DNA of 63,854 nucleotides, the filler included, from Candidatus Methanoxibalbensis ujae (GTDB lineage Archaea; Halobacteriota; Syntropharchaeia; Alkanophagales; Methanospirareceae), in the NCBI GenBank assembly GCA_026134085.1. It is 3 parts of 3 records of this genome, joined end to end, with 100 filler letters (N's around TTAATTAATTAA, not from the genome) between each part and the next. Parts side by side here need not be neighbours in the genome. Positions count along the whole stretch, not along the records: positions 23,969 to 46,562 come from JAOQIN010000029.1; 2 more parts are not named here. One strand, given 5' to 3'. Every line of letters starts with the position of its first letter. The stretch's first letter is position 1. The notes under the pieces were generated by a model that saw nothing but the letters and a program-made list of their open reading frames with translations, searched no databases and had not been told where the DNA came from. Position numbers and translations under genes: made by a program. Shown here in pieces: positions 1-63,854 of the stretch.

Positions 1-71
1 ATGAGCGAAGGCTCATACGGCGGAGCTGCCCACCACGGCGGTCCCCACCACCAGGGATGCCACCACCACAT
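1..71 (-). CDS. 5' part of a small Trp/Pro-rich protein (DUF5320-like), runs off the window edge
   Basis: Own translation of the minus strand from ATG at 71: MWWWHPWWWGPPWWAAPPYEPSL...; GGTGA SD-like motif just upstream; not in the ORF track because truncated. Confidence 0.45.
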   Translation of the reverse strand, partial: MWWWHPWWWGPPWWAAPPYEPSL

Positions 72-221
72 CTCTCATCACCTATGAATATTTATTCATT
101 GAAATATATAAAGATAAAGGTTGAGGGAAGCGCTGGCAAATATAACTGAATAAAGCGGGAAAAGGAAAGAGAAACTGAAACACTGAAAACAGCAAATAAT
201 ATTGCGATACAATGAACAGAT

Positions 222-683
222 ATGTCTGTTTCCGTGCTGGATGTGTATAGGCTGCTGCCCAAGACAAACTGCAGGAAATGCGGAACGGTGTGCATGGGAT
301 TTGCCGCAAAGCTCGTGGCGAGGGAAGTGTCACCTGAGGATTGCCCACTGCTTCTGGAGCCTGAATATCGTGAGAATCTGGAGAATCTACGCCGTATGCT
401 TCCGAAAGGCGAGAAAGAGATCACAGGGCTGCTTATAGATGAGGAGAAGTGCATCGGATGTGGCATATGTGTGACGGTGTGCGAAGAAAACATGATGCTC
501 GGCGATGAGATAGCTCATGGAAAAGGTGGCAGATATAATGATGAGCTTGTGCTGCTGGTTGTTGATGGGAAAGTGAAGCTCCTGAATCCCAAAAGATGCA
601 AGCGGGCATTTGAGCCTCCAGAATTCTGCCGTGCGTGCGTGGACCACTGCCCCACAGATGCTATAGAACTCGTCTCTCCTTGA
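222..683 (+). CDS. Fe-S protein: N-terminal FeS domain (CdhE/RnfB-type) plus 4Fe-4S dicluster ferredoxin domain
   Basis: LPKTNCRKCG..CMGFA..CP motif; CIGCGICVTVC and CKRA..FCRACVDHCP motifs. Confidence 0.8.
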   Translation: MSVSVLDVYRLLPKTNCRKCGTVCMGFAAKLVAREVSPEDCPLLLEPEYRENLENLRRMLPKGEKEITGLLIDEEKCIGCGICVTVCEENMMLGDEIAHGKGGRYNDELVLLVVDGKVKLLNPKRCKRAFEPPEFCRACVDHCPTDAIELVSP

Positions 684-708
684 ACTCATGCGTTTTTTAT
701 TTTGGTTC

Positions 709-1902
709 TCAGCCATGCGCAAAGTCGCTGAGTATGTTCTTTATTTCGCGTATATTTGCATCAGTTTTGAATGCTGTGTCTGAGAAATGCGTCCTGCTTG
801 CCCTGAAACCTGAGTTTTGGAGAGACGATATTACCGCGGAGAGAGGTGGCGGAGATATGTTGAGCGAGCGGCATAATGCGTGAACCTCATAGTAATAAGG
901 AATTTCAATCTCATCCCTGCATCTCTCAACGATCTTGGATGCGCTTTTTCTGTTTTTAAGCTCTTTTCTTCGCAGGATCTCACGAAGAACATGCTCGCAG
1001 AAATCACGATGTTTGACATCTCCCAGAAACAGAGGACCTCCTATCTTCATTGATTCGCCGCAGATATCACATTTTGGATCACATTTTGGCACCAGCGCTT
1101 CTGAGCTGTGATGCGAAGAAACCGAATGATGTGACTCCACGAAGGAGGAGAGCGTGATTGAAAAGCGATTTCCACATGATGTGCAGTGTGCGATGAATCC
1201 AAGTTCATGCATTGCATGCTTTTCTGCAAGTTTTGCGCCGATACGGGATACATGCAGCACGAGCCTTACAAAATGTCTCCTTGCGTAGCATATCAGAGGA
1301 ACTGCCAGTTTTCTGTATTTGAGGAGCTCACGAAACACCTTCCCGAGCAGTATGCGTGTTGCCATTTCACGATGATATTCAGTGCGCAGCGGAAACGCAT
1401 CATACTTCAGAAATCCGCCTGAGTGAGCGCCGCAGAGGGGTGCGGTGTCCGTTGCGGTAACCAGAAGAAGACGCCTGACAGAGCGGCATGCAGCATTCAG
1501 AAATGGAACAGGCGAGCCGAAAGGGTCAAGATCAACAATGTCAAACCTCAATCTGTGGAGAAGCACATTCGCATCTTCGTTGCTCGCAGTTGCCATGTTA
1601 TCTATCTTGTTGAGCTGTATGTTTTCGCAGATCGTCTCGTATGCCCGCTTGCTCCTGTCATTCAGGACCAAATGGCAGTCACACGAACCATCGCTCCGCT
1701 CAGTGAAAACTTCACATGCAATCCGAATGCCGCGAACTCCCGTCGCCGCAAGCGCATCCACACACTTCAGCGAGCGCATGTTGAAAAAAGAACAGAACGC
1801 CGAAACACACGCGACATCTATATCTCTGCACAGTTCCATGTGCGGATTGTAAAACACATCCTTCGGAGAAAGTATCCTTGTCCTGCCCTCCCTTATCTCC
1901 AT
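709..1902 (-). CDS. trm1: tRNA (guanine26-N2)-dimethyltransferase
   Basis: VFYNPHMELCRD, DALAATGVRGIR, DIVDLDPFGSP, TATDTAPLCG, SRTHF..FKTDA motifs; start placed at MEIREG. Confidence 0.93.
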   Translation of the reverse strand: MEIREGRTRILSPKDVFYNPHMELCRDIDVACVSAFCSFFNMRSLKCVDALAATGVRGIRIACEVFTERSDGSCDCHLVLNDRSKRAYETICENIQLNKIDNMATASNEDANVLLHRLRFDIVDLDPFGSPVPFLNAACRSVRRLLLVTATDTAPLCGAHSGGFLKYDAFPLRTEYHREMATRILLGKVFRELLKYRKLAVPLICYARRHFVRLVLHVSRIGAKLAEKHAMHELGFIAHCTSCGNRFSITLSSFVESHHSVSSHHSSEALVPKCDPKCDICGESMKIGGPLFLGDVKHRDFCEHVLREILRRKELKNRKSASKIVERCRDEIEIPYYYEVHALCRSLNISPPPLSAVISSLQNSGFRASRTHFSDTAFKTDANIREIKNILSDFAHG

Positions 1903-2012
1903 TCCCGCCTCGCTCCGCAATCTTGTGTTTCACATCACGCTGAGATGAAAATTATACTCCTCATCTTCTATGATATATTGTGGAAGGGGATCTGAAAAGA
2001 GGAAGAGATGCG

Positions 2013-3440
2013 ATGCTGAAGGACACATTCGCTGATCCTGAGATACTGGAAAAGGCGCGGGAGATACTGCACGCGCTTGAGGGACACATATGCGACAACT
2101 GTCTCGGCAGGCAGTTTGCGAAGATATATTCCGGAATCTCAAACAGGGAAAGAGGGCGCATATTGAGGCATCTCATGCGATCTGGCGATGTCGGCGATGT
2201 CACATGCGATGTCACAGATGCAAAAGCGGCTGAAAAAAGCGGAGAATGCTATGTCTGCAACGGCATATTTGAGCGGCTGGATGATTTCGTGCAGAAGGCG
2301 TTGTCTGCATTGCAGCAGTATGAGTTCAATTCCTTCCTCGTGGGAACAAAGATCAGCGGATCAATTGCACAGAGCGAGGAGATGATATGGGATATCACCG
2401 GCGCTGAGTATGCGGAACCTCTTAAAGCCGAACTCAACCGCGAGGTTGGAAAGAGAATATCCCATCTCACCGGAAAAAAAGCTGATTTCAGGAGACCTGA
2501 TATCGTTATAATACTGAATTTATGGACAAATGAAGTTGAGTTACAGGTAAATCCGATATTTGTGTATGGGAGATACCGCAAATTGAAAAGAGGAATTCCT
2601 CAAACAAGATGGCCATGTAAGAAATGCTGGGGCAAAGGATGTGAGAGATGCGGTTACACAGGTAAAATGTATGCTGAATCTGTTGAGGAGCTCATAAAAG
2701 ATGTGTTTAAAGATGCATTTTTATGTGATGATATGATAATGCATGGTGCCGGTCGTGAGGACATAGATGCGAGGATGCTGGGAAATGGGCGTCCATTTGT
2801 GGCTGAGGTCAGGGTGCCTCGTCGCCGCAGCATAGACCTGCGGAAACTGGAGAGAAGCGTGAATGAGCGATGTGCTGGCAAGGTTGAGGTCTTCTGTCTT
2901 CGTTTTGTTGAGCATGATTTTGTTGAGCGCGTTAAAAATGCGAGGGGTGACAAGACATATCGTGTAATTGTCTGCGCCGAGGGCTCTTTTGATAAAGAGA
3001 GTCTGGATGCAGCTGTTCAGCGTTTGAAGGGAAAAATAGAGCAGAGGACGCCGAGAAGGGTGGTGCATCGCAGAGCTGATACTGTGCGTGTGCGCGAGGT
3101 AAAGGATGTGCGCATATCGCGTATATTGAATGCTGCACGTATTGCTGATCTCCCGGCCACTTCAGCCTCCGAGCGTGCTGGTGATGCTGTGAATGGAGTC
3201 ACAGTCGAATCCTGTGGAAAGCGATCGGATAAAACTGTTTTTGAGATGGAGGTGCGCTGTGAGGGAGGTCTCTATGTGAAAGAGCTTGTCTCAGGCGATG
3301 ATGGCAGGACAAAACCGAGCCTGAGCGAAATCCTGGGCACAGATGCGAGCGTCATCGCACTTGATGTTGTGGATGTGCATCTCTATTTCGGAGATGAGGA
3401 ATGCCTGTCCGAGCACCTGAGAAGATCAAATATCAGATAA
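2013..3440 (+). CDS. pus10: tRNA pseudouridine(54/55) synthase Pus10
   Basis: CDNCLGRQF, GRYRKLKRGIPQTRW, catalytic HGAGREDIDARMLG, QRTPRRVVHRRAD, GGLYVKELVSGDDGRTKPS. Confidence 0.95.
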   Translation: MLKDTFADPEILEKAREILHALEGHICDNCLGRQFAKIYSGISNRERGRILRHLMRSGDVGDVTCDVTDAKAAEKSGECYVCNGIFERLDDFVQKALSALQQYEFNSFLVGTKISGSIAQSEEMIWDITGAEYAEPLKAELNREVGKRISHLTGKKADFRRPDIVIILNLWTNEVELQVNPIFVYGRYRKLKRGIPQTRWPCKKCWGKGCERCGYTGKMYAESVEELIKDVFKDAFLCDDMIMHGAGREDIDARMLGNGRPFVAEVRVPRRRSIDLRKLERSVNERCAGKVEVFCLRFVEHDFVERVKNARGDKTYRVIVCAEGSFDKESLDAAVQRLKGKIEQRTPRRVVHRRADTVRVREVKDVRISRILNAARIADLPATSASERAGDAVNGVTVESCGKRSDKTVFEMEVRCEGGLYVKELVSGDDGRTKPSLSEILGTDASVIALDVVDVHLYFGDEECLSEHLRRSNIR

Positions 3441-3490
3441 TGGATGTTTCTGACAGCTTCGCATTGAATTCCAGAGGAGTCTTACAGCGT

Positions 3491-3919
3491 TCAGTGCATG
3501 CGCTTTTCGGACTTCTTGGCTGCTTCAAGTATGCGGTCTGAGAGCTCTTTTTTCCGCCTGAAATACTCGTAATATGCGTTTTCACCGTAGAGCTCCATCA
3601 GAACGGCATCCCTGAACATGCATCCATGCCTCTTCATGCAACAGTATGATAGAGAGCCGAAACATACCCTGGGGTCATCCCAGCCGTGCTCTTTTGAAAA
3701 ATCATCTTTTATGCGCACGAACTCCTCCTTTGAAAGCCCTATCTCCTCCAAAAGCTCATCTCGCCGACAGCTGAGAGGCATCCCCACAAACGGCGAACGA
3801 GGATCGCAGCAGAATGTCAGCGAACGCTCATCTCCTCCGAGACATGCCGGAACAGGAGCCCCTCTCCATCCAGGCAGATCCCTCGTCCCTCCTCTTTTAT
3901 GATAAACCCTCACGCGCAC
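3491..3919 (-). CDS. Stand-alone methanogenesis marker 9 domain protein (Cys-rich)
   Basis: PACLGGDERSLTFCC..C, CFGSLSYCC..C.FRD, EYFRRKKELS pattern typical of the marker-9 domain. Confidence 0.75.
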   Translation of the reverse strand: MRVRVYHKRGGTRDLPGWRGAPVPACLGGDERSLTFCCDPRSPFVGMPLSCRRDELLEEIGLSKEEFVRIKDDFSKEHGWDDPRVCFGSLSYCCMKRHGCMFRDAVLMELYGENAYYEYFRRKKELSDRILEAAKKSEKRMH

Positions 3920-4009
3920 TCATCCTCCTTCCTTTTATCCTTTCTTATCCTCCCTACACCTCGCCGTGGCCAGACGCAGGCATCAACGACTCCGCAATCC
4001 TGTTCACAC

Positions 4010-4185
4010 CTGTAGGATCTGATTTTACGTGACCTCCTCACCTCAGTGAAGTGAGGGGCATCTCCTTCAGCGAGGTTCGGTTCCCATTTCATCCACCCGA
4101 GCTTACCTGGCAGCTCTTTCAGCCTTCCTGTCTCGGTCAAGGGCTTCACTTCGGGTCTGCCCGACCCCAGGCCCGCATAGCGAGC
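4010..4185 (-). ncRNA. Predicted TnpB omegaRNA (reRNA) scaffold plus flank-derived guide, copy 1
   Basis: TTTATATA (4213-4206) about 25 nt upstream; GGCAG...CTGCC closed structure; translation GSGRPEVKP...DAPHFTEVRRS resembles a tnpB 3' tail; ends at TCAC; expression is inferred. Confidence 0.55.
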
Positions 4186-4275
4186 AATGAATAATACGAT
4201 GATGCTATATAAATATAATGTAAACACCCACCTCTCCTGCTCCGCCAGAAGGCAGGAATGGCAGCAACAACATTC
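4029..4275 (-). mobile_element. Non-autonomous IS200/IS605 derivative (PATE/MITE), copy 1: LE hairpin + TATA + omegaRNA-like scaffold + RE
   Basis: On minus strand: TTTAA (4280-4276), then LE GTTGCTGCCATTCCTGCCTTCTGGCGGAGCAGGAGAGG shared with the tnpA remnants at 23285 and 37554; RE hairpin CCTCAC-9nt-GTGAGG ending GGAGGTCAC; homologous to 57852-58056. Confidence 0.8.
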
Positions 4276-4512
4276 TTAAATGATTGCATCGCATCCAAGA
4301 TCTTACTGCGGTGAAACTTATAAATCTTTATCTTTCTCCAGCTTCCTCGTCCCCTGCGTGGTTTTATCGCATACCATGTTGCAGTGACAGGTGATCTTTC
4401 CTCATCTCCCTGTTCACATCATCCAATCACAACAATACTCCTTCTCCATATTCTCCATATTATGCATGAGATATTGCTTTATGCATGAGATATCGCTGAG
4501 AAATGGCAATAA

Positions 4513-5100
4513 GTGCTTGATGATGATACTGCATGGATGAGAAGGGGAGCAGTCTTCAACGAATACATCGTAATTGAGATGGGAGAGGCATTGAATACAC
4601 GCATATCCGACGGAATTCTGTCTGAGGATGTTGAGACAGCTTTCCTGAGACATGCGACAAAGGATAAGACAGGATCTCGCTGCGAACACTTAGATTCAGG
4701 GGGAAGCTCTGCCGAGCATTGCCGCGGTCTCAATGAGATGAGGACAAGGCACATGAGTCGGCACTTATATGCGTGTCTTGATGCGATAGTTGCTGTCTTC
4801 GGTGTCCGCGTGGGGAAGGCGGTATACCGCTTCGCAGTGAACTCATGCAGATGGCTGTGAAAAGAGAATGTTCGCCTCAAAAATGAGGTTGCCGAAATCG
4901 TTACGAATTCCGTGAGAGATGCTTTGAAAAGTGTTGAATTCGTTCCCACGGCACACATTAAACGCAGTAAAGCGTCCCGCCGCTCACTCATCGCATCCCG
5001 GCTCTCCAATGGCGACAATCCGGATGCCTCACATGCACCATATGCCTTTTGAAAGCGCAGATGAGAAGAAAACACGTTCATCTGATTCACCACAGAGCGC
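4513..5100 (+). pseudogene. Probable decayed gene of unknown function
   Basis: 115-aa ORF continues protein-like past TGA 4858-4860 (KENVRLKNEVAEIVTNSVRDAL...) then meets several stops. Confidence 0.3.
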
Positions 5101-5578
5101 TGATGAGCTTGGGATACTCATACCTTTTTATCAGATGCTGAACTCATTCAACATGCCGCTGCTGAGCGCATAAATTATGAAAAAATGCTGAAACAGCATC
5201 GTGAAAGCAGGCACTTCTCAAGCCAGTTATGCTGAGATAAATTCAATCTTCATGAATTGAGTTTGATATGGAGAGATCAGACAGCAAAAAATATATAATG
5301 TATCTCAGATAATGAGATGAGGTTGTTTCGCAAATTTTGGAGGAAAAAGGGGAGTTATGAGTTGCAGCGCACGGAAATGCCTTATGCCCTCACGGCCTGT
5401 GAATAGGCAGAAAGAAATAAGCAGAAAGGAGCTTGAGAGCGGGTTCAAACGATCATCAGCCGCCAGAAGCCGCCAATAGTGCTCGTGTGGCAGGATGCCG
5501 GATATTTGTGTGATAAGCGGTGTGCAAGGTCTGTGTGAGGTGTGCTGAGGTGTGCGGTGAGAGGTGTGATGTGTGAGA

Positions 5579-6448
5579 TCAGAGCAGTTGTGAGAGGTCA
5601 GCACCGTAGAGCGGGGAGGGGGGCTGATGGGTTGTCGGCTGTGTTGATTGAGTTGTGGAAGTTGAGGGAGGGCGCGTGCTGTGCAGTCTTTCCTCAATTA
5701 TCTTTGCGTTTTTCTCCAGCGCTTCCTCCACATTTTTGATGTCAATATTCAGGTCTGTGAGATTTTTGAATGCGCGGAGTGCACGGATGCATGCGCGCAC
5801 ATCGTTAGGGCGGCTTCCGACGCCGAGTATTGCATAGCTATCTATATTCAGTTTTGATGCGAATCCGGGCAGCAGTCCGGTTTTTCGCAGTATTGTGTAG
5901 CTTCCCATCTCACGCCTCGTCATTTTCCTTATTCCATGCGGAATTTCCTTTGATTTCCTGCTGAATGATGCGATGAAAGCCTCAGCATCACCCATCCTCT
6001 CACGCTCCTCAGGCAACAGCACAATCACGCCTATGGTGTAGAGTTCCTCTATGAAAAGCTCTCTCGCAGTTTTTGCAAGGATCTCAGCCTGCTTATATGA
6101 TGCTTTCGGTATGTATTCAACCTCCGGATACTTCCCCACATACATGAAAAGACCCTTCTCCTCACTGAACCAGAGCTCATCGTGAGGAATCTCAAACACA
6201 TCATCATGCATCTCAACGACAGGAGGGAAGTTATACGAATAAAATCGCATTATTTCAACGGAATCATCTATATGCTCCTTCAGATTGAATGGAACAAGAT
6301 TCCCAACAGGTGGAAATCCAGCAACGAAAACAAATGAAGCTCTCTCATCACCGCGCTCACGACGCCTCAGCAGCCGCTCCTGCAGTCTCCTCTTGAAATC
6401 TCGCTCACTCACATTCCAGAAAGGCGTGAATTCCTCTATGAGCATCAC
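5579..6448 (-). CDS. PAC2 family (proteasome assembly chaperone-like) protein
   Basis: FVAGFPPVGNL, FYSYNFPPVV, TGLLPG, RPNDVRAC..L..LTDLNIDIKNVEE pattern. Confidence 0.7.
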   Translation of the reverse strand: MMLIEEFTPFWNVSERDFKRRLQERLLRRRERGDERASFVFVAGFPPVGNLVPFNLKEHIDDSVEIMRFYSYNFPPVVEMHDDVFEIPHDELWFSEEKGLFMYVGKYPEVEYIPKASYKQAEILAKTARELFIEELYTIGVIVLLPEERERMGDAEAFIASFSRKSKEIPHGIRKMTRREMGSYTILRKTGLLPGFASKLNIDSYAILGVGSRPNDVRACIRALRAFKNLTDLNIDIKNVEEALEKNAKIIEERLHSTRPPSTSTTQSTQPTTHQPPSPLYGADLSQLL

Positions 6449-6568
6449 TTTAATGTTTCCTCTTCTATTTTTCTTAATTGGTTAAAACATAAAAAACATA
6501 ACATACGCATAGCCGCCGAGCGGCACATCAAGAAGGATGATGAGAAATGGAATGGAGCGTGAACAGCA

Positions 6569-7966
6569 ATGAAAGTGCGCAGTCCGATGGAGATATATCG
6601 TCATCTGCCGCAGACGAACTGCGGGGAATGTGGCGAGATGACATGCATGGCTTTTGCATCACTCCTGAAAGAGCGAAAGAAGAAGTTGGAGGAATGTCCG
6701 CCGCTTATGAGTGATGAGTATGCTGAGCAGCGAGAGAAGATAGCGGAGATGCTCGCACCTGAGATAAGAGAGGTTGAGATAGGTGTGGGTGATAAAGCGG
6801 TCAAAATAGGCGGAGAAGAGGTGCTTCACAGGCACGAACTCACATTTTTCAACAGAACGGCGCTTTTTTATGATGTGTGGGACACGCTTGACGCGGACAG
6901 TCTGCGAGAGAGAGTGCATAAGATAGAGAGTTGGAAGAAGTTTTATGTCGGTGAATTCCTGCGATTGAACGGTATTGCTGTTCGTTCTGTGAGCAATGAT
7001 CCTGAGAAGTTTGAAGAATGCGTGAAAAAAGTTGCTGATACCACCGATCTGCCTCTTGTTCTCTGTTCATTTGATCCAAAAATTGTTGAAAGAGGATTGA
7101 AGCATGTGGCGGAGAGGAGACCCCTCATATATGCGGCGACTGAGCGCTCCTGGAGTGCGTTCCTGGAGCTCTCAAAGATGTATGAAGTTCCAGTGGCTCT
7201 TTTCTCGCAGTCTCTTGATGTTCTCACAAGTCTTGCGGTGACATTTGCAAATGCTGGCGTTGAGGACATCGTGCTTGATCCGTGCACTCATCCCATGGGA
7301 AAAGGTCTCGCTGACACATTCACGAAATTCGTGAAGATAAGGAGGGCAGGAATCGCAGATGGGAGAAAGGAGATCGCATATCCCCTTCTGAGCGTGCCAC
7401 TCACAGCATGGTTTTTCTTTGATGATCCTGTTGAGGCATCTTACTGGGAGGCAATTGTAGCGTCAATATTCATCATAAAATATGCGGATATAATGATACT
7501 GCACGGTTTGCAGCCTCATTCGCTTATTGTTGAGCGCACACTCGTAGAAACAATATATACTGATCCCAGAAGACCTGTGAGTGTTGAGCCAGGGCTCCGC
7601 ATAATAGGAAATCCGGATGGGAATTCGCCTTTATTCCTCACAACAAACTTTGCACTCACTTATTACACTGTTGAAAGCGATATAAGCTCAAATAAAATAG
7701 ATTCTTATCTTCTCGTCGTCGACACAGATGGGTTGGGTGTTGAGGCGGCAGTCGCGGGAGGGCAGCTCAATGCGGATAAAGTGAAGGATGCACTTGAGCA
7801 ATATGTTGACAGCAGGATAGAGCACAGAACGATTGTCATTCCGGGTCTCGCAGCGAGAATATCTGGCGAAACAGAGGAGAAGACAGGATGGAAAGTCCTC
7901 GTAGGTCCGAAGGACAGCGGAAGAATTCCTGACTGGATCGATAAAAACTGGCCGCCTGAAGTATGA
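6569..7966 (+). CDS. cdhE: Acetyl-CoA decarbonylase/synthase gamma subunit (large corrinoid Fe-S protein)
   Basis: LPQTNCGECG..TCMAFA, IGGEEVLHRHELTFFN, IYTDPRRP, TTNFALTYYTV, IPGLAARISG..GWKVLVGPKDS. Confidence 0.95.
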   Translation: MKVRSPMEIYRHLPQTNCGECGEMTCMAFASLLKERKKKLEECPPLMSDEYAEQREKIAEMLAPEIREVEIGVGDKAVKIGGEEVLHRHELTFFNRTALFYDVWDTLDADSLRERVHKIESWKKFYVGEFLRLNGIAVRSVSNDPEKFEECVKKVADTTDLPLVLCSFDPKIVERGLKHVAERRPLIYAATERSWSAFLELSKMYEVPVALFSQSLDVLTSLAVTFANAGVEDIVLDPCTHPMGKGLADTFTKFVKIRRAGIADGRKEIAYPLLSVPLTAWFFFDDPVEASYWEAIVASIFIIKYADIMILHGLQPHSLIVERTLVETIYTDPRRPVSVEPGLRIIGNPDGNSPLFLTTNFALTYYTVESDISSNKIDSYLLVVDTDGLGVEAAVAGGQLNADKVKDALEQYVDSRIEHRTIVIPGLAARISGETEEKTGWKVLVGPKDSGRIPDWIDKNWPPEV

Positions 7967-8017
7967 GTGATGTCATGTCATGGCCCACAGCCCAACAAAA
8001 ACAAAGCGCCAGAGCGA

Positions 8018-8389
8018 TCAGCGCCTTTTTTTCAGCACTATTATGTCAGGTCGTGGAGAGGATTTTGAAGATGCGAGCTCTCTGCGGCAGCTGTCACACA
8101 ACTCCCTCGCAGTCAGTGCAACAACCTCCTCCGAACCGGGCAATTTCCGCGCATATATGAAATCCGCCCTCAATCCCATATCCTCGCCTATCCGCCGCAT
8201 GACCTCTTTTATTTTTTCACTGAAAGCCTCAACATCATCCGCACGAAGACCTCTTATGTCAGCATAAAACCCGTAACATCCACATCTCATAGCAAATAAC
8301 TTCGCCTCAGGCACGAATATGCTGCCCACCAGAGACCTCAATTCGTTCTCAACACGCCTCCTGCCAGCATTTATGTCCTCCTTTTCCAT
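8018..8389 (-). CDS. Conserved hypothetical protein (DUF5402-like) with CGC and CxxC
   Basis: RCGCYGF.ADIRGL, YARKLPGSEEV, LCDSC; start placed at MEKED. Confidence 0.55.
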   Translation of the reverse strand: MEKEDINAGRRRVENELRSLVGSIFVPEAKLFAMRCGCYGFYADIRGLRADDVEAFSEKIKEVMRRIGEDMGLRADFIYARKLPGSEEVVALTARELCDSCRRELASSKSSPRPDIIVLKKRR

Positions 8390-8457
8390 TTTATTATCAC
8401 CTTCCTTTTTTATCCTTCCTTTTTTCTTGCCGCCCGGACAGGGATGACATTTTCCTT

Positions 8458-9471
8458 TCACTTTTCTATCAGTTTCAGCACTTTTTTCGTTATATCAGCG
8501 CAGTATCCGCATTCATTGCACATCTTATTGCATTTTTTCCACTTCTCCATGCATCCCTCAAGTGCGTTGTTGTCCACATAAAATATGTATTTCAGCTCTG
8601 CCGGGCAGTCAAGGATTTCAATGAGATTTCCATCATATTCGCGAGAAGCGTATGCACGAACCGCATTCAGAATCCATGCGACTGTGTTTGCTCTTCCCGC
8701 TATCTTGAAGTCCTCTATGCCTATTTCCTCATAATGATTCAGGTCTTCAGGTCTTATCCACGGCGATTTTATTATTTGTGAGGGGTCCCGCACTCTCAAG
8801 GAGATACATCTGTCAAAATAATAATCGCTGAATATGTCCGGTCTTCCTTCTGCAAGAGGGGACCTGCTCGCAGTAACATGGGAGAAAAGATTGAAATGCG
8901 CATATCTGAAAGGACATTTGTATATGCAACCTTCATTTACAATCACACGAATTCTGCAGTGTGACACTCTTTTTATCGCTCTGAGCACATCAAAATCTCT
9001 GTTTATGTTTGTGTCAACAGTGATGGCGTCCGCGCCGAGCATCTCATAGAAAACAGCTTTCTGCGGTGAATCGACATGAGACACGCAGCTCACCACAATC
9101 TCCATGGGATATTCCCGCAGCATCTCAACAAGATAGGGCTCAGCAACAGTTACAGCATCAACTTCCGCCCTGTTCAACTCGTTGAAGTACCAGCGCAGCA
9201 TGTTGTATCCCGCATATGTCAGATGATAGCCGCCAAGGCATGATGGATTCACAATTATATTCATCCTGATGTCATACTGATGTGCGAACGCAGTCTGCTC
9301 CTTTATCTCCGATATCAACGCTGCGTGCAGCGCGGCACGACCACTTCCCATTATTTCTGGAGGTCCGCTCATGAAAACTTCATGCACATCTTTCAGATTC
9401 TCATTCTCAACAACACGCAAAATTTCCTTAAGGGCATCAAAATGCCCGGGATGCGGAATCATCAGACGCAT
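8458..9471 (-). CDS. Peptidase U32 family Fe-S protein (UbiU/UbiV/TrhP-like)
   Basis: GSGR, VNEGCIYKCPFR..H, C..PWIRPEDL..Y, FKIAGR, C-terminal CxxxCxxCxYC. Confidence 0.85.
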   Translation of the reverse strand: MRLMIPHPGHFDALKEILRVVENENLKDVHEVFMSGPPEIMGSGRAALHAALISEIKEQTAFAHQYDIRMNIIVNPSCLGGYHLTYAGYNMLRWYFNELNRAEVDAVTVAEPYLVEMLREYPMEIVVSCVSHVDSPQKAVFYEMLGADAITVDTNINRDFDVLRAIKRVSHCRIRVIVNEGCIYKCPFRYAHFNLFSHVTASRSPLAEGRPDIFSDYYFDRCISLRVRDPSQIIKSPWIRPEDLNHYEEIGIEDFKIAGRANTVAWILNAVRAYASREYDGNLIEILDCPAELKYIFYVDNNALEGCMEKWKKCNKMCNECGYCADITKKVLKLIEK

Positions 9472-9657
9472 GTTTTATCATTGTATTTTGTTATGTATAT
9501 AACCCCTCCTATAATCAAGCCAAACCCGGCCATTCTCCTCCTTCTCAGCTGCGTGCTTTCAGCAAGACAATATGGCATGACATTATAATATTCACGCCTA
9601 ATTAGTAATAAAATAAATAAACTCAAAAACAAAATAATAAAAAATGAAAAAGGGAGC

Positions 9658-10635
9658 CTATTCCGACATTTTGAAGTATGGATGCGGCTCGTTCGTCTGC
9701 AAGCCGTGCTCACTTTGAGCTGCTTCAGCCACTATCATATCTATCATGCCGCAAAGCGGAAAGACAAGCGGTGCGTTTTCTATTGGGCCGTAGAGGACGT
9801 AATCCTGACCAAGCAGTATTGGAATTATGTTTGAGCCAACATCGCACAGATGAAAAACTTCAGCGCCGATACCCTCCCAGCCTTTCTCCGTCTTTTTCGC
9901 ATGAGCCTTCCTGTATTTTTTGAGCCATGTCCATGCGGATGGGGCGTTGTGAATGCCGAGACCGACTGGAATTCCGTATTTTGCTTTCACTGCGAAACCT
10001 GACAGGCAGGATGAACCGCAGCCAGCTCCTATGGGCAGTGTTGCTGGATCAAAAAGCGGCTTTGTGATGCCGAGGTCCTCGCGGGCGAGATGAAGCATAC
10101 CCTTTTCAAAAGTTCCTGCGCCAGTCTCCATGAGATCCATCTTTCCAGCGACTGTTGAGTCTTTTGGATTGAAACCGAGAAGGATTGCCGCGCTCATCTT
10201 GGAGTTCTTTATCTCCTCAAGCTCCTCCTTTGAGCATGACACATTTATTGAGTTGTATATTGCCCTGTCCGCGAGACCCACCTCATCACAGTATTTCATG
10301 CCTGCAATTTTCGCCTCAGCAACTGTTGAATCTATGAGGAATGGGTCATCGCTTATATCCGCACAGAACTCTATCTCCTTCTCCATTGCCTCAGGTGATT
10401 CAGAGAATATCTGAACCATTATCGGATTTCCTGTGATATCTGACATCTCCTCCTGCATCTTTATCAGTCTCTCCGCTTCCTTCTTGTCGAATATGCCCTT
10501 ATCTGCGTCCTCAACGATGTAGTGCTTCGCGTAAAATATCGTGCCTGCGAGAACAGTCGCATATTCACCTGGCTGACCTCCTATTTTCACACCCGCTATC
10601 TCATACACATCCTGCTTCCTGTCAAAGAGATACAC
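9658..10635 (-). CDS. mtrH: Tetrahydromethanopterin S-methyltransferase subunit H
   Basis: IGGQPGEYATVLAGTIFY, PFLIDST, RAIYNSIN, GIHNAPSAW, LYGPIENA. Confidence 0.96.
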   Translation of the reverse strand: MYLFDRKQDVYEIAGVKIGGQPGEYATVLAGTIFYAKHYIVEDADKGIFDKKEAERLIKMQEEMSDITGNPIMVQIFSESPEAMEKEIEFCADISDDPFLIDSTVAEAKIAGMKYCDEVGLADRAIYNSINVSCSKEELEEIKNSKMSAAILLGFNPKDSTVAGKMDLMETGAGTFEKGMLHLAREDLGITKPLFDPATLPIGAGCGSSCLSGFAVKAKYGIPVGLGIHNAPSAWTWLKKYRKAHAKKTEKGWEGIGAEVFHLCDVGSNIIPILLGQDYVLYGPIENAPLVFPLCGMIDMIVAEAAQSEHGLQTNEPHPYFKMSE

Positions 10636-10704
10636 GATGCATCACCCCATTCAAATTTCTCCACAATATTTCTCCCCTCCCTCTTCCTCCCTTCTCCTTC
10701 TGTT

Positions 10705-10944
10705 TCAAAGAAGGAAAAGCACATACAGGAGCGTTCCGACGATTAGACCGTAGAGGATGCCTATCGTGAACCCTATTTTCTCGCCCTGTCGCTGGCTCAG
10801 CTCTCCCATGACGAACTCCACCTTCTCGTCCATCGCCTTCAACCGATCAATCAGCTTCCTGTATTCTGGTGGCGTCATCGCTATCGGAATCGCCACTTCC
10901 TCCCCCTTCTCCACCGCTTCCTCCTTCCCTTTATCCTCCGCCAT
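10705..10944 (-). CDS. mtrG: Mtr subunit G
   Basis: RL..MDEKVEFV.GEL.QRQGEKIG..IGILYG; operon position. Confidence 0.9.
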   Translation of the reverse strand: MAEDKGKEEAVEKGEEVAIPIAMTPPEYRKLIDRLKAMDEKVEFVMGELSQRQGEKIGFTIGILYGLIVGTLLYVLFLL

Positions 10945-11002
10945 CTTCACTCACTCCTTTTTTCTTCCTCTTCTTCTCTTCTCCTCTCTTCTCTTCTCTC
11001 TC

Positions 11003-11221
11003 TCACTTTCCTGCTCTCAAAGCGAGCAGGACGAGTTTAATGCCGACGAGGACCATGCTGACGAATATGCCGATTGCGAGACCTTTCACGAATCCAACCC
11101 ATAGACCAGCTCCGAACCTTGACTCACGACCGATGAGCGTTATCATTTTGCGCATGTCTTCAATTTTTGCGGTGATTACAGCAGTTTCAGGCGTCTGCTG
11201 CTCAACTCGCTGTGGTGGCAT
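11003..11221 (-). CDS. Small Mtr stalk/anchor subunit at the mtrF position, resembling the usual MtrA C-terminal anchor
   Basis: 72 aa, one TM helix; ETAVI..KI......IG....FGAGLWVGFVKGLAIG. Confidence 0.75.
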   Translation of the reverse strand: MPPQRVEQQTPETAVITAKIEDMRKMITLIGRESRFGAGLWVGFVKGLAIGIFVSMVLVGIKLVLLALRAGK

Positions 11222-11281
11222 TCATATCACCTCTCATTCCTTTCACCTATTTTTCTCCCATTATCCTCAAAGCAAGTCTCA

Positions 11282-12016
11282 TTATCCCCAAAGCAAGAAC
11301 GGCAGAGAGACGAGAGCCGCGAATATCAGCCCTGCGACTGTGCCGATGATTGCGTTTTTGGATATGCCCGAGGTGAGTTTGTGGTCTCTCGCGATCAGCT
11401 GTGCTTTGTATCTTATGCTCTCAGTTGCATCTGAGATAATGCCCATGTAGGGTTCTGCGGGCATCGCCAAAGGCACTTCAAGCGCAACAGCGGCAGCCTC
11501 CTCCTCACCGCCGAGCTTCACAATCATCGGCTCCTCCGGATATGCTCCAGGGTCTCTCGCCTTCAACTCCTCAATCTTCGCATTGATCGTTGCGGGGTCC
11601 TCCACGCCTATCATGTCTATGACCTCAACCTGCTTCCTGAACCGCTCAACTGCCTCCGCCGGAAGATTCTCTATGAAGGGGATCGCACCTTTTGACCCGA
11701 TGATTTTCTTGGTTGAGGGGTCTATGCCGTTTTTCCACAGTGCGACGAGACTGCCTCCCGAGATGTGACCGGGAACTTCCGCACCTGCAACAATCAGGAA
11801 GCGAATATTTGGGTTTGATATTATGTTCGCTATGATCTTTTCAATTCCGATGTTCTCCGTCTTGTCAGAGCCCACAATGGCGACGCCCGGAAAATCAGCG
11901 AGTTTGAAATGACTTCCGGTGGATGACAAAGCCACACAGCTCTGCGGGTCACCGACCTCATAATCGCCCGTCACGAAAGGCCATCCAGAGGGAACCTCAA
12001 TCTTCTCAGGCATCAC
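11282..12016 (-). CDS. mtrA: Mtr subunit A (corrinoid-binding) with MtrF-type C-terminus
   Basis: GWP..GDY.VGDP, KTENIGIEKIIAN..SNPNIRF, EVPGH (Co-ligand His), GAIPFIENL; tail ESIRYKAQLIARDHKLTSG. Confidence 0.93.
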   Translation of the reverse strand: MMPEKIEVPSGWPFVTGDYEVGDPQSCVALSSTGSHFKLADFPGVAIVGSDKTENIGIEKIIANIISNPNIRFLIVAGAEVPGHISGGSLVALWKNGIDPSTKKIIGSKGAIPFIENLPAEAVERFRKQVEVIDMIGVEDPATINAKIEELKARDPGAYPEEPMIVKLGGEEEAAAVALEVPLAMPAEPYMGIISDATESIRYKAQLIARDHKLTSGISKNAIIGTVAGLIFAALVSLPFLLWG

Positions 12017-12330
12017 GCACCACCTCCCATGCCGAACAGCATTATTGCTATGAAAAGCAAGCCAAATATGAGACCGACCCAGAACATCGTTAAGAAGCCA
12101 GCCTTGCTCAATGCACCTTCTCTGTTCGGCTGCGCCATCGTAAAGCTCGTCGTCGGGTCAAGGCAGTTGAACAGGTCTTCAACAGCAGTCTCAAGCACAT
12201 TTATCTGCTCCTCTATCGGCGATAGATTTATCTTGTAGAAGCCGGGTCTTGCCTCTCCTATCTTCATTGAATCTGTGTCAAAGACAATGCCCAGTTCCTC
12301 GTTCAGAACAATCACGCCCATTTTTCTCAC
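12013..12330 (-). CDS. mtrB: Mtr subunit B
   Basis: I.EQIN.LE....DL.N.LDP....PNREG....AG..T.F; operon position. Confidence 0.9.
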   Translation of the reverse strand: MRKMGVIVLNEELGIVFDTDSMKIGEARPGFYKINLSPIEEQINVLETAVEDLFNCLDPTTSFTMAQPNREGALSKAGFLTMFWVGLIFGLLFIAIMLFGMGGGA

Positions 12331-12385
12331 ACCTCTTCTCCTCTCTTCTCAATGCGCTCTCTCCCTCATCTCTCCCTCAACTCGA

Positions 12386-13261
12386 TCACTTCACCGTTTT
12401 TATGAGACCCGTGCCGACGACCTCGTAAGATGCCTCAAACGAGCGGCGCACGAACTTCGCATAGAAAACGACCCAGACGACGATGCCGTAGAGTATGAGC
12501 AGAGCCGCATTCAGAAGACCTAGCGAGGAGGAGCCGAGCCATTCAGCTCCGAGAGCGATTGAGACGATGCCGAGAATGATGCAAATCAGCCCTGAAATCT
12601 CAAAGGAGAGGAGCAATGTGCGACCTCTGTCCTCATCAGGACCCAGACATGCGTTGAACGGGTGGAACATGCCTATCGCAGACATAACGAACATGAATGC
12701 TATTGCACCGCTGAGGAACACATCCTCCAGAACAGCGTCAAGCTTCAGAGTCCCTGCGACCATTGAACTCTCAAGCAGGAATGCAAGCGTCCCTGCAACA
12801 CCCAGCTCGGTCATGCCTCGCTCCAATCCCGGGATTTTCATTGAAATGAACTTCTCACTGTTCGAGAATATGCCTGAAATGTATCCGATGAGCGCAGCAA
12901 TCGCAACACCGCCGAGAACGCCTACATTCAGCACCTCAACACCGCCTATTGTGAAATCTCCGCCGACCTTTGCGATGCCCATTCCTGCGATTGCGCCGAT
13001 GACGCCGTAGCCGACTGCGAGGACTCCTATTGATGGGACGCCAGTGCCGAGACCATAGCGAGAAGTCTTGCGAACGGAGTCAGCCCCCCAAACAAGCACG
13101 AAAGTGAGACCGATGGCTTTGACGAACGAGGGCATAAAGGGCAGTATTGTCATTATGATGCCGAGAACTGCCGCAATTATGCCCAATTTCGTCTCAGTTG
13201 GAGGCCAACCCTTCTCAGGCTTCTTCTCTTCCTCCTCCACAGGCGCAGTCGGAACGGTCAT
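12386..13261 (-). CDS. mtrC: Mtr subunit C
   Basis: VWGADSVR..YGLGTGVPSIG, MKIP, HPFNACLGPDE..RTL. Confidence 0.95.
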   Translation of the reverse strand: MTVPTAPVEEEEKKPEKGWPPTETKLGIIAAVLGIIMTILPFMPSFVKAIGLTFVLVWGADSVRKTSRYGLGTGVPSIGVLAVGYGVIGAIAGMGIAKVGGDFTIGGVEVLNVGVLGGVAIAALIGYISGIFSNSEKFISMKIPGLERGMTELGVAGTLAFLLESSMVAGTLKLDAVLEDVFLSGAIAFMFVMSAIGMFHPFNACLGPDEDRGRTLLLSFEISGLICIILGIVSIALGAEWLGSSSLGLLNAALLILYGIVVWVVFYAKFVRRSFEASYEVVGTGLIKTVK

Positions 13262-14035
13262 TCAGACACCACCTCCCATCAGACCCCAAGACGCTATGAT
13301 GACACAGAGTCCGCAGAGCGCTGAAACGACAGCACAGGAGATGAGAGCCTTGGGCAGCCGCTTGAACTTCGGGTCGTGGAAGCCCTCAATTGTTCCGCCG
13401 ATGTTGTAAGCGGAAAGAATGGCATTCGCCACGAATATGCCTGCGGCTGCAATTCCAGCAGCAGCGGCTGAAATCATCTCAGCATCCACTGCTCCGAGCT
13501 CTGGGAAGAGAGATGCGGGGAATGCGTAGTTTTTCAGCACGAAATACATGAGAGCGCCACCGAAGCCTCCCAAGAACGCACCAATCCATCCCGAAATGTA
13601 GCTCACATTCGGAACGCCATGCCCGTCTGTCTGAGGTGTCTTGTAAGGTGTTTGCGGCTCCTTCGTGATCGGGTCAACCTCAACACGCCCGGAGACGGGA
13701 ACGACACCCGCACCGAACACATAGAGCATGTTTGCGAAGAGCATCGTGAAACTCATCATCAGCATCGCACCCACCGCACCAGAAAGAGCGACAAGAACTA
13801 AAGCAAGCGGAGAAGGCGTCTCAAAAAAAGTCGCCACCGTGGATGCTGTGAAAAGGCCTGTGAGAGCAGCGCCGAACATGAGCTGAACGGTGCCTGTTGC
13901 AATGCCTGTTGCGGTGCCCATCGCCGCCGGAGCGCCTCCGACTGGAATCATGTGAACGCCGAGAGATGCGAGAAGTCCCCCTACAATCACACACACCAAT
14001 ATCAGCAACGCAGTTATCGGATCCATTTCTCTCAC
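13262..14035 (-). CDS. mtrD: Mtr subunit D
   Basis: GVHMIPVGGAPAAM, DPIT..Q..Y.TP.T.GHGVP, YNIGGTIEGFHDPKFK. Confidence 0.95.
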   Translation of the reverse strand: MREMDPITALLILVCVIVGGLLASLGVHMIPVGGAPAAMGTATGIATGTVQLMFGAALTGLFTASTVATFFETPSPLALVLVALSGAVGAMLMMSFTMLFANMLYVFGAGVVPVSGRVEVDPITKEPQTPYKTPQTDGHGVPNVSYISGWIGAFLGGFGGALMYFVLKNYAFPASLFPELGAVDAEMISAAAAGIAAAGIFVANAILSAYNIGGTIEGFHDPKFKRLPKALISCAVVSALCGLCVIIASWGLMGGGV

Positions 14036-14045
14036 ACCTCCATGA

Positions 14046-15014
14046 TCACTCGCCTACAAAAGGCCCATACCGCTTACGCGCCCACCTCACAAGATACAAG
14101 TTCCCGAGGATCAGCGCTATCCCGATGACGAGACCGATAACGATGCCTATCGCTGCAGCCGCAGCTCCAGCAGCAGAACCTGCCGTGAGGTAACCGCCGC
14201 CGAGCATGCCGAGCACGGTTCGCCAGTTCTCAAAGAGGATGATCATGCCGAATGTCATTCCAGTGAGGGGACATCCGTATTTTATGCAGAAGGCGACGAT
14301 GTCCTTCTGCGTTCTGATGCCGCAGTCCGCATACCTTGTGATCATCCCATGATAGACAACTCGCTTGCCCTCACCAAACGGACGGTCCTGAAATATTCTT
14401 TCCGTGCCGTAATGGATGTCGCCTGTTGAAGAGCCTATGCTTCCGACGGTGATGCCCCAGATGAATCCGAGCAGAGGAAGCGGGAAAGGATGATTCAACT
14501 CAGGAATGCCTGAAAGCGTCCCAAGGTTTGCTTGAAGGTATGCGATGCCGGTGATGCAAAATGTCGTCATGAAGCCATGTGTCATTATTGGGACCAGATG
14601 ACCGTAGAAGACATCCAGGTATAGCGGCTGTTGGAATCTGCTCTGTCCTGAAGTTCTGCCGAGATGAGCGGTCGTTGCGAATATGAGATGAAATATTTCA
14701 CCTGCGAGAACGCCGAGAGGAATCGCAAGTATTGCAGCCTTCCACTTCTCTGCGGGGAACATCGGCTCAAACTGACGGAGAAGCACCCAGGTGACGGTGC
14801 ATGCGGTCGTCGCATACATGCAGTTTGAAAGAGGCTCACCTGAGATTGCTTTGTTGAAGAAGCGATGCACATATCCGATCTGAGCTGCGAGCTGCACCTG
14901 CGAGTTCGGATTGCTCTGCGAACCACAGTCAGACTCCGCATCTTCGAAGAAGCATGCTACGAACGCCAGAAACGCTATCAGCAGAAGCAGTCCGAACAGT
15001 ATCTCAAACGGCAT
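14046..15014 (-). CDS. mtrE: Mtr subunit E
   Basis: EDAESDCGSQSNPNSQVQLA, NKAISGEP, WGITVGSIGSSTGDIHYG; start placed at MPFEIL. Confidence 0.95.
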   Translation of the reverse strand: MPFEILFGLLLLIAFLAFVACFFEDAESDCGSQSNPNSQVQLAAQIGYVHRFFNKAISGEPLSNCMYATTACTVTWVLLRQFEPMFPAEKWKAAILAIPLGVLAGEIFHLIFATTAHLGRTSGQSRFQQPLYLDVFYGHLVPIMTHGFMTTFCITGIAYLQANLGTLSGIPELNHPFPLPLLGFIWGITVGSIGSSTGDIHYGTERIFQDRPFGEGKRVVYHGMITRYADCGIRTQKDIVAFCIKYGCPLTGMTFGMIILFENWRTVLGMLGGGYLTAGSAAGAAAAAIGIVIGLVIGIALILGNLYLVRWARKRYGPFVGE

Positions 15015-15141
15015 GCAACACCATTTACACATAACATATAAAAATCTTTCTATTTTTGCTTTCATAAGAAATTATTGATGGGAGAATGTTCATCCGGGAG
15101 GATGTTCGGAGCGATATGGGAAATCGGAGCGATATAAGAAA

Positions 15142-16599
15142 ATGATTGGAAAGAGGCACAATCCCAGGATATTGAAGCCGCAGCGTGTGAGCTACAGCGA
15201 CTTGCATTATATATTGAGGCTTTCAAGAGGGGACCTCTCATTCCGTCCGATATTCATAGTTGCATCAGTTGAACTCGGAAACAGCACGACGAAGGCGATA
15301 CTCACAGCCACTGACATTAAAAGCGGGAGGACATATGTGCTGAACAAGGCTGTCAGAATGACAAGGGAGGCTCTATCACCCGATGATGCGTTCTGTCACA
15401 CTTTGAGCAATGTCAAGCTCTCAGAGCGCTCTATCGCGGAGCATGTGAGGAGGACACTTGAGGAATGCACGCATGAAGCCGGAATAAGCATCGCAGACCT
15501 GCATTTCGTTGTGCGCTCAACAGGCGTGACTGCTTGCTTCTCAAAGGTGGAGGAGGTAGCAGGAGTGATTCAGGCACTCGCAAAGGGCTGCATGCTCGCA
15601 GGTGTTCCTCCTCGCAAAATGGTATCGCCTATGACCGTTGATAACATACCCGAAGAACTGAGACCTTTCTCAAAAATGGACAGAACATATTTTGACGGCG
15701 CTGTCGCTGGAAACCTTCCTCCTTCAGGAGAGCCAATAGTCGGAAATGAGATGGAGGGCGAGCTCGTCACAGCAGGAATGAAGGAGGCTGCAAAATGGGT
15801 GGATGTGGATTTCAGGAACCCTGTTCTCTCACTGGACTTCGGCACAACACTCGCAGGTCGTATAACTGATGATGAACTGCCCTACGGACGCGTCATAGGC
15901 TCATTCTGCGGTCTTGCAGGCGCAATTCCTGATGCTCTCGTGTCAGGCGTGGTGAGTGAGGAATATCCAACAATGCTTGATTTCCAGGAAGGCAGAAGAC
16001 GGAGATTGCTCAAAAGAGTGAACAGGAAAGTCGTCCGTGATCATGTTGATGAGATAATGGAGCACATCTTCATAGGAAAAGTCAGCAACAGAGATCGTGT
16101 GGGCGGAGTCCCCGTCAATCCAGGTGCAGCACAGAAAAATAATGTGGTGCTTATAGGAGTTGATGCGGGATATAATTGCTCGGATCTGCCTAAAATTGCC
16201 GAAATAGGTGAGGAGATAGCGAGGAACGATGGTGAACATTATATAAGCGCGGTTGTTGATGAACTTTCTGCATTTATTGTGGAGAGGCTTGTGGAGGTTG
16301 CGATTGAGGAGGGACTCCTCTTGAAGAACATGAAGATAGGAATAACGGGAAGGGCGGGGATAACGGGAGATAAGCCTTTTATCGTTCTTGACAGGCTCAG
16401 CACGCTTTTTGGCAGGAAGATGGATGAGGAAGTTGTCTTCGCGGATGACGGTCTGGCACGCGGTGCTGCCGTGCTTGGAAGGTGCATGCATCAGTTCGGC
16501 ACGCCGGAAAATCCGATAGGTGGCGTTCAGGGAGGAGGATGCGTTATGGGAATGCGGTTGAAGTTGCAGAGAAAGCAAAACAAACAGCGAGCAGGCTGA
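15142..16599 (+). CDS. Methanogenesis marker protein 14 (DUF2114)
   Basis: VASVELGNSTTK, LHFVVRSTGV, NEMEGEL, DFRNPV.SLDFGTTLAGR, DDGLARGAAV.GRCM. Confidence 0.9.
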   Translation: MIGKRHNPRILKPQRVSYSDLHYILRLSRGDLSFRPIFIVASVELGNSTTKAILTATDIKSGRTYVLNKAVRMTREALSPDDAFCHTLSNVKLSERSIAEHVRRTLEECTHEAGISIADLHFVVRSTGVTACFSKVEEVAGVIQALAKGCMLAGVPPRKMVSPMTVDNIPEELRPFSKMDRTYFDGAVAGNLPPSGEPIVGNEMEGELVTAGMKEAAKWVDVDFRNPVLSLDFGTTLAGRITDDELPYGRVIGSFCGLAGAIPDALVSGVVSEEYPTMLDFQEGRRRRLLKRVNRKVVRDHVDEIMEHIFIGKVSNRDRVGGVPVNPGAAQKNNVVLIGVDAGYNCSDLPKIAEIGEEIARNDGEHYISAVVDELSAFIVERLVEVAIEEGLLLKNMKIGITGRAGITGDKPFIVLDRLSTLFGRKMDEEVVFADDGLARGAAVLGRCMHQFGTPENPIGGVQGGGCVMGMRLKLQRKQNKQRAG

Positions 16600-16660
16600 G
16601 CCAGCAGGCAGCAGATTCAACATATAATTCATATATTTGAAGGAAGAAATGTAAGTTGGG

Positions 16661-17215
16661 ATGGAGGTTGAGGTTGAGGTTGAAGGAGCTGAGGAATTTG
16701 GCAGGGAATCCTACAAGAAACTCTGCTCTGAGATATTGAGGGACATAGGCGTCAGGACGAGCATAAAATACACGAAGATGTACTGCAATCCGAGGGAAAG
16801 TGTTTTCATAGTATCGCTCAAGATAGGCAATGTTCCAAAGCCCGTGAGAGTGACTGATATTGTTGATTTCGGCAAGGACAAGATGCATATTCGTGACGAG
16901 AAACATGCACCTCGTCTTCTATCGCTGCTCTGGGCGAAATATGGTGATAGGGTGTGGCAGATAAGTCGCCTTGAGATAGGATATGATCTGAGTGATGAGG
17001 AGATTGAGATGATGAAGGAGTTTGTCGTGTATGATTTCAAGGAGGATCTGGCTGAGAGAATAATGGACGGACTGAACAGGATAATTCCTGAGGGCGCACG
17101 CATAAGACAGCCGATCAAATCAGAAAACACGATCACGCTCATCGCATCTGAAAATCCGATAACCGATGAGTGGAAGAGAAAGGCAATTGATATCGCGAGC
17201 GATGTTGACCGCTGA
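16661..17215 (+). CDS. Methanogenesis marker protein 17
   Basis: G.ESY, I.DE..AP.LL..LW..YG, RIIPEG.R, ASE motifs; synteny with markers 14 and 7. Confidence 0.85.
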   Translation: MEVEVEVEGAEEFGRESYKKLCSEILRDIGVRTSIKYTKMYCNPRESVFIVSLKIGNVPKPVRVTDIVDFGKDKMHIRDEKHAPRLLSLLWAKYGDRVWQISRLEIGYDLSDEEIEMMKEFVVYDFKEDLAERIMDGLNRIIPEGARIRQPIKSENTITLIASENPITDEWKRKAIDIASDVDR

Positions 17216-17355
17216 ACATGCCGCTGAACATGCCGCTGAACATGCGGAGGACATACCTACCGAGGAATATGAGGAGATAATTTGAGGAGATAATTAAATG
17301 ATAAAAGAAAACAAAAGAAAAACAAAAGAAAAAGAAAAGAGGGAGGAAGTTGATA

Positions 17356-18255
17356 ATGTTCAAAATAATGTTGTTTGAGGGTGGAGTTTACAGATTCAGA
17401 GAGTTGAAGGAGCTGATTCAGGACATAGGAGGATTTGTTGTTCAGGAAATGACCATGCAGTCGGATGTGATGATGCACCTTGCTTTCCCCGCGGATGAGG
17501 AGAGACTTGTGAGAGACATGGTGAACTCGCTTGGCGGGAAGCTGCGTGACCTCTCTCTTGCCGGCACGGAGATAATGGTTGTATCTCCCTCTCTCGGAAA
17601 ACATCATCTTGTCCATCCGGTATGCGATATCGCGGAATTCCTGAGGAGGGAGGGTGCAGTCACAAATGTTATGGGGCTCTCACGGGGTGTCGGAAAGCGA
17701 ATCTCACAGATGGCCCTCAAGGAGCGTGAGATGATAGAGGAATGCGATGCTGCTGTCTTCTTCTTCGGAAACTTCGCAGAATGCATCCGTGAGAAAGCGG
17801 AGAAACTCTGTGAGCCGCTTGACATACCCTATGTGATCATAGGAGGGCCTCCTGAGGTTGAAGGCGTCCGCAATTATGTGGGAGGTATAGGCAGGCGCAC
17901 TGACAGAATGCGGAGAAAATCGGAGATAGAAAAGCTGGGGGAAGTGGTTGATCGGTTGAATGAAGCGCTTGATGTGAAAAAACGGGAAATAGAAGAGGAC
18001 ACACTCTCAGCACCGCCAATGTTCATAAAGGAGATGATAGAGGCGAGAATTCCGCTTGACACATCAGAAGAGCTGCCCATAGTCATTCATCTTGATGGGC
18101 TCCGCGTGCGTATAGGCGATGAATATGCATCTGAGCTCGCAGATGTTGAAGTCGGCAGGAAACGCATACGGGACATCTGCACAATAAAAAAATCCGCTTT
18201 TGAGGGTTACCTCCTCAAAATACTGCCTGAAGCAGAGGTGGGCAGCGTGTTCTGA
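17356..18255 (+). CDS. Methanogenesis marker protein 7
   Basis: FEGGVY, ELIQDIGG, LAGTEI.VVSPSL..HHL.HPVCDIAEFLRR.GA.TN.MGLSRGVG. Confidence 0.9.
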   Translation: MFKIMLFEGGVYRFRELKELIQDIGGFVVQEMTMQSDVMMHLAFPADEERLVRDMVNSLGGKLRDLSLAGTEIMVVSPSLGKHHLVHPVCDIAEFLRREGAVTNVMGLSRGVGKRISQMALKEREMIEECDAAVFFFGNFAECIREKAEKLCEPLDIPYVIIGGPPEVEGVRNYVGGIGRRTDRMRRKSEIEKLGEVVDRLNEALDVKKREIEEDTLSAPPMFIKEMIEARIPLDTSEELPIVIHLDGLRVRIGDEYASELADVEVGRKRIRDICTIKKSAFEGYLLKILPEAEVGSVF

Positions 18256-18271
18256 GCGGAGGAGCGGAGAG

Positions 18272-19495
18272 CTATGATGAACGCGATGAGTGCACTATTT
18301 TTATGATGTCTCCATCTTTGAGCTCATATCGCTCGCCGAGCCTTCGTTTTGTGCGTGCATCAACTGCAAACAGAAATCCTTTTCCTATGTCTGTGTGAAC
18401 GGCGAAAGCAAGATCCCTTGCTGTGCTCCCTTTTTTCATGAGGAAAGCATCAGGAAGTATTCTGCCTGAGGAATCGCTGAATTTGTGCTCATCCTCAACA
18501 GGATATACAACAATATAGTGGAGAATGTTGAGAACAGCATAATTTATTATCTTCTGAACACCAGTTCCGCCGTTTTTATGCATGAACTCTCTTATCTTCA
18601 TAAGTGCTTTGCGCTGCTCTTCTGTCAGTTCACCGATTATCTCAAAATCCTCATCTCCCGGCAGATACCTCACAATTCCCCTCTCAGATGCCCGCCGCAA
18701 TGCGAGCTCAGCCTCCGCGGAGCATGGTATCACCGCGATATCAGTGTCACGGGCGAGCTCACCGCTCACGAATGAGCGAATCCTTTCGATGTTCTCATCG
18801 GGTGCAATATCCGCCTTGTTTGCTGCGATTACCATTCGCTTGCTGACATGCAGTATGTGATGTGCGAGGCTTTCAATTTCATCATCACTCCAGTTCTCCG
18901 CCTGTTTATCGGAGATGCCCGCACGGGAAATCGCCACCTTCACATCCACTTCGCTCACTCCCACGCCTGCCAGCTGTTCGGCTATGAGAGGTTCAATGTC
19001 TGTGTTCTCAAGCGATGCTTTCCTCTCAATTTTTCGCCAGTTCCTTTTCAATATGTTCAGTATCCACAGCTTGAACTCTTTCTCAAAGGAGATTATGTCC
19101 TCAACGGGATCATGCTCCCCCGCTCCCACGGGATTTCCATCTGCATCCGTGCTGCCTGATGCATCAACAACATGAATAATGACTTCCGCCCTCCTGAGGT
19201 CATCGAGAAACTCGTTACCCAGTCCACGACCCTCATGCGCACCTTTTACGAGACCTGCCACATCTATAAGCTGAACAGGTATGAACCGATTGCCATCAAT
19301 GCAGGAACCGCAGTGATCTGAGGATCCCTCCCTGATATCGCAGCATGCACATCTGACACGGACATGCGCAATGCCTATGTTTGGTGATATTGTCGTGAAT
19401 GGATAAGGTGCGATTTCGGCAGGTGCGAGTGTTGAAGCCATGAAGAAAGTTGATTTTCCCACATTCGGCTTTCCGGCAATGCCGAGAACTATCAT
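18272..19495 (-). CDS. ychF: Obg-family GTPase/ATPase YchF with TGS domain
   Basis: GKPNVGKST, YPFTTI.PN, DVAGLVKGAHEGRGLGN.FL, NKAD, C-terminal VHTD. Confidence 0.92.
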   Translation of the reverse strand: MIVLGIAGKPNVGKSTFFMASTLAPAEIAPYPFTTISPNIGIAHVRVRCACCDIREGSSDHCGSCIDGNRFIPVQLIDVAGLVKGAHEGRGLGNEFLDDLRRAEVIIHVVDASGSTDADGNPVGAGEHDPVEDIISFEKEFKLWILNILKRNWRKIERKASLENTDIEPLIAEQLAGVGVSEVDVKVAISRAGISDKQAENWSDDEIESLAHHILHVSKRMVIAANKADIAPDENIERIRSFVSGELARDTDIAVIPCSAEAELALRRASERGIVRYLPGDEDFEIIGELTEEQRKALMKIREFMHKNGGTGVQKIINYAVLNILHYIVVYPVEDEHKFSDSSGRILPDAFLMKKGSTARDLAFAVHTDIGKGFLFAVDARTKRRLGERYELKDGDIIKIVHSSRSS

Positions 19496-19502
19496 TCCTC
19501 AG

Positions 19503-19775
19503 TCATTCCTCAACGGAAATCGTCTCAAGCTGACCGACAATGCTCCAGACAATTGTTCTCGCATGCGATGGCATGTTGGGATCGCTTGTGAGCTCTTCCA
19601 ACGCTGATATCGCGGATGTCGCTCTCATCGCTATTGAGCCCTCTCCATTCAAAAGCTCTTCCTTGAGCGATTCAGCAGATTTGCGTATGTTGCGAGGCAC
19701 GGTCACATCGTTCATTATGCGCTCAAGCATCTCCGCACATCTCCTCAAAACCTCCTCCTTCTCCTTCCTCTTCAT
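19503..19775 (-). CDS. UPF0147 family protein
   Basis: I.ND.TVPRNIR, DPNMP.HART..W. Confidence 0.88.
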   Translation of the reverse strand: MKRKEKEEVLRRCAEMLERIMNDVTVPRNIRKSAESLKEELLNGEGSIAMRATSAISALEELTSDPNMPSHARTIVWSIVGQLETISVEE

Positions 19776-19878
19776 ATAAATTCACCTCCTGCCACTGCTC
19801 CGGTAAACTCCCTCTCTTCTTTTTCTTTTCTTTTTTCCCTCTCTTTTCCTTCTCTTATTCTTATGCTTATGATTAATT

Positions 19879-21102
19879 ATGAGTCAATATATCATTATCC
19901 CAGCCGCATTCACTGGAGGCGAGACCGGATGCGAGAACGCTTGCAGCGCAGCTGCATATGCTGATGAGCGTGCAAAGCATATGCCAGCACAACACACCAT
20001 ATTCATGCTTGGTGCGGTGGATGTCGGCAAGACACACATGACAACAAAACTTGCGAATGCTTTCTTCATGAGAGGTTTCAGGGTGGCTGTTGTGGATGCC
20101 GACATAGGGCAGAGCGACATAGGACCACCGTGCTGCGTCGGAGTTGGAATTCTTAGGAGGAGCGTGCGATTCCTGCATGAGGTTCCGCTGTGCTGTATTT
20201 TCTTTGTGGGAAGCACATCTCCCATGAACTGCATCCGTGAAAGTATATGCGGAACAGTATCAGGCGTCAAAAAGGCAAAAGAGCTCGGCGCCGATGTTAT
20301 TATTGTTGATTCAACAGGATGGGTGTCAGGAAAGCACGCTGTTGAATTCAAAATAAAGGAGATAATGCACACAAAGCCTTCTTTCATAGTTGCAATTGAG
20401 CGCGAAAATGAACTTCAACCGCTCATAGATTCGCTGCTCAACCACTTCCCGCATCGCCTCTGCAGCTCATCATCAAACGCCGAGGATGTTGTGGATGTCG
20501 TGCTGTCAGCATCGTTTTCGGCTGCGTCGCCTACTGTTTCATCGTCGCCTTCATTGTTGCCTTCATCGTCGCCTTCATCGTCGCTGAGCGACAGCTCATT
20601 ACCGCAGCGGCACGACATTGACATTGACATTGACATTGACATTGACGCCGGCGAGCGTGCCGGGCACATTTTGCGATTGAAAGCGTCTGAGAATGTGCGG
20701 AGAAAGGCCAGATGGTACAGGCGAAGGTTGAGGGAGATCGCATTCAACAGATATTTCAGAGATGCGCGAAATCGCCTTTTCCCAATCTCATCCTTTGAGA
20801 GAACACCATCTGAGGCCGACGAGGGCGTGATATGCGGTTTTTTCGCTGCTCCATCCGGGGCGGTAAAGGAAGCATCAGAAGTGGGAGCCGATCATGCGAC
20901 GGACTCAGCAGTAGGCGCAGCGGCCTATTGTGAAAAGGAGGCGATGGGCATTGGCGTTCTGCGGAGGGTTGACAGGAGGAGCGGTGTTGCAGTCGTGCTG
21001 ACGCCCGTAAGGGAGGATGAGGTTGTGATAAGGCTGGGCAGAACACGATTGTGGCGTGTCAAAGGAAGACTCAGAGAGTTTAAGTTGGCGTGTTCAGGAT
21101 GA
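19879..21102 (+). CDS. Clp1/Grc3-like polynucleotide 5'-kinase
   Basis: P-loop GAVDVGKT, DADIGQSDIGPP, VDSTGW, RR.LRE..F.RYF; Ser-rich and (DI)n insertion. Confidence 0.85.
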   Translation: MSQYIIIPAAFTGGETGCENACSAAAYADERAKHMPAQHTIFMLGAVDVGKTHMTTKLANAFFMRGFRVAVVDADIGQSDIGPPCCVGVGILRRSVRFLHEVPLCCIFFVGSTSPMNCIRESICGTVSGVKKAKELGADVIIVDSTGWVSGKHAVEFKIKEIMHTKPSFIVAIERENELQPLIDSLLNHFPHRLCSSSSNAEDVVDVVLSASFSAASPTVSSSPSLLPSSSPSSSLSDSSLPQRHDIDIDIDIDIDAGERAGHILRLKASENVRRKARWYRRRLREIAFNRYFRDARNRLFPISSFERTPSEADEGVICGFFAAPSGAVKEASEVGADHATDSAVGAAAYCEKEAMGIGVLRRVDRRSGVAVVLTPVREDEVVIRLGRTRLWRVKGRLREFKLACSG

Positions 21103-22137
21103 TGCTGCGGAGTGCCGGATCACCTCCACCTCCGCGCCTCTGTTGTTGGTGTTGGAGATTTTTACAGATGCCCGCACGCCAAGTTCATAAAGGAATTCAC
21201 GGGTGTCAGCAGCAAGCTCCTTTGCCATATTTTCACGTTCAACAACCGCATATGTCGTTGGTCCGAATGATGACATTCCGTAACCGAGCGCAGCATCGTT
21301 TTTCTCAAAAAATGAGAAAAGCTTTCTCACCACCTCATGTTGGATCTCCACCTCAATCCGCTTGAATCCCACATGTTGAAGCATTGTGAGGCCTGATGCG
21401 AATGTCTCAATGTCCTTCTCAACGATAGCGGGAAGTATGCGCATGAGGACAATCCTGCATATCTCGCCGACATCCTCGCCCCGTATTGGGCAATACCTGC
21501 GAAATATCTCAACCTCACGCGCTCCGTGCGCACCTTCACCCACAAAGGGAGTTACAACAACAAAAAACCAGTCATCAGGCAGCGGATGCTGGAACAGAAC
21601 GGGCGGTGGCGACACATTTGATGCAGACGAAGGAAGAAAATCTGTTTTAACATCAGACGCAGATTCAACATCAGACGCAGATAATTCCCCATCGGCGCAT
21701 CGGCTGCGGAAACGATGACCTGCATCAAGTATGAATCCACCTCCTTCAAACGCAGCAACGCCTATTCCCGATGTTCCCCCTCTTCCCACTATTCTCGCGA
21801 GATCCCTCGTGCTTATGTCCAGGTGTTCAAGCGTGGAAATCCCCTTCGCAATGCTCAGTGCAAGCTGCGTCTTTGAACCCAAGCCCACATGAGACGGCAG
21901 ATCCCTTATGACACGAACCTCATATGCGGATTTCAAACCCAATTTCTCCTTAACGCGCTCAACTAAATCACCATAGTCCTGCGGCGATGATACAGCGACG
22001 GATGAGACCTCAATCACCAAGTGCGGCTCTTCCAGTGCAACGCCAATACCTCCATCCACCCTTCCAAGTTCACCATTCAGATCTATAAGTGAGAAATGCA
22101 GCCTGCTCGGCGCCTTCACACGCACTACCTCTCGCAT
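21094..22137 (-). CDS. mptG: beta-ribofuranosylaminobenzene 5'-phosphate synthase (methanopterin biosynthesis)
   Basis: PSRLHFSLIDL, HVGLGSKTQL, RGGTSGIG, GGFILDAGH, GMSSFGP; start placed at MREVV. Confidence 0.9.
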   Translation of the reverse strand: MREVVRVKAPSRLHFSLIDLNGELGRVDGGIGVALEEPHLVIEVSSVAVSSPQDYGDLVERVKEKLGLKSAYEVRVIRDLPSHVGLGSKTQLALSIAKGISTLEHLDISTRDLARIVGRGGTSGIGVAAFEGGGFILDAGHRFRSRCADGELSASDVESASDVKTDFLPSSASNVSPPPVLFQHPLPDDWFFVVVTPFVGEGAHGAREVEIFRRYCPIRGEDVGEICRIVLMRILPAIVEKDIETFASGLTMLQHVGFKRIEVEIQHEVVRKLFSFFEKNDAALGYGMSSFGPTTYAVVERENMAKELAADTREFLYELGVRASVKISNTNNRGAEVEVIRHSAASS

Positions 22138-22340
22138 TTCCTTTACCTCCTTCAACAACGGTGATAAGAAAAGGTGATAAGTGTGATAAGACAACCCGCC
22201 AAGAGGCGGAGCGGATTCTTCCGTCAGGTGGGAGATGAACTGAGCGGGAGAAATTGGGACAGATACAGAGCAACAGAAAAGATGACAGGTGATTTTGTAG
22301 ATGCACCTGTAGAAGCGCATGCACACACCGGGTGAGGATG

Positions 22341-22574
22341 TCACTTATTTTGCAGTTGGTGTTGGAGATGGGATGAGAGAACAACCGATAATGCGATGCC
22401 TGCTGCGAATCCTGCAAATGTGAGAAGTGTTGTAAGAGCGATAAATGAGATGTCCATGCGATCTGCAAGCAGATATCCCGTGTAAAATCCGATGAAAGAG
22501 AGCGAAGAAATTAAAAGCGCAAATGGGAAGGCATAAATATACACATTTCCGTGCAGTTTCCGCCTGCCGCTCAT
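22341..22574 (-). CDS. Small two-TM membrane protein, possibly AtpZ/ATPase gene1-like
   Basis: GFY.GYLLADR...FAGFAAG pattern; directly downstream of the proteolipid gene. Confidence 0.45.
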   Translation of the reverse strand: MSGRRKLHGNVYIYAFPFALLISSLSFIGFYTGYLLADRMDISFIALTTLLTFAGFAAGIALSVVLSSHLQHQLQNK

Positions 22575-22599
22575 TCATCATCAGATCTTCAGCAACAGA

Positions 22600-22920
22600 T
22601 CAGATCTTCAGCCACAGGAATATCGCGACCAGGAACCCGTATATCGCAATCGCTTCGGCGAGCGCAACGAATATCAGCACGCGACCGAACAACTCAGGCT
22701 TCTCAGCAGTTGCACCTGTTGCTGCCGGTCCCGTTGATGCGATCGCTATTCCGGCTCCTATCGCAGCACCAACGATTGAAATTGATGTGCCCAACGCTAT
22801 GAGACCTCTGTCCATAGCAGCCTCAGCGGCTCCCCCTTCTTCGGCGGCAAAAACTGAAGGAAATGCGAAGATTAATGCGACAGCAAAAACCGCAAGCATG
22901 ACAAAAAAAATCATCTTCAT
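22600..22920 (-). CDS. atpK: A-type ATP synthase proteolipid subunit c (K)
   Basis: GAGIAIASTG.AA.GA.AEKPELFG..LIFVALAEAIAIYG; hydrophobic N-terminal extension. Confidence 0.9.
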   Translation of the reverse strand: MKMIFFVMLAVFAVALIFAFPSVFAAEEGGAAEAAMDRGLIALGTSISIVGAAIGAGIAIASTGPAATGATAEKPELFGRVLIFVALAEAIAIYGFLVAIFLWLKI

Positions 22921-22994
22921 TGAAAAATCACCTCCATCACCTCCTTCCACTCTCTCTCACGCACCTCTATTTAAAGATTGCGGTTTTGAGCTGC

Positions 22995-23258
22995 CTACAG
23001 CAGCACATCCGCTATCCTGACTGCCGAGACTTTTCCGTTCTCATCAACATCAAACTGAATCAACACCCGGTCGCTCAGGCTCTTCTTGGGATTGAAATCA
23101 TTTCCGCATGTTCCACACTCAACATCTGATCCGAGCGTGATGACATACCAGCTCGCATCCGCATATAAAGCTCCGCAGTGCGGACATACGCTCACCGACA
23201 CATCAAGATATGCTTTCCTGTTCCCTCTCATCTCTCTCACAACCACGCGCTGTTTCAC
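22995..23258 (-). CDS. Small zinc-ribbon protein
   Basis: CPHC...CGTC; co-oriented upstream of atpK. Confidence 0.6.
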   Translation of the reverse strand: MKQRVVVREMRGNRKAYLDVSVSVCPHCGALYADASWYVITLGSDVECGTCGNDFNPKKSLSDRVLIQFDVDENGKVSAVRIADVLL

Positions 23259-23284
23259 TCTCTCACACAGCTAAAGGATGGGAT

Positions 23285-23480
23285 GAATTTAATGTTGCTG
23301 CCATTCCTGCCTTTTGGTAGAGCGGGAGAGGTGGGTGGATAATATATGGTGACCATATCCGAGACGGTGAAGCAAGAGCACTGGATGAGTGCAGCGGGCT
23401 GCGTGTATTATACCAACACTTCGTATGGTGCACTACAGGAAGCCTGGTTGCGGAGTATCTGAGGAAGCCTCATGAGGATA
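23285..23480 (+). mobile_element. tnpA: IS200/IS605 left end plus frameshifted tnpA 5' fragment
   Basis: LE GTTGCTGCCATTCCTGCCTTTTGGTAGAGCGGGAGAGG; ATG 23346 MVTISETVKQEHWMSAAGCVYYTN / HFVWCT / YRKP across frameshifts (IS200 Y1 transposase N-terminus); right boundary approximate. Confidence 0.75.
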
Positions 23481-23868
23481 TTGCAATCTCATACTAAGTA
23501 TTGTTATAAACCCGGACCACGCTTTTCATCACGGCGCATTCAAAGTAGTCTAAGTGGTGACAGCAAAGTTCCTGTTTGAGACCTGAGCTGAAGGGAAATT
23601 GTGGGCATCTTTGGCTACTGCGGCATGGGGATGTCTCAGACAATTTATAAAGAGGCAGAATGTGAAAGCAATAACTCACAAGTTCAGGCTGTATCCTTCC
23701 GATAAGCAAAAAGAGAAGTTGCTGTTCATACTGGAGCAATGCAGGTGGCTCTATAGCTGCTTTCAATCATAAATGAGAGCAAGAAGACGCCTTCAAAACG
23801 CAAGGTGCAATCTATGCTTCCAAAGCTGAAAGATGAGCGAGAAAAACTGAAAGAAGTGAACGCAAAGA

Positions 23869-23968
23869 NNNNNNNNNNNNNNNNNNNNNNNNNNNNNNNN
23901 NNNNNNNNNNNNTTAATTAATTAANNNNNNNNNNNNNNNNNNNNNNNNNNNNNNNNNNNNNNNNNNNN
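23869..23968. other. Assembly gap with artificial linker
   Basis: 100 nt of N with central TTAATTAATTAA. Confidence 0.98.
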
Positions 23969-24390
23969 GTTTATAGTGATAAAGGGGATCTGAACAAAGC
24001 CCTCAAATATTTTCAGCAAGCATTGAAAATCGACAGAGATATAGGCCACAAACTGGGAGAAGCTAACCAATTAGGAAATATAGGTCTGGTTTATAGTGAT
24101 AAAGGGGATCTGAACAAAGCCCTCAAATATTTTCAGCAAGCATTGAAAATCGACAGAGATATAGGTTACAAACTGGGAGAAGCTTCAGCTTTAGGAAATA
24201 TAGGTCTGGTTTATAGTAAAAAAGGGGATCTGAACAAAGCCCTCAAATATTTTCAGCAAGCATTGAAGATCCACAGAGATATAGGTTACAAACTGGGAGA
24301 AGCTTCTGACTTAGGAAACATAGGTCTGGTTTATAGTGATAAAGGGGATCTGAACAAAGCCCTCAAATATCATCAGCAGGCATTGAAGAT
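23969..24390 (+). repeat. 120-bp near-identical tandem repeats (at least 3.5 units)
   Basis: GTTTATAGT(G/A)A(T/A)AAAGGGGATCTGAAC recurs at 23969, 24089, 24209, 24329. Confidence 0.95.
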
Positions 24391-24802
24391 TTTCATCGAG
24401 ATAAAAGCCCCAGGTTTAACAACACAGACTTTGGTCAATATAGCTACTATTTTCTTTGAACAAAATTCTGACAAAGAGGGGTTTGAATATTTGGGAAAAG
24501 CTGTATCTCTATCTCTATCAACATCGGTTGATGTGTTTAATAAGGCATTTTTTTCACTTCTCCAGGTCATCAAAAATATGATCTCCCGGAGGGATTGGGA
24601 GAGATTGGAGACTATTAGTTCCATTTATACTTCTGAAATTATTACGGAAAAAGAACTCACAGACTTTTTAAAAGCGATATATGAGTATGCTCTGTGGATG
24701 AAAACTTCCAAAGGCACTCACAAGAAAAGATTTGAAGAGATTAGGCAGAGGTTAAAACCATTTTTTAAGGACATTCTGAATGATCTCATAAAGAGGGTGT
24801 GA
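23969..24802 (+). CDS. Tetratricopeptide repeat protein, 5' truncated by the gap
   Basis: 40-aa repeats LGNIGLVYSDKGDLNKALKYFQQALKI; open frame from the gap edge. Confidence 0.88.
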   Translation, partial: VYSDKGDLNKALKYFQQALKIDRDIGHKLGEANQLGNIGLVYSDKGDLNKALKYFQQALKIDRDIGYKLGEASALGNIGLVYSKKGDLNKALKYFQQALKIHRDIGYKLGEASDLGNIGLVYSDKGDLNKALKYHQQALKIFIEIKAPGLTTQTLVNIATIFFEQNSDKEGFEYLGKAVSLSLSTSVDVFNKAFFSLLQVIKNMISRRDWERLETISSIYTSEIITEKELTDFLKAIYEYALWMKTSKGTHKKRFEEIRQRLKPFFKDILNDLIKRV

Positions 24803-24804
24803 AT

Positions 24805-25308
24805 ATGACAATTGATTTCCCATTGCTTACATAAGCTGCTCATGGAGAGGGGACTTAGATGATGAAAGAGCTGTTGTTGATGGTAAGGAAAGACCTTTTA
24901 ATGCATCCAGTTTATGGGAGGAGTTCTGAGTTGGACATAGTTTCAGATCACCTCATGCAGTGATTGCGATATAGTCATAGTTCTTCTTGGTTCCAAATAC
25001 AGTAAGCATGTAGAGAAAGAATTCATACATGCGCTTAATTATGAGATTCACACTTTTCTTTCAAAAGGAATGTGAACGCGAAAAAAGACTTCAAGATAAA
25101 ATTGAGTCCGTATATCGTTACACATCTATAACATTATTTAAAAATAAATCTGAATTAAAAAATTTAGTAAAAAAAAAGAATTATCAAGCTTATTGGAAGG
25201 AGATATAAGATGCAACTTCAGATCGAGAAAACGATTAAGCAAATGATTGGCTCTCAAATTATAGTTAACTATCCAAAAATTCCTGAGACAGACGGGCTCA
25301 GTTGGTAG
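24805..25308 (+). pseudogene. Frameshifted DUF4062-like gene
   Basis: Fragments LDDERAVV, CDIVIVLLGSKYSKHVEKEFIHALNYEI, ECEREKRLQDKI, KNKSELKNLVKK in shifting frames. Confidence 0.55.
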
Positions 25309-25352
25309 AAACGGAGGTGAAATGAATGTATATTTTCATTACCTGCAACGTC

Positions 25353-25434
25353 GCCTAACTGCGGACATATGGCTTCGCAACGCTTCTTCCAAATTTCCCT
25401 TCGGGAAACTTCGTATGTCCGCAGACCGTTATAC
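25353..25434 (+). mobile_element. Integron attC-like recombination site
   Basis: R'' GCCTAAC (25353-25359) and R' GTTATAC (25428-25434) enclosing inverted repeat TGCGGACATA/TATGTCCGCA and inner TTTCCC-TTCG-GGAAA; lies just after a gene stop. Confidence 0.7.
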
Positions 25435-26750
25435 GCCATCGGCTTTAGATGCCCTATCACGACGTGTCCGAATAAGCACAGAATAAAGATGAAAACATAA
25501 GAAGAAAATGATTGGTCAATTATCCACTTCTTTTTATGGTGACGGCGGATTTAGCAGACCTCTTTGAAAGGAACAAAGCACTATTGGAGATAAAACTTGC
25601 AGCAATATGTACATTTTCTTAAGCTTCAGTAGGACATCTATAATCCTGGAAAAGTGTTCATGGATGGAGAAATTCAAGAATAATCCTGATTATAATGGGA
25701 AAGAAATGGCAGAATTAGCTATAAATGAAACTATTTAAAGGAGGTTTTGGAGATGTGCGAAGTTGAAATAATCCCTGACGGAGGGCCATGGTACAGAGAT
25801 TCTCTAAATCGCTTAGGCATTAATTTCATACATGAAAGCTTTGGAGAAATGAGCTCAGTTGAATCTGCAGTTCAATCAAGCAGAGAGCAAAGATGTTCTT
25901 CTGCTCCATAACAGTTCAGAAGAAGAGGAAGGAAATTTGGACTTAGGTGGCGAAGAGCCTCAGAATGCCGGAATAACTTTTGCAAGATGTTCATCTTCCA
26001 CTACAACATTGCGAGAAGGCCTAATAAAACGTAAAGCTCAGTATCTTAAATTCATCTTTAAGTTTTCAGGGAAGAATACGTCCAGATGGTGGTTTTATAG
26101 CTCTCTGAAGAAGAATGCTGGAGGCTGGCTCAGTAAAGCTCAGTAAATAAAGTTGTCCAAAATGTGGTGTATTGGTAAGCCAGAGGGTCCTCCCCTGCTC
26201 TCCTCTTCCGCCCCTCTCTCTGTTCATTGCATTCATTGCGTTCATTGTGTTTTGATTGTGAGAGGGGGGCTTAGGTGCTGGGCTGGGGCGGGCTGGGCGG
26301 AGTGAAGAGATGAGGTCATGAGGTGGATTGATGCTACGTCAAATCATAATTCAGTCTCATTCTGGAACATGTCAAGCGAGGTATGTAGAGGGAACGAAAG
26401 GAGACAAAAGGCACCAAAGCCAGGTGAGGAGATAAAGCCAGGTGAGGCGAATACAGGAGGTCGGAGAAGAAGTGAGAAGCTGTCTGTCAGCAGAAATCCT
26501 GATTTGAAAGACCGCAGCGGAGCAGGATTGTTCTTTGCCTGAATGAAACAACGAGCAGCACTGAGAAGCATTTCTCCTCCCCAATCCCCTGTTCTTCCCT
26601 TTCTTTCTTCTTTTTGATTTTTGATTTTTGATTTTTGAGATTCTGTGTCGTTTCACCATTTTCGCCGGCGAGCGCTTTTCTCCAGGTATTGTTCTGTGCT
26701 CACGCCTGAGGAAATGCGTGAGGAGATAAGGCAGATGAGTGTGAAGCAAG

Positions 26751-26823
26751 CGCCGCCGACAGGACTCGAACCTGTGACTATCCGGTTAACAGCCGGACAC
26801 TCTACCAACTGAGTTACGGCGGC
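26751..26823 (-). tRNA. tRNA-Asn(GTT)
   Basis: GCCGCCG acceptor, D-arm CTCAGTTGGTAGAG, anticodon arm CCGG-CTGTTAA-CCGG, T-loop GTTCGAGTC. Confidence 0.97.
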
Positions 26824-27014
26824 TCATCTATGTTTTGTTTCTGTCATTTTATATATTCCTTGCCATGCAGTGCGCTGATGTTTTGATTCTGTTTGCAGAA
26901 CCCATGACCATCCGCCCGGACCTCCGCTCCAAGATCGCCCTGACAAGAACCATTCACAACCTCTCCCCATCTCATGAACAGTTAAAAGCTTCCTCTGCTT
27001 TTGTAAGGGATGAG

Positions 27015-28208
27015 ATGGATTTTGAACTGGGTGAGAGGGAGAAGGCATTTCAGAAGATAGCAGGGGAATTTGCGCGTGAAGAGGTCATTCCGCTTGCATC
27101 TGAGATAGACAGGATCGGGAAGATACCGCGAGGATTAATTGAGAAGGTTCTGGATATGCGCTTTCCCAGCATTCCGCTCCCTCGCAGATATGGCGGTGCT
27201 AGTGCGCCTATGATGAGTTTTGCTGTCACTGTGGAGGAGATTGCGAAAGTGAGTCCGAGCGTTTCCTTCTTCATCTGCGCTGCGCTCGGAGGAATGTTTC
27301 CGCTGCATTTCGCGGGTTCTGAAGAGCAGAAAGCCGCATTTTTGAAACCATTGTGCGAATGCCGCAAGATAGGCGCCTTCGCAATGACGGAGCCTCAGGC
27401 AGGCTCAGACCCCCTATCAATGCAGACAACCGCTGTGAAAGAAGGCAGTGAATATGTGTTAAACGGTGAAAAATCCTTTATAACAAATGCAGCGCTCGCT
27501 GACATTTATACGGTTATCGCATACACAGATAAGTCAAAAAGGCACAGAGGAATGAGCGCTTTTATCGTTGAAAAAGGGACGAAAGGAATGAAATTCACGA
27601 GAATGCTTGACCTTTTAGGTATGAGAGGGTGCATTGTAACAGGTATTCGCTTTGAAAACTGCGTAATTCCGGAAGAGAATCTCATAGGAAGCGAGGGAGA
27701 TGGCTTCAAAATAGCGATGGAGACTGTTAATGTGGAGCGAGTGGCGCTGAGCGGCGTTGGAGTGGGCATTGCACAGGCATGTCTTGAGATATCAAGGGAA
27801 TATGCGAAGAGAAGGGAGCAGTTCTCGCAGCCCATAGCGGAATTTGAGGCAATTCAGTTCATGCTTGCCGACATTGCCACCGAGACCGAGGCTGCTCGCC
27901 TTTTATCATACAGGGCTGCCTCGCTTGCTGATGAAGTTTTCGGATACACAGAGGCTGATGAAGAGGAGGCTGAACATGAGAGGAAGCGGCGTGCGTTCAG
28001 GAAATACGCCGCCATTTCAAAGCTGTTCTCCTCTGAAGTGGCGATGAACGCCGCATCACGTGCACTTCAAATACACGGCGGCCTGGGCTGCACGAAAGAA
28101 TGTATGGCAGAGCGCTTGTTCAGAGATGCACGGATATTGAGCATCGCTGTGGGAACATCGGAAATACAGCGAATATCAATCGCAAGAGATGTGCTCCGTC
28201 AGATGTGA
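27015..28208 (+). CDS. Acyl-CoA dehydrogenase
   Basis: GAFAMTEPQAGSD, LNGEKSFITNA, YAKRREQF.QPI, QIHGGLG, ERLFRDAR..I..GTSEIQR; start placed at MDFEL. Confidence 0.95.
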   Translation: MDFELGEREKAFQKIAGEFAREEVIPLASEIDRIGKIPRGLIEKVLDMRFPSIPLPRRYGGASAPMMSFAVTVEEIAKVSPSVSFFICAALGGMFPLHFAGSEEQKAAFLKPLCECRKIGAFAMTEPQAGSDPLSMQTTAVKEGSEYVLNGEKSFITNAALADIYTVIAYTDKSKRHRGMSAFIVEKGTKGMKFTRMLDLLGMRGCIVTGIRFENCVIPEENLIGSEGDGFKIAMETVNVERVALSGVGVGIAQACLEISREYAKRREQFSQPIAEFEAIQFMLADIATETEAARLLSYRAASLADEVFGYTEADEEEAEHERKRRAFRKYAAISKLFSSEVAMNAASRALQIHGGLGCTKECMAERLFRDARILSIAVGTSEIQRISIARDVLRQM

Positions 28209-28299
28209 TGCGTTCCAGGAAGATGGATGGGGAGAGAGGAGGAGAAAAGCGTGATCGTGCGAGTGTGTTGGGTTGTTGTGTTGAGATGAGGTGGTGATC

Positions 28300-29373
28300 A
28301 TGGCGAATGATGTTATGGAAGGAATATTGATGGAAGTAAAGCGTGAGACTGAGATTCCCGTTGATATGCGCAGCATTGAAAATGTGCTTGCCGCGGTTGC
28401 TGTGTCATCGGATTTCTGGGATATCGTGCGCATCAGTGAGGAGCCACTTCCACTTGTGTCATGCATTATTAAGGTGTTGCAGAGGCATGGCATGTTGAGA
28501 TGCGATGACATCATAACACTTGAGGAGCATGCTGATGTGCATGTGCATGAGAAGCGGGATTATGTGTGCAAGTGCTGTCATGGCAGGACAACAGATATCA
28601 CAGATACATATGAGAACATCCTGAAAGTGTTTCGTGAGATTGTGAAGAGGAGACCTGCACCGAGATACAATTTTGATCAGGGTCATGTAACGCCTGAAAC
28701 GACGATTGCGAGGGTTGTGCTCATGCATTCACGAGGCGATGTCGCATCAAAAAACATACTTGTTCTGGGTGATGATGACCTTGTGAGCGTGGCACTCGCG
28801 CTTTCTGGACTTCCAAAAAGGGTGTTCGTTATGGACATAGACGAGCGACTTATAAAGTTCATAAAATCAGCAAGCAGAGGAGTTGATGTGGATGTTGAAG
28901 CGACTGTATGCGACCTGAGGGATGAATTTCCTGATGATCTGAGGGGAAAATTTGACACATTCTCCACAGACCCTTCCGAGACACTCACGGCGCTGAGGGC
29001 GTTTATAGGTCGTGGCATCGCTGCACTGCGAAAATCAAGACGCTCCGCCGGGTATTTCGGGCTGACACGCGTTGAAAGCTCATTGTATAAGTGGTTCAAC
29101 TTGCAGAAAATGTTGCTGAATGATTTCAATGTTGTCATCACCGATATAATCAGAAATTTCAACGAGTATGAGTTGTGGAAATATGAGGACAAAACGGATG
29201 AGGATATCCGTAATGCAGCGAGGGAAAGCGGAACTGTGGTGACGAAACTGCCTGAAAAGCGCTGGTATTACTCATATCTCATACGAATAGAGACATTTGA
29301 GCATTCAACAGGATTCACAGAACGCATAAGCGAAACGGAATTCTATATGGATGCAGAAAGCTCTTTCATATGA
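28300..29373 (+). CDS. bpsA: Branched-chain polyamine synthase (N4-bis(aminopropyl)spermidine synthase)
   Basis: CKCCHG, RP.P...FDQG.VTPETTIARV, LGDDDL.S.AL, FDTF.TDP.ET, GYFGLTRVESS..KW..LQ. Confidence 0.9.
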   Translation: MANDVMEGILMEVKRETEIPVDMRSIENVLAAVAVSSDFWDIVRISEEPLPLVSCIIKVLQRHGMLRCDDIITLEEHADVHVHEKRDYVCKCCHGRTTDITDTYENILKVFREIVKRRPAPRYNFDQGHVTPETTIARVVLMHSRGDVASKNILVLGDDDLVSVALALSGLPKRVFVMDIDERLIKFIKSASRGVDVDVEATVCDLRDEFPDDLRGKFDTFSTDPSETLTALRAFIGRGIAALRKSRRSAGYFGLTRVESSLYKWFNLQKMLLNDFNVVITDIIRNFNEYELWKYEDKTDEDIRNAARESGTVVTKLPEKRWYYSYLIRIETFEHSTGFTERISETEFYMDAESSFI

Positions 29374-29438
29374 TATATGATGCGATATATGATGCATACA
29401 TGCATACATGAGGGATGCATAGGGAAAACAATAACGAG

Positions 29439-29512
29439 GGGGCTGTGGGGTAGCCAGGTCAGCCTCCCAGCTTGGGGTGCTGGTGACCCGAGTTCAAATC
29501 TCGGCAGCCCCA
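29439..29512 (+). tRNA. tRNA-Pro(GGG)
   Basis: GGGGCTG/CAGCCCC acceptor, anticodon arm CCAGC-TTGGGGT-GCTGG, T-loop GTTCAAATC. Confidence 0.96.
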
Positions 29513-29551
29513 TTATGGAGCGGGCGATGCGCACGGCGCGGCGGGGGGTTG

Positions 29552-30580
29552 ATGGCTTTGTCCGGTGTTGCGAGATATGGATATGTGTATGCGCGCGTGA
29601 GGGCGAGGTTTGCTGATGTTTTGGATGCAGGTGACATAAGAGCGCTGATAGAGGCTGAGGGATGGGATGAGTTCATTTCCACGCTCATGAACACTCCATA
29701 CGGCAAAGCGGCAACAGGAGCGGGGGATGCGAGAGAGCTGGAACGTGCGCTTAAGCAAGAGCTGACAGCGCAATACATGATGATCATGCGCTCCGTAACC
29801 GAGAAGAGATTGCGCAATTTTTTTCACCATTTCTTCCGCAGGCTTGAGGTTGAGAACCTGAAGGCGATAATAAGGCTGAAAGCGCGCAGACATGCGGGCG
29901 AGCCGCTTATGTATCCCGTTGATGATTATTTCAAGCGCGGAATAACAATGCTTGCGAGGGAGGATATCACGATTGATGCGCTTTTTGATCGTCTCAAGGA
30001 GCCATATAAGAGCGTGCTCAGCGCGCATATGGCGCATATGAGAAAAAACGGAGACACATTGCCGCTTGAGCGCGCGCTTGATAAAGAGATATTTACCGCG
30101 ATTTTTGAGAGTGCGAGGCGATTGCATGGTGGTGACCGCAGGATTGTGAGTGAGATTGTCGGTCTTGAAGTTGACATTGCGAATGTGATCGCATTTCTAC
30201 GATGCAAGCAGGAAGACACAACAGCTGACCTTCTGCCATTCGCATTCTCGCTGCCTTTTGAAAAGTTGAGAGATGCTGCATTCGCCGAAGACATACCTTC
30301 CTCAATCAGATCACTGCCAGATGGCATCATAAGAAGGAGCCTGGAGCGTGCAATCCCCGATTATGAATCAGAACACTCGCTTCTTCCATTTGAAAAAGCA
30401 CTGAGAAAAATGTTTTACGAGCGTGTAAAAAGCATTATAAGAGGATATCCCATAAACATAGGCACAATTATCGGATTTCTGTATGTCAAGGAGATCGAAA
30501 TACAAAACATATGCGCGATCGCCATTGGAAAGGAGCATGAGATGCCGGCAGATAACCTGATGAAACTCGTTTTAATGTGA
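29552..30580 (+). CDS. atpC: A/V-type ATP synthase subunit C (AC39/d family)
   Basis: YGYVYARVRA, L..TPY, EVENLK.IIR, LERALD, EVDIANV, LYVKEIEIQNI. Confidence 0.85.
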   Translation: MALSGVARYGYVYARVRARFADVLDAGDIRALIEAEGWDEFISTLMNTPYGKAATGAGDARELERALKQELTAQYMMIMRSVTEKRLRNFFHHFFRRLEVENLKAIIRLKARRHAGEPLMYPVDDYFKRGITMLAREDITIDALFDRLKEPYKSVLSAHMAHMRKNGDTLPLERALDKEIFTAIFESARRLHGGDRRIVSEIVGLEVDIANVIAFLRCKQEDTTADLLPFAFSLPFEKLRDAAFAEDIPSSIRSLPDGIIRRSLERAIPDYESEHSLLPFEKALRKMFYERVKSIIRGYPINIGTIIGFLYVKEIEIQNICAIAIGKEHEMPADNLMKLVLM

Positions 30581-30630
30581 TTATGAGTGCGTGAAGATGA
30601 GTGCGTGATTATGAGTGCGTTTCTGTGAGG

Positions 30631-31305
30631 ATGTCAGCGATATATGAGTTTATAGGGGAGGCCTTTCTGATTTCTGTTCTTGTGTTTTTCGTGCTGATGA
30701 TTATTTCAGCGTGTTTTGCGCTTTTCAAGAGAGATCTGTTTCCTCGTTTTTCACTTGCATTGCTCAACTTTTTCAACCGACCGCTCAAGGCTGTGATGGG
30801 ATATTTTCATATGAATCCGGCGATTGTTGACCGTGCTGGAGTTATGTTGATGAACACTGTGCACTGGGATTCCTACCTGAGAACACCATTGAGCAGAAGG
30901 CTGCTGTTGTTGCCTCAGTGTCTGCGATATTCATGTCCCGCATCAGTTTCGCCTTTGAGCGGTGTTATATGTGAGTGCTGTGGCTCATGTGTGATAGGCA
31001 GGATGAAGATCATCTGTGAATCAAAAGGCATAAATATGCGGGTTGCGCCAGGTGGCGAATTTGCGAAGCGTGCGATTGTGAGCGAGAATCCAGAAGCGGT
31101 CATCGGAGTGGCATGTGAGAACGACCTCTACAAGATAATGCGGTTCGCCGCCGCCAGAGGCATTCCGGCTGTTGGCGTAATACTCACGCGGAGCGGCTGC
31201 GTCTCAACCGATGTGGATGAGGCAACACTTGAAAGCATGCTACTCGCAACCGCAGAAGCTGACGAACAGACAACAGAAGCTGACGAACAGACAATAAAAG
31301 CATGA
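30631..31305 (+). CDS. DUF116 family membrane-anchored Cys-rich protein
   Basis: LLLPQCLR..CPA, C..CGSCVIG, PGG, IGVACENDL, GC..TDVD. Confidence 0.85.
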   Translation: MSAIYEFIGEAFLISVLVFFVLMIISACFALFKRDLFPRFSLALLNFFNRPLKAVMGYFHMNPAIVDRAGVMLMNTVHWDSYLRTPLSRRLLLLPQCLRYSCPASVSPLSGVICECCGSCVIGRMKIICESKGINMRVAPGGEFAKRAIVSENPEAVIGVACENDLYKIMRFAAARGIPAVGVILTRSGCVSTDVDEATLESMLLATAEADEQTTEADEQTIKA

Positions 31306-31374
31306 GGAAAATGAGAGAAATGAGAGATGCGCTGAGTGAGAAAGGGAGAAAGGGAGAAAGGGAATGAGGAGGAG

Positions 31375-31941
31375 ATGATGACACGGCGTGGAGAGGGGAG
31401 ATGCGTGAGGAAAACTGCAGAAACGGATGTTGAGGTTTATCTGCGCATTTATGGTTCTGGCGACTGTGAGATAGACACTCCAATTCGCTTCTTAAATCAC
31501 ATGATTGCCACATTTGCACGCCACGGATTCTTTGACATAAGGCTGCGTGCGAGCGGTGACCTCGCACATCATATCGTTGAGGATGTCGGCATAGCACTCG
31601 GACGTGCGTTCGCAGATGCGATGGGAGGCGCTGATGAGCGTGTTTCTGTGCGAAGGTTCGGACATGCGATCGTGCCGATGGATGATGCGATTGCGATGTG
31701 CGCAGTGGATGTGGGAGGTATCAGTGAGCGGAGCTTCGTAGTTTTGAGAGTGAAATTCGCCCATCATACAATAGAGGACACAGCCACCGAGGACATCACA
31801 CACTTTATCCGCTCATTTGCTGAAAACGCAAAATTCACAATACATATTCACGCAGGTGGCGAGAACGAACATCACAAAACCGAAGCCATATTTAAAGCAC
31901 TCGCAATCGCACTTGACCTCGCCACTCAAAAACGCCGTTGA
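31375..31941 (+). CDS. hisB: Imidazoleglycerol-phosphate dehydratase
   Basis: RKTAETDV, FLNHM, HHIVEDVGIALG, PMDD, NEHHKTEAIFKA. Confidence 0.95.
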   Translation: MMTRRGEGRCVRKTAETDVEVYLRIYGSGDCEIDTPIRFLNHMIATFARHGFFDIRLRASGDLAHHIVEDVGIALGRAFADAMGGADERVSVRRFGHAIVPMDDAIAMCAVDVGGISERSFVVLRVKFAHHTIEDTATEDITHFIRSFAENAKFTIHIHAGGENEHHKTEAIFKALAIALDLATQKRR

Positions 31942-32015
31942 TTTGTTATTTTATTATTTTATATTATTTCTTATTATTTTACCCTCATAATAGCCGATAG
32001 AAGCAGTGATGTGGA

Positions 32016-32408
32016 ATGATGCGACGAGATTACGAGATTTATGAGGAGCTGAGGGATGTGCTGCGTGAGATGGATGAGGATGAGTATGTGGATGCGATCA
32101 TCGTTGAAGGTAAGAACGATAAAAGAGCGCTTGAGGAAATGGGCGTAGTGAAGCATATAGCGATGTATCCGGGGGCTCGCTGCTCATATGACATGTTTAT
32201 AGAGCACATGAAAAAATATAAATGTGTCGTTATACTGACAGATTATGACAGAAAAGGAAAATATTTCCACAGAAAACTTTCAAAAAGGCTTGAACGGGAA
32301 GGTATCAGGATAGAAAATCGCTATCGTGATAGGATAGGAGAGATATTTGGAGAGAAAGGTATGAGAACAATAGAGTCCATGCGTTCGTTAATGCGAAGAT
32401 TTGAGTGA
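32016..32408 (+). CDS. Small TOPRIM-domain protein
   Basis: IIVEGKND..AL, ILTDYDRKG. Confidence 0.85.
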   Translation: MMRRDYEIYEELRDVLREMDEDEYVDAIIVEGKNDKRALEEMGVVKHIAMYPGARCSYDMFIEHMKKYKCVVILTDYDRKGKYFHRKLSKRLEREGIRIENRYRDRIGEIFGEKGMRTIESMRSLMRRFE

Positions 32409-33275
32409 ACAGTTCTGAGATGAATGACCAAGTATATCCCGCAGCTTCACGACATCACCGATCACAATAACAGCCGGCGGTTCAACATGTGCCTCGCGTG
32501 CTTTCTCCACGATATCGCCAAGCGTTCCGATGATGGCTCTCGCCTCTTCTGTGAAGCCTTTCTCAAGTATTGCAACAGGAGTCTCAGCTGGCATGCCCTC
32601 ATCCAGCAGCCGCTTTACATTGCGCTCCATCATTTTCACACCCATAAGCATCACAATTGTCCCTCCCAACGCTGCGACTGCAGACCAGTTCACACCTCCC
32701 CCGCTCGCATCCGTTTTTGCTTTTGTTTGGGTTTTTGTCTGAGTCTGAGTCTGAGTCTGAGCCTGAGTCTGAGCCTGAGTCTGAGCCCGAGTGGGAGCCA
32801 TTTTTGTTTGCATCTCATGATCTGAGATGTGTTTCTCATGACCTGTTATGATTGTGAGTGAGGATGAGTATTCACGATGTGTCAGCGGTATGCCGAAGTA
32901 TGCGGGAACCGCGGTGGCTGTGCTTATGCCAGGCACCACCTCAAAATCAATACCGTTTCTACTCAAGAACTCAGCTTCCTCGCCGCCTCTGCCGAATATG
33001 AAAGGATCCCCTCCCTTAAGGCGAACTACTTTGTCATATTTGCGTGCGAGCTCAGCCATCAACCTGTTTATTTCGTGTTGTGATGTCTTTTTTCCGTCAT
33101 CTTTTCCGCTCTTTCCGACCTCTATAACCTTTTTTCCGGGAGGAATCATCTTTCTGACGCCGAGAATGAGATAATCCGCGAGTATAACATCAGCCTCCTG
33201 CAACAGTTTATATGCTTTCAAACTCAGCAGTTCGGGATCTCCGGGTCCTGCACCGACGAGATATACCTTTCCCAT
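32388..33275 (-). CDS. cobA: Uroporphyrinogen-III C-methyltransferase
   Basis: VYLVGAGPGDPELL, RLKGGDPFIFGRGGEE, VPGIS, GIPLTHR; (QT/QA)n insertion. Confidence 0.93.
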   Translation of the reverse strand: MGKVYLVGAGPGDPELLSLKAYKLLQEADVILADYLILGVRKMIPPGKKVIEVGKSGKDDGKKTSQHEINRLMAELARKYDKVVRLKGGDPFIFGRGGEEAEFLSRNGIDFEVVPGISTATAVPAYFGIPLTHREYSSSLTIITGHEKHISDHEMQTKMAPTRAQTQAQTQAQTQTQTQTKTQTKAKTDASGGGVNWSAVAALGGTIVMLMGVKMMERNVKRLLDEGMPAETPVAILEKGFTEEARAIIGTLGDIVEKAREAHVEPPAVIVIGDVVKLRDILGHSSQNCSLKSSH

Positions 33276-33347
33276 CCTGCTGAATACGAGGCGAAATGAT
33301 AAAATCATAGCGCAAACGATTTTTGCATATTATCAAAAGAATATCAG

Positions 33348-35078
33348 ATGATAAACATAGACATAGCGAAGATTTTTGACGAGATAGCGGACATCCTTGA
33401 GATAAAGGGAGACAATCCTTTCAGGGTGAGAGCATACAGGCGTGCAGCGCGCACCATAGAGACTCTCACGCAGGACCTGCGCAGCATTGTTGAGAGGGGG
33501 GGAGGCGTTTATGAATTAACCAGGATTCCGGGCATAGGCGAGGGCATCGCGAAGAAAATTGTGGAGATCGTCAAAACCGGGAAAAGCAGCAAGCTTGAAG
33601 AACTGAAGAAAGAAGTGCCTCCTGAGCTCGTTGAACTTCTTAAAATACCGGGTTTGGGTCCGAAAACCATAGCAAAAATTCACAGGGAGCTTGGAATATG
33701 CACGGTAGATGAGCTTGAAGAGGCTGCCAAAGCGCACAAATTGTCAAAACTGTCTGGATTGGGAAGGAAGGCGGAGGAAAACATACTCAGAGGCATATCA
33801 CAATATCGCAGAAATACGGGGAGAGTGCCTATTGCAAGGGCACTGCCATATGCTGAGATGATTGCGAAAACGCTGAAATCTCTTAAATCAGTGCGGAATG
33901 TTGTGATTGCGGGCAGTCTGAGGCGGTGGAAGGACACGATAGGCGATATTGACATACTTGTGACGGCGGATGATGCTGAGGAGGTCATGGATGCGTTCAC
34001 ATCGCTTGATGGGGTTGAGGAGGTCATCGCGAGAGGAGATACGAGATCCTCCGTGATATTCAGAGGGATGAACGCCGACATTCGTGTGGTGCCTTCTGAA
34101 TCCTTTGGTGCTGCAACACATTATTTCACAGGCTCAAAACAGCACAACATACGCATAAGAGAGCTCGGAATGAGGAAGGGACTGAAAATAAACGAATATG
34201 GCATATTCAGAGGTGAGAGGAGATTATGCGGGGAGAGGGAAGAAGATGTTTTCCGAAGTGTGGGTCTACCCTATATCCCGCCCGAGTTGCGGGAGGATTG
34301 GGGAGAGATAGAAGCGGCGCAGTCCGGAAACCTGCCAAAACTGATTGAGATAAATGATTTGAGGGGAGATCTTCATGTCCACACAGATTACAGCGATGGC
34401 AAAAACAGCATAGAGGAGATGGCAAACGCCGCTATATCATTGAATTACGAGTATATCGCAGCAGCCGACCATTCAAAGTCGGTTGGAATTGCGGGAGGAA
34501 TTGACGAGAAGAAGCTGAAAAAGAGACAGAAGGAGATAGAGAGGTTGAACCGCGAGTTTGAGCACGCGGGAATCGCATTCCGCATATTGTCAGCGGTTGA
34601 GGTCGATATAAAATCAGATTTCTCGCTTGACTTTGATGATGAAATTCTGAAAGAGATTGATGTTGTCATTGCAGCAGTCCATTCAAAGCTCAATCAGGAC
34701 AGGAAAACAATGACAGATCGCATTATCAGTGCTATGGAAAACCCAAATGTCGACATTATCGCACATCCCACGGGAAGAATTCTCGGCAGAAGAGAGCCTT
34801 ATCCTCTTGATATGGAGCGTGTGATGGAGGTGGCACGCGACACAGGCACTGTCCTTGAGCTGAACGCACATCCCGACAGGCTTGACCTCTGCGATGTCCA
34901 CTGCAAGCTCGCGAAGGATTTCGGCGTGAGTATAGCGATCTCCTCAGATGCACACGATGTCACGCAGATGCGGGATGTGATCAAATATGGAGTTGCCACA
35001 GCTAGAAGGGGCTGGCTATCCGCCTCAGATGTGGTCAACACGCGCAGCATCGATAATCTGCTCAGAATCCTGAAATGA
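33348..35078 (+). CDS. polX: DNA polymerase X with C-terminal PHP domain
   Basis: NPFRVRAYRRAA, AGSLRR..TIGDIDIL, YFTGSK.HN, GDLHVHT.YSDG, HPTGR, SDAH. Confidence 0.95.
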   Translation: MINIDIAKIFDEIADILEIKGDNPFRVRAYRRAARTIETLTQDLRSIVERGGGVYELTRIPGIGEGIAKKIVEIVKTGKSSKLEELKKEVPPELVELLKIPGLGPKTIAKIHRELGICTVDELEEAAKAHKLSKLSGLGRKAEENILRGISQYRRNTGRVPIARALPYAEMIAKTLKSLKSVRNVVIAGSLRRWKDTIGDIDILVTADDAEEVMDAFTSLDGVEEVIARGDTRSSVIFRGMNADIRVVPSESFGAATHYFTGSKQHNIRIRELGMRKGLKINEYGIFRGERRLCGEREEDVFRSVGLPYIPPELREDWGEIEAAQSGNLPKLIEINDLRGDLHVHTDYSDGKNSIEEMANAAISLNYEYIAAADHSKSVGIAGGIDEKKLKKRQKEIERLNREFEHAGIAFRILSAVEVDIKSDFSLDFDDEILKEIDVVIAAVHSKLNQDRKTMTDRIISAMENPNVDIIAHPTGRILGRREPYPLDMERVMEVARDTGTVLELNAHPDRLDLCDVHCKLAKDFGVSIAISSDAHDVTQMRDVIKYGVATARRGWLSASDVVNTRSIDNLLRILK

Positions 35079-35315
35079 GCGCGTCCTGATGTTCAGAACA
35101 TCTATGTCGCCCGGCAGCTGCAGCAGATCCAATCCCAATTGCGTTATGCGTATCTCATGTTCGTTGAGCTCTATGAAATCATATGCCGCGAGAAATTCCA
35201 ACACCGCAAGCACTTGATTCCGAGACAGGGAGAATCGCTCCATTATGTGCTCTATCGTGGGCTTCCCCTCCCTGAGAAGTTCCAAAATCTCATCCAATAT
35301 TCTCATTTCCGCCAT
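35025..35315 (-). CDS. Small winged-helix protein
   Basis: ILELL..G...IEHI...F.LS..QV..VLEFL..YDFI pattern. Confidence 0.6.
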   Translation of the reverse strand: MAEMRILDEILELLREGKPTIEHIMERFSLSRNQVLAVLEFLAAYDFIELNEHEIRITQLGLDLLQLPGDIDVLNIRTRSFQDSEQIIDAARVDHI

Positions 35316-35566
35316 ACATCTTGAGAAGCTCCCTTTATATCTTTTTCATAATGTGAAAAAAAAATTTAGAATATGTGCGCATTTCCGACGCACCTCTCGC
35401 ATGGAGCCTCACTGTCAGGATTTGAGGATGTGGCTGCGTGTGAGTGATGTGGCTGCGTGTGAGTGATGTGACTGCATGTGAGTGAAACCGCAAGTTTTAA
35501 AAGAGGTTTCATTTTAGAAGAAAATGCACGGTGGTGAGAAGAGCGTGACAATGACGGAGAGTGGAG

Positions 35567-36004
35567 ATGCGGACGGTGACCATAGGCACTTCGCTGGGAA
35601 CCCATATCATAATGGACCTATACGGATGCGATCCAGAGATACTGGACAGTATAGAGTGCATAAAGAAGATATTGATAGATGCTGCGAGACATGCAAAAGC
35701 CACGATCGTCGGTATGAAATTTCATAAATTCAATCCTCATGGCGTTTCAGGAGTTGTTCTTGTTGCTGAAAGTCATATTGCTATTCACACATGGCCGGAG
35801 CACAGATATGCATCTGTTGACATATACACATGCGGAGACCACACTATGCCCATGCTTGCATGCGAATATATTGTGAGAGTGTTGAAATCCGAAAAACCGA
35901 GCATCATTAAAATAGACAGAGGACTCATTGAGGAGAATATGACGAGGCGAGAGCGGAAAAATGAGGGAGATGACAACGGGCGAGTATGTGGAGTGGTATC
36001 CTGA
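35567..36004 (+). CDS. speD: S-adenosylmethionine decarboxylase proenzyme
   Basis: GTHII.DLYGC, HKFNPHGVSGV.LVAESHIAIHTWPE, DIYTCG; adjacent to speE. Confidence 0.93.
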   Translation: MRTVTIGTSLGTHIIMDLYGCDPEILDSIECIKKILIDAARHAKATIVGMKFHKFNPHGVSGVVLVAESHIAIHTWPEHRYASVDIYTCGDHTMPMLACEYIVRVLKSEKPSIIKIDRGLIEENMTRRERKNEGDDNGRVCGVVS

Positions 36005-36824
36005 GGGATATGGCATGTGTTTCAAGGTGAAGCGAAAGATTGTCGATTACAGAAGCAAGTATCAGCGAATAGAGATATACGAGACAACGAATTTTGGCAA
36101 GATGCTCGTCATAGATGGTGCGATTCAGCTTGTAGAGGAGGGAGAAGCGAGTTATCACGAGGTGATTGTGCATCCTGCAATGCTTGCTCACCCCTCACCC
36201 GAGCGCGTGCTCATCATAGGCGGCGGAGACGGCGGCACATTGAGAGAAGTTCTCAAGCATCCCGAGGTGAAACGTGCGGTGCTCGTTGAGATAGATCCGG
36301 CCGTTATACACCTCAGTCGTCTGCATCTCTGCATAGACAGAGGCTCATTTGACGATGAGCGCGCTGAGATAGTGCATGACGACGGTGTGAGATACCTGAA
36401 ATCAATAAATGGCAGCTTTTATGATGTCATCATCGTTGATTCAACAGATCCAGTCAGACATGCTAAAAACCTGTTCACGGAGGATTTCTACAAGTGTGCG
36501 AAGGATGTGCTGAGAGAACCCGGTATAATCGTGACGCAGGCTGGAAGCCTGTATCCGCTCACAAATGATTTCATAAACACATTCAACAGCATGAAAGCGG
36601 TTTTTGAAAACACTCAAATATTGCTGTCTCCCGTTTTCGGTCTCGCATCTCCCTGGGGGTTCCTCGTGGGCGTTAAAGGCAAACTCGACTTCGAACATGT
36701 AGATATGAGAAGGGCAAGAATGCTTGACCTGAGATTCTACGATGCTGAAATGCACAAATTCTTCCTTTTCCTTCCAAAATCCGTGAGGAAAAAACTTGAT
36801 GGTATTGTTGAGGGTCCTCCGTAG
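35961..36824 (+). CDS. speE: Polyamine aminopropyltransferase (spermidine synthase)
   Basis: SKYQRIEI, GKML.IDG, YHE..VHP, VLIIGGGDGGTLRE, DVIIVDSTDP. Confidence 0.95.
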   Translation: MREMTTGEYVEWYPEGYGMCFKVKRKIVDYRSKYQRIEIYETTNFGKMLVIDGAIQLVEEGEASYHEVIVHPAMLAHPSPERVLIIGGGDGGTLREVLKHPEVKRAVLVEIDPAVIHLSRLHLCIDRGSFDDERAEIVHDDGVRYLKSINGSFYDVIIVDSTDPVRHAKNLFTEDFYKCAKDVLREPGIIVTQAGSLYPLTNDFINTFNSMKAVFENTQILLSPVFGLASPWGFLVGVKGKLDFEHVDMRRARMLDLRFYDAEMHKFFLFLPKSVRKKLDGIVEGPP

Positions 36825-37160
36825 TGGTCTCATTTCCCGGGAGTGGGCTGTTTTGTGCAGTCATGCCATCGCTCGGAGAGTCTGCAAAGTGCTACCGGTG
36901 CACTCCTTCAACTTCACCGAACTCCTCTAACTTCACCGAAGGCGAAGGAGTTTGATGAGGAAAAGTGGGAGTTTGATGAGGAAAAGTGGCTTGAGAGATG
37001 GGTGAACGAGGGAATGAAGTGCGGATATGGCAGTGCTGCTCATATGGCGCCTTTATCGCTTAGTTTGACATCTGCTCAGTTTGACATCTCAGACCTTCCA
37101 GTTGCTGCAGCACTTCAATGACCTCTTTTGCGTCTTTCAATCTCAATCTGAAGTTCCACT

Positions 37161-37421
37161 TTCCACTGGAAATCATCCATATATAAAGATTTTGCATGAT
37201 GAGAGGTTCCAGTGGAAATTGTTGAAAGAATGAAGGACAGGCATTCATTTCAAAAACAGAGGATTATAAGGGGATTTTCCATCAGAAATTAGGCCTGTCT
37301 AAATTTCACATTTACTCCGCATGAAATAAGCATTATCAGCGATCCTTTTCCGCATAAATACATTATACACTCTTCTTTCAGGAGGAATGAACACCCCCAC
37401 CCCTGCATTTCCACTGGAACT
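37161..37421. other. Candidate replication origin A (three ORB/mini-ORB boxes)
   Basis: Minus-strand GTTCCAGTGGAAATGCAGGGGTGGGGG (37420-37394, ORB with G-string), inverted GTTCCAGTGGAAAT at 37206, third box TTCCACTGGAAAT at 37161; AT-rich core. Confidence 0.75.
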
Positions 37422-37553
37422 CAAATTTCCTTATTCAACCTGCGAGAGTATGTCAGTGCATGAGATGCCACAGTTCAAGTGAAATCGGCAGTGTCTCATG
37501 CTCACATCTGCTGGCGGCGGGAGCTTACTGTTGTCGTAGAACTGTGATCGGCA

Positions 37554-37865
37554 GAATATTTTATCGTTGCTGCCATTCCCCCTTCTGGTAGAGAAGGGTG
37601 GGATAAGAATTTATATATGGTGACAATATCTGAGATGATGGTGAAGCAGGGGCACTGGATAACGGCGGCAGCATTTTGTATGATGCACTACAGGAGGCCT
37701 GTCAGGCCTTGCGGAATGAGAGAGCTGAATGAGGAGAAGCGCAGGATCATACTGAGAGAGCAATTCATAAATCCTGATCATGTTCATCTTTTATGCGGAG
37801 ATGTTACAAAGGAAACTGTGAACCTCACTGAGCCCCTTACTTCATTCAGTGAGGGAGGAGGTCAC
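37554..37865 (+). mobile_element. tnpA: Internally deleted IS200/IS605 element: LE + tnpA pseudogene + RE
   Basis: LE GTTGCTGCCATTCCCCTTCTGG; MVTISEM.VKQGHW..YRRP..NPDHVHLL (HUH motif); RE GAACCTCACTGAGCCCCTTACTTCA..GAGGGAGGAGGTCAC matches the RE at 4029. Confidence 0.82.
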
Positions 37866-37982
37866 ATACGGACGGTCTATACTGACTCTATACTGACTGT
37901 CTATAATCAGAGGTCTCTCGCGGTGAGGGGTGACTGATAGTCAATATAGTCAATAAAAAGATATGGGAAAAGGGGAGATGTG

Positions 37983-38462
37983 ATGACGAACCTGTCAAAA
38001 CAACGCAGGATGGCGGCAGAAATTTTGAAGGTGGGCGTGGGGAGGGTGTGGATAGACCCCGAAGCGATGGAGGATGTGGCTGCTGCAATTACGAGGGAGG
38101 ATGTCCGGAAGCTCATAGGGGAAGGTGTAATAAGAAGAAAGCAGAAGAAAGGCGTCTCAAGAGGAAGAGCGAGAGAGAGAATGAGAAAGCGAAAGAAAGG
38201 GCGTGGAAGAGGGCCTGGATCACGAAAGGGTGCAGAATACGCGAGACTGCCGAGAAAGAGGCGTTGGATAATGCGTATACGCGCACTGCGAAGAAGACTG
38301 CGAGAACTCAGAGATGAGAAAAAAATTGACAGACACTCATATCGCATCCTCTACCGCAGAGCAAAAGGAGGAATGTTCAAAAGCGTCGCTCATCTTGAGG
38401 AATACATAAAAACAAACAATATGCTAATTGAAGCAGAAAGCAGAGAAGCAGGAAAAAAATAA
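37983..38462 (+). CDS. rpl19e: 50S ribosomal protein L19e
   Basis: QRRMAAEILKVG..RVWIDP, GRGPGSRKG, W...IRALRR.LRELRD. Confidence 0.96.
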   Translation: MTNLSKQRRMAAEILKVGVGRVWIDPEAMEDVAAAITREDVRKLIGEGVIRRKQKKGVSRGRARERMRKRKKGRGRGPGSRKGAEYARLPRKRRWIMRIRALRRRLRELRDEKKIDRHSYRILYRRAKGGMFKSVAHLEEYIKTNNMLIEAESREAGKK

Positions 38463-38656
38463 AGATGGAATCATGATAATAACTGGCAGAAGAAAAGAGA
38501 AGAAAGAGGATAAAGGAAGAGGGAGGAAGAGGAAATAAACAGAGTAAGACAAAAAGCAAGATTAGATAGGAAATAATTGCTTTAAATAAATAAAAATAAA
38601 AACATATAATAATATGCTAATAAATATAAAAAATATAAAGGAGAAGAGATGGAGAA

Positions 38657-39205
38657 ATGGCGAAAGGACCGACATATAGAGTTCCATTCAGAAGGAGGAG
38701 AGAGGGCAAGACCCACTATCACAAGCGACTGCGACTCATAATGAGTGGAAAACCGAGGCTCGTGGTGAGAAAAAGCAACAAATATATAAGGGTTCAGCTT
38801 ATCTCCGCCGAGAAGTATGGAGATAGAACAATAGCATCTGCGATATCATCGGAGCTTCCGGTGTTCGGCTGGAGATATGGTATGAAGAATCTGCCCGCCG
38901 CATATCTCACAGGATTCCTGCTTGGCAGTCGCGCGGCGATGAAAGGATATGAGGATGCAATACTGGACATCGGTCTGCACACACCATCCCCCGGTTCACG
39001 CGTCTACGCGGCATTGAATGGTGCAGTTGACGCAGGTATGAATATACCTCATGACGAATCAATATTTCCCGATGAGAGACGAATAAGAGGGGAGCATATT
39101 GCTGAACATATGCAAATTGATGATATCGTTGAAAACTTTGAGGAGGTGAAAAGAAGAATAGAGGAGGAAGGCTTTCTAAACGAAAGCCAAAACGGTGAGC
39201 GGTAA
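38657..39205 (+). CDS. rpl18: 50S ribosomal protein L18
   Basis: [38 protein letters not shown]. Confidence 0.96.
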
Positions 39206-39879
39206 TGGCGGAGGAGGTGGAAGAGACACTACCGGAGAGGGTGGAATTGGATAAGGCAGTAGAAAAGGAGGAGAAAGAAAAGTTACTGGAGGCGTGGGAG
39301 CCGAGGACAACTCTGGGGAAGCTTGTGAAGAAAAAGGCGATAACGACAATTGAACAGGCGTTGAAATCGGGATATCCGCTGAAGGAGCCGGAGATTGTGG
39401 ATTATCTTCTGCGGGATCTGAAGGAGGAGGTCCTTGACATAAATCTTGTGCAGCGGATGACTGATTCGGGGAGGAGGGTGAAATTCAGAATATGTGCAGT
39501 TGTTGGCAACGGAGATGGATATGTCGGCGTCGGTAAGGGTAAGGATGTGCTTGTTCGTAATGGTATTTTGAAAGCTGTGAGAGATGCGAAGCTGAACATA
39601 GCATATGTGGAGCGCGGGTGCGGTTCATGGGAGTGCAACTGTGAGGAGAGTCATTCAGTGCCCTTCAAGGTTGTCGGGAAATCAGGAAGCGTGAGGATAA
39701 CACTTAAACCAGCACCAAGAGGCGTCGGCATCGTGTCGGGCGAAACTGCGAAAAAAGTGCTTGAGTTCGCTGGCATAAAAGATGTGTGGACAAACACAAA
39801 AGGTGAGACGAGAACTTCGCTGAATTTCGCATTCGCAACATTTGACGCCCTTAAGAAAATCGCGATGTACAGAAGATGA
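39205..39879 (+). CDS. rps5: 30S ribosomal protein S5
   Basis: [31 protein letters not shown]. Confidence 0.96.
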
Positions 39880-39999
39880 TGTACAGAAGATGAAAAATGA
39901 TTGAGGGTGCTGTGATAATCAGAACATCATGGACCGGTAGTCTTCATCGCTCGTCTTCATCGCTCTCGGCTGTCGGAACTGTCGGAAGTCGGAAGGAGG

Positions 40000-40479
40000 A
40001 TGATAGGGATGCTGTATGCGGTGGTGAGGCTGCGAGGGAGGGTTGATGTCCGCCCTGAGGTGAGGTATACCCTCAAGCTCCTGAGGTTGAACAGGATAAA
40101 TCACTGCGCAGTCGTGCCTGCGAACGAATATTACAGAGGCATGCTGAATGTGATCAAGGACTATGTGGCATGGGGGGAGATATCGGAGGACATGCTCTCA
40201 ATGTTGCTGAAGCGAAGAGGAAGGTTGGAAGGAGGAAAAAGGCTGACAGAAGAATATCTCAAAGAAAACACACCGTTTCAGTCTTTTGAGGACCTCTCAA
40301 AAGCACTTATGAAAGGTGAAATAAGAATGAAGGATCTGATGAAGTATAAGATAAAACCTATTTTCAGACTACATCCTCCAAGAAAAGGGCATAAAGGAAT
40401 CAAAAAGAGTTTCGAAAAAGGTGGGGAATTGGGTTATCATGGTGATAAAATAAATGAATTGTTGTATAAAATGAGATGA
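40000..40479 (+). CDS. rpl30: 50S ribosomal protein L30 (archaeal L30P)
   Basis: AVVRLRG, TL.LLRL.R.NH, VKDY-like IKDYVAWGE, FRLHPPRKG..GIK, GGELGY. Confidence 0.95.
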   Translation: MIGMLYAVVRLRGRVDVRPEVRYTLKLLRLNRINHCAVVPANEYYRGMLNVIKDYVAWGEISEDMLSMLLKRRGRLEGGKRLTEEYLKENTPFQSFEDLSKALMKGEIRMKDLMKYKIKPIFRLHPPRKGHKGIKKSFEKGGELGYHGDKINELLYKMR

Positions 40480-40734
40480 TTTCGCTTTTACCTTTTCTTT
40501 TTTATTCTATTCCTTCTTTCTTCTTAAATTCTTCTCCATTTCCCAAACCTGTGACTCCTCACTTTCCTTCGCTTCAATACTTTCAACCTTTCTCACACAC
40601 TCATTAACTCTCATCATGTTCCATTCACTTCACTTTCGCTCCATCAGATAACATGAGTTATTCTTCTAAGTAACAGAAATCGCTGATGATGTTCTACTGA
40701 TAATGTTCAATATGGTTGTGGAATTATGTTTTGA

Positions 40735-40994
40735 AGTTCCAGTGGAAATGCAGGGGTGGGGGTCTGCTTATGTTGTTGTAGGTCTTTGGAAATCCTGTAT
40801 TTTTTGAAAAAGAGCGCTGTGAATCCCTGTTTTTGCGCATGATCATCGCGATTTTCAGGTTTGATGTGTGTGCGCGAAATATGCAATTTCCTTTGTTATT
40901 TTTTTGAAAGAACCTCTCTCATACATTCTTTCAACAATTTCCACTGGAACCTCTCATCATGCAAAATCTTTATATATGGATGATTTCCAGTGGA
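40735..40994. other. Candidate replication origin B, inverted homologue of A
   Basis: GTTCCAGTGGAAATGCAGGGGTGGGGG at 40736, inverted ATTTCCACTGGAAC ending 40950, TTTATATA and third box TTTCCAGTGGA ending 40994. Confidence 0.75.
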
Positions 40995-41021
40995 GGTTCA
41001 ATTCCAGATTGGGGTAAAAAA

Positions 41022-42041
41022 TCAAAGAAGTTCAGGCAATAATGCAGCTATGAGTGCGGCAGGTATGAGCGTCATACCTATGAATCCGTTTTTGCACATC
41101 TCTATCACAGCTTTCTTCTCGTTTCTCTTTTCCTTTTCATTCCTTTCTCCTGTTCCTGCATGTCTGCACAGTCTCAGAGATATGAATGCACTTTTGAACG
41201 AGAAATATGCGGGCATCGCAAGTAAAAAAATTGCTACGGGAACACTGATCAGACCCGTAACGAACATGGGTATGAATGAGAGCCAGGTCATCAGTGTAAG
41301 AGGTGCATAGATACAATATGCGAAGTTTTTGCTGAAACGAACGACAAGATTTATGCGGTTTATCGCGCGATCATAATCATAATCCGGGATTTCTCGTGCT
41401 ATTTTCATCTTAAAAACATCTATCATGAAAGGTAACGCAGCGATCAGAGGGGTAATGCTGATTGAATGTGCCTGAATATAAAATCCGCTTAAAATTGTGA
41501 TGAATCCCACGCCTATCGCGAGTGCGAGCTCACCGAGCCCTATGTATGAGAGTTTTAGACCTCTTGAGTATGAATAAGCTATGAAAATACCGATGAGTCC
41601 AATAGGAAGTGTGAGTTCTCCTGTGTTGAGAATGAATTGAAGGATGAATCCGAGAGGAATTGCGAGGGCAGCGCAGAGATAAGCGCCAAAAATTGCCTTT
41701 TCAACGGATATTCTGCCGCTTAAAAATTCTTCAAACCTTCCTGTTGTGGCTGTTGTGTGGAATCCTGACAGATGTGTGCGATGATGTCGGTGATGTGTGC
41801 TGTCATGGGCGGGCAGTATGCGCGAATTCCGCAGATCCTCATAAACACTTGAGGCGTTCAGCACGAAACAAAATGCTGTTAGCAGTATGACAGCGAGGAG
41901 CGATATGAAAAATGACAGGAAATCAGGGGAGTTCCCTTCAGACCATGCGAGAACGCTTCCCAGCACAAACGGTATGAGTGTTGTTGAGAATTTTGGAGGA
42001 GATGCGAGAGACAGCCATCCCTTAAACTCCTCAAATTTCAT
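41022..42041 (-). CDS. UbiA/MenA-like prenyltransferase
   Basis: Multi-TM; P..LGSVLA, YSYS..LSYIGLGE, EIPDYDYD...R.NLVVRF. Confidence 0.8.
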   Translation of the reverse strand: MKFEEFKGWLSLASPPKFSTTLIPFVLGSVLAWSEGNSPDFLSFFISLLAVILLTAFCFVLNASSVYEDLRNSRILPAHDSTHHRHHRTHLSGFHTTATTGRFEEFLSGRISVEKAIFGAYLCAALAIPLGFILQFILNTGELTLPIGLIGIFIAYSYSRGLKLSYIGLGELALAIGVGFITILSGFYIQAHSISITPLIAALPFMIDVFKMKIAREIPDYDYDRAINRINLVVRFSKNFAYCIYAPLTLMTWLSFIPMFVTGLISVPVAIFLLAMPAYFSFKSAFISLRLCRHAGTGERNEKEKRNEKKAVIEMCKNGFIGMTLIPAALIAALLPELL

Positions 42042-42086
42042 GTTCCCCTCTCAATGTGCGATGATGAAGATGCATGCGGTTCTATA

Positions 42087-42743
42087 CTATATGCCAGCTG
42101 CCTCTCTCTTCTCAATAACAGCTTTTATTTTCTTCAATCGTGTGAAGTTCTCCCTCTCCATCTCCTCAAGGCGCATCTGTATGTATCTTCGAGTCTCCTT
42201 CAATCTCGGAATGACAACATATTTCAGTGCGTTCACACGGCGTTTCGTCTTTTCAACCTCAGATGCGAGGTGTCTCACAGCTTCCTCAATCTCAGCGAGC
42301 CTCAAAATCTTCTCAACAGCTTCCTCAAAGCATCTCGCCGCCTCGTCAAGTGCTGAGGAGGAGTCTGTTATGCTGTATCCACGCTCAGTCGTCTTTCTGA
42401 CGAGGTGTCTGAATTCAATAATCGGGATGCTGACGCCCATCACGCTCCTCGCAGCAAATTCAATGCGCATTTCCTGAGGCCTTGCAGATAAAGACAGATT
42501 TCTCACTTTTTCAGCGCCAAGCATTGCTTTTGCAATTGCAAGATGTGTGAATGCCTCCTTCATCTTCGCCTCCATCTCCTTCCTCGCATCACGGACCTCA
42601 CAGACAACATCCAATAACTCCGCGACGAGCGCATCCCTCTTCTCACGAAGAAGTTCCTCCCCGTTCTCAGCAAGCTTCTCACGCTGCCTCAACCTCAGAA
42701 GCTCCATCCTTGTGGGGCTTACGCCTTCTATCCTCTCGGGCAT
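42087..42743 (-). CDS. atpD: A/V-type ATP synthase subunit D
   Basis: PTRMELLRL, LL.EKRDAL, VMGVSIP, EVEKTKRRVNAL..VVIP, LEEMERENFTRLK. Confidence 0.96.
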   Translation of the reverse strand: MPERIEGVSPTRMELLRLRQREKLAENGEELLREKRDALVAELLDVVCEVRDARKEMEAKMKEAFTHLAIAKAMLGAEKVRNLSLSARPQEMRIEFAARSVMGVSIPIIEFRHLVRKTTERGYSITDSSSALDEAARCFEEAVEKILRLAEIEEAVRHLASEVEKTKRRVNALKYVVIPRLKETRRYIQMRLEEMERENFTRLKKIKAVIEKREAAGI

Positions 42744-42793
42744 ATCTCCATCCCTCCATCCTTCAATCTTCCCTCTTTTTCCCCTTCTTTTCT

Positions 42794-43501
42794 CTATGCT
42801 TCTCCCGTTCCCTTTTCCACAATGTATATGCCATCCTGGAAAACCCTCGGGTCTCTGCGCTTGATTCTTGTTGCTCTTTCTATGTTTGCTGCCGTTTGAC
42901 CGACAGATTCCTTGTTGATGCCGCGAACTATTATCTCTGTCTCTTCCTTACCACCCTCTCCCTTTCTGATTTCAACAGAAACACCCTCCAATATCTTCGC
43001 AATCCTGCTTTTCCGCTCACCGAGGAAGTTTGAAATGATGACGCTGTCCTTTGAGACGCTCACCTGTATTGGAAAATGCGAGCGGAACACGCGCAGTTTG
43101 TAGTAGAACCCCTCTCTAACGCCGATTATCATGTTGCGTATGTGTGCGGCGAATGTCCCCACAATTGCTTTCTTCTTTCTTCTCTGCGTATCGCTTGAAA
43201 CAACTATTTCAGTTATGCTCCTCCCTCCTTCTGTCTCTTCTGTCTCTTCTGTCTCCTCATCTGCGGCGCTCGTCTCTGTCGCTTCTCCTGCCGCTTCCTC
43301 ATCCGCTCCCCGTCTCTGCACAACTACAATCTTCACATCGGGATACCAGAGCTCCCTCTCAAGAACACCCTTGGGTCCTGAGACGCGAACCTTTCTGCCG
43401 TCTATTATCTCAACTTCAACATCATCAGGCACGGGCACTCTTACGCTGTATCCCTCATGACGCGCATGTCGCTCACTCTCCTCAATGGCCTCCACACTCA
43501 T
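42794..43501 (-). CDS. rpl6: 50S ribosomal protein L6 with acidic insertion
   Basis: [43 protein letters not shown]. Confidence 0.95.
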
Positions 43502-43653
43502 TCTTCATCACCTTCCATCCGCTCGCTCCACTCTCGCCATCCCTCTCCTTCTTTCCATCATTTCTCTTTTTCTATCCAACGCCTCTCCTCTCCCGCTCTC
43601 CAATGCTCCCTGTCCCCAGGTCACCCAATCAAAACAAAAATCACAGGGCACGG

Positions 43654-44475
43654 TCACACGACCTCAAGCGAGAATCCAAGAAATTTTGCGCTGCGAGTGA
43701 GCGCTGATGATGATATGACATCAACCCCCGTTTCAGCATAATCCCTCACATTCTCAAGCGTAATTCCGCCAGAAGCCTCAATCAGGACTTTATCCCGTAT
43801 TCCTCTCCTCTCAAGCTCTTCAACACATAAGCGCACATCTTCAACACTCATATTGTCAAGCATTATTATATCAACATTCATCTCAGCTGCTTTTATCGCA
43901 TGCTCAACGGATTCAACCTCTACCTCTATCTTTTTTGAAAAGCTGACACGCTTTTTCGCAACATTTATCGCATCTTCAAGACCCATTATTTTTATATGAT
44001 TGTCTTTTATTATCATTGCATCAAATAATCCGAACCTGTGAGGGTCGCCACCACCTATTATGATCGCTTTTTTCTCGTATTTCCTGAATCCCGGCGTTGT
44101 CTTGCGCGTGCCCGCTATTTTTATGCGGGGATTTACCTCTCTCGCAGCATCCACGAACGCACGCGTGAGTGTTGCGATGCCGCTCATCCTTCCAAGAAAG
44201 TTCAGAACGAGGCGCTCACCCTTCAGAATTTTCTGAGCGTTACCACTTACAGTCATCACCACATCCTCAGCACGCATCATATCACCGTCGTTGAACGAGC
44301 TTTCTGTCTGAACACCGAGATAGGCAAATATCTGCGCCGCCTCCTCCAATCCCGCGAGGACCCCCTCCTCCTTTGCGATTATCTCAGCTCTGCACGAAAC
44401 CGAGGGAACAACGAGCTCATAGTCCTCATGCCCCACATCCTCCAGAAGAAAGCTCTCTATCTCCCCCGACAGCAT
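43654..44475 (-). CDS. nadC: Quinolinate phosphoribosyltransferase
   Basis: ER..LNFL.RMSGIAT, TRKTTPG.R, HRFGL.D..IKDNH, IEVEV, IMLDN, EASGGI. Confidence 0.96.
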   Translation of the reverse strand: MLSGEIESFLLEDVGHEDYELVVPSVSCRAEIIAKEEGVLAGLEEAAQIFAYLGVQTESSFNDGDMMRAEDVVMTVSGNAQKILKGERLVLNFLGRMSGIATLTRAFVDAAREVNPRIKIAGTRKTTPGFRKYEKKAIIIGGGDPHRFGLFDAMIIKDNHIKIMGLEDAINVAKKRVSFSKKIEVEVESVEHAIKAAEMNVDIIMLDNMSVEDVRLCVEELERRGIRDKVLIEASGGITLENVRDYAETGVDVISSSALTRSAKFLGFSLEVV

Positions 44476-44639
44476 CAGAAATTTCTTTTACCCACAGTTC
44501 CTTATTAAGACAGTGTAAGACAGTGATGTCTCAGATGATGCGCAGATGCATGTTGGCATGCGCAGCGCATGCGTGATGAGGGATGAGGAGGGGATACAGG
44601 CGCAGAAGCGTGGAGGTGTCCAGGTGTGGAGGTGTCTGA

Positions 44640-45491
44640 ATGATAAGGGTTGGAATAATAGGATGTGGTGCGATAGGCACTGAGATATGTGTTGCGATAG
44701 ACAGAAATTCGTATGATGGTCGTGATCTTGGACTGGACATGCGCCTGTTTTTCGTTATTGACAGGAATGAGGATAAGATAAAGCGCCTGTGTGAGCGATT
44801 GAGCAATCCTCCCGCCGTGAGGAGGTGCGGAAGCAACGCAAAAGAAGTTGGATTTGATGATATTGTTGAGGAAGTTGACCTCGTTATTGAGTGTGCGTCG
44901 CAGCATGCTGTCAGGGAGTTTGTGATCCCGGCGCTTGAGTTTGGCAAGGATGTTATGATTTTGAGCGTGGGTGCGCTCGCTGATGAGAACATGTTGAGGC
45001 GTGTTGAGCATGTTGCGAGGAAGAATCGCTGTCGTGTATACATACCATCAGGCGCGATTGCGGGAATTGACGGCTTGAAGTCTGCAGCAGTCAGCAGGAT
45101 ATATGAGGTCAGGCTGACAACGAGAAAGCCTCCAGAAAGCTTCGCGGACAACAAATATGTGCGTGAGCGCGGTATTGATATAAAAGAGCCCACTGTGCTT
45201 TTTGAGGGCAGCGCCATTGATGCCGTCAGGTATTTCCCCGAAAATGTGAATGTGGCAGCCGCACTCAGCATCGCGGGCATCGGCACACGAAAAACGCATG
45301 TCACGATCATTGCGGACCCTTCAGTTAGGGAAAACATGCACGAAATAAACATATCGGGCTCTTTCGGCAAGATGTGCATAAAAATAGAAAATATACCATC
45401 ACCGATAAACCCAAAAACAAGCTATTTAGCTGCAATGTCCGCAATAGCAACGCTTAAAACAATCTCAAATCCCATAAATGTTGGAACATAG
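44640..45491 (+). CDS. nadX: L-aspartate dehydrogenase
   Basis: GCGAIG, ECAS, SVGALAD, SGAIAGIDG, FPENVNVAAA, NPKTSYLAA; divergent from nadC. Confidence 0.93.
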   Translation: MIRVGIIGCGAIGTEICVAIDRNSYDGRDLGLDMRLFFVIDRNEDKIKRLCERLSNPPAVRRCGSNAKEVGFDDIVEEVDLVIECASQHAVREFVIPALEFGKDVMILSVGALADENMLRRVEHVARKNRCRVYIPSGAIAGIDGLKSAAVSRIYEVRLTTRKPPESFADNKYVRERGIDIKEPTVLFEGSAIDAVRYFPENVNVAAALSIAGIGTRKTHVTIIADPSVRENMHEINISGSFGKMCIKIENIPSPINPKTSYLAAMSAIATLKTISNPINVGT

Positions 45492-45515
45492 CACATAGCA
45501 GCGGATGCAGCGTGC

Positions 45516-46037
45516 TCACTTCTTCACATCCAAAAGCGCGACTCTCTCCAAAACGAGTTTTTCAAGTTTTTCCTCGCCGACCGCGTTCAACTCCTCATCT
45601 GTTATGTGAAAGAAATTTTTAAGAGTTTCTGCTCTCTCGCTCAAGTCGCCAAGCCCCTCCTCTCTTATTTTCAATCGCTTCTTCACCTCTTCTGCGACAG
45701 TTTTTAACCGCCTGGTGCCGCGAGGATCAACGATGACTATCGCGATTTTCCTGTTTTTTCCATCCGAAATCCCCATCTCAAGCGCTCTGTGTATCTGCCT
45801 CTCACCTGCAGCGTAAAGCAGGATCTCCATGCTCAGATCTGGAGAAATGTTCCTTTTCTTCCTGAAGGCTCTTATCGCCTTATGAACCGCTGATAAAATG
45901 TGTGCCTCACTCGCGACCTTCTTCGCGTCAAACGCCTGTATGTGGACATCGGCACCTGATGCAATATCTCTCAGCACAGCAATGAAATCATCAACAGAAT
46001 GCACATCCGCCCTGCCGATTATTATGACAGTCTCCAT
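45516..46037 (-). CDS. cgi121: KEOPS complex subunit Cgi121
   Basis: IQAFDA..V.SE.H, MEILLYAAGERQI..AL.MG, LVLERVALL; true start at METVI (the ORF-track 5' extension is antisense to tnpB). Confidence 0.88.
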   Translation of the reverse strand: METVIIIGRADVHSVDDFIAVLRDIASGADVHIQAFDAKKVASEAHILSAVHKAIRAFRKKRNISPDLSMEILLYAAGERQIHRALEMGISDGKNRKIAIVIVDPRGTRRLKTVAEEVKKRLKIREEGLGDLSERAETLKNFFHITDEELNAVGEEKLEKLVLERVALLDVKK

Positions 46038-46208
46038 TTCCAGCTGCCACCTCTTTCCATCGTCATTCCACTTTCTCTCCACTTCAATGGTCGTCTGTGC
46101 TCCTTGACAATCCCCTGACAATCTCATTGTTTCATCTAACCCCCTCAAGGAGACCCCATCCGAGAGGGAGGAAAGGTATATAAATATATTCTTTCCGAAA
46201 ATATAATC

Positions 46209-46562
46209 ATGGAGGTTGCTAAAAGCATTACGGTGAAGGTTTCCAATAAGATTAATAAAGATAAGTTTCTTTCTTTGAGAAATTTCTTCACCACCTATCA
46301 AACCGTAGCAGGGATTTACTACTCCTACATTCTTGAAAATTCTCTGGAAGAAAAGCTTATCTCTGGAGAAATAACTGCTAAGGATTTGAAAAACATTCTG
46401 CATAAAAAACTTTACAAGAAAATCAGAGAAAGCTTTGATATCTCTTCTCAAACAGTTCAGGAAATAAGAGATGTAGTTGTGGAAGCTATTAACTCTTATT
46501 CTCAACTGATCAGAAGGGGTAGAAAAGCATCTTTGCCAAAAATTGAGGAATTTACTGTAAGA
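46209..46562 (+). CDS. tnpB: TnpB/Cas12f-like RNA-guided nuclease, N-terminal part cut by the gap
   Basis: KSITVKV..., LHKKLYKKIRESFDISSQTVQE..., ASLPK pattern; AT-rich; TATATAAA upstream. Confidence 0.65.
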
Positions 46563-46662
46563 NNNNNNNNNNNNNNNNNNNNNNNNNNNNNNNNNNNNNN
46601 NNNNNNTTAATTAATTAANNNNNNNNNNNNNNNNNNNNNNNNNNNNNNNNNNNNNNNNNNNN
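46563..46662. other. Assembly gap with artificial linker
   Basis: 100 nt of N with central TTAATTAATTAA. Confidence 0.98.
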
Positions 46663-47284
46663 GGCACATCAATACTCAGCTTTGAGGCGTGGGATGGTTC
46701 TGAACTCAGCAAAATGGTGAACCTGCATGTAGCGGTTGAAAGTTGAACGGAGAAAGGAATACTCATCCATTATGATATATGATATGGTGATATGGGAGGT
46801 CGCTGGGTTGCCGTATCTGTGGCACCGCACCAGAGTTCTACGGCAAAAGAGTTGGAGAAATTAGAGGAAAGTATCTTGAGGCGTAAGTTGAGCAGAGGGA
46901 AAAAGCTCAGAGCGATAAAGAGGAGGATGGAACATAAGGAAAAGAGAATCGTGAATGATGAACAGCTTGAGTCATAGTGAATGAAGCTGAGCACTTGCAG
47001 TTGGTAACTTGAATGGAGTTTGAAACAACAACAGGGGGAGGTGAAGGGAAGCCCTCCGCTTGAAGGTCAAGTATAAGGCGCTTATTGTGGTGGTGGAAGT
47101 TTCCATCAAAGCAATGCTCTTGTGGCTCAATGAACACTGAAAGATAAATATTGTAGGGACTTCAATGCAGATGCGAAGCCGAAAACATATTGAAACGAGC
47201 CCTATATGGTGGTGACCCCGCCAGAAGCGCAATGCACCGATTTCCCGGTGGAAGCCTCCGACTTCGGTCGGGGGAGGAGGTCAC
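46663..47284 (+). mobile_element. Decayed tnpB 3' part plus IS605-type right end
   Basis: Fragment LRRKLSRGKKLRAIKRRMEHKEKRIVND among stops and frameshifts; RE GAAGCCTCCGAC-TTCG-GTCGGGGGAGGAGGTCAC (47251-47284). Confidence 0.75.
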
Positions 47285-48165
47285 TGAGCTTCATCTGTGC
47301 TCTCCCTGACAGATGTGCTCTTCCTGACAGATGCATAGTATCTCGCTTTCACACCGTATGAGAACGCCGTCGTTACTGCGATTCCAACAGCCAGTATGAG
47401 TGTGGAAACAATGAGAAACGGCAATGTCCTCACAAGTGCATCATAGATGAGATAGGTCATATCATCACCGTGATATCCGTGATGTGAGCCCGGTGAAAAC
47501 AAAAGAAAAATCAAATATATAAAATATGCGATAAAAGGAAGGGAAAAAACAAGCAAAATAATAAGCGAAATGACAGCAACGAGAAGCCACATAATAAAAA
47601 CCTCAAGTTTATGTGTGAAGAAATGATGAATACTTGATGAAATTGCATTTATAGCGCCACTGTTATCAAGAATTATGACAGGATACACAACAAATGTTAT
47701 TAATTCCACGAATATAAACACAGCAAAGCTCAACAGTGAGCCGACATAAGGAACTTCAGACAGTCCAAAGCTCAGCACATTCGGAATAAATGAGATCAAT
47801 ATGCCTGCTGATATCATGCTCAGCATCTTACGCATCACGAATGAGGCACACTCCCTGAAATGGCACTCTTCACCCGCCTGCTTCATGATTACGCCTCCGG
47901 CAAAAAGCGATAATATCCAAAATAAGAGCAAAATCACAACAATACGAATGGCAAAAGAGAGTATATCCTTCAATAACTCAGCAGGTATGTCACGATAAAT
48001 GCCATGAGAGATGAAAGGCAGGAAGAAATTGAATATGAAATCCATCGAGATCATGTATATACCAATTGCTGCGGAAACTGTAACAACAATCATCGGCAGA
48101 CTTCGTGTGCTGAAGGCATCTTTCTTGAGCGCTTCCGAGATTATCCCGCCATAATCAACCATCAT
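47281..48165 (-). CDS. Multi-pass membrane protein of unknown function
   Basis: About 6 hydrophobic segments; P.IILD..GAINAISSS motif. Confidence 0.7.
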   Translation of the reverse strand: MMVDYGGIISEALKKDAFSTRSLPMIVVTVSAAIGIYMISMDFIFNFFLPFISHGIYRDIPAELLKDILSFAIRIVVILLLFWILSLFAGGVIMKQAGEECHFRECASFVMRKMLSMISAGILISFIPNVLSFGLSEVPYVGSLLSFAVFIFVELITFVVYPVIILDNSGAINAISSSIHHFFTHKLEVFIMWLLVAVISLIILLVFSLPFIAYFIYLIFLLFSPGSHHGYHGDDMTYLIYDALVRTLPFLIVSTLILAVGIAVTTAFSYGVKARYYASVRKSTSVRESTDEAQ

Positions 48166-48196
48166 ATCTTAATTCATAAGTTTCATTTATAATGCG

Positions 48197-48943
48197 ATGG
48201 GGATGGAAAGCGGGCGAAAGAAGGTAGTGGTGTCTGTGGGCGGAGCATTCTTTGAGGATGCAGCATCCATAAAAAAAATAGCAGCCGTTCTTGATGAGCT
48301 CTCAGCACGATGTCACCTGTTTGTCGTTGTAGGTGGCGGTAAAAGAGCAAGAGAATGCATAAATATCGCGAGGGAACTCGGTGCGAATGATTCTGTATGC
48401 GATTATATAGGCATTGAAGCCACGCGGATAAATGCGATGCTCCTCATTTCAGCGCTTAAAAATGCATATCCAATGCCTTTCCGTGATTATCATGAGGTCG
48501 CACAGCAGTATGCACACATCATCGGAGTGGAGGCATCCTCAACGGAACATGCTATATCTGTGATGGGGGGTGTGAGCCCGGGACAGACGACAGATGCAGT
48601 GGCTGCCATCCTCGCCGAGTATCTGAATGCTGATATGCTCATAAATGTGACTACTGTTGACGGCGTTTATGATGACGACCCGAGGTTCAACAAGAATGCG
48701 AGGAGATTTGACAGGCTGACACCCGCAGAGCTCCTGGATATTGTCATGCGCAGGGAGATGAAAGCGGGTGCAAGCATAGTTATAGATCCCGTTGCAGCCA
48801 AAATTATAGAGAGAAGCCGCATAAAAACAGTGGTCATAGATGGCGGAGATCCCAAAAATATATTGAAAGCATTCAATGGAGAGAGAACGGGCACGATAAT
48901 TGAGACAGCGGATTGCACAAGGACCGCGCAGGAGAGGATTTGA
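48197..48943 (+). CDS. pyrH: UMP kinase
   Basis: VSVGG, VVVGGG..AR..I, D.IGIEATR.NA, MGG..PGQTTDAVAA, VDGVY..DP. Confidence 0.95.
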   Translation: MGMESGRKKVVVSVGGAFFEDAASIKKIAAVLDELSARCHLFVVVGGGKRARECINIARELGANDSVCDYIGIEATRINAMLLISALKNAYPMPFRDYHEVAQQYAHIIGVEASSTEHAISVMGGVSPGQTTDAVAAILAEYLNADMLINVTTVDGVYDDDPRFNKNARRFDRLTPAELLDIVMRREMKAGASIVIDPVAAKIIERSRIKTVVIDGGDPKNILKAFNGERTGTIIETADCTRTAQERI

Positions 48944-48963
48944 TGAGATGCGGATTTGATGAG

Positions 48964-50670
48964 ATGCGGATAATCGCCGTGACAGGGAAGAAAGCGGAGA
49001 GCATGCTGCGTAAGGAGATAGCGCGGTGGAGGGCACAAAATCAATCGGAGCATGACTGCGAGATAATCACACAGGATATAGAGATAGCCGCGTTCACAAC
49101 GCCTGAAACGCTGAAAAGGGCGCTTAAAAACCTGCTCGCTGAAAGCGCTGCAAATGACACTGCGAATGACGCTGCGAATGAAGCAGTTGAGGACAGAACA
49201 TCTGCAGTGGAGGCGGATGAGGCCGGAACTGGATGTGGAGGAAGCCGCGGAGATGAAGATGAGTGTGAGACACTGCGCAAGTATCTTGCGAACTGTGATT
49301 TGATACTTGTTTCGGGGCTTTGCAGGGCGGATTTCAGAGATTTAGAGCGTGATATCGGCGTGCCTATCCGGCTTGGTCCGAGAGATGTGAGGGATATTGC
49401 GGATGTATTGGAGTATGCAGCTGAGATTGAGTTTTCAAGGAGTGTGCCCGCGGATGTGTTTTTGAGGGACAGGCGTCGTGAGCATGCTTCTGAGATGCTG
49501 AGATCGCTTGAATCCGCGGCGAGCGCGAGCTTCTCTGTCAAAGGCGTGAAGATAGGTGGGAACTCACGCATGAAAGTGTGCGCTGAGATTGTGGATGCAA
49601 CGCTTCTCAGCGAAGATGAGATAAGACGTATAATGCAGAAATTCCTGAAAAGCGGCGCAGACATCATAGATATCGGCGTGCACATAGGTGCATCACCTGA
49701 TGATGTCGAGAGAGCTGTTAAAGCGGCACTGTCATGCGATCAGTCAGTTCCCATCTCAGTTGACACGACTGATGCGGATCTGATAATCGCAGCCATAGAG
49801 GCAGGTGCTGACATTGTGCTCAGCTTGAACAGCGATAACATGAAAAAAGTGGGAGAGAAAGTTGCAGACGCGGGAGTGGCAGCTGTGGTCATTCCGGATC
49901 TCACGGCATCATGCAATGAGTGCGGCAATGAGTGCGGCAGCGTGGAGAGTTTGCTGAGAAACATTCAATCAGCTCGCGAGATGCACATAGAGATCATTGC
50001 CGATCCCGTTTTGAATGCTCCCGGCTATGGGCTCGCATCATCACTTCACAATTACTTCGTTTTCAGGCAGTATGACCGCGATACTCCTCTTTTCCTGGGC
50101 GTTGGCAATGTGACAGAGCTTATAGATGCGGATTCAGTCGGTGTCAATGCTATACTCGCTGCGATCGCATCTGAGCTGAGGGCTTCTGTGCTTTTTACGA
50201 CGGAGCACAGCGACAAGTGTGCCGGCAGTGTGAGAGAGCTCAGGACAGCTGCGGAGATGATGATGGTGGCATCTGGAGGACCTCCAAAGGACGTGGGCAT
50301 AGATCTTCTCGTTCTCAAGGAAAAAAGGAGGAGGAAGGAGCGGGAGATTGAGGTCTGCAGCAAAAATGCTGAGTGCGACAGCGATATTATTGTGATAGCA
50401 CATGAGAACGAAAGCTGGCATATTGATCCATTCGGCTGCTTCCGCATAGAGATATGTGAGACCCCATATGGCAGGCGGATACTGGCAGAGCACGAACCTT
50501 CAGGGAAAAAAATTGTTGGAAAAACAGCGAAAGAGATACTTGACACAATACTCCGGCTCGGACTGGTGTCTCTGATGGAGCACGCGGCATATCTCGGCAG
50601 GGAGCTCGCGAAAGCCGAGATAGCAATGAAAATCGGACGAAGTTACGGGCAGGATGAGCCTCTTTTCTGA
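48964..50670 (+). CDS. Dihydropteroate synthase-related protein (MJ0107-like, DUF4346 C-terminus)
   Basis: IAVTGK.A, IAAF.TP, AEIVDA, GADIIDIG, ISVDT, GVGNVTELIDADSVGVNA, HAAYLGRELAKAE. Confidence 0.88.
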   Translation: MRIIAVTGKKAESMLRKEIARWRAQNQSEHDCEIITQDIEIAAFTTPETLKRALKNLLAESAANDTANDAANEAVEDRTSAVEADEAGTGCGGSRGDEDECETLRKYLANCDLILVSGLCRADFRDLERDIGVPIRLGPRDVRDIADVLEYAAEIEFSRSVPADVFLRDRRREHASEMLRSLESAASASFSVKGVKIGGNSRMKVCAEIVDATLLSEDEIRRIMQKFLKSGADIIDIGVHIGASPDDVERAVKAALSCDQSVPISVDTTDADLIIAAIEAGADIVLSLNSDNMKKVGEKVADAGVAAVVIPDLTASCNECGNECGSVESLLRNIQSAREMHIEIIADPVLNAPGYGLASSLHNYFVFRQYDRDTPLFLGVGNVTELIDADSVGVNAILAAIASELRASVLFTTEHSDKCAGSVRELRTAAEMMMVASGGPPKDVGIDLLVLKEKRRRKEREIEVCSKNAECDSDIIVIAHENESWHIDPFGCFRIEICETPYGRRILAEHEPSGKKIVGKTAKEILDTILRLGLVSLMEHAAYLGRELAKAEIAMKIGRSYGQDEPLF

Positions 50671-51224
50671 GAAAAACTGGCACGGGCTTTCTTCAACACC
50701 TCATCATACAGACTCGCACCATTCGCATCAATGCTCACAACAAGAGGTCCGAAATCCTCAACATGCAGATGCCACACGGCTTCGGCAAGTCCGAGATCTG
50801 TCCAATACACATTTTTGACGCTGGCACGGATTGCAGCGAGGACCCCGGCTCCTCCCGTCATCGCGAGATACACACATCCACATCTCCGCATCGCATCTCT
50901 CACAGAAGCACCCATCCCTCCTTTCCCTATTATCGCCCTGATACGAAGCTTCTCTATCACAACAGGCGCAGTCGCGTTCATTCTCTCACTGGTCGTGGGA
51001 CCGGCTGATATTATGAGCCACGATGACCCGACACGCCTCACAAGAGGTCCGCAGTGAAATATCACAGAACCTCGCTCTATTGGTATATCATCAAAATCAG
51101 AAGCGATTATACGGGCATGCGCACGGTCCCTCGCGGTGAATATATCTCCATTCAAAAAAACAATGTCCCCCAGTCTCAACGAACGCACATCTGATTCGCT
51201 CAACGGCGCATTCAACACAATCAT
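50643..51224 (-). CDS. Class I fumarate hydratase/tartrate dehydratase beta subunit
   Basis: TARDRAH, FHCGP, AGPTTS.RM, IGKGG, LGLAEA.W...VEDFGP..V.ID. Confidence 0.9.
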   Translation of the reverse strand: MIVLNAPLSESDVRSLRLGDIVFLNGDIFTARDRAHARIIASDFDDIPIERGSVIFHCGPLVRRVGSSWLIISAGPTTSERMNATAPVVIEKLRIRAIIGKGGMGASVRDAMRRCGCVYLAMTGGAGVLAAIRASVKNVYWTDLGLAEAVWHLHVEDFGPLVVSIDANGASLYDEVLKKARASFSQKRGSSCP

Positions 51225-51250
51225 AAAACCACCTTATAGTGCTGTGCACT

Positions 51251-54200
51251 TCATGAGATGCGGAATGTCTTACGCATTTTGAACTCCTCCTGCTTTCCAG
51301 CGTTCCACTGACTCACGGGGCGCAGATATCCGACAACACGCGAATACACCTCACACTCCCTCCCGCAGTGCGGACACTTCTCCTGAGAGCCTGCCAGATA
51401 GCCGTGGGATGGGCATATTGAGAAAACAGGCGTGATTGTGAAATAAGGAATTCTGAAATTCTCGCAGATTTTCCTCACAAGATTCCTTATCACACCGCCA
51501 TCTGTTATATTCTCGCCGACATAAACATGAAAAACAGTTCCACCGGTGTATTTTGTCTGTATTTCCTCCTGAAGTTCAAGTGCCTCAAAGACATCGTCTG
51601 TGTAATTCACTGGAAGCTGCGAGGAATTCGTGTAGAAAGGCTCCGCTCCTCTCTTATATGATTCCTCGTTCGCGCAGATGATGTCGGGAAATCTTTCCTT
51701 ATCAAGAAGCGCAAGGCGATATGAACAGCCTTCTGCTGGCGTCGCCTCCAGGTTGTAGAGGTTTCCCGTCTCCTCCTGAAACTCCACGAGTTTAGATCGC
51801 ATGAAATTCAGGACACTCAGCGTGAATTTTATTCCATCAGGAGATGCGATGTTCTCCCCAAGCAAATTAAGACATGCCTCATTCATCCCGACAAGCCCTA
51901 CTGTGGAGAAGTGATTCTTCCAATACTCTCCAAACCGCTCTTTAACAGCACTCAGGTAGTATTTTGAGTAGGGATAGAGGTCACGCTCAGTGAAACGCTC
52001 GAGAACTTTCCTCTTTATCTCCAAACTCTCCCTGGCAAGAACCATCAATCGCTCCAATCTCTCCAAAAATTCATCTTCATCCCTGCTCAGGTATCCGAGA
52101 CGGGGCATGTTTATCGTGACAACTCCTATACTGCCTGTCATGGGGCTTGAGCCGAAGAGACCACCACCACGACGCTCAAGCTTGTCCAGCTCCAGGCGTA
52201 GCCTGCAGCACATTGAACGGGCATCTTCAGGTCGCATGTCCGAATTTATGAAGTTGCTGAAGTACGGAATGCCATACTTCGCAGTTACTTTCCACAGCAG
52301 CTCAGCACATTCACTCTCCCATCTGAAATCTCTTGTGATGTTGTATGTGGGTATTGGAAATGTGAAAACACGACCTCTCGCATCTCCTTCAAGCAAAACT
52401 TTTAAAAATGCGCAGTTGAACATCTCAATTTCATCTTGAAAGTCCGAATATGTCTCATTCTGAGGCTCTCCTCCTATGATGACGGGCATATCTGCTAGCG
52501 TTGAAGGCACACTCATGTCAAGCGTGACATTTGTGAAAGGAGTGTTTCCTGTTATGAATACATTGGATCCGCGCATAGCAACAACTGTCTCATTTGATGT
52601 GTGAACACTCCATATCACACCCCTATAACGCACTTTCTTTATATCAAGTATGCGATCATGCTTTGACCTCGTGAGAACCACATGCCAAACATTCTGTGTT
52701 TTTTTGACGGAGCATTTATATCCAGCGAGAACAGCTACTGCCGCAATTATCTCCGCCTTTTTCTCATCTGCTGCGCGAATGATCTTATGTTTACTCTTCC
52801 CTCCGTTCAACGCCGCGCATGTCTCAAGAAATATCTCAGCCTGCCGCCTGCTGAGCTTGAAAAGCCACGCTGATTGTTTGCACGCTTCTTTTGTCAGCCA
52901 GAGGAATTCAATTTTCTGTTCGCAGGGCTGACATATGACATCACAGTGCTCAATTCCATCCGAGAAAATCCAAGCAGCCATCCTGATGAAATCATCACTG
53001 ACGGGCAAATCCTCCCTCTCGTTATCAGCAGAGACAGGAATTATGACATCCGGGGGGATATGCTCAACAGGCTGCAGAACATACTCATTATTTCTTTTCT
53101 TCATGACCACACGATGTCCGGGAGATATCAGCTGATCCTGATATTTACCTCTCAAATTATACATATAACCTTCATAATACCTTTTGAAAACATAAGTGAC
53201 TTTTTTTGATTCCAGTTTTCCGGTTTTTGTGTTGAATGTGTAGACAATATCTCCTTCTCTGATCTCTTCATATCCTTTCCATCCATCCGGCGTCAGAATT
53301 TTTGTGTCCTCAGATAGGCACTGAAATCCAACACGCGTAGGCACATTTATGTTGAAAACAAATTCCTGAAGCGCCTGCTCCACATCCCGCATGCTCAATC
53401 CGTCGTATCGTATGAAAGGACTCAGAAGAGAATCAAAATTTGAGAATGCCTGCGCACCTGCTGAATTGCCGCACCAGCACGCTTTCCCATTTCGCCTCAC
53501 ATATAAAACATGATTTGGAACTTCCAAACAGTAAACTTTGCCGGCATACTTCACCTTTTTGTTTTTGCAGATTTTGAAATTTTTGCTTTTTGATATGTTG
53601 ACAACATATACGCAATTCCTCCTGCAAATATTCGCACTCAATCCCAATTTCAATGCAATTTCTTGTATATCATCCGCCAGCTTCTCGCTTTTTGTGTGAT
53701 ATTTTATCCTTTCTTTTCCATGCCCTTCCTCGCGCATTAACGCGTCAAAAAGAATTTTCAATTGCTCTCCAGTCAAATTCTTTATCTCATGCGGAACATA
53801 CTTGTGATTGCCGAACTTTTTGAGATAGAGAGAGAGTCGTTTATCACGAATCACAAATTCAATTTTTCCCCCTCTCTCCCTCTTCGTATAATTAAATCTT
53901 CTGAGTGTGTTCTCTATTTCACTGCTTTTTTCGCTTTTGCTTATAATGATCACATGTTCGTCAGCATCATTGTTATCATAATTATAATCATAATTATCAT
54001 AATCATAATCACAATCACAATTATCATCATCACCATCTTTCCCTCTCTTTCGCAGCGAACCTTCAGCCAGCCAGAGTCCAAAGAACTTCAACCATTCTTC
54101 CATCGGAATTTTTTCAGCGCTTTCTTCCTGTGGATCATCAGCCCCTTTCGCCCCTCGTTTGAAATGGAGTTTCGCAGGCGGTAAGAAAAACAATTTTTTC

Positions 54201-56389
54201 TCCTCACCAACCCAAACCGCTCCACCTCCAGGAATAAAATGCCTGTCTGCATCAAAATCACTCGCTTTAATAAACTTTTTATAACCGCCATCACAAATAT
54301 CACAATCACAAACAAGCATGTTGTGATTTGGCGTCACCAAAATGTCCAGTTCTTCTGATTTAAAGTTATATAAGAAGCCATCAAAATAAAATTCGTAAAA
54401 TCTCACAGGATTTTGCAGCTCAATCTCATTTTTCTGCAAGTTCAGCGTGAAAACTCTGTCCTCCTTTTTCACTTCCCAGAAGTATTTCCATCCGGACTCT
54501 GTTAACACCTGTGTGTCTGCTGAGTAACATTCGCCCTGGAGCGTGTAGAAGAAGTTCACCACCTGTCCAAGCGCGCTCCTGAAGTGGCGAGCGGGTTTTG
54601 ACTCAATTTTGCCAGGAACTCCTCCAAATCCCCTCAAGAGAAGGTCGTATAAGTCCCATCCGACACAGTTGTGATTCCACATGCCATTCACCACAAGTGT
54701 TCCGCTTTCAGTCGTCACATCATATATGAAATCATCAGGAATCTCCGTCTCCTCGTTGTTTATTACATTATGCCATCCACACTCATCATGACACGCCAAA
54801 ACCTTCGCATCTGACAACAATCCGTCTGTTTTCCCGACATGAGGAACAATCTTCCGACCACGACTGACACATTGCACCCTCCCTCCCGATAAAAGAGAGA
54901 GGACAATGCTCAACTGCTCAAGCAGCGTTCTTGACCGCAGCGACCGCAGCGCCATCTCTGATTCAAAAGTGCCATCTCCGTCCAGTAAGCCACAAATTAC
55001 ACCATTTATGAAGTTCTTATTGTATTGCAGAATGTCAACAGGCAGTGTTCTGTGATCCCATTTTATTTTGAATACTTCGTCAAATAGAAACCCCAAGAAT
55101 GGATTTTTTATAATTATATGCCCTCTCGCATTATATCTCGCACTCACATCCCTTTCCTCTCCGCACAGACTGCTTGAAATGCCCAAATCAAGCAATGCAC
55201 GATGCACTTTAAGCAGTTTCTCCTTTTCCTCGGAAAAGAATATGCACAATCCTTTCTTATTAACGAATCCTTCGGCAAGAACAGAGCCAATAAAATATCC
55301 AAAATCCTCATTTAACGCAATTTTCCGCCTTATCGTGAATTTTTTTGTATGCAAAATTCCATCTTCCGATGTTTCGCCCGCTTCCTCTATCGGAACTCCA
55401 TTGAAATAAATTTGATAAATTTGACAAATTTGACACAAGCGGTCTCCACACAACATCCGCTTTTTAATCTCTTCAAGCAGGTCAATTTCATTTTTGTAGA
55501 ACAATTTTTCATCCTTCAGAAGCGATTTAATGTCAACAGTGAGGGTTTTATCTTCATTCGCAACAACTTCTGATGCTATTTTCTCGCCCTTCTCGGTTAT
55601 CATTGGATGGTCTTCTGTCACTATTACACTTCTTCCACCTTCATTCCTTATAAATCTCATTCTCCTGTCCTTTCGCTTCTTCACAATTCTTTTCACCCGC
55701 ACAAATCCTTCCCTGTCGAGAACGAAGACATTTTTCGGATACTTCGCAAAAGCAGAATCTCTCTCACTTAGCAACTCCTCCTTCTCATCAACAATCTCAT
55801 ATAACTGCTCAAAAGAAAGAAGTTTGAGCCCGTTCACATACGCAATAACCACTTCCTTCCCATAATAAGTGTAAACTGCGAGCAAATTCAGGTCATGAAT
55901 GTGGAAATCTCCTTCAACATGTGCTCTCTTAACCTCAGGTGGATATATCTTGTTCAACCAATATATCCTGCTTATCTGCGAGGATATATAATTGTTGAGA
56001 CCCTGGAGTGAGAATGTCATGTTGCTGTTCTCACGCACCTGCCAGTCCAGTTTCTGAATGTATTGGTCGACAAGCGATACATCCGCACGCTCAACAATTT
56101 CACGAATTTTCGCATGCTGGTCCCTGTAAATAATGTATGCTTTCGCCGTCTTCTTGTATGGAGATGTGAGAAGAACCTCCTCCACAATGTCCTGAATCTC
56201 CTCAACAGTCGGAATATCGCTCTTTATAACCTCTTCCGCAAGACTTAATACCTTAAGAGTGAGCTTTTTCGCAACATCACGACCAAATTCCTGCGTTGCA
56301 GCGCCAGCTTTCGCGATTGCATTCGTTATTTTTTCCGCATTAAATTCCTCTATACGGCCATCCCGCTTCCTTATCTTCTTAAATCTCAT
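51251..56389 (-). CDS. nrdD: Class III anaerobic ribonucleoside-triphosphate reductase with ATP-cone and three inteins
   Basis: KRDG ATP-cone, HIHDL, RSMCCRL, EATPAEG, YTGGT, glycyl-radical YSRVVGYLRPV; about 700 aa after removing inteins. Confidence 0.95.
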   Translation of the reverse strand: MRFKKIRKRDGRIEEFNAEKITNAIAKAGAATQEFGRDVAKKLTLKVLSLAEEVIKSDIPTVEEIQDIVEEVLLTSPYKKTAKAYIIYRDQHAKIREIVERADVSLVDQYIQKLDWQVRENSNMTFSLQGLNNYISSQISRIYWLNKIYPPEVKRAHVEGDFHIHDLNLLAVYTYYGKEVVIAYVNGLKLLSFEQLYEIVDEKEELLSERDSAFAKYPKNVFVLDREGFVRVKRIVKKRKDRRMRFIRNEGGRSVIVTEDHPMITEKGEKIASEVVANEDKTLTVDIKSLLKDEKLFYKNEIDLLEEIKKRMLCGDRLCQICQIYQIYFNGVPIEEAGETSEDGILHTKKFTIRRKIALNEDFGYFIGSVLAEGFVNKKGLCIFFSEEKEKLLKVHRALLDLGISSSLCGEERDVSARYNARGHIIIKNPFLGFLFDEVFKIKWDHRTLPVDILQYNKNFINGVICGLLDGDGTFESEMALRSLRSRTLLEQLSIVLSLLSGGRVQCVSRGRKIVPHVGKTDGLLSDAKVLACHDECGWHNVINNEETEIPDDFIYDVTTESGTLVVNGMWNHNCVGWDLYDLLLRGFGGVPGKIESKPARHFRSALGQVVNFFYTLQGECYSADTQVLTESGWKYFWEVKKEDRVFTLNLQKNEIELQNPVRFYEFYFDGFLYNFKSEELDILVTPNHNMLVCDCDICDGGYKKFIKASDFDADRHFIPGGGAVWVGEEKKLFFLPPAKLHFKRGAKGADDPQEESAEKIPMEEWLKFFGLWLAEGSLRKRGKDGDDDNCDCDYDYDNYDYNYDNNDADEHVIIISKSEKSSEIENTLRRFNYTKRERGGKIEFVIRDKRLSLYLKKFGNHKYVPHEIKNLTGEQLKILFDALMREEGHGKERIKYHTKSEKLADDIQEIALKLGLSANICRRNCVYVVNISKSKNFKICKNKKVKYAGKVYCLEVPNHVLYVRRNGKACWCGNSAGAQAFSNFDSLLSPFIRYDGLSMRDVEQALQEFVFNINVPTRVGFQCLSEDTKILTPDGWKGYEEIREGDIVYTFNTKTGKLESKKVTYVFKRYYEGYMYNLRGKYQDQLISPGHRVVMKKRNNEYVLQPVEHIPPDVIIPVSADNEREDLPVSDDFIRMAAWIFSDGIEHCDVICQPCEQKIEFLWLTKEACKQSAWLFKLSRRQAEIFLETCAALNGGKSKHKIIRAADEKKAEIIAAVAVLAGYKCSVKKTQNVWHVVLTRSKHDRILDIKKVRYRGVIWSVHTSNETVVAMRGSNVFITGNTPFTNVTLDMSVPSTLADMPVIIGGEPQNETYSDFQDEIEMFNCAFLKVLLEGDARGRVFTFPIPTYNITRDFRWESECAELLWKVTAKYGIPYFSNFINSDMRPEDARSMCCRLRLELDKLERRGGGLFGSSPMTGSIGVVTINMPRLGYLSRDEDEFLERLERLMVLARESLEIKRKVLERFTERDLYPYSKYYLSAVKERFGEYWKNHFSTVGLVGMNEACLNLLGENIASPDGIKFTLSVLNFMRSKLVEFQEETGNLYNLEATPAEGCSYRLALLDKERFPDIICANEESYKRGAEPFYTNSSQLPVNYTDDVFEALELQEEIQTKYTGGTVFHVYVGENITDGGVIRNLVRKICENFRIPYFTITPVFSICPSHGYLAGSQEKCPHCGRECEVYSRVVGYLRPVSQWNAGKQEEFKMRKTFRIS
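52544..53320 (-). mobile_element. Intein 3 in NrdD (259 aa, degenerate endonuclease)
   Basis: Exteins TRVGFQ|TPFTN; starts CLSEDTKILT, ISPGH, AWIFSDG, ends FITGN. Confidence 0.88.
53465..54529 (-). mobile_element. Intein 2 in NrdD (355 aa)
   Basis: Exteins TLQGE|SAGAQAF; starts CYSADTQVLT, VTPNH, FGLWLAEG, ends VYCLEV..WCGN. Confidence 0.88.
54668..55870 (-). mobile_element. Intein 1 in NrdD (401 aa, LAGLIDADG endonuclease), N-terminal Thr
   Basis: Exteins LAVY|CVGWDL; starts TYYGKEVV, block B VTEDHP, FIGSVLAEG and ICGLLDGDG, ends NGMWNHN. Confidence 0.85.
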
Positions 56390-56411
56390 TCTTCCCGTGT
56401 TCTCTTTCAAT

Positions 56412-56444
56412 GCTCTTTAAGCTTTCGGTTGCATTTCCACTGGA
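56412..56444 (-). promoter_or_regulatory. Putative nrdD promoter (BRE/TATA-like) preceded by an ORB-like box
   Basis: Minus strand TCCAGTGGAAATGCA-AC-CGAAAGCTTAAAG, 25-55 nt upstream of ATG 56389. Confidence 0.5.
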
Positions 56445-56479
56445 GCCCACTGGAGCCACTGCGGGATGATGAGATAAAA

Positions 56480-56605
56480 TGAACAAAGTAACAAAAAGCA
56501 GAATAATAAAAACAAAGCAAACAAATAAGCAAACAAAAAACGAAAAAACAAAAAACGAAAAACGAAAAGGCAAACAAAAAACGAAAAAACAAAAAAACAA
56601 AACGA
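56480..56605 (-). terminator. Expanded oligo-U tract region after the leuB-like gene
   Basis: About 125 nt of repeated TTTTT(G/C) on the minus strand directly after the stop codon. Confidence 0.45.
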
Positions 56606-56611
56606 GGGGGG

Positions 56612-57829
56612 TCACAACCCCCTTACCTTTTTCACGATTGCATCACCGACTTCAGATGTTTTTGAGGAGCCTCCGATGTCAGGCGTCAAGATTTTGCGCT
56701 CTTTCAGAAGAGAGGAGATTGCGTTGATGATTTTATCAGATGCACCACGCTCGCCGAGCTGTTCAAGCATGAGTGCACCTGCCCATATTGTTGCGATGGG
56801 GTTTGCAACGCCTTTTCCAGCGTATTTAGGCGCTGAGCCGTGGATTGGCTCAAACATGGAGACTCCTTCGGGATTTATGTTTCCGCCGGGTGCGAGACCC
56901 AAGCCACCCTGAATAATTGCTCCCAAATCGGTGATTATGTCACCGAACATGTTGGGCACTACAACAACATCAAAATTCTCAGGATTCTTCACAAACCACA
57001 TTGTAACAGCATCAACATATGCAAATTCCGTCTCAATTTCGGGATATTCTTTCGCAATCTCACTGAAAACCTCACGCCACAGACCGTAAGCATGTGTCAG
57101 CACATTTGCCTTGTCAACACTCGTGACCTTGCTCACTCGCCTTTTTCCCGCCTCGCCCGTCTTTTCTTCCGCTCCTTCCGCCATATCTCGTTCAGCGGCT
57201 GTCATTCTCTCTCTTGCTCTTGCACGCTCAAAAGCAAATTTTATGACGCGCTCGCAGCCTTTTCGTGAGATAATGCCTATCTGATAGGCGATCTCGTCGG
57301 CATCTCCCTCTATCTCAAGCCCGAATTTGAGGTTGTAAAGATTGCGCCTTATCTCAAGCACCTCTTTTTTTGAGATGGCAGAATATGCAGACTTCACTCT
57401 TCCGCCTGCACCGACATAGAAATCTTCTGTGTTCTCTCTGATAACGCAGAAATCAATGTCATCCGGTCCTTTTCCAGCGAGAGGAGTCGGAACGCCTTCA
57501 AACAACTTAACAGGACGCAGGTTAACATACTGATCAAAGTAGAATCTGATTGTCAGGAGGATGCCCTGCTCCAAAACGCCAGGAGGCACACGGGGGTCTC
57601 CCACGCTTCCCAGGTATATTGCATCGCATCGCTCCATTTCCTTAAGTGTTTCTTCGCTGACAAGCTCACCTGTCCTCAAATAATGTTCAGCACCGTTGGG
57701 AAACTCCCTCCATTCAACATCAAAATTCTCTATCTCCGAAACTGCATCAATTACTTTGCGACCCTCCGAAATCACTTCAGGCCCTATTCCATCTCCGGGA
57801 ACAACAGCAATCCTGTATTTATGCATCAT
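56612..57829 (-). CDS. Isocitrate/isopropylmalate dehydrogenase family enzyme (LeuB-like)
   Basis: [49 protein letters not shown]; substrate not resolvable. Confidence 0.88.
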
Positions 57830-57851
57830 GCTCCTTTTCCCTCACAATCTT

Positions 57852-58056
57852 GTGACCTCCACCCCCAGTGAAATGAGGGTCAGGAGGTTCCCATCCACCT
57901 GAGGCAGCTCTTTCAGCCTTCCAGTCTCGGTCGAGGGCTTCGGGTCTGCCCCGGGCAGAGCGAGCAATGAATAATACGATGATGCTATATAAATAGGCTA
58001 TATAAATACTCTCACACCTCTCCTGCTCCACCAGAAGAATGGCAGCAACAATATTC
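57852..58056 (-). mobile_element. Non-autonomous IS200/IS605 derivative, copy 2 (LE + duplicated TATA + omegaRNA-like scaffold + RE)
   Basis: TTTAA at 58061-58057; LE; 37-bp block identical to copy 1 (57959-57995 = 4179-4215); GGCAG..CTGCC core; ends GGAGGTCAC. Confidence 0.8.
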
Positions 58057-58286
58057 TTAAACAGCAGTATCACAGAGATACAGAGCGACGATACAGAGCG
58101 ACATGTGTCATGTAAGGGTTCATAGTAAAGGAGAGATTAATGTATGAGATGAGAACAACGAGCGGATCACGGAATGAATGTGAAGTGAAGTGAGGTGAAG
58201 TGAGGTGAAGTGAGGTGAGGGGGGGAGAGTGAGTGCATGTGGCACATGTGATAGATGATACTGAGTGTATAGTTGAGAACGCACGG

Positions 58287-59357
58287 ATGGGCATACGGGG
58301 CAAGATGAAGAGGACTCAGTTGCCGCGGGATATTCTGGCAGGTGACGGTGTTTTGGAAGAAGTTGGCGAAGTATGCAGGAGACTCTCGCTTGACGGCGTT
58401 GCACTTGTCGTTGCAGGGCGTAGAACAAAAGAGATTGCGGGGAAAAGAGTGCTTCAGATACTTGAAGACGCATCTTATGATGTTCAGGTGGCTGAGATTC
58501 ATGCAGAAGAAGCGGATAGAGAGAGTGTTGAGCGCGTTAAAAGCATATTGCGGGAGACGAAAGCACGTTTTTTGATAAGTGTGGGCGGAGGAAAGATAAT
58601 AGATATAGGCAAAGTTTCATCATTTGAAATGGAAATACCTTTTGTATCTGTTCCCACAATAGCATCTCACGATGGAATTGCGTCGCCGAGAGCCACGATA
58701 AGAAATGGAAAATTCCCGATGTCGGTGCAGACGCATGCGCCGCTCGCCGTTGTTGCGGACACAGAGATAATAGCGAGAGCACCATTCAGGTTCACAGCAG
58801 CGGGATGCGGTGACATCGTTGCAAATTTCACGGCTGTGCTTGACTGGAAGCTCGCATATCGGCTGCGAAATCAGGAATTCAGCAGTTATGCAGCTGCGCT
58901 GTCGGAGATGACCGCGAACATGGTGCTTGAGAACGCAAAGGAGATCAGAAAGGGGAGCGAAATCGCTGCGTGGCTTGTCACAAAGGCTCTGATCTCGAGC
59001 GGCGTCGCAATAAGCATAGCAGGCACTTCAGCACCTGCCTCAGGCTCTGAACATAAGTTCAGCCACGCTCTTGACATAATCGCAGACAGACCTGCATTGC
59101 ACGGAGAGCAGTGTGGAATCGGCACAATAATGATGGCTTATCTCCACGGTGAGGACTGGCAACTCATCAAAAATGTGCTGCGTGAAATAGGCGCTCCCAC
59201 AACAGCGAAGGAAATCGGCGTTCCTGACGAAATAATTATTGAGGCGCTTACGCAGGCTCACAAAATAAATCCGCACCGCTACACGATTCTCGGCGACACA
59301 GGTCTCACAAGAGAAGCTGCAGAAAGACTCGCTCGCGTGACAGGCGTGATTGATTGA
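58287..59357 (+). CDS. egsA: sn-glycerol-1-phosphate dehydrogenase
   Basis: VGGGKIID.GK, VPT.ASHDGIASP, AAGCGD, PASGSEHKFSHALD, LHGEQCG, RYTILG. Confidence 0.95.
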   Translation: MGIRGKMKRTQLPRDILAGDGVLEEVGEVCRRLSLDGVALVVAGRRTKEIAGKRVLQILEDASYDVQVAEIHAEEADRESVERVKSILRETKARFLISVGGGKIIDIGKVSSFEMEIPFVSVPTIASHDGIASPRATIRNGKFPMSVQTHAPLAVVADTEIIARAPFRFTAAGCGDIVANFTAVLDWKLAYRLRNQEFSSYAAALSEMTANMVLENAKEIRKGSEIAAWLVTKALISSGVAISIAGTSAPASGSEHKFSHALDIIADRPALHGEQCGIGTIMMAYLHGEDWQLIKNVLREIGAPTTAKEIGVPDEIIIEALTQAHKINPHRYTILGDTGLTREAAERLARVTGVID

Positions 59358-59904
59358 TGAGCTGTGCAAAAGCGAGTTTTTCACTCATCCAATCAACATA
59401 AAGCAGAATCCAATCAACAGGGAGCTTCCGATCAAGAACAACAGTTAAGGTTGCTCAGCAGACGATGTATGCGTTTATCATTGAATAACGAAAACGGGAC
59501 TTCATGTGCTGTTTGGAGTGAGATTTTTGTGAATTATACAAAGTGAATTTTACAGAGGGAAAAGGATAAAAGAGGAATTGTCGGGGTTCGTGATTGGATA
59601 TGTGATGAGGTGAGAGCGGATTTGGACTGCTGCGATCAGTGTCTGGCGATCTCGGTTTGGAGCAACTTTTCCACCTGCTGCTAATTTGGAAGTTTTTCAA
59701 CCGCTGTTCTGAGCTTCAGTCCATCTATGCGGAAAACATGACCGGCAGGAGCCAATATTTGCGGGCATCATGGTGTGAGTCCCACTCGTGCCGTTTTACA
59801 GAGAGCGCACAAAGCATTGTTGAGATAGCAGATGTCTCGATGGGGAGAAGCGGGAGTCCTTATTTTTTATATTATAGTAAAAAGTAAAAATTGGAGGTGC
59901 GATC

Positions 59905-60525
59905 ATGAAAGGCGGAGGTGGGATCATGAGAGGCGGCGGTTCTGCGGTGAATTCTGCTGCTGTGAATAATGATAAGGGAGAGGAGGATGCTTTGTTTGGG
60001 GAGATACTTGCTTCTATTGCTGAAATGGGGAGGAGGTGGGGGTTTGAGATTCCCATAGGGAGGATATGGGCATTCATGCTTTTTCAGCCGAGAGCAGTGA
60101 CGCAGCGAGAAATTGAGCAAGGAACGGGATACAGTCGTGGATTGATAAGCAGGTCATTGCGTAAAATGGAAGCCTTTGGCATGATTCATGTGTTTAAAGA
60201 GGGGAAGGAGATGAAATATGCAGTGAATCTGTCTCTTACGGAAGGATTCAATGATTTTCTGAAGCGTTTGCTGTGTGAGAAGATAAGACCCATGATTGAT
60301 CTTCTCGTCAGAAACATTGACAAAGTTGATGATGAAAAGTTGAGAAAAGCGTTCACCACTCTTATTTCGGAATATCAGCGCTTGCATCTTCTCATCAGCG
60401 TGTTTTCAAAAGTAATAGAGGATGTAAATGCTGGTAGGATGAGTGAAAAAGAACTTGAAAAGTTTGTGAGCGGTAAGCGCGATGAGCGGTTGGGATTCAA
60501 TGTGCGCATGAAAGGTGATAAATGA
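59905..60525 (+). CDS. GbsR/MarR-type winged-helix transcription regulator
   Basis: WG....GRIWA.ML, T..EI...TGYS...IS.SLR.M..FGM. Confidence 0.8.
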   Translation: MKGGGGIMRGGGSAVNSAAVNNDKGEEDALFGEILASIAEMGRRWGFEIPIGRIWAFMLFQPRAVTQREIEQGTGYSRGLISRSLRKMEAFGMIHVFKEGKEMKYAVNLSLTEGFNDFLKRLLCEKIRPMIDLLVRNIDKVDDEKLRKAFTTLISEYQRLHLLISVFSKVIEDVNAGRMSEKELEKFVSGKRDERLGFNVRMKGDK

Positions 60526-60528
60526 GGG

Positions 60529-61791
60529 GTGATAGAGATGGGTAAGTTATTTGCGCTTTTTGTGCTTGGTGTTTTTGCGTTTTTATTTATGCATGCGGTG
60601 CAGCTACCTGTGAGTGCGCAGTCCTTCTCCTCAATCGTAATCACGGATGTGCATCCGACCACGCTGCATCCCGGTGAGACCGCAGAGGTGACGATTGTCG
60701 TGAGGAACAACGGCGGAAGGGATGCGAGGGACATCCGCCTGGAATTTCAGGGGTCGCCTCAGCTCTCTGTCGTCGGTGCAACGGTCGCACACATCAACAC
60801 GCTCCCCGAATGGAGCGAAAAAGAGGTGAAGGTGACTGTGCATGTTGCGGATGACACGCCGAATGGCGTCTACTCAATACCGATTATCTGCTCCTGGAAG
60901 GAGCGTTATTTGGTGAATTTCAGCGTCGGCTATGTGACAGAGCCGAAGCCACCCGTTCAACTCGGCATTTCCTTCAATGTCATCGGCTCTCCCGTTATAA
61001 ATGTAGGTGCAATAAGCACGGAACCGCCAGACATTCGCCCTGGAGACGAAAATGTGAAGGTCACGGTGAGCATAGAAAACAGCGGGGAGGGGGATGCGAA
61101 GGATGTTGAGGCTTTTCTGCTCTTAAACAGCACTTTCAAGCCCTCTTGGTCTGGAACTGAGCGCTCTTACATCGGTAAATTGAGAATAGGCGACGCAAAG
61201 AATGCGATTTTCCACATAGATGTCGCAGATAACGCAAGTTCAAAGAATTACAAGATTCCGATTCGCATAAGATACAAGGACTCGCTTGAGAATGAGCATG
61301 AAGTTTTGCGGGAGATTGAGATTTTAGTGAAGCCGAAGCCCGATTTTGACGTTGTGGATGCGTGGACATCGCCAGAAAATGTGAGTGTGGGTGCGGAAGG
61401 CGTAAAGCTCTTCGTGAAATTGCGGAACACAGGCTCTGAGAAGGCTGAAGCGGTGAGCGTCCGTGCAGTCGGCGAGGCGGATGTCCCCTTTGACTACCTG
61501 GTGAAGAGCGGTTATGTCGGCGATTTGGAAGTCGGTGAAGAGGGCGTCGCAGTGCTTGAGTTTGATGTTGATGCGGATGCAACGCCGAAAACATACCTGC
61601 AGAGGATTGAAATTCGCTGCACCGGCGACAGAGAACTCAGCGACGAGAACACTTACATATTCCTGAAGCAGGTTGAGCTCCGCGTTTCAGGGAGCGGAAA
61701 AAAGGAAGGAAAACTCCCAGCATACGATTTCGCACTCGCTTCCCTCTCGCTGTTACTTGTTGCAGTATTGAAACGCAAGTGCCGAAGGTGA
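60529..61791 (+). CDS. COG1361 S-layer-domain (Ig-like) exported protein
   Basis: Signal peptide; three P..L.PG...N.G...A repeats; C-terminal PAY + TM + basic tail. Confidence 0.8.
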   Translation: MIEMGKLFALFVLGVFAFLFMHAVQLPVSAQSFSSIVITDVHPTTLHPGETAEVTIVVRNNGGRDARDIRLEFQGSPQLSVVGATVAHINTLPEWSEKEVKVTVHVADDTPNGVYSIPIICSWKERYLVNFSVGYVTEPKPPVQLGISFNVIGSPVINVGAISTEPPDIRPGDENVKVTVSIENSGEGDAKDVEAFLLLNSTFKPSWSGTERSYIGKLRIGDAKNAIFHIDVADNASSKNYKIPIRIRYKDSLENEHEVLREIEILVKPKPDFDVVDAWTSPENVSVGAEGVKLFVKLRNTGSEKAEAVSVRAVGEADVPFDYLVKSGYVGDLEVGEEGVAVLEFDVDADATPKTYLQRIEIRCTGDRELSDENTYIFLKQVELRVSGSGKKEGKLPAYDFALASLSLLLVAVLKRKCRR

Positions 61792-61923
61792 AATGGGTGG
61801 CAAAGAGACGAAGACAGGGGCAAAAAGAGGCAAAGCACGGTGAAGTAGTGGGGAAGCAAAGAGCGGAAGAGAAGAGGAGAAGCAGAGGAACGAGAAACGG
61901 TGAGCCGAAAAGGAGTGTGAAAA

Positions 61924-63854
61924 ATGGCGGGAATGGAGCAGATATTGAGCAAACTTGCACGCATTCAATACAAATATCATAAGATAATAGCGGTTATTGC
62001 AATAATTTTGACGCTGTTTCTCGCAACAGGATTGATGAAAGTGCATTTTCAGGGAGATATAACAAAAGAAATGCCTGAAGATTTGCCAGTTTTCGCCCTT
62101 TCAGAGAAAATAAGCGATACTTTCAGGGGTCAGGAGACGATTTTTGTCGTTGCGTGCCTGAACAAATCTGCCGACAGTGTGGAGGATTTAAGGGACCCTC
62201 GTGTGCTTTCGGCGGTTGCGGAGCTGCAAGAGCGATTGGAGAGAGAGCCTTCCGTGGATGCGGTTGAGTCTGTGGTTTCTTTCATTGGAGATCCCACGAA
62301 AGAGGAAGCGAAGCGGATTATCTCTGCGAACCCGCTTGCTAAGCGGTTTTTCAACAGAGAATACAGCGTGATGCTCGTCTCTGTGAAGCTCACATCAGGA
62401 CTTGCGGAGGAGCAGGTTCGCAAGACGATGGATATGATTCGGCAAAATTTGGATTCAATAAGCAGACCTCCTGGCGTTGATTTCCGCATCACAGGCTCAG
62501 CACCGCTTGTTGCAACGCTGCTTCGTCTGATGAGAGAGGACATGCTGCGCACAACTCTTTTCACGCTCCTTGTTCTCTTTTTCCTGCTGTCGCTACTTCA
62601 ACGCTCCTTCCTGAGAGGCTTCTTCGTCTTCATGCCACTTCTTTTCGCACTCACCTGGACCTTCGGCACGATGGGTCTCCTGCGAATACCAATATCAATA
62701 GCAACTGCGGGCATCGGTGCGATGATTGCGGGACTCGGCGTTGAATACGGCATTTTCATGGTCTCCCGCTACTACGAGGAGAAGTCAAGAAAAGACAGCG
62801 AAAATGCATTCGTGACAGCAGTGGCGAACATCGGACACTCAACTCTCGGCTCAGCAGCAACAACAGCAGCGGGCTTCTTCGCCCTCCTCCTCTCATTCAT
62901 GCCTCTCATTCAGCACCTCGGTCTGACACTCGGCATAAGCATCATTTACTGTTGGATTGCCGCTGTCGTCGTGAATCCATGCTTCGTCATTTGGGAGGAC
63001 AGGTGGAGCGAGAGAAAGCAGAGAAAAGGGGTCATGCGTCGTCGCAGCGACGATGAAAGAAGCAAAATAGTTGCGAGGGGCGGTGCTCTGGTGAGAGGCT
63101 ACGCAACGCAGCTCTCAAAGCATCCGCTCGTTTTCCTCCTGATTTTTCTCTTTCTGCTCACGCCTGTCATGGCGTTCTACGCATCGCAGGTGGAAACAAA
63201 GGGCATGCGCTACAAGGACATGCTTCCTGAAGGCGAGGAGGTCGTTGACACTTATTACCTGGTGGAGGACCAGTTCGCAGGCTCTTTCGCCGAAACGACT
63301 GTTGCGATTGAAATTGCACCCGAATATGCGAACTCAAACGAGGTGAGAGATGTGCGGGACCCCCGAGTTTTGCGTTTTGCAGACGCAATTACGCAGCGTG
63401 CAAGGACGATTGAGGGCGCTACTGACGCAAGAAGTGCTGCGGACATTGTCAAAATGTTCAACGGTGGCAGAGTTCCGAGCTCGTTGCGAGAAGTGAAGGA
63501 GATTTTGAGCAATGAAATGGCGGAGAAGCTTGTGAAGGATTTCATAAGCGATGACTACCGCATGACACTTGTCCGCATTTATTTTCTGGACGATGTTGAT
63601 GCGAAGCATGCGGAGCGGGAGCTTGAAGGCATTTTGAGCATGGTGCCTCCTCCCGGCGTCAAAGTTGAATTCACGGGAGACCCCGTGCCGATGGTGCCTG
63701 TAATGCAAAGGTTGTCTCAAGAAACAATGCAGAAAACTTCAATAGCGAGCATTTCAGCGATTATTATCCTACTAATAGTGCTTTTTGCATCTGTAAGATT
63801 CGGATTGACGCCACTTCTCACGATTCTCTGCGGCACTATTTGGACTTATGGTAT
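61924..63854 (+). CDS. RND/MMPL (HAE3) family transporter, 3' truncated
   Basis: Own translation MAGMEQILSKLARIQYKYHK...; duplicated halves (DPRVL, ITG/FTG); GLGVEYGI and SAATTAAGF motifs. Confidence 0.88.
   Translation, partial: MAGMEQILSKLARIQYKYHKIIAVIAIILTLFLATGLMKVHFQGDITKEMPEDLPVFALSEKISDTFRGQETIFVVACLNKSADSVEDLRDPRVLSAVAELQERLEREPSVDAVESVVSFIGDPTKEEAKRIISANPLAKRFFNREYSVMLVSVKLTSGLAEEQVRKTMDMIRQNLDSISRPPGVDFRITGSAPLVATLLRLMREDMLRTTLFTLLVLFFLLSLLQRSFLRGFFVFMPLLFALTWTFGTMGLLRIPISIATAGIGAMIAGLGVEYGIFMVSRYYEEKSRKDSENAFVTAVANIGHSTLGSAATTAAGFFALLLSFMPLIQHLGLTLGISIIYCWIAAVVVNPCFVIWEDRWSERKQRKGVMRRRSDDERSKIVARGGALVRGYATQLSKHPLVFLLIFLFLLTPVMAFYASQVETKGMRYKDMLPEGEEVVDTYYLVEDQFAGSFAETTVAIEIAPEYANSNEVRDVRDPRVLRFADAITQRARTIEGATDARSAADIVKMFNGGRVPSSLREVKEILSNEMAEKLVKDFISDDYRMTLVRIYFLDDVDAKHAERELEGILSMVPPPGVKVEFTGDPVPMVPVMQRLSQETMQKTSIASISAIIILLIVLFASVRFGLTPLLTILCGTIWTYG

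Follow-up and report, generated by a model that had tools for sequence, protein, structure and literature searches.

Why do four ribosomal-protein genes of Candidatus Methanoxibalbensis ujae, a methane-oxidising archaeon of the ANME-1 group, stand between two mirror-image copies of one sequence unit, and could these copies be a replication origin? The locus was analysed in a window of 63,854 nucleotides, which is the whole stretch of DNA under study and consists of three contigs with runs of N between them; contig C22 holds the whole of both units. An earlier note on this DNA had proposed a duplicated or bipartite origin. Judged from sequence, the twin units are mirror-image clusters of Orc1/Cdc6 boxes that probably form the Orc1-1-dependent origin of the chromosome, split around the ribosomal genes. 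Of the earlier proposal, the canonical origin recognition boxes (ORBs) and their detachment from the initiator gene stand and a split or twin layout is likely, whereas the pair is no recent duplication and its core does not fit the polarity expected round an unwinding element.

The right unit (40735-40998) is an inverted copy of the left one (37157-37421). An inverted-repeat search returned a longer pair of arms (37162-37256 and 40900-40994; 95 nt, 91%) and a shorter one (37393-37421 and 40735-40763; 29 nt, 100%), and a script found 71/71 identity between 37162-37232 and the reverse complement of 40924-40994 and 29/29 identity between 37393-37421 and the reverse complement of 40735-40763, which are the identical blocks of 71 and 29 bp that the earlier note had described. 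Both matches share one gapless register, and the core is therefore 160 bp long on both sides; left and right core agree at 69/160 positions, so that equal length and patchy similarity were rightly noted. The facing GTTCCAGTGGAAAT boxes span 215 bp in each unit (37206-37420 and 40736-40950), also as first stated. Between the units follow a 106-aa ORF, L19e, L18, S5 and L30, and the claim that ribosomal genes are bracketed is confirmed by Pfam. The ORF (37617-37937) has no Pfam match, and as it overlaps a transposon remnant it is probably no gene.

Table 1. Features of the bracketed locus on contig C22, in window coordinates
Feature	Position	Strand	Remarks
Left unit	37157..37421		outer box + TATA element + mini-ORB1 + 160-bp core + G-string ORB
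Outer ORB-like box, left	37160..37171	-	TTCCAGTGGAAA on minus strand, exact core match
TATATAAAGATTTT element, left	37180..37193	-	minus strand: A-rich stretch then TTTATATA
Mini-ORB1, left	37206..37219	+	GTTCCAGTGGAAAT, exact; kept in 6/6 aligned units
Mini-ORB2, degenerate, left	37277..37289	+	TTCCATCAGAAAT
Left core, 160 bp	37233..37392		GC 36.2%; duplex instability 91st percentile
Left G-string ORB	37393..37421	-	GTTCCAGTGGAAATGCAGGGGTGGGGGT on minus strand; 29/29 identical to right copy
IS605/TnpB-type element, left-end remnant	37560..37800	+	copies at ends of C2, C21, C42, C43
Ribosomal protein L19e	37980..38462	+	Pfam PF01280, PF25476
Ribosomal protein L18 (L5e family)	38657..39205	+	Pfam PF17144
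Ribosomal protein S5	39205..39879	+	Pfam PF00333, PF03719
Ribosomal protein L30	40000..40479	+	Pfam PF00327
AT-rich non-coding spacer, core side of right G-string ORB	40480..40734		GC 34.5%
Right G-string ORB	40735..40763	+	29/29 identical to left copy
Right core, 160 bp	40764..40923		GC 37.5%; instability 79th percentile
Mini-ORB1, right	40937..40950	-	exact match
TATA-like TTTATATA, right	40969..40976	+	outward of bracket; within 71-bp identical block
Outer box, right	40985..40994	+	TTCCAGTGGA; marks end of identical block

According to Table 2 of PMC4153887, the ORB consensus is CTTCCAGTGGAAACGAAAGGGGT in Archaea and GTTCCAGTGGAAATGG-AGGGGTA in Methanomassiliicoccales, with an optional GGGGGT extension. 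Both G-string boxes (GTTCCAGTGGAAATGCAGGGGTGGGGGT) match the published consensus including this extension, which bears out their assignment as putative Orc1/Cdc6 ORBs, and besides them there are three core-only boxes per unit pair. With at most one mismatch, TTCCAGTGGAAA is found seven times in the window against 0.43 expected, a number that 0/100 shuffles reach, and the five exact matches in the window all lie within the two units. The 1.99-Mb genome holds six exact cores, five at this locus and a sixth that is coding, located within a 520-aa ORF on contig C78 and without G-string. Across the whole genome the units are found on C22 only, not as dispersed copies, and this copy number rules out a MITE. 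A search for structured RNA with Rfam gave a single sub-threshold match (snoU13, 19.7 bits; gathering score 46), and a scan for bacterial promoters and terminators gave no more matches than in shuffles.

The boxes are not a peculiarity of one genome. The strict G-string ORB is present in 37/66 genomes of the family and S5 in 57/66; 33 genomes have both, and in 25 of these an ORB and S5 share a contig at a distance of no more than 10 kb (in 24 of no more than 5 kb), so that the pair is conserved in relatives. The other 29/66 genomes have no strict match, which counts against an origin, although the assemblies are fragmented and the pattern is strict. Genomes with the pattern carry 1-2 sites of it (four in the AOM70-1 Methanophagales MAG, G009), and a reversed control pattern gave two matches across the 66 genomes. 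Near S5, 31/32 ORB sites point away from the genes, G008 being the sole genome with opposite polarity. Complete brackets on a single contig are found in G000, G009, G036 and G073 and, allowing one mismatch in one box, also in G014, G054 and G066; synteny elsewhere is fragmented into blocks of 1-6 genes. Most genera have one ORB per side that abuts the gene end, with its partner 4.3-5.3 kb away and no TATA element, and about 28 nt of non-coding sequence are retained in at least 10 genera. Going by these comparisons, the bracket is family-wide and its elaborated form order-wide, with the ancestral content LarA-L19e-L18-S5-L30-PcrB, and what had been taken for a duplicated origin is rather an old family-wide bracket than a recent duplication. 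The suspected strict length constraint holds in a second genus: the MAG G009 has four units nested around the same genes, and the six units of the two genera can be aligned without gaps, with cores of 160-161 bp that are 40-50% identical between genera. Outside the family, the strict pattern has no match in two Vulcanisaeta genomes or in Methanomicrobia archaeon JdFR-19, and a Methanoregulaceae genome used as outgroup has one orphan site; class-level matches in family f5 fall within MMPL and HdrA-like genes and were left out of the origin count.

The bracketed segment can be found in both orientations. Between the congeners G036 and G073 the interior (3308-7815) is turned round within collinear flanks, both breakpoints falling exactly at the ORBs, and from their gene orders further flips can be deduced for genus g13 and for G009. 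As inverted repeats thus flank a 3.3-kb segment that is flipped in relatives, and as the bracket encloses a transposon remnant, the units might also be terminal inverted repeats of mobile DNA, the ends of a cassette inverted by site-specific recombination, or an artefact of assembly, but all this is very improbable. The units have no other genomic copies, the cargo consists of core ribosomal genes that are kept in place family-wide, and the annotated neighbour genes (Pfam) include no recombinase, neither here nor in G036, and here no transposase. The IS605/TnpB-type remnant has 3-7 fold depth in Logan contigs, and two of the four contigs with copies of it extend into a TnpB-like reading frame. 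Against an artefact, the units recur in a second genus and in independent assemblies of four studies, Logan contigs from four runs containing both of them. Logan contigs end at the 71-bp repeat, as is expected from a true inverted repeat; one contig of run X8 joins 37419 to 40737 on the 29-letter side, which is most simply a repeat artefact.

If the units are Orc1 sites, they may still serve something other than replication. On the minus strand of the left unit TTTATATA stands behind an A-rich stretch and is therefore a predicted archaeal TATA/BRE directed out of the bracket; we take TATATAAAGATTTT/TTTATATA to be a promoter element by its likeness to the consensus. The motif TAT(A/T)TAAAG is kept in 6/6 aligned units, and Ca. 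Alkanophaga has a similar TATATAA on the outer side of its facing box. In G009, TCCAGAGGAAG-type boxes occupy the alignment columns of the left outer box, and the degenerate mini-ORB2 aligns with intact TTCCAGTGGAAAT boxes in 4/4 units, while the right unit has no counterpart of it in the six-unit alignment. A well-conserved TATA-like element that all six units share between two boxes, and that Ca. Alkanophaga has as well, would resemble an initiator-regulated promoter, and for Thermococcus replication that does not depend on origins is reported (PMC5663688 and PMC11005403). True Orc1 sites might thus control the outward TATA promoters, or mark or insulate the ribosomal segment, with replication starting elsewhere or without a fixed origin. 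That the boxes have no strong adjoining unwinding element would fit this reading, as would G008, a 92%-complete assembly that retains the ORB but yielded no more than a remnant of orc1-1. It is nevertheless unlikely, even if it deserves to be taken seriously: 1-2 sites per genome are ill-suited to the motif of a regulator, the TATA element is missing from most genera with ORBs, and the outward promoters in the window face no gene, the left one running antisense into a variable non-coding stretch and the right one antisense to UbiA.

For an origin, the polarity of the boxes matters. The left full ORB is on the minus strand and the right one on the plus strand, 3.3 kb apart, so that the G-strings are directed away from the enclosed genes. 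The standard used here for ORB polarity consists of a preprint (10.64898/2026.08.15.744077), the available text of which gives ORB(-)/DUE/ORB(+) as the minimal pattern, present in 67% of the CDC6-type oriCs that it predicts for complete or chromosome-level genomes, and of one comparator locus, that of the related archaeon Ca. Mnemosynella biddleae (C-string and core, 159 bp of 21% GC, core and G-string, 100 bp, cdc6); in the accessible parts of PMC12141716, PMC3607249 and PMC3089459 ORB polarity is not stated. The opposite rule, by which G-strings would point towards the unwinding element, was given up in view of this pattern and this locus. The G-string pair has the polarity ORB(-)...ORB(+) across 3.3 kb of genes, and the outer box, the 35-bp TATA spacer and mini-ORB1 also show it. 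Like in Ca. Mnemosynella biddleae, the G-string ORBs are minus-left and plus-right with outward G-strings, and the 159-bp gap there is close to the 160-bp cores here, but that gap lies on the core side of the ORBs and has cdc6 100 bp further on, whereas the cores here lie on the G-string side and 3.3 kb of genes separate the ORBs. The arrangement of mini-ORB1, 160-bp core and G-string ORB is thus opposite in polarity to the cdc6-adjacent origin.

The earlier view that the facing boxes surround an AT-rich unwinding core therefore does not fit this polarity, and the cores are also only moderately AT-rich (36-37.5% GC against 45.5% in the genome, at the 79th-91st percentile of instability). The spacer 40480-40734, with 34.5% GC, includes several 40-mers that rank among the least stable in this region and lies on the side where the cdc6-adjacent origin carries its unwinding element. 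No pronounced AT-rich element adjoins the ANME-1 ORBs at this locus and in nine brackets of seven relatives, where the GC of the 140-bp ORB flanks for the most part departs from the locus mean by no more than about 10 points and in none comes near 21%; the comparator origin has these 21% against a locus mean of 39%. The AT-rich L19e-L18 spacer (38553-38640) was rejected as unwinding element, G009 having only about 24 bp there. It also counts against an origin that the genes of the window point convergently onto the right unit, not divergently.

A likely initiator is encoded at a distance. The gene at C34:14376-15587 codes for an Orc1-1-type initiator (Cdc6_C profile, 110 bits) that matches Orc1-1 of S. 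solfataricus (2qby_A, E 8.8e-112) and ORC1 of A. pernix (2v1u_A, E 1.8e-109). C22 has no cdc6, the two Cdc6_C matches of the genome being on C34 and C1, and around orc1-1 (C34:8000-21000) there are no ORBs and no origin-like repeats, which agrees with the earlier statement that the origin is detached from its initiator gene. A position beside the initiator gene, a typical but not obligatory feature of origins, is thus not found here; in G009 the initiator gene is 34 kb away from the units, and in G019, G020, G036, G073 and G054 it is on another contig than the ORBs. The C1 match (C1:134270-135328) is a second, diverged Cdc6 (E 1.4e-45, against 8.8e-112 for the C34 protein), and its gene is flanked by a 30-nt repeat with a TTACAAGTGGAAAT core, of which two exact copies stand upstream and two more, in inverted orientation to them, downstream. 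An initiator gene paired with flanking origin repeats is the textbook arrangement, and the boxes at the ribosomal locus could be those of a relic or dormant origin, with the active origin elsewhere, for example at this cdc6-like gene. Such a relic is quite improbable, as about 28 nt kept in at least 10 genera and the fixed spacing in six units argue for continuing selection; of the two paralogues the C1 protein has diverged further, and it could belong to an integrated element, and origins at C1 and at the ribosomal locus could also coexist.

Skew could be followed in one relative, G008, which has a contig of 1.19 Mb with only two exact cores (at 1,023,935 and 1,025,492). The cumulative GC-skew minimum (1,003,955), the RY minimum (1,011,871) and the MK maximum (999,499) lie 14-26 kb from the ORB, on a curve that is noisy and confounded by gene orientation. 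This weak minimum near the ORB speaks for an origin, but there is a second low at the contig end as well as a local V around 620 kb, not far from the orc1 remnant, and the ORB of this genome has the opposite polarity.

Among known systems, oriC1 of Sulfolobus (ORB3-DUE-ORB2, bound by Orc1-1) has an initiator of the same clade, judging from the C34 match to 2qby_A. Its ORBs are inverted, like those here, and bind one Orc1-1 monomer each with defined polarity, directing MCM between them (according to the available text of PMC12141716). There, two ORBs and an AT-rich element are contained in about 130 bp beside orc1-1, whereas here 3.3 kb with four genes separate the full ORBs and another contig carries the initiator gene. 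Closer in layout are the origins of Methanomassiliicoccales, which as presented in PMC4153887 have a nearly identical ORB sequence with the optional GGGGGT extension, an ORB pair spacing of 39 bp (35 bp between outer box and mini-ORB1 here), and in Ca. M. alvus ORBs that flank one gene at a distance of about 1.8 kb; the bracketed gene is orc1/cdc6.1 there, in contrast to ribosomal-protein genes here, and both origins are predictions only. Helicobacter pylori likewise has two box clusters parted by a gene (oriC1-dnaA-oriC2, as described in PMC3479198), but as a DnaA system with the initiator gene intervening it offers an analogy, not a homology. The oriC of Hyperthermus butylicus (ORB(-)/DUE/ORB(+)) is, by the available text of preprint 10.64898/2026.08.15.744077, also not beside an initiator gene, but it is a compact single module and not a twin bracket round genes.

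If the units are the split origin that is preferred here, Orc1-1, encoded on another contig, would bind the boxes and recruit MCM there. The trio of outer box, TATA element and mini-ORB, present in this genome and its nearest relative, may form a local ORB(-)/AT-rich/ORB(+) module on each side, and with such a module either unit could fire alone. The inverted ORBs may double as recombination substrates, and since a flip keeps ORB positions and polarity, inversion would be tolerated; crossovers limited to the conserved blocks would keep these identical, while the cores drift under the length constraint. A more daring and rather doubtful version is that the two halves of ORB(-)/DUE/ORB(+) in ANME-1 are 3-5 kb apart with a highly expressed ribosomal-protein operon replacing the unwinding element, RNA polymerase unwinding the DNA or joining two MCM rings, and the ORB pair acting as a neutral inversion switch of the enclosed operon. 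Such a layout would couple initiation to transcription of the ribosomal genes. We know of no characterised origin that works across an ORB separation of 4.3-5.3 kb.

ANME-1 archaea are uncultured in pure form, and a full-text literature search returned no description of an ANME-1 replication origin. The origin annotation pipeline of preprint 10.64898/2026.08.15.744077, as its available text describes it, searches single intergenic regions and prioritises those adjacent to initiators; an ORB pair that brackets genes and is detached from the initiator is outside this template, and standard annotation could miss such a pair. If the locus is an origin, it would serve as a marker by which growth rates in methane-oxidising communities can be estimated from metagenome coverage, and it would offer genetic tools a candidate replicator and mechanistic work a natural test of how far Orc1 sites can be separated and still permit productive MCM loading. 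The exact inversion at the ORBs indicates that initiator binding sites can be rearrangement hot spots of archaeal chromosomes.

Two inverted clusters of origin recognition boxes (ORBs, recognised by Orc1/Cdc6) flank the ribosomal genes L19e-L18-S5-L30 of Candidatus Methanoxibalbensis ujae (G000), and both lie wholly on one contig (C22) of its 1.99-Mb, 86-contig assembly. From outside to inside, each unit has an outer ORB-like box followed by a TATATAAAGATTTT element, a core-only box (mini-ORB1), a 160-bp core and a full ORB with G-string (G-ORB), and the left core retains a degenerate second mini-ORB. The identical blocks of 71 and 29 bp that the earlier note had described were recovered base for base, as were the diverged cores between them (69/160 identical), both of which measure 160 bp because the two matches share one gapless register. 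If up to one mismatch is allowed, the ORB core has 7 occurrences in the window where 0.43 would be expected, a count that 0/100 shuffles reached; all five exact cores of the window are inside the two units, and the sixth and last of the genome is within a 520-aa ORF on contig C78. As a blastn search of 37100-41100 against the whole genome also gave no additional copy, the units exist at one place only, and the alternative that they are a MITE, for which the genome-wide count was the check, fails. The G-string box matches the archaeal and Methanomassiliicoccales consensus sequences in Table 2 of PMC4153887, including the optional GGGGGT extension noted in that table, which bears out its identification as an ORB.

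Coordinates of the features (window positions unless a genome or contig is named)
Feature	Position	Remark
N runs between C21, C22 and C32	23869-23968; 46563-46662	adjacency across them meaningless
Contig C22	23969-46562
Left unit; right unit	37157-37421; 40735-40998	inverted
71-bp block	37162-37232; 40924-40994	reverse complements, 71/71
29-bp block	37393-37421; 40735-40763	reverse complements, 29/29
IS605/TnpB-type left end	23288-23868	end of C21
IS605/TnpB-type left end	37560-37800	remnant by left unit
L19e-L18 spacer	38463-38656
Tandem duplications	36902-36939; 36947-36988; 37058-37089; 39864-39891	19, 21, 16 and 14 bp
L6, ATP synthase subunit D, UbiA prenyltransferase	41022-43501	L6 on opposite strand
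Toprim-domain ORF	32016-32408	small
Family X DNA polymerase with PHP domain	33348-35078	2 kb left of left unit
Diverged cdc6-like gene with repeats	C1:133463-135430	gene at 134270-135328
orc1-1 remnant, G008	its C1, about 633,680-633,820	N-terminal, ~45 codons
G036 and G073, collinear flanks	58-3331 with 1-3275; 7790-11001 with 7711-10928
G036 and G073, reversed interior	3308-7815 with 7737-3253	81% identity
Ca. Mnemosynella biddleae origin region	G082:C1:128000-156000
ORB and mcm, class-level relative	G028:C151, 6161 and 3962-6049	ORB 112 bp upstream of mcm

According to a preprint (10.64898/2026.08.15.744077), the minimal origin pattern is ORB(-)/DUE/ORB(+), the DUE being the unwinding element, and the cdc6-adjacent origin of Ca. 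Mnemosynella biddleae reads C-string and core, 159 bp at 21% GC, core and G-string, then cdc6; both contradict the idea of G-strings that face the unwinding element. Judged by this one comparator locus, and assuming that the preprint motif is oriented like the published consensus, the ANME-1 G-ORB pair would have canonical polarity and the outer box, TATA element and mini-ORB1 of the window would form a second, local canonical module, whereas the facing pair spanning 215 bp, which the earlier note had emphasised, would have the opposite polarity. Unlike in Ca. Mnemosynella biddleae, the ANME-1 G-ORBs are separated by 3.3-5.3 kb of genes in the place of the unwinding element, and beside the ANME-1 ORBs examined there is no strongly AT-rich stretch. 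The Ca. Mnemosynella biddleae region has three more lone G-string ORBs, all on the plus strand and 2-12 kb from the origin.

The arrangement is conserved in the ANME-1 family. A strict ORB pattern (core, 3-6 bases, GGGG) matched in 37/66 genomes, mostly at one or two sites each, while the reversed control pattern had two matches across all 66. S5 was detected in 57/66 genomes, and in 25 of the 33 that have both, an ORB is on the same contig within 10 kb of S5 (within 5 kb in 24); in the remaining 8, S5 is on another, mostly short contig, and in 4 of the 37 ORB-bearing genomes S5 was not found. The core adjoins the genes and the G-string faces away at 31/32 S5-linked sites, the exception being the atypical genome G008, which retains one G-string ORB, reversed and directly at the L30 end. 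Outside genera g1 and g10 there is a single ORB of ~30 bp per side, abutting the neighbouring gene, and the enclosed genes are LarA, L19e, L18, S5, L30 and PcrB, flanked by a DUF2099 or QueC-like gene and by a McrC-like gene. Ca. Alkanophaga of the sister family has twin inverted modules (G-ORB, facing box 94 bp off, TATATAA, outer box) at a different locus, 2.2 and 3.4 kb apart and in one genome with arms identical across 112 nt, and the elaborated module is therefore probably ancestral in the order, with later reduction in the majority of ANME-1 genera. One class-level relative has its sole strict G-string ORB beside mcm, and the location of the ORB thus varies among families of the class.

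In the nearest genus, the AOM70-1 genome (G009) has four nested units in the order McrC, unit, PcrB, unit, L19e-L30, unit, LarA, unit. The six units of the two genomes align gaplessly, with cores of 160-161 bp despite 40-50% identity between the genera, and the G-ORB is identical at 25/29 positions. The left and right copies of the 71-bp block have genome-specific bases in common, which argues that these blocks evolve in concert, beyond mere selection. Synteny between the two genomes is otherwise fragmented, each preserved block comprising one to six genes. Within one genus, G036 and G073 have collinear flanks and an interior that aligns reversed, the breakpoints being the two ORBs, while G036 and G014 are collinear end to end; by gene order, G043 and G060 of genus g13 are also flipped, and in AOM70-1 the part with the ribosomal genes, which the inner units enclose, has the inverted orientation. 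Taken together, these cases point to at least three inversions that end at ORBs, on base-level alignment for G036/G073 and on gene order for the others.

Between the units of G000 follow an IS605/TnpB-type remnant, the four ribosomal genes and a 255-bp spacer of 34.5% GC. The remnant belongs to a multi-copy element, of which the copies ending contigs C2 and C21 continue into a TnpB-like frame and further copies begin C42 and C43; the element evidently breaks the assembly. The L19e-L18 spacer is unusually long and extremely AT-rich, with 40-mers up to the 99.9th instability percentile of the genome, and in AOM70-1 it has only ~24 bp. The short tandem duplications nearby are perfect or near-perfect and non-coding, and those of 21, 16 and 14 bp are missing in contigs from other samples. 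Compared with the usual archaeal ribosomal gene order, that of G000 is broken up, and L6 is separate from L19e-L30. On the other side, the Toprim-domain ORF precedes the polymerase gene.

The genome has two Cdc6_C matches, both outside the window, on contigs C34 and C1. In a PDB search the C34 protein closely matches both Orc1-1-type proteins (2qby_A, 2v1u_A), and 2V1U is described in PMC3607249 as bound to an ORB element of oriC1; within 13 kb of this orc1-1 gene there is no ORB or other origin-like repeat. Upstream of the gene are tandem duplications similar to those near the units. The C1 paralogue is more diverged and has a 30-nt flanking repeat of its own (core TTACAAGTGGAAAT) in four exact copies, of which the upstream pair is on the minus strand and the downstream pair on the plus strand; it is a candidate for a second, textbook-style origin or for the replicon of an integrated element, on which the locus is possibly located. 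In G008, an assembly 92% complete in five contigs, there is no Cdc6_C match, and only a remnant of orc1-1 was found.

The sole proxy for replication is the 1.19-Mb contig of G008, with its two exact cores at 1.024-1.025 Mb and the skew extremes at 1.000-1.012 Mb; the skew curve there shows noise and further minima, and gene orientation confounds it. Logan contigs cannot reveal coverage gradients or flip isomers. In full-text searches no description of an ANME-1 or Methanophagales origin turned up, a scope outside which subscription papers and bioRxiv supplements (including Ori-Finder-Arch Table S1) might list predictions for these genomes. The arrangement of predicted initiator binding boxes is real, conserved and unusual, and with moderate confidence it is most likely a split or twin Orc1-type origin. 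The proposed mechanism builds on observed features: the ORBs are canonical and unique in the genome, an Orc1-1 gene is present, position, polarity and spacing are conserved, and inversions end at the ORBs. Orc1-1 would bind the boxes and recruit MCM, and each of the twin units in G000 may be able to act as a module. Recombination restricted to the conserved blocks would flip the enclosed genes and at the same time maintain block identity, the cores would be too diverged to recombine and would drift under a length constraint, and the flip would be neutral because the ORB layout stays unchanged.
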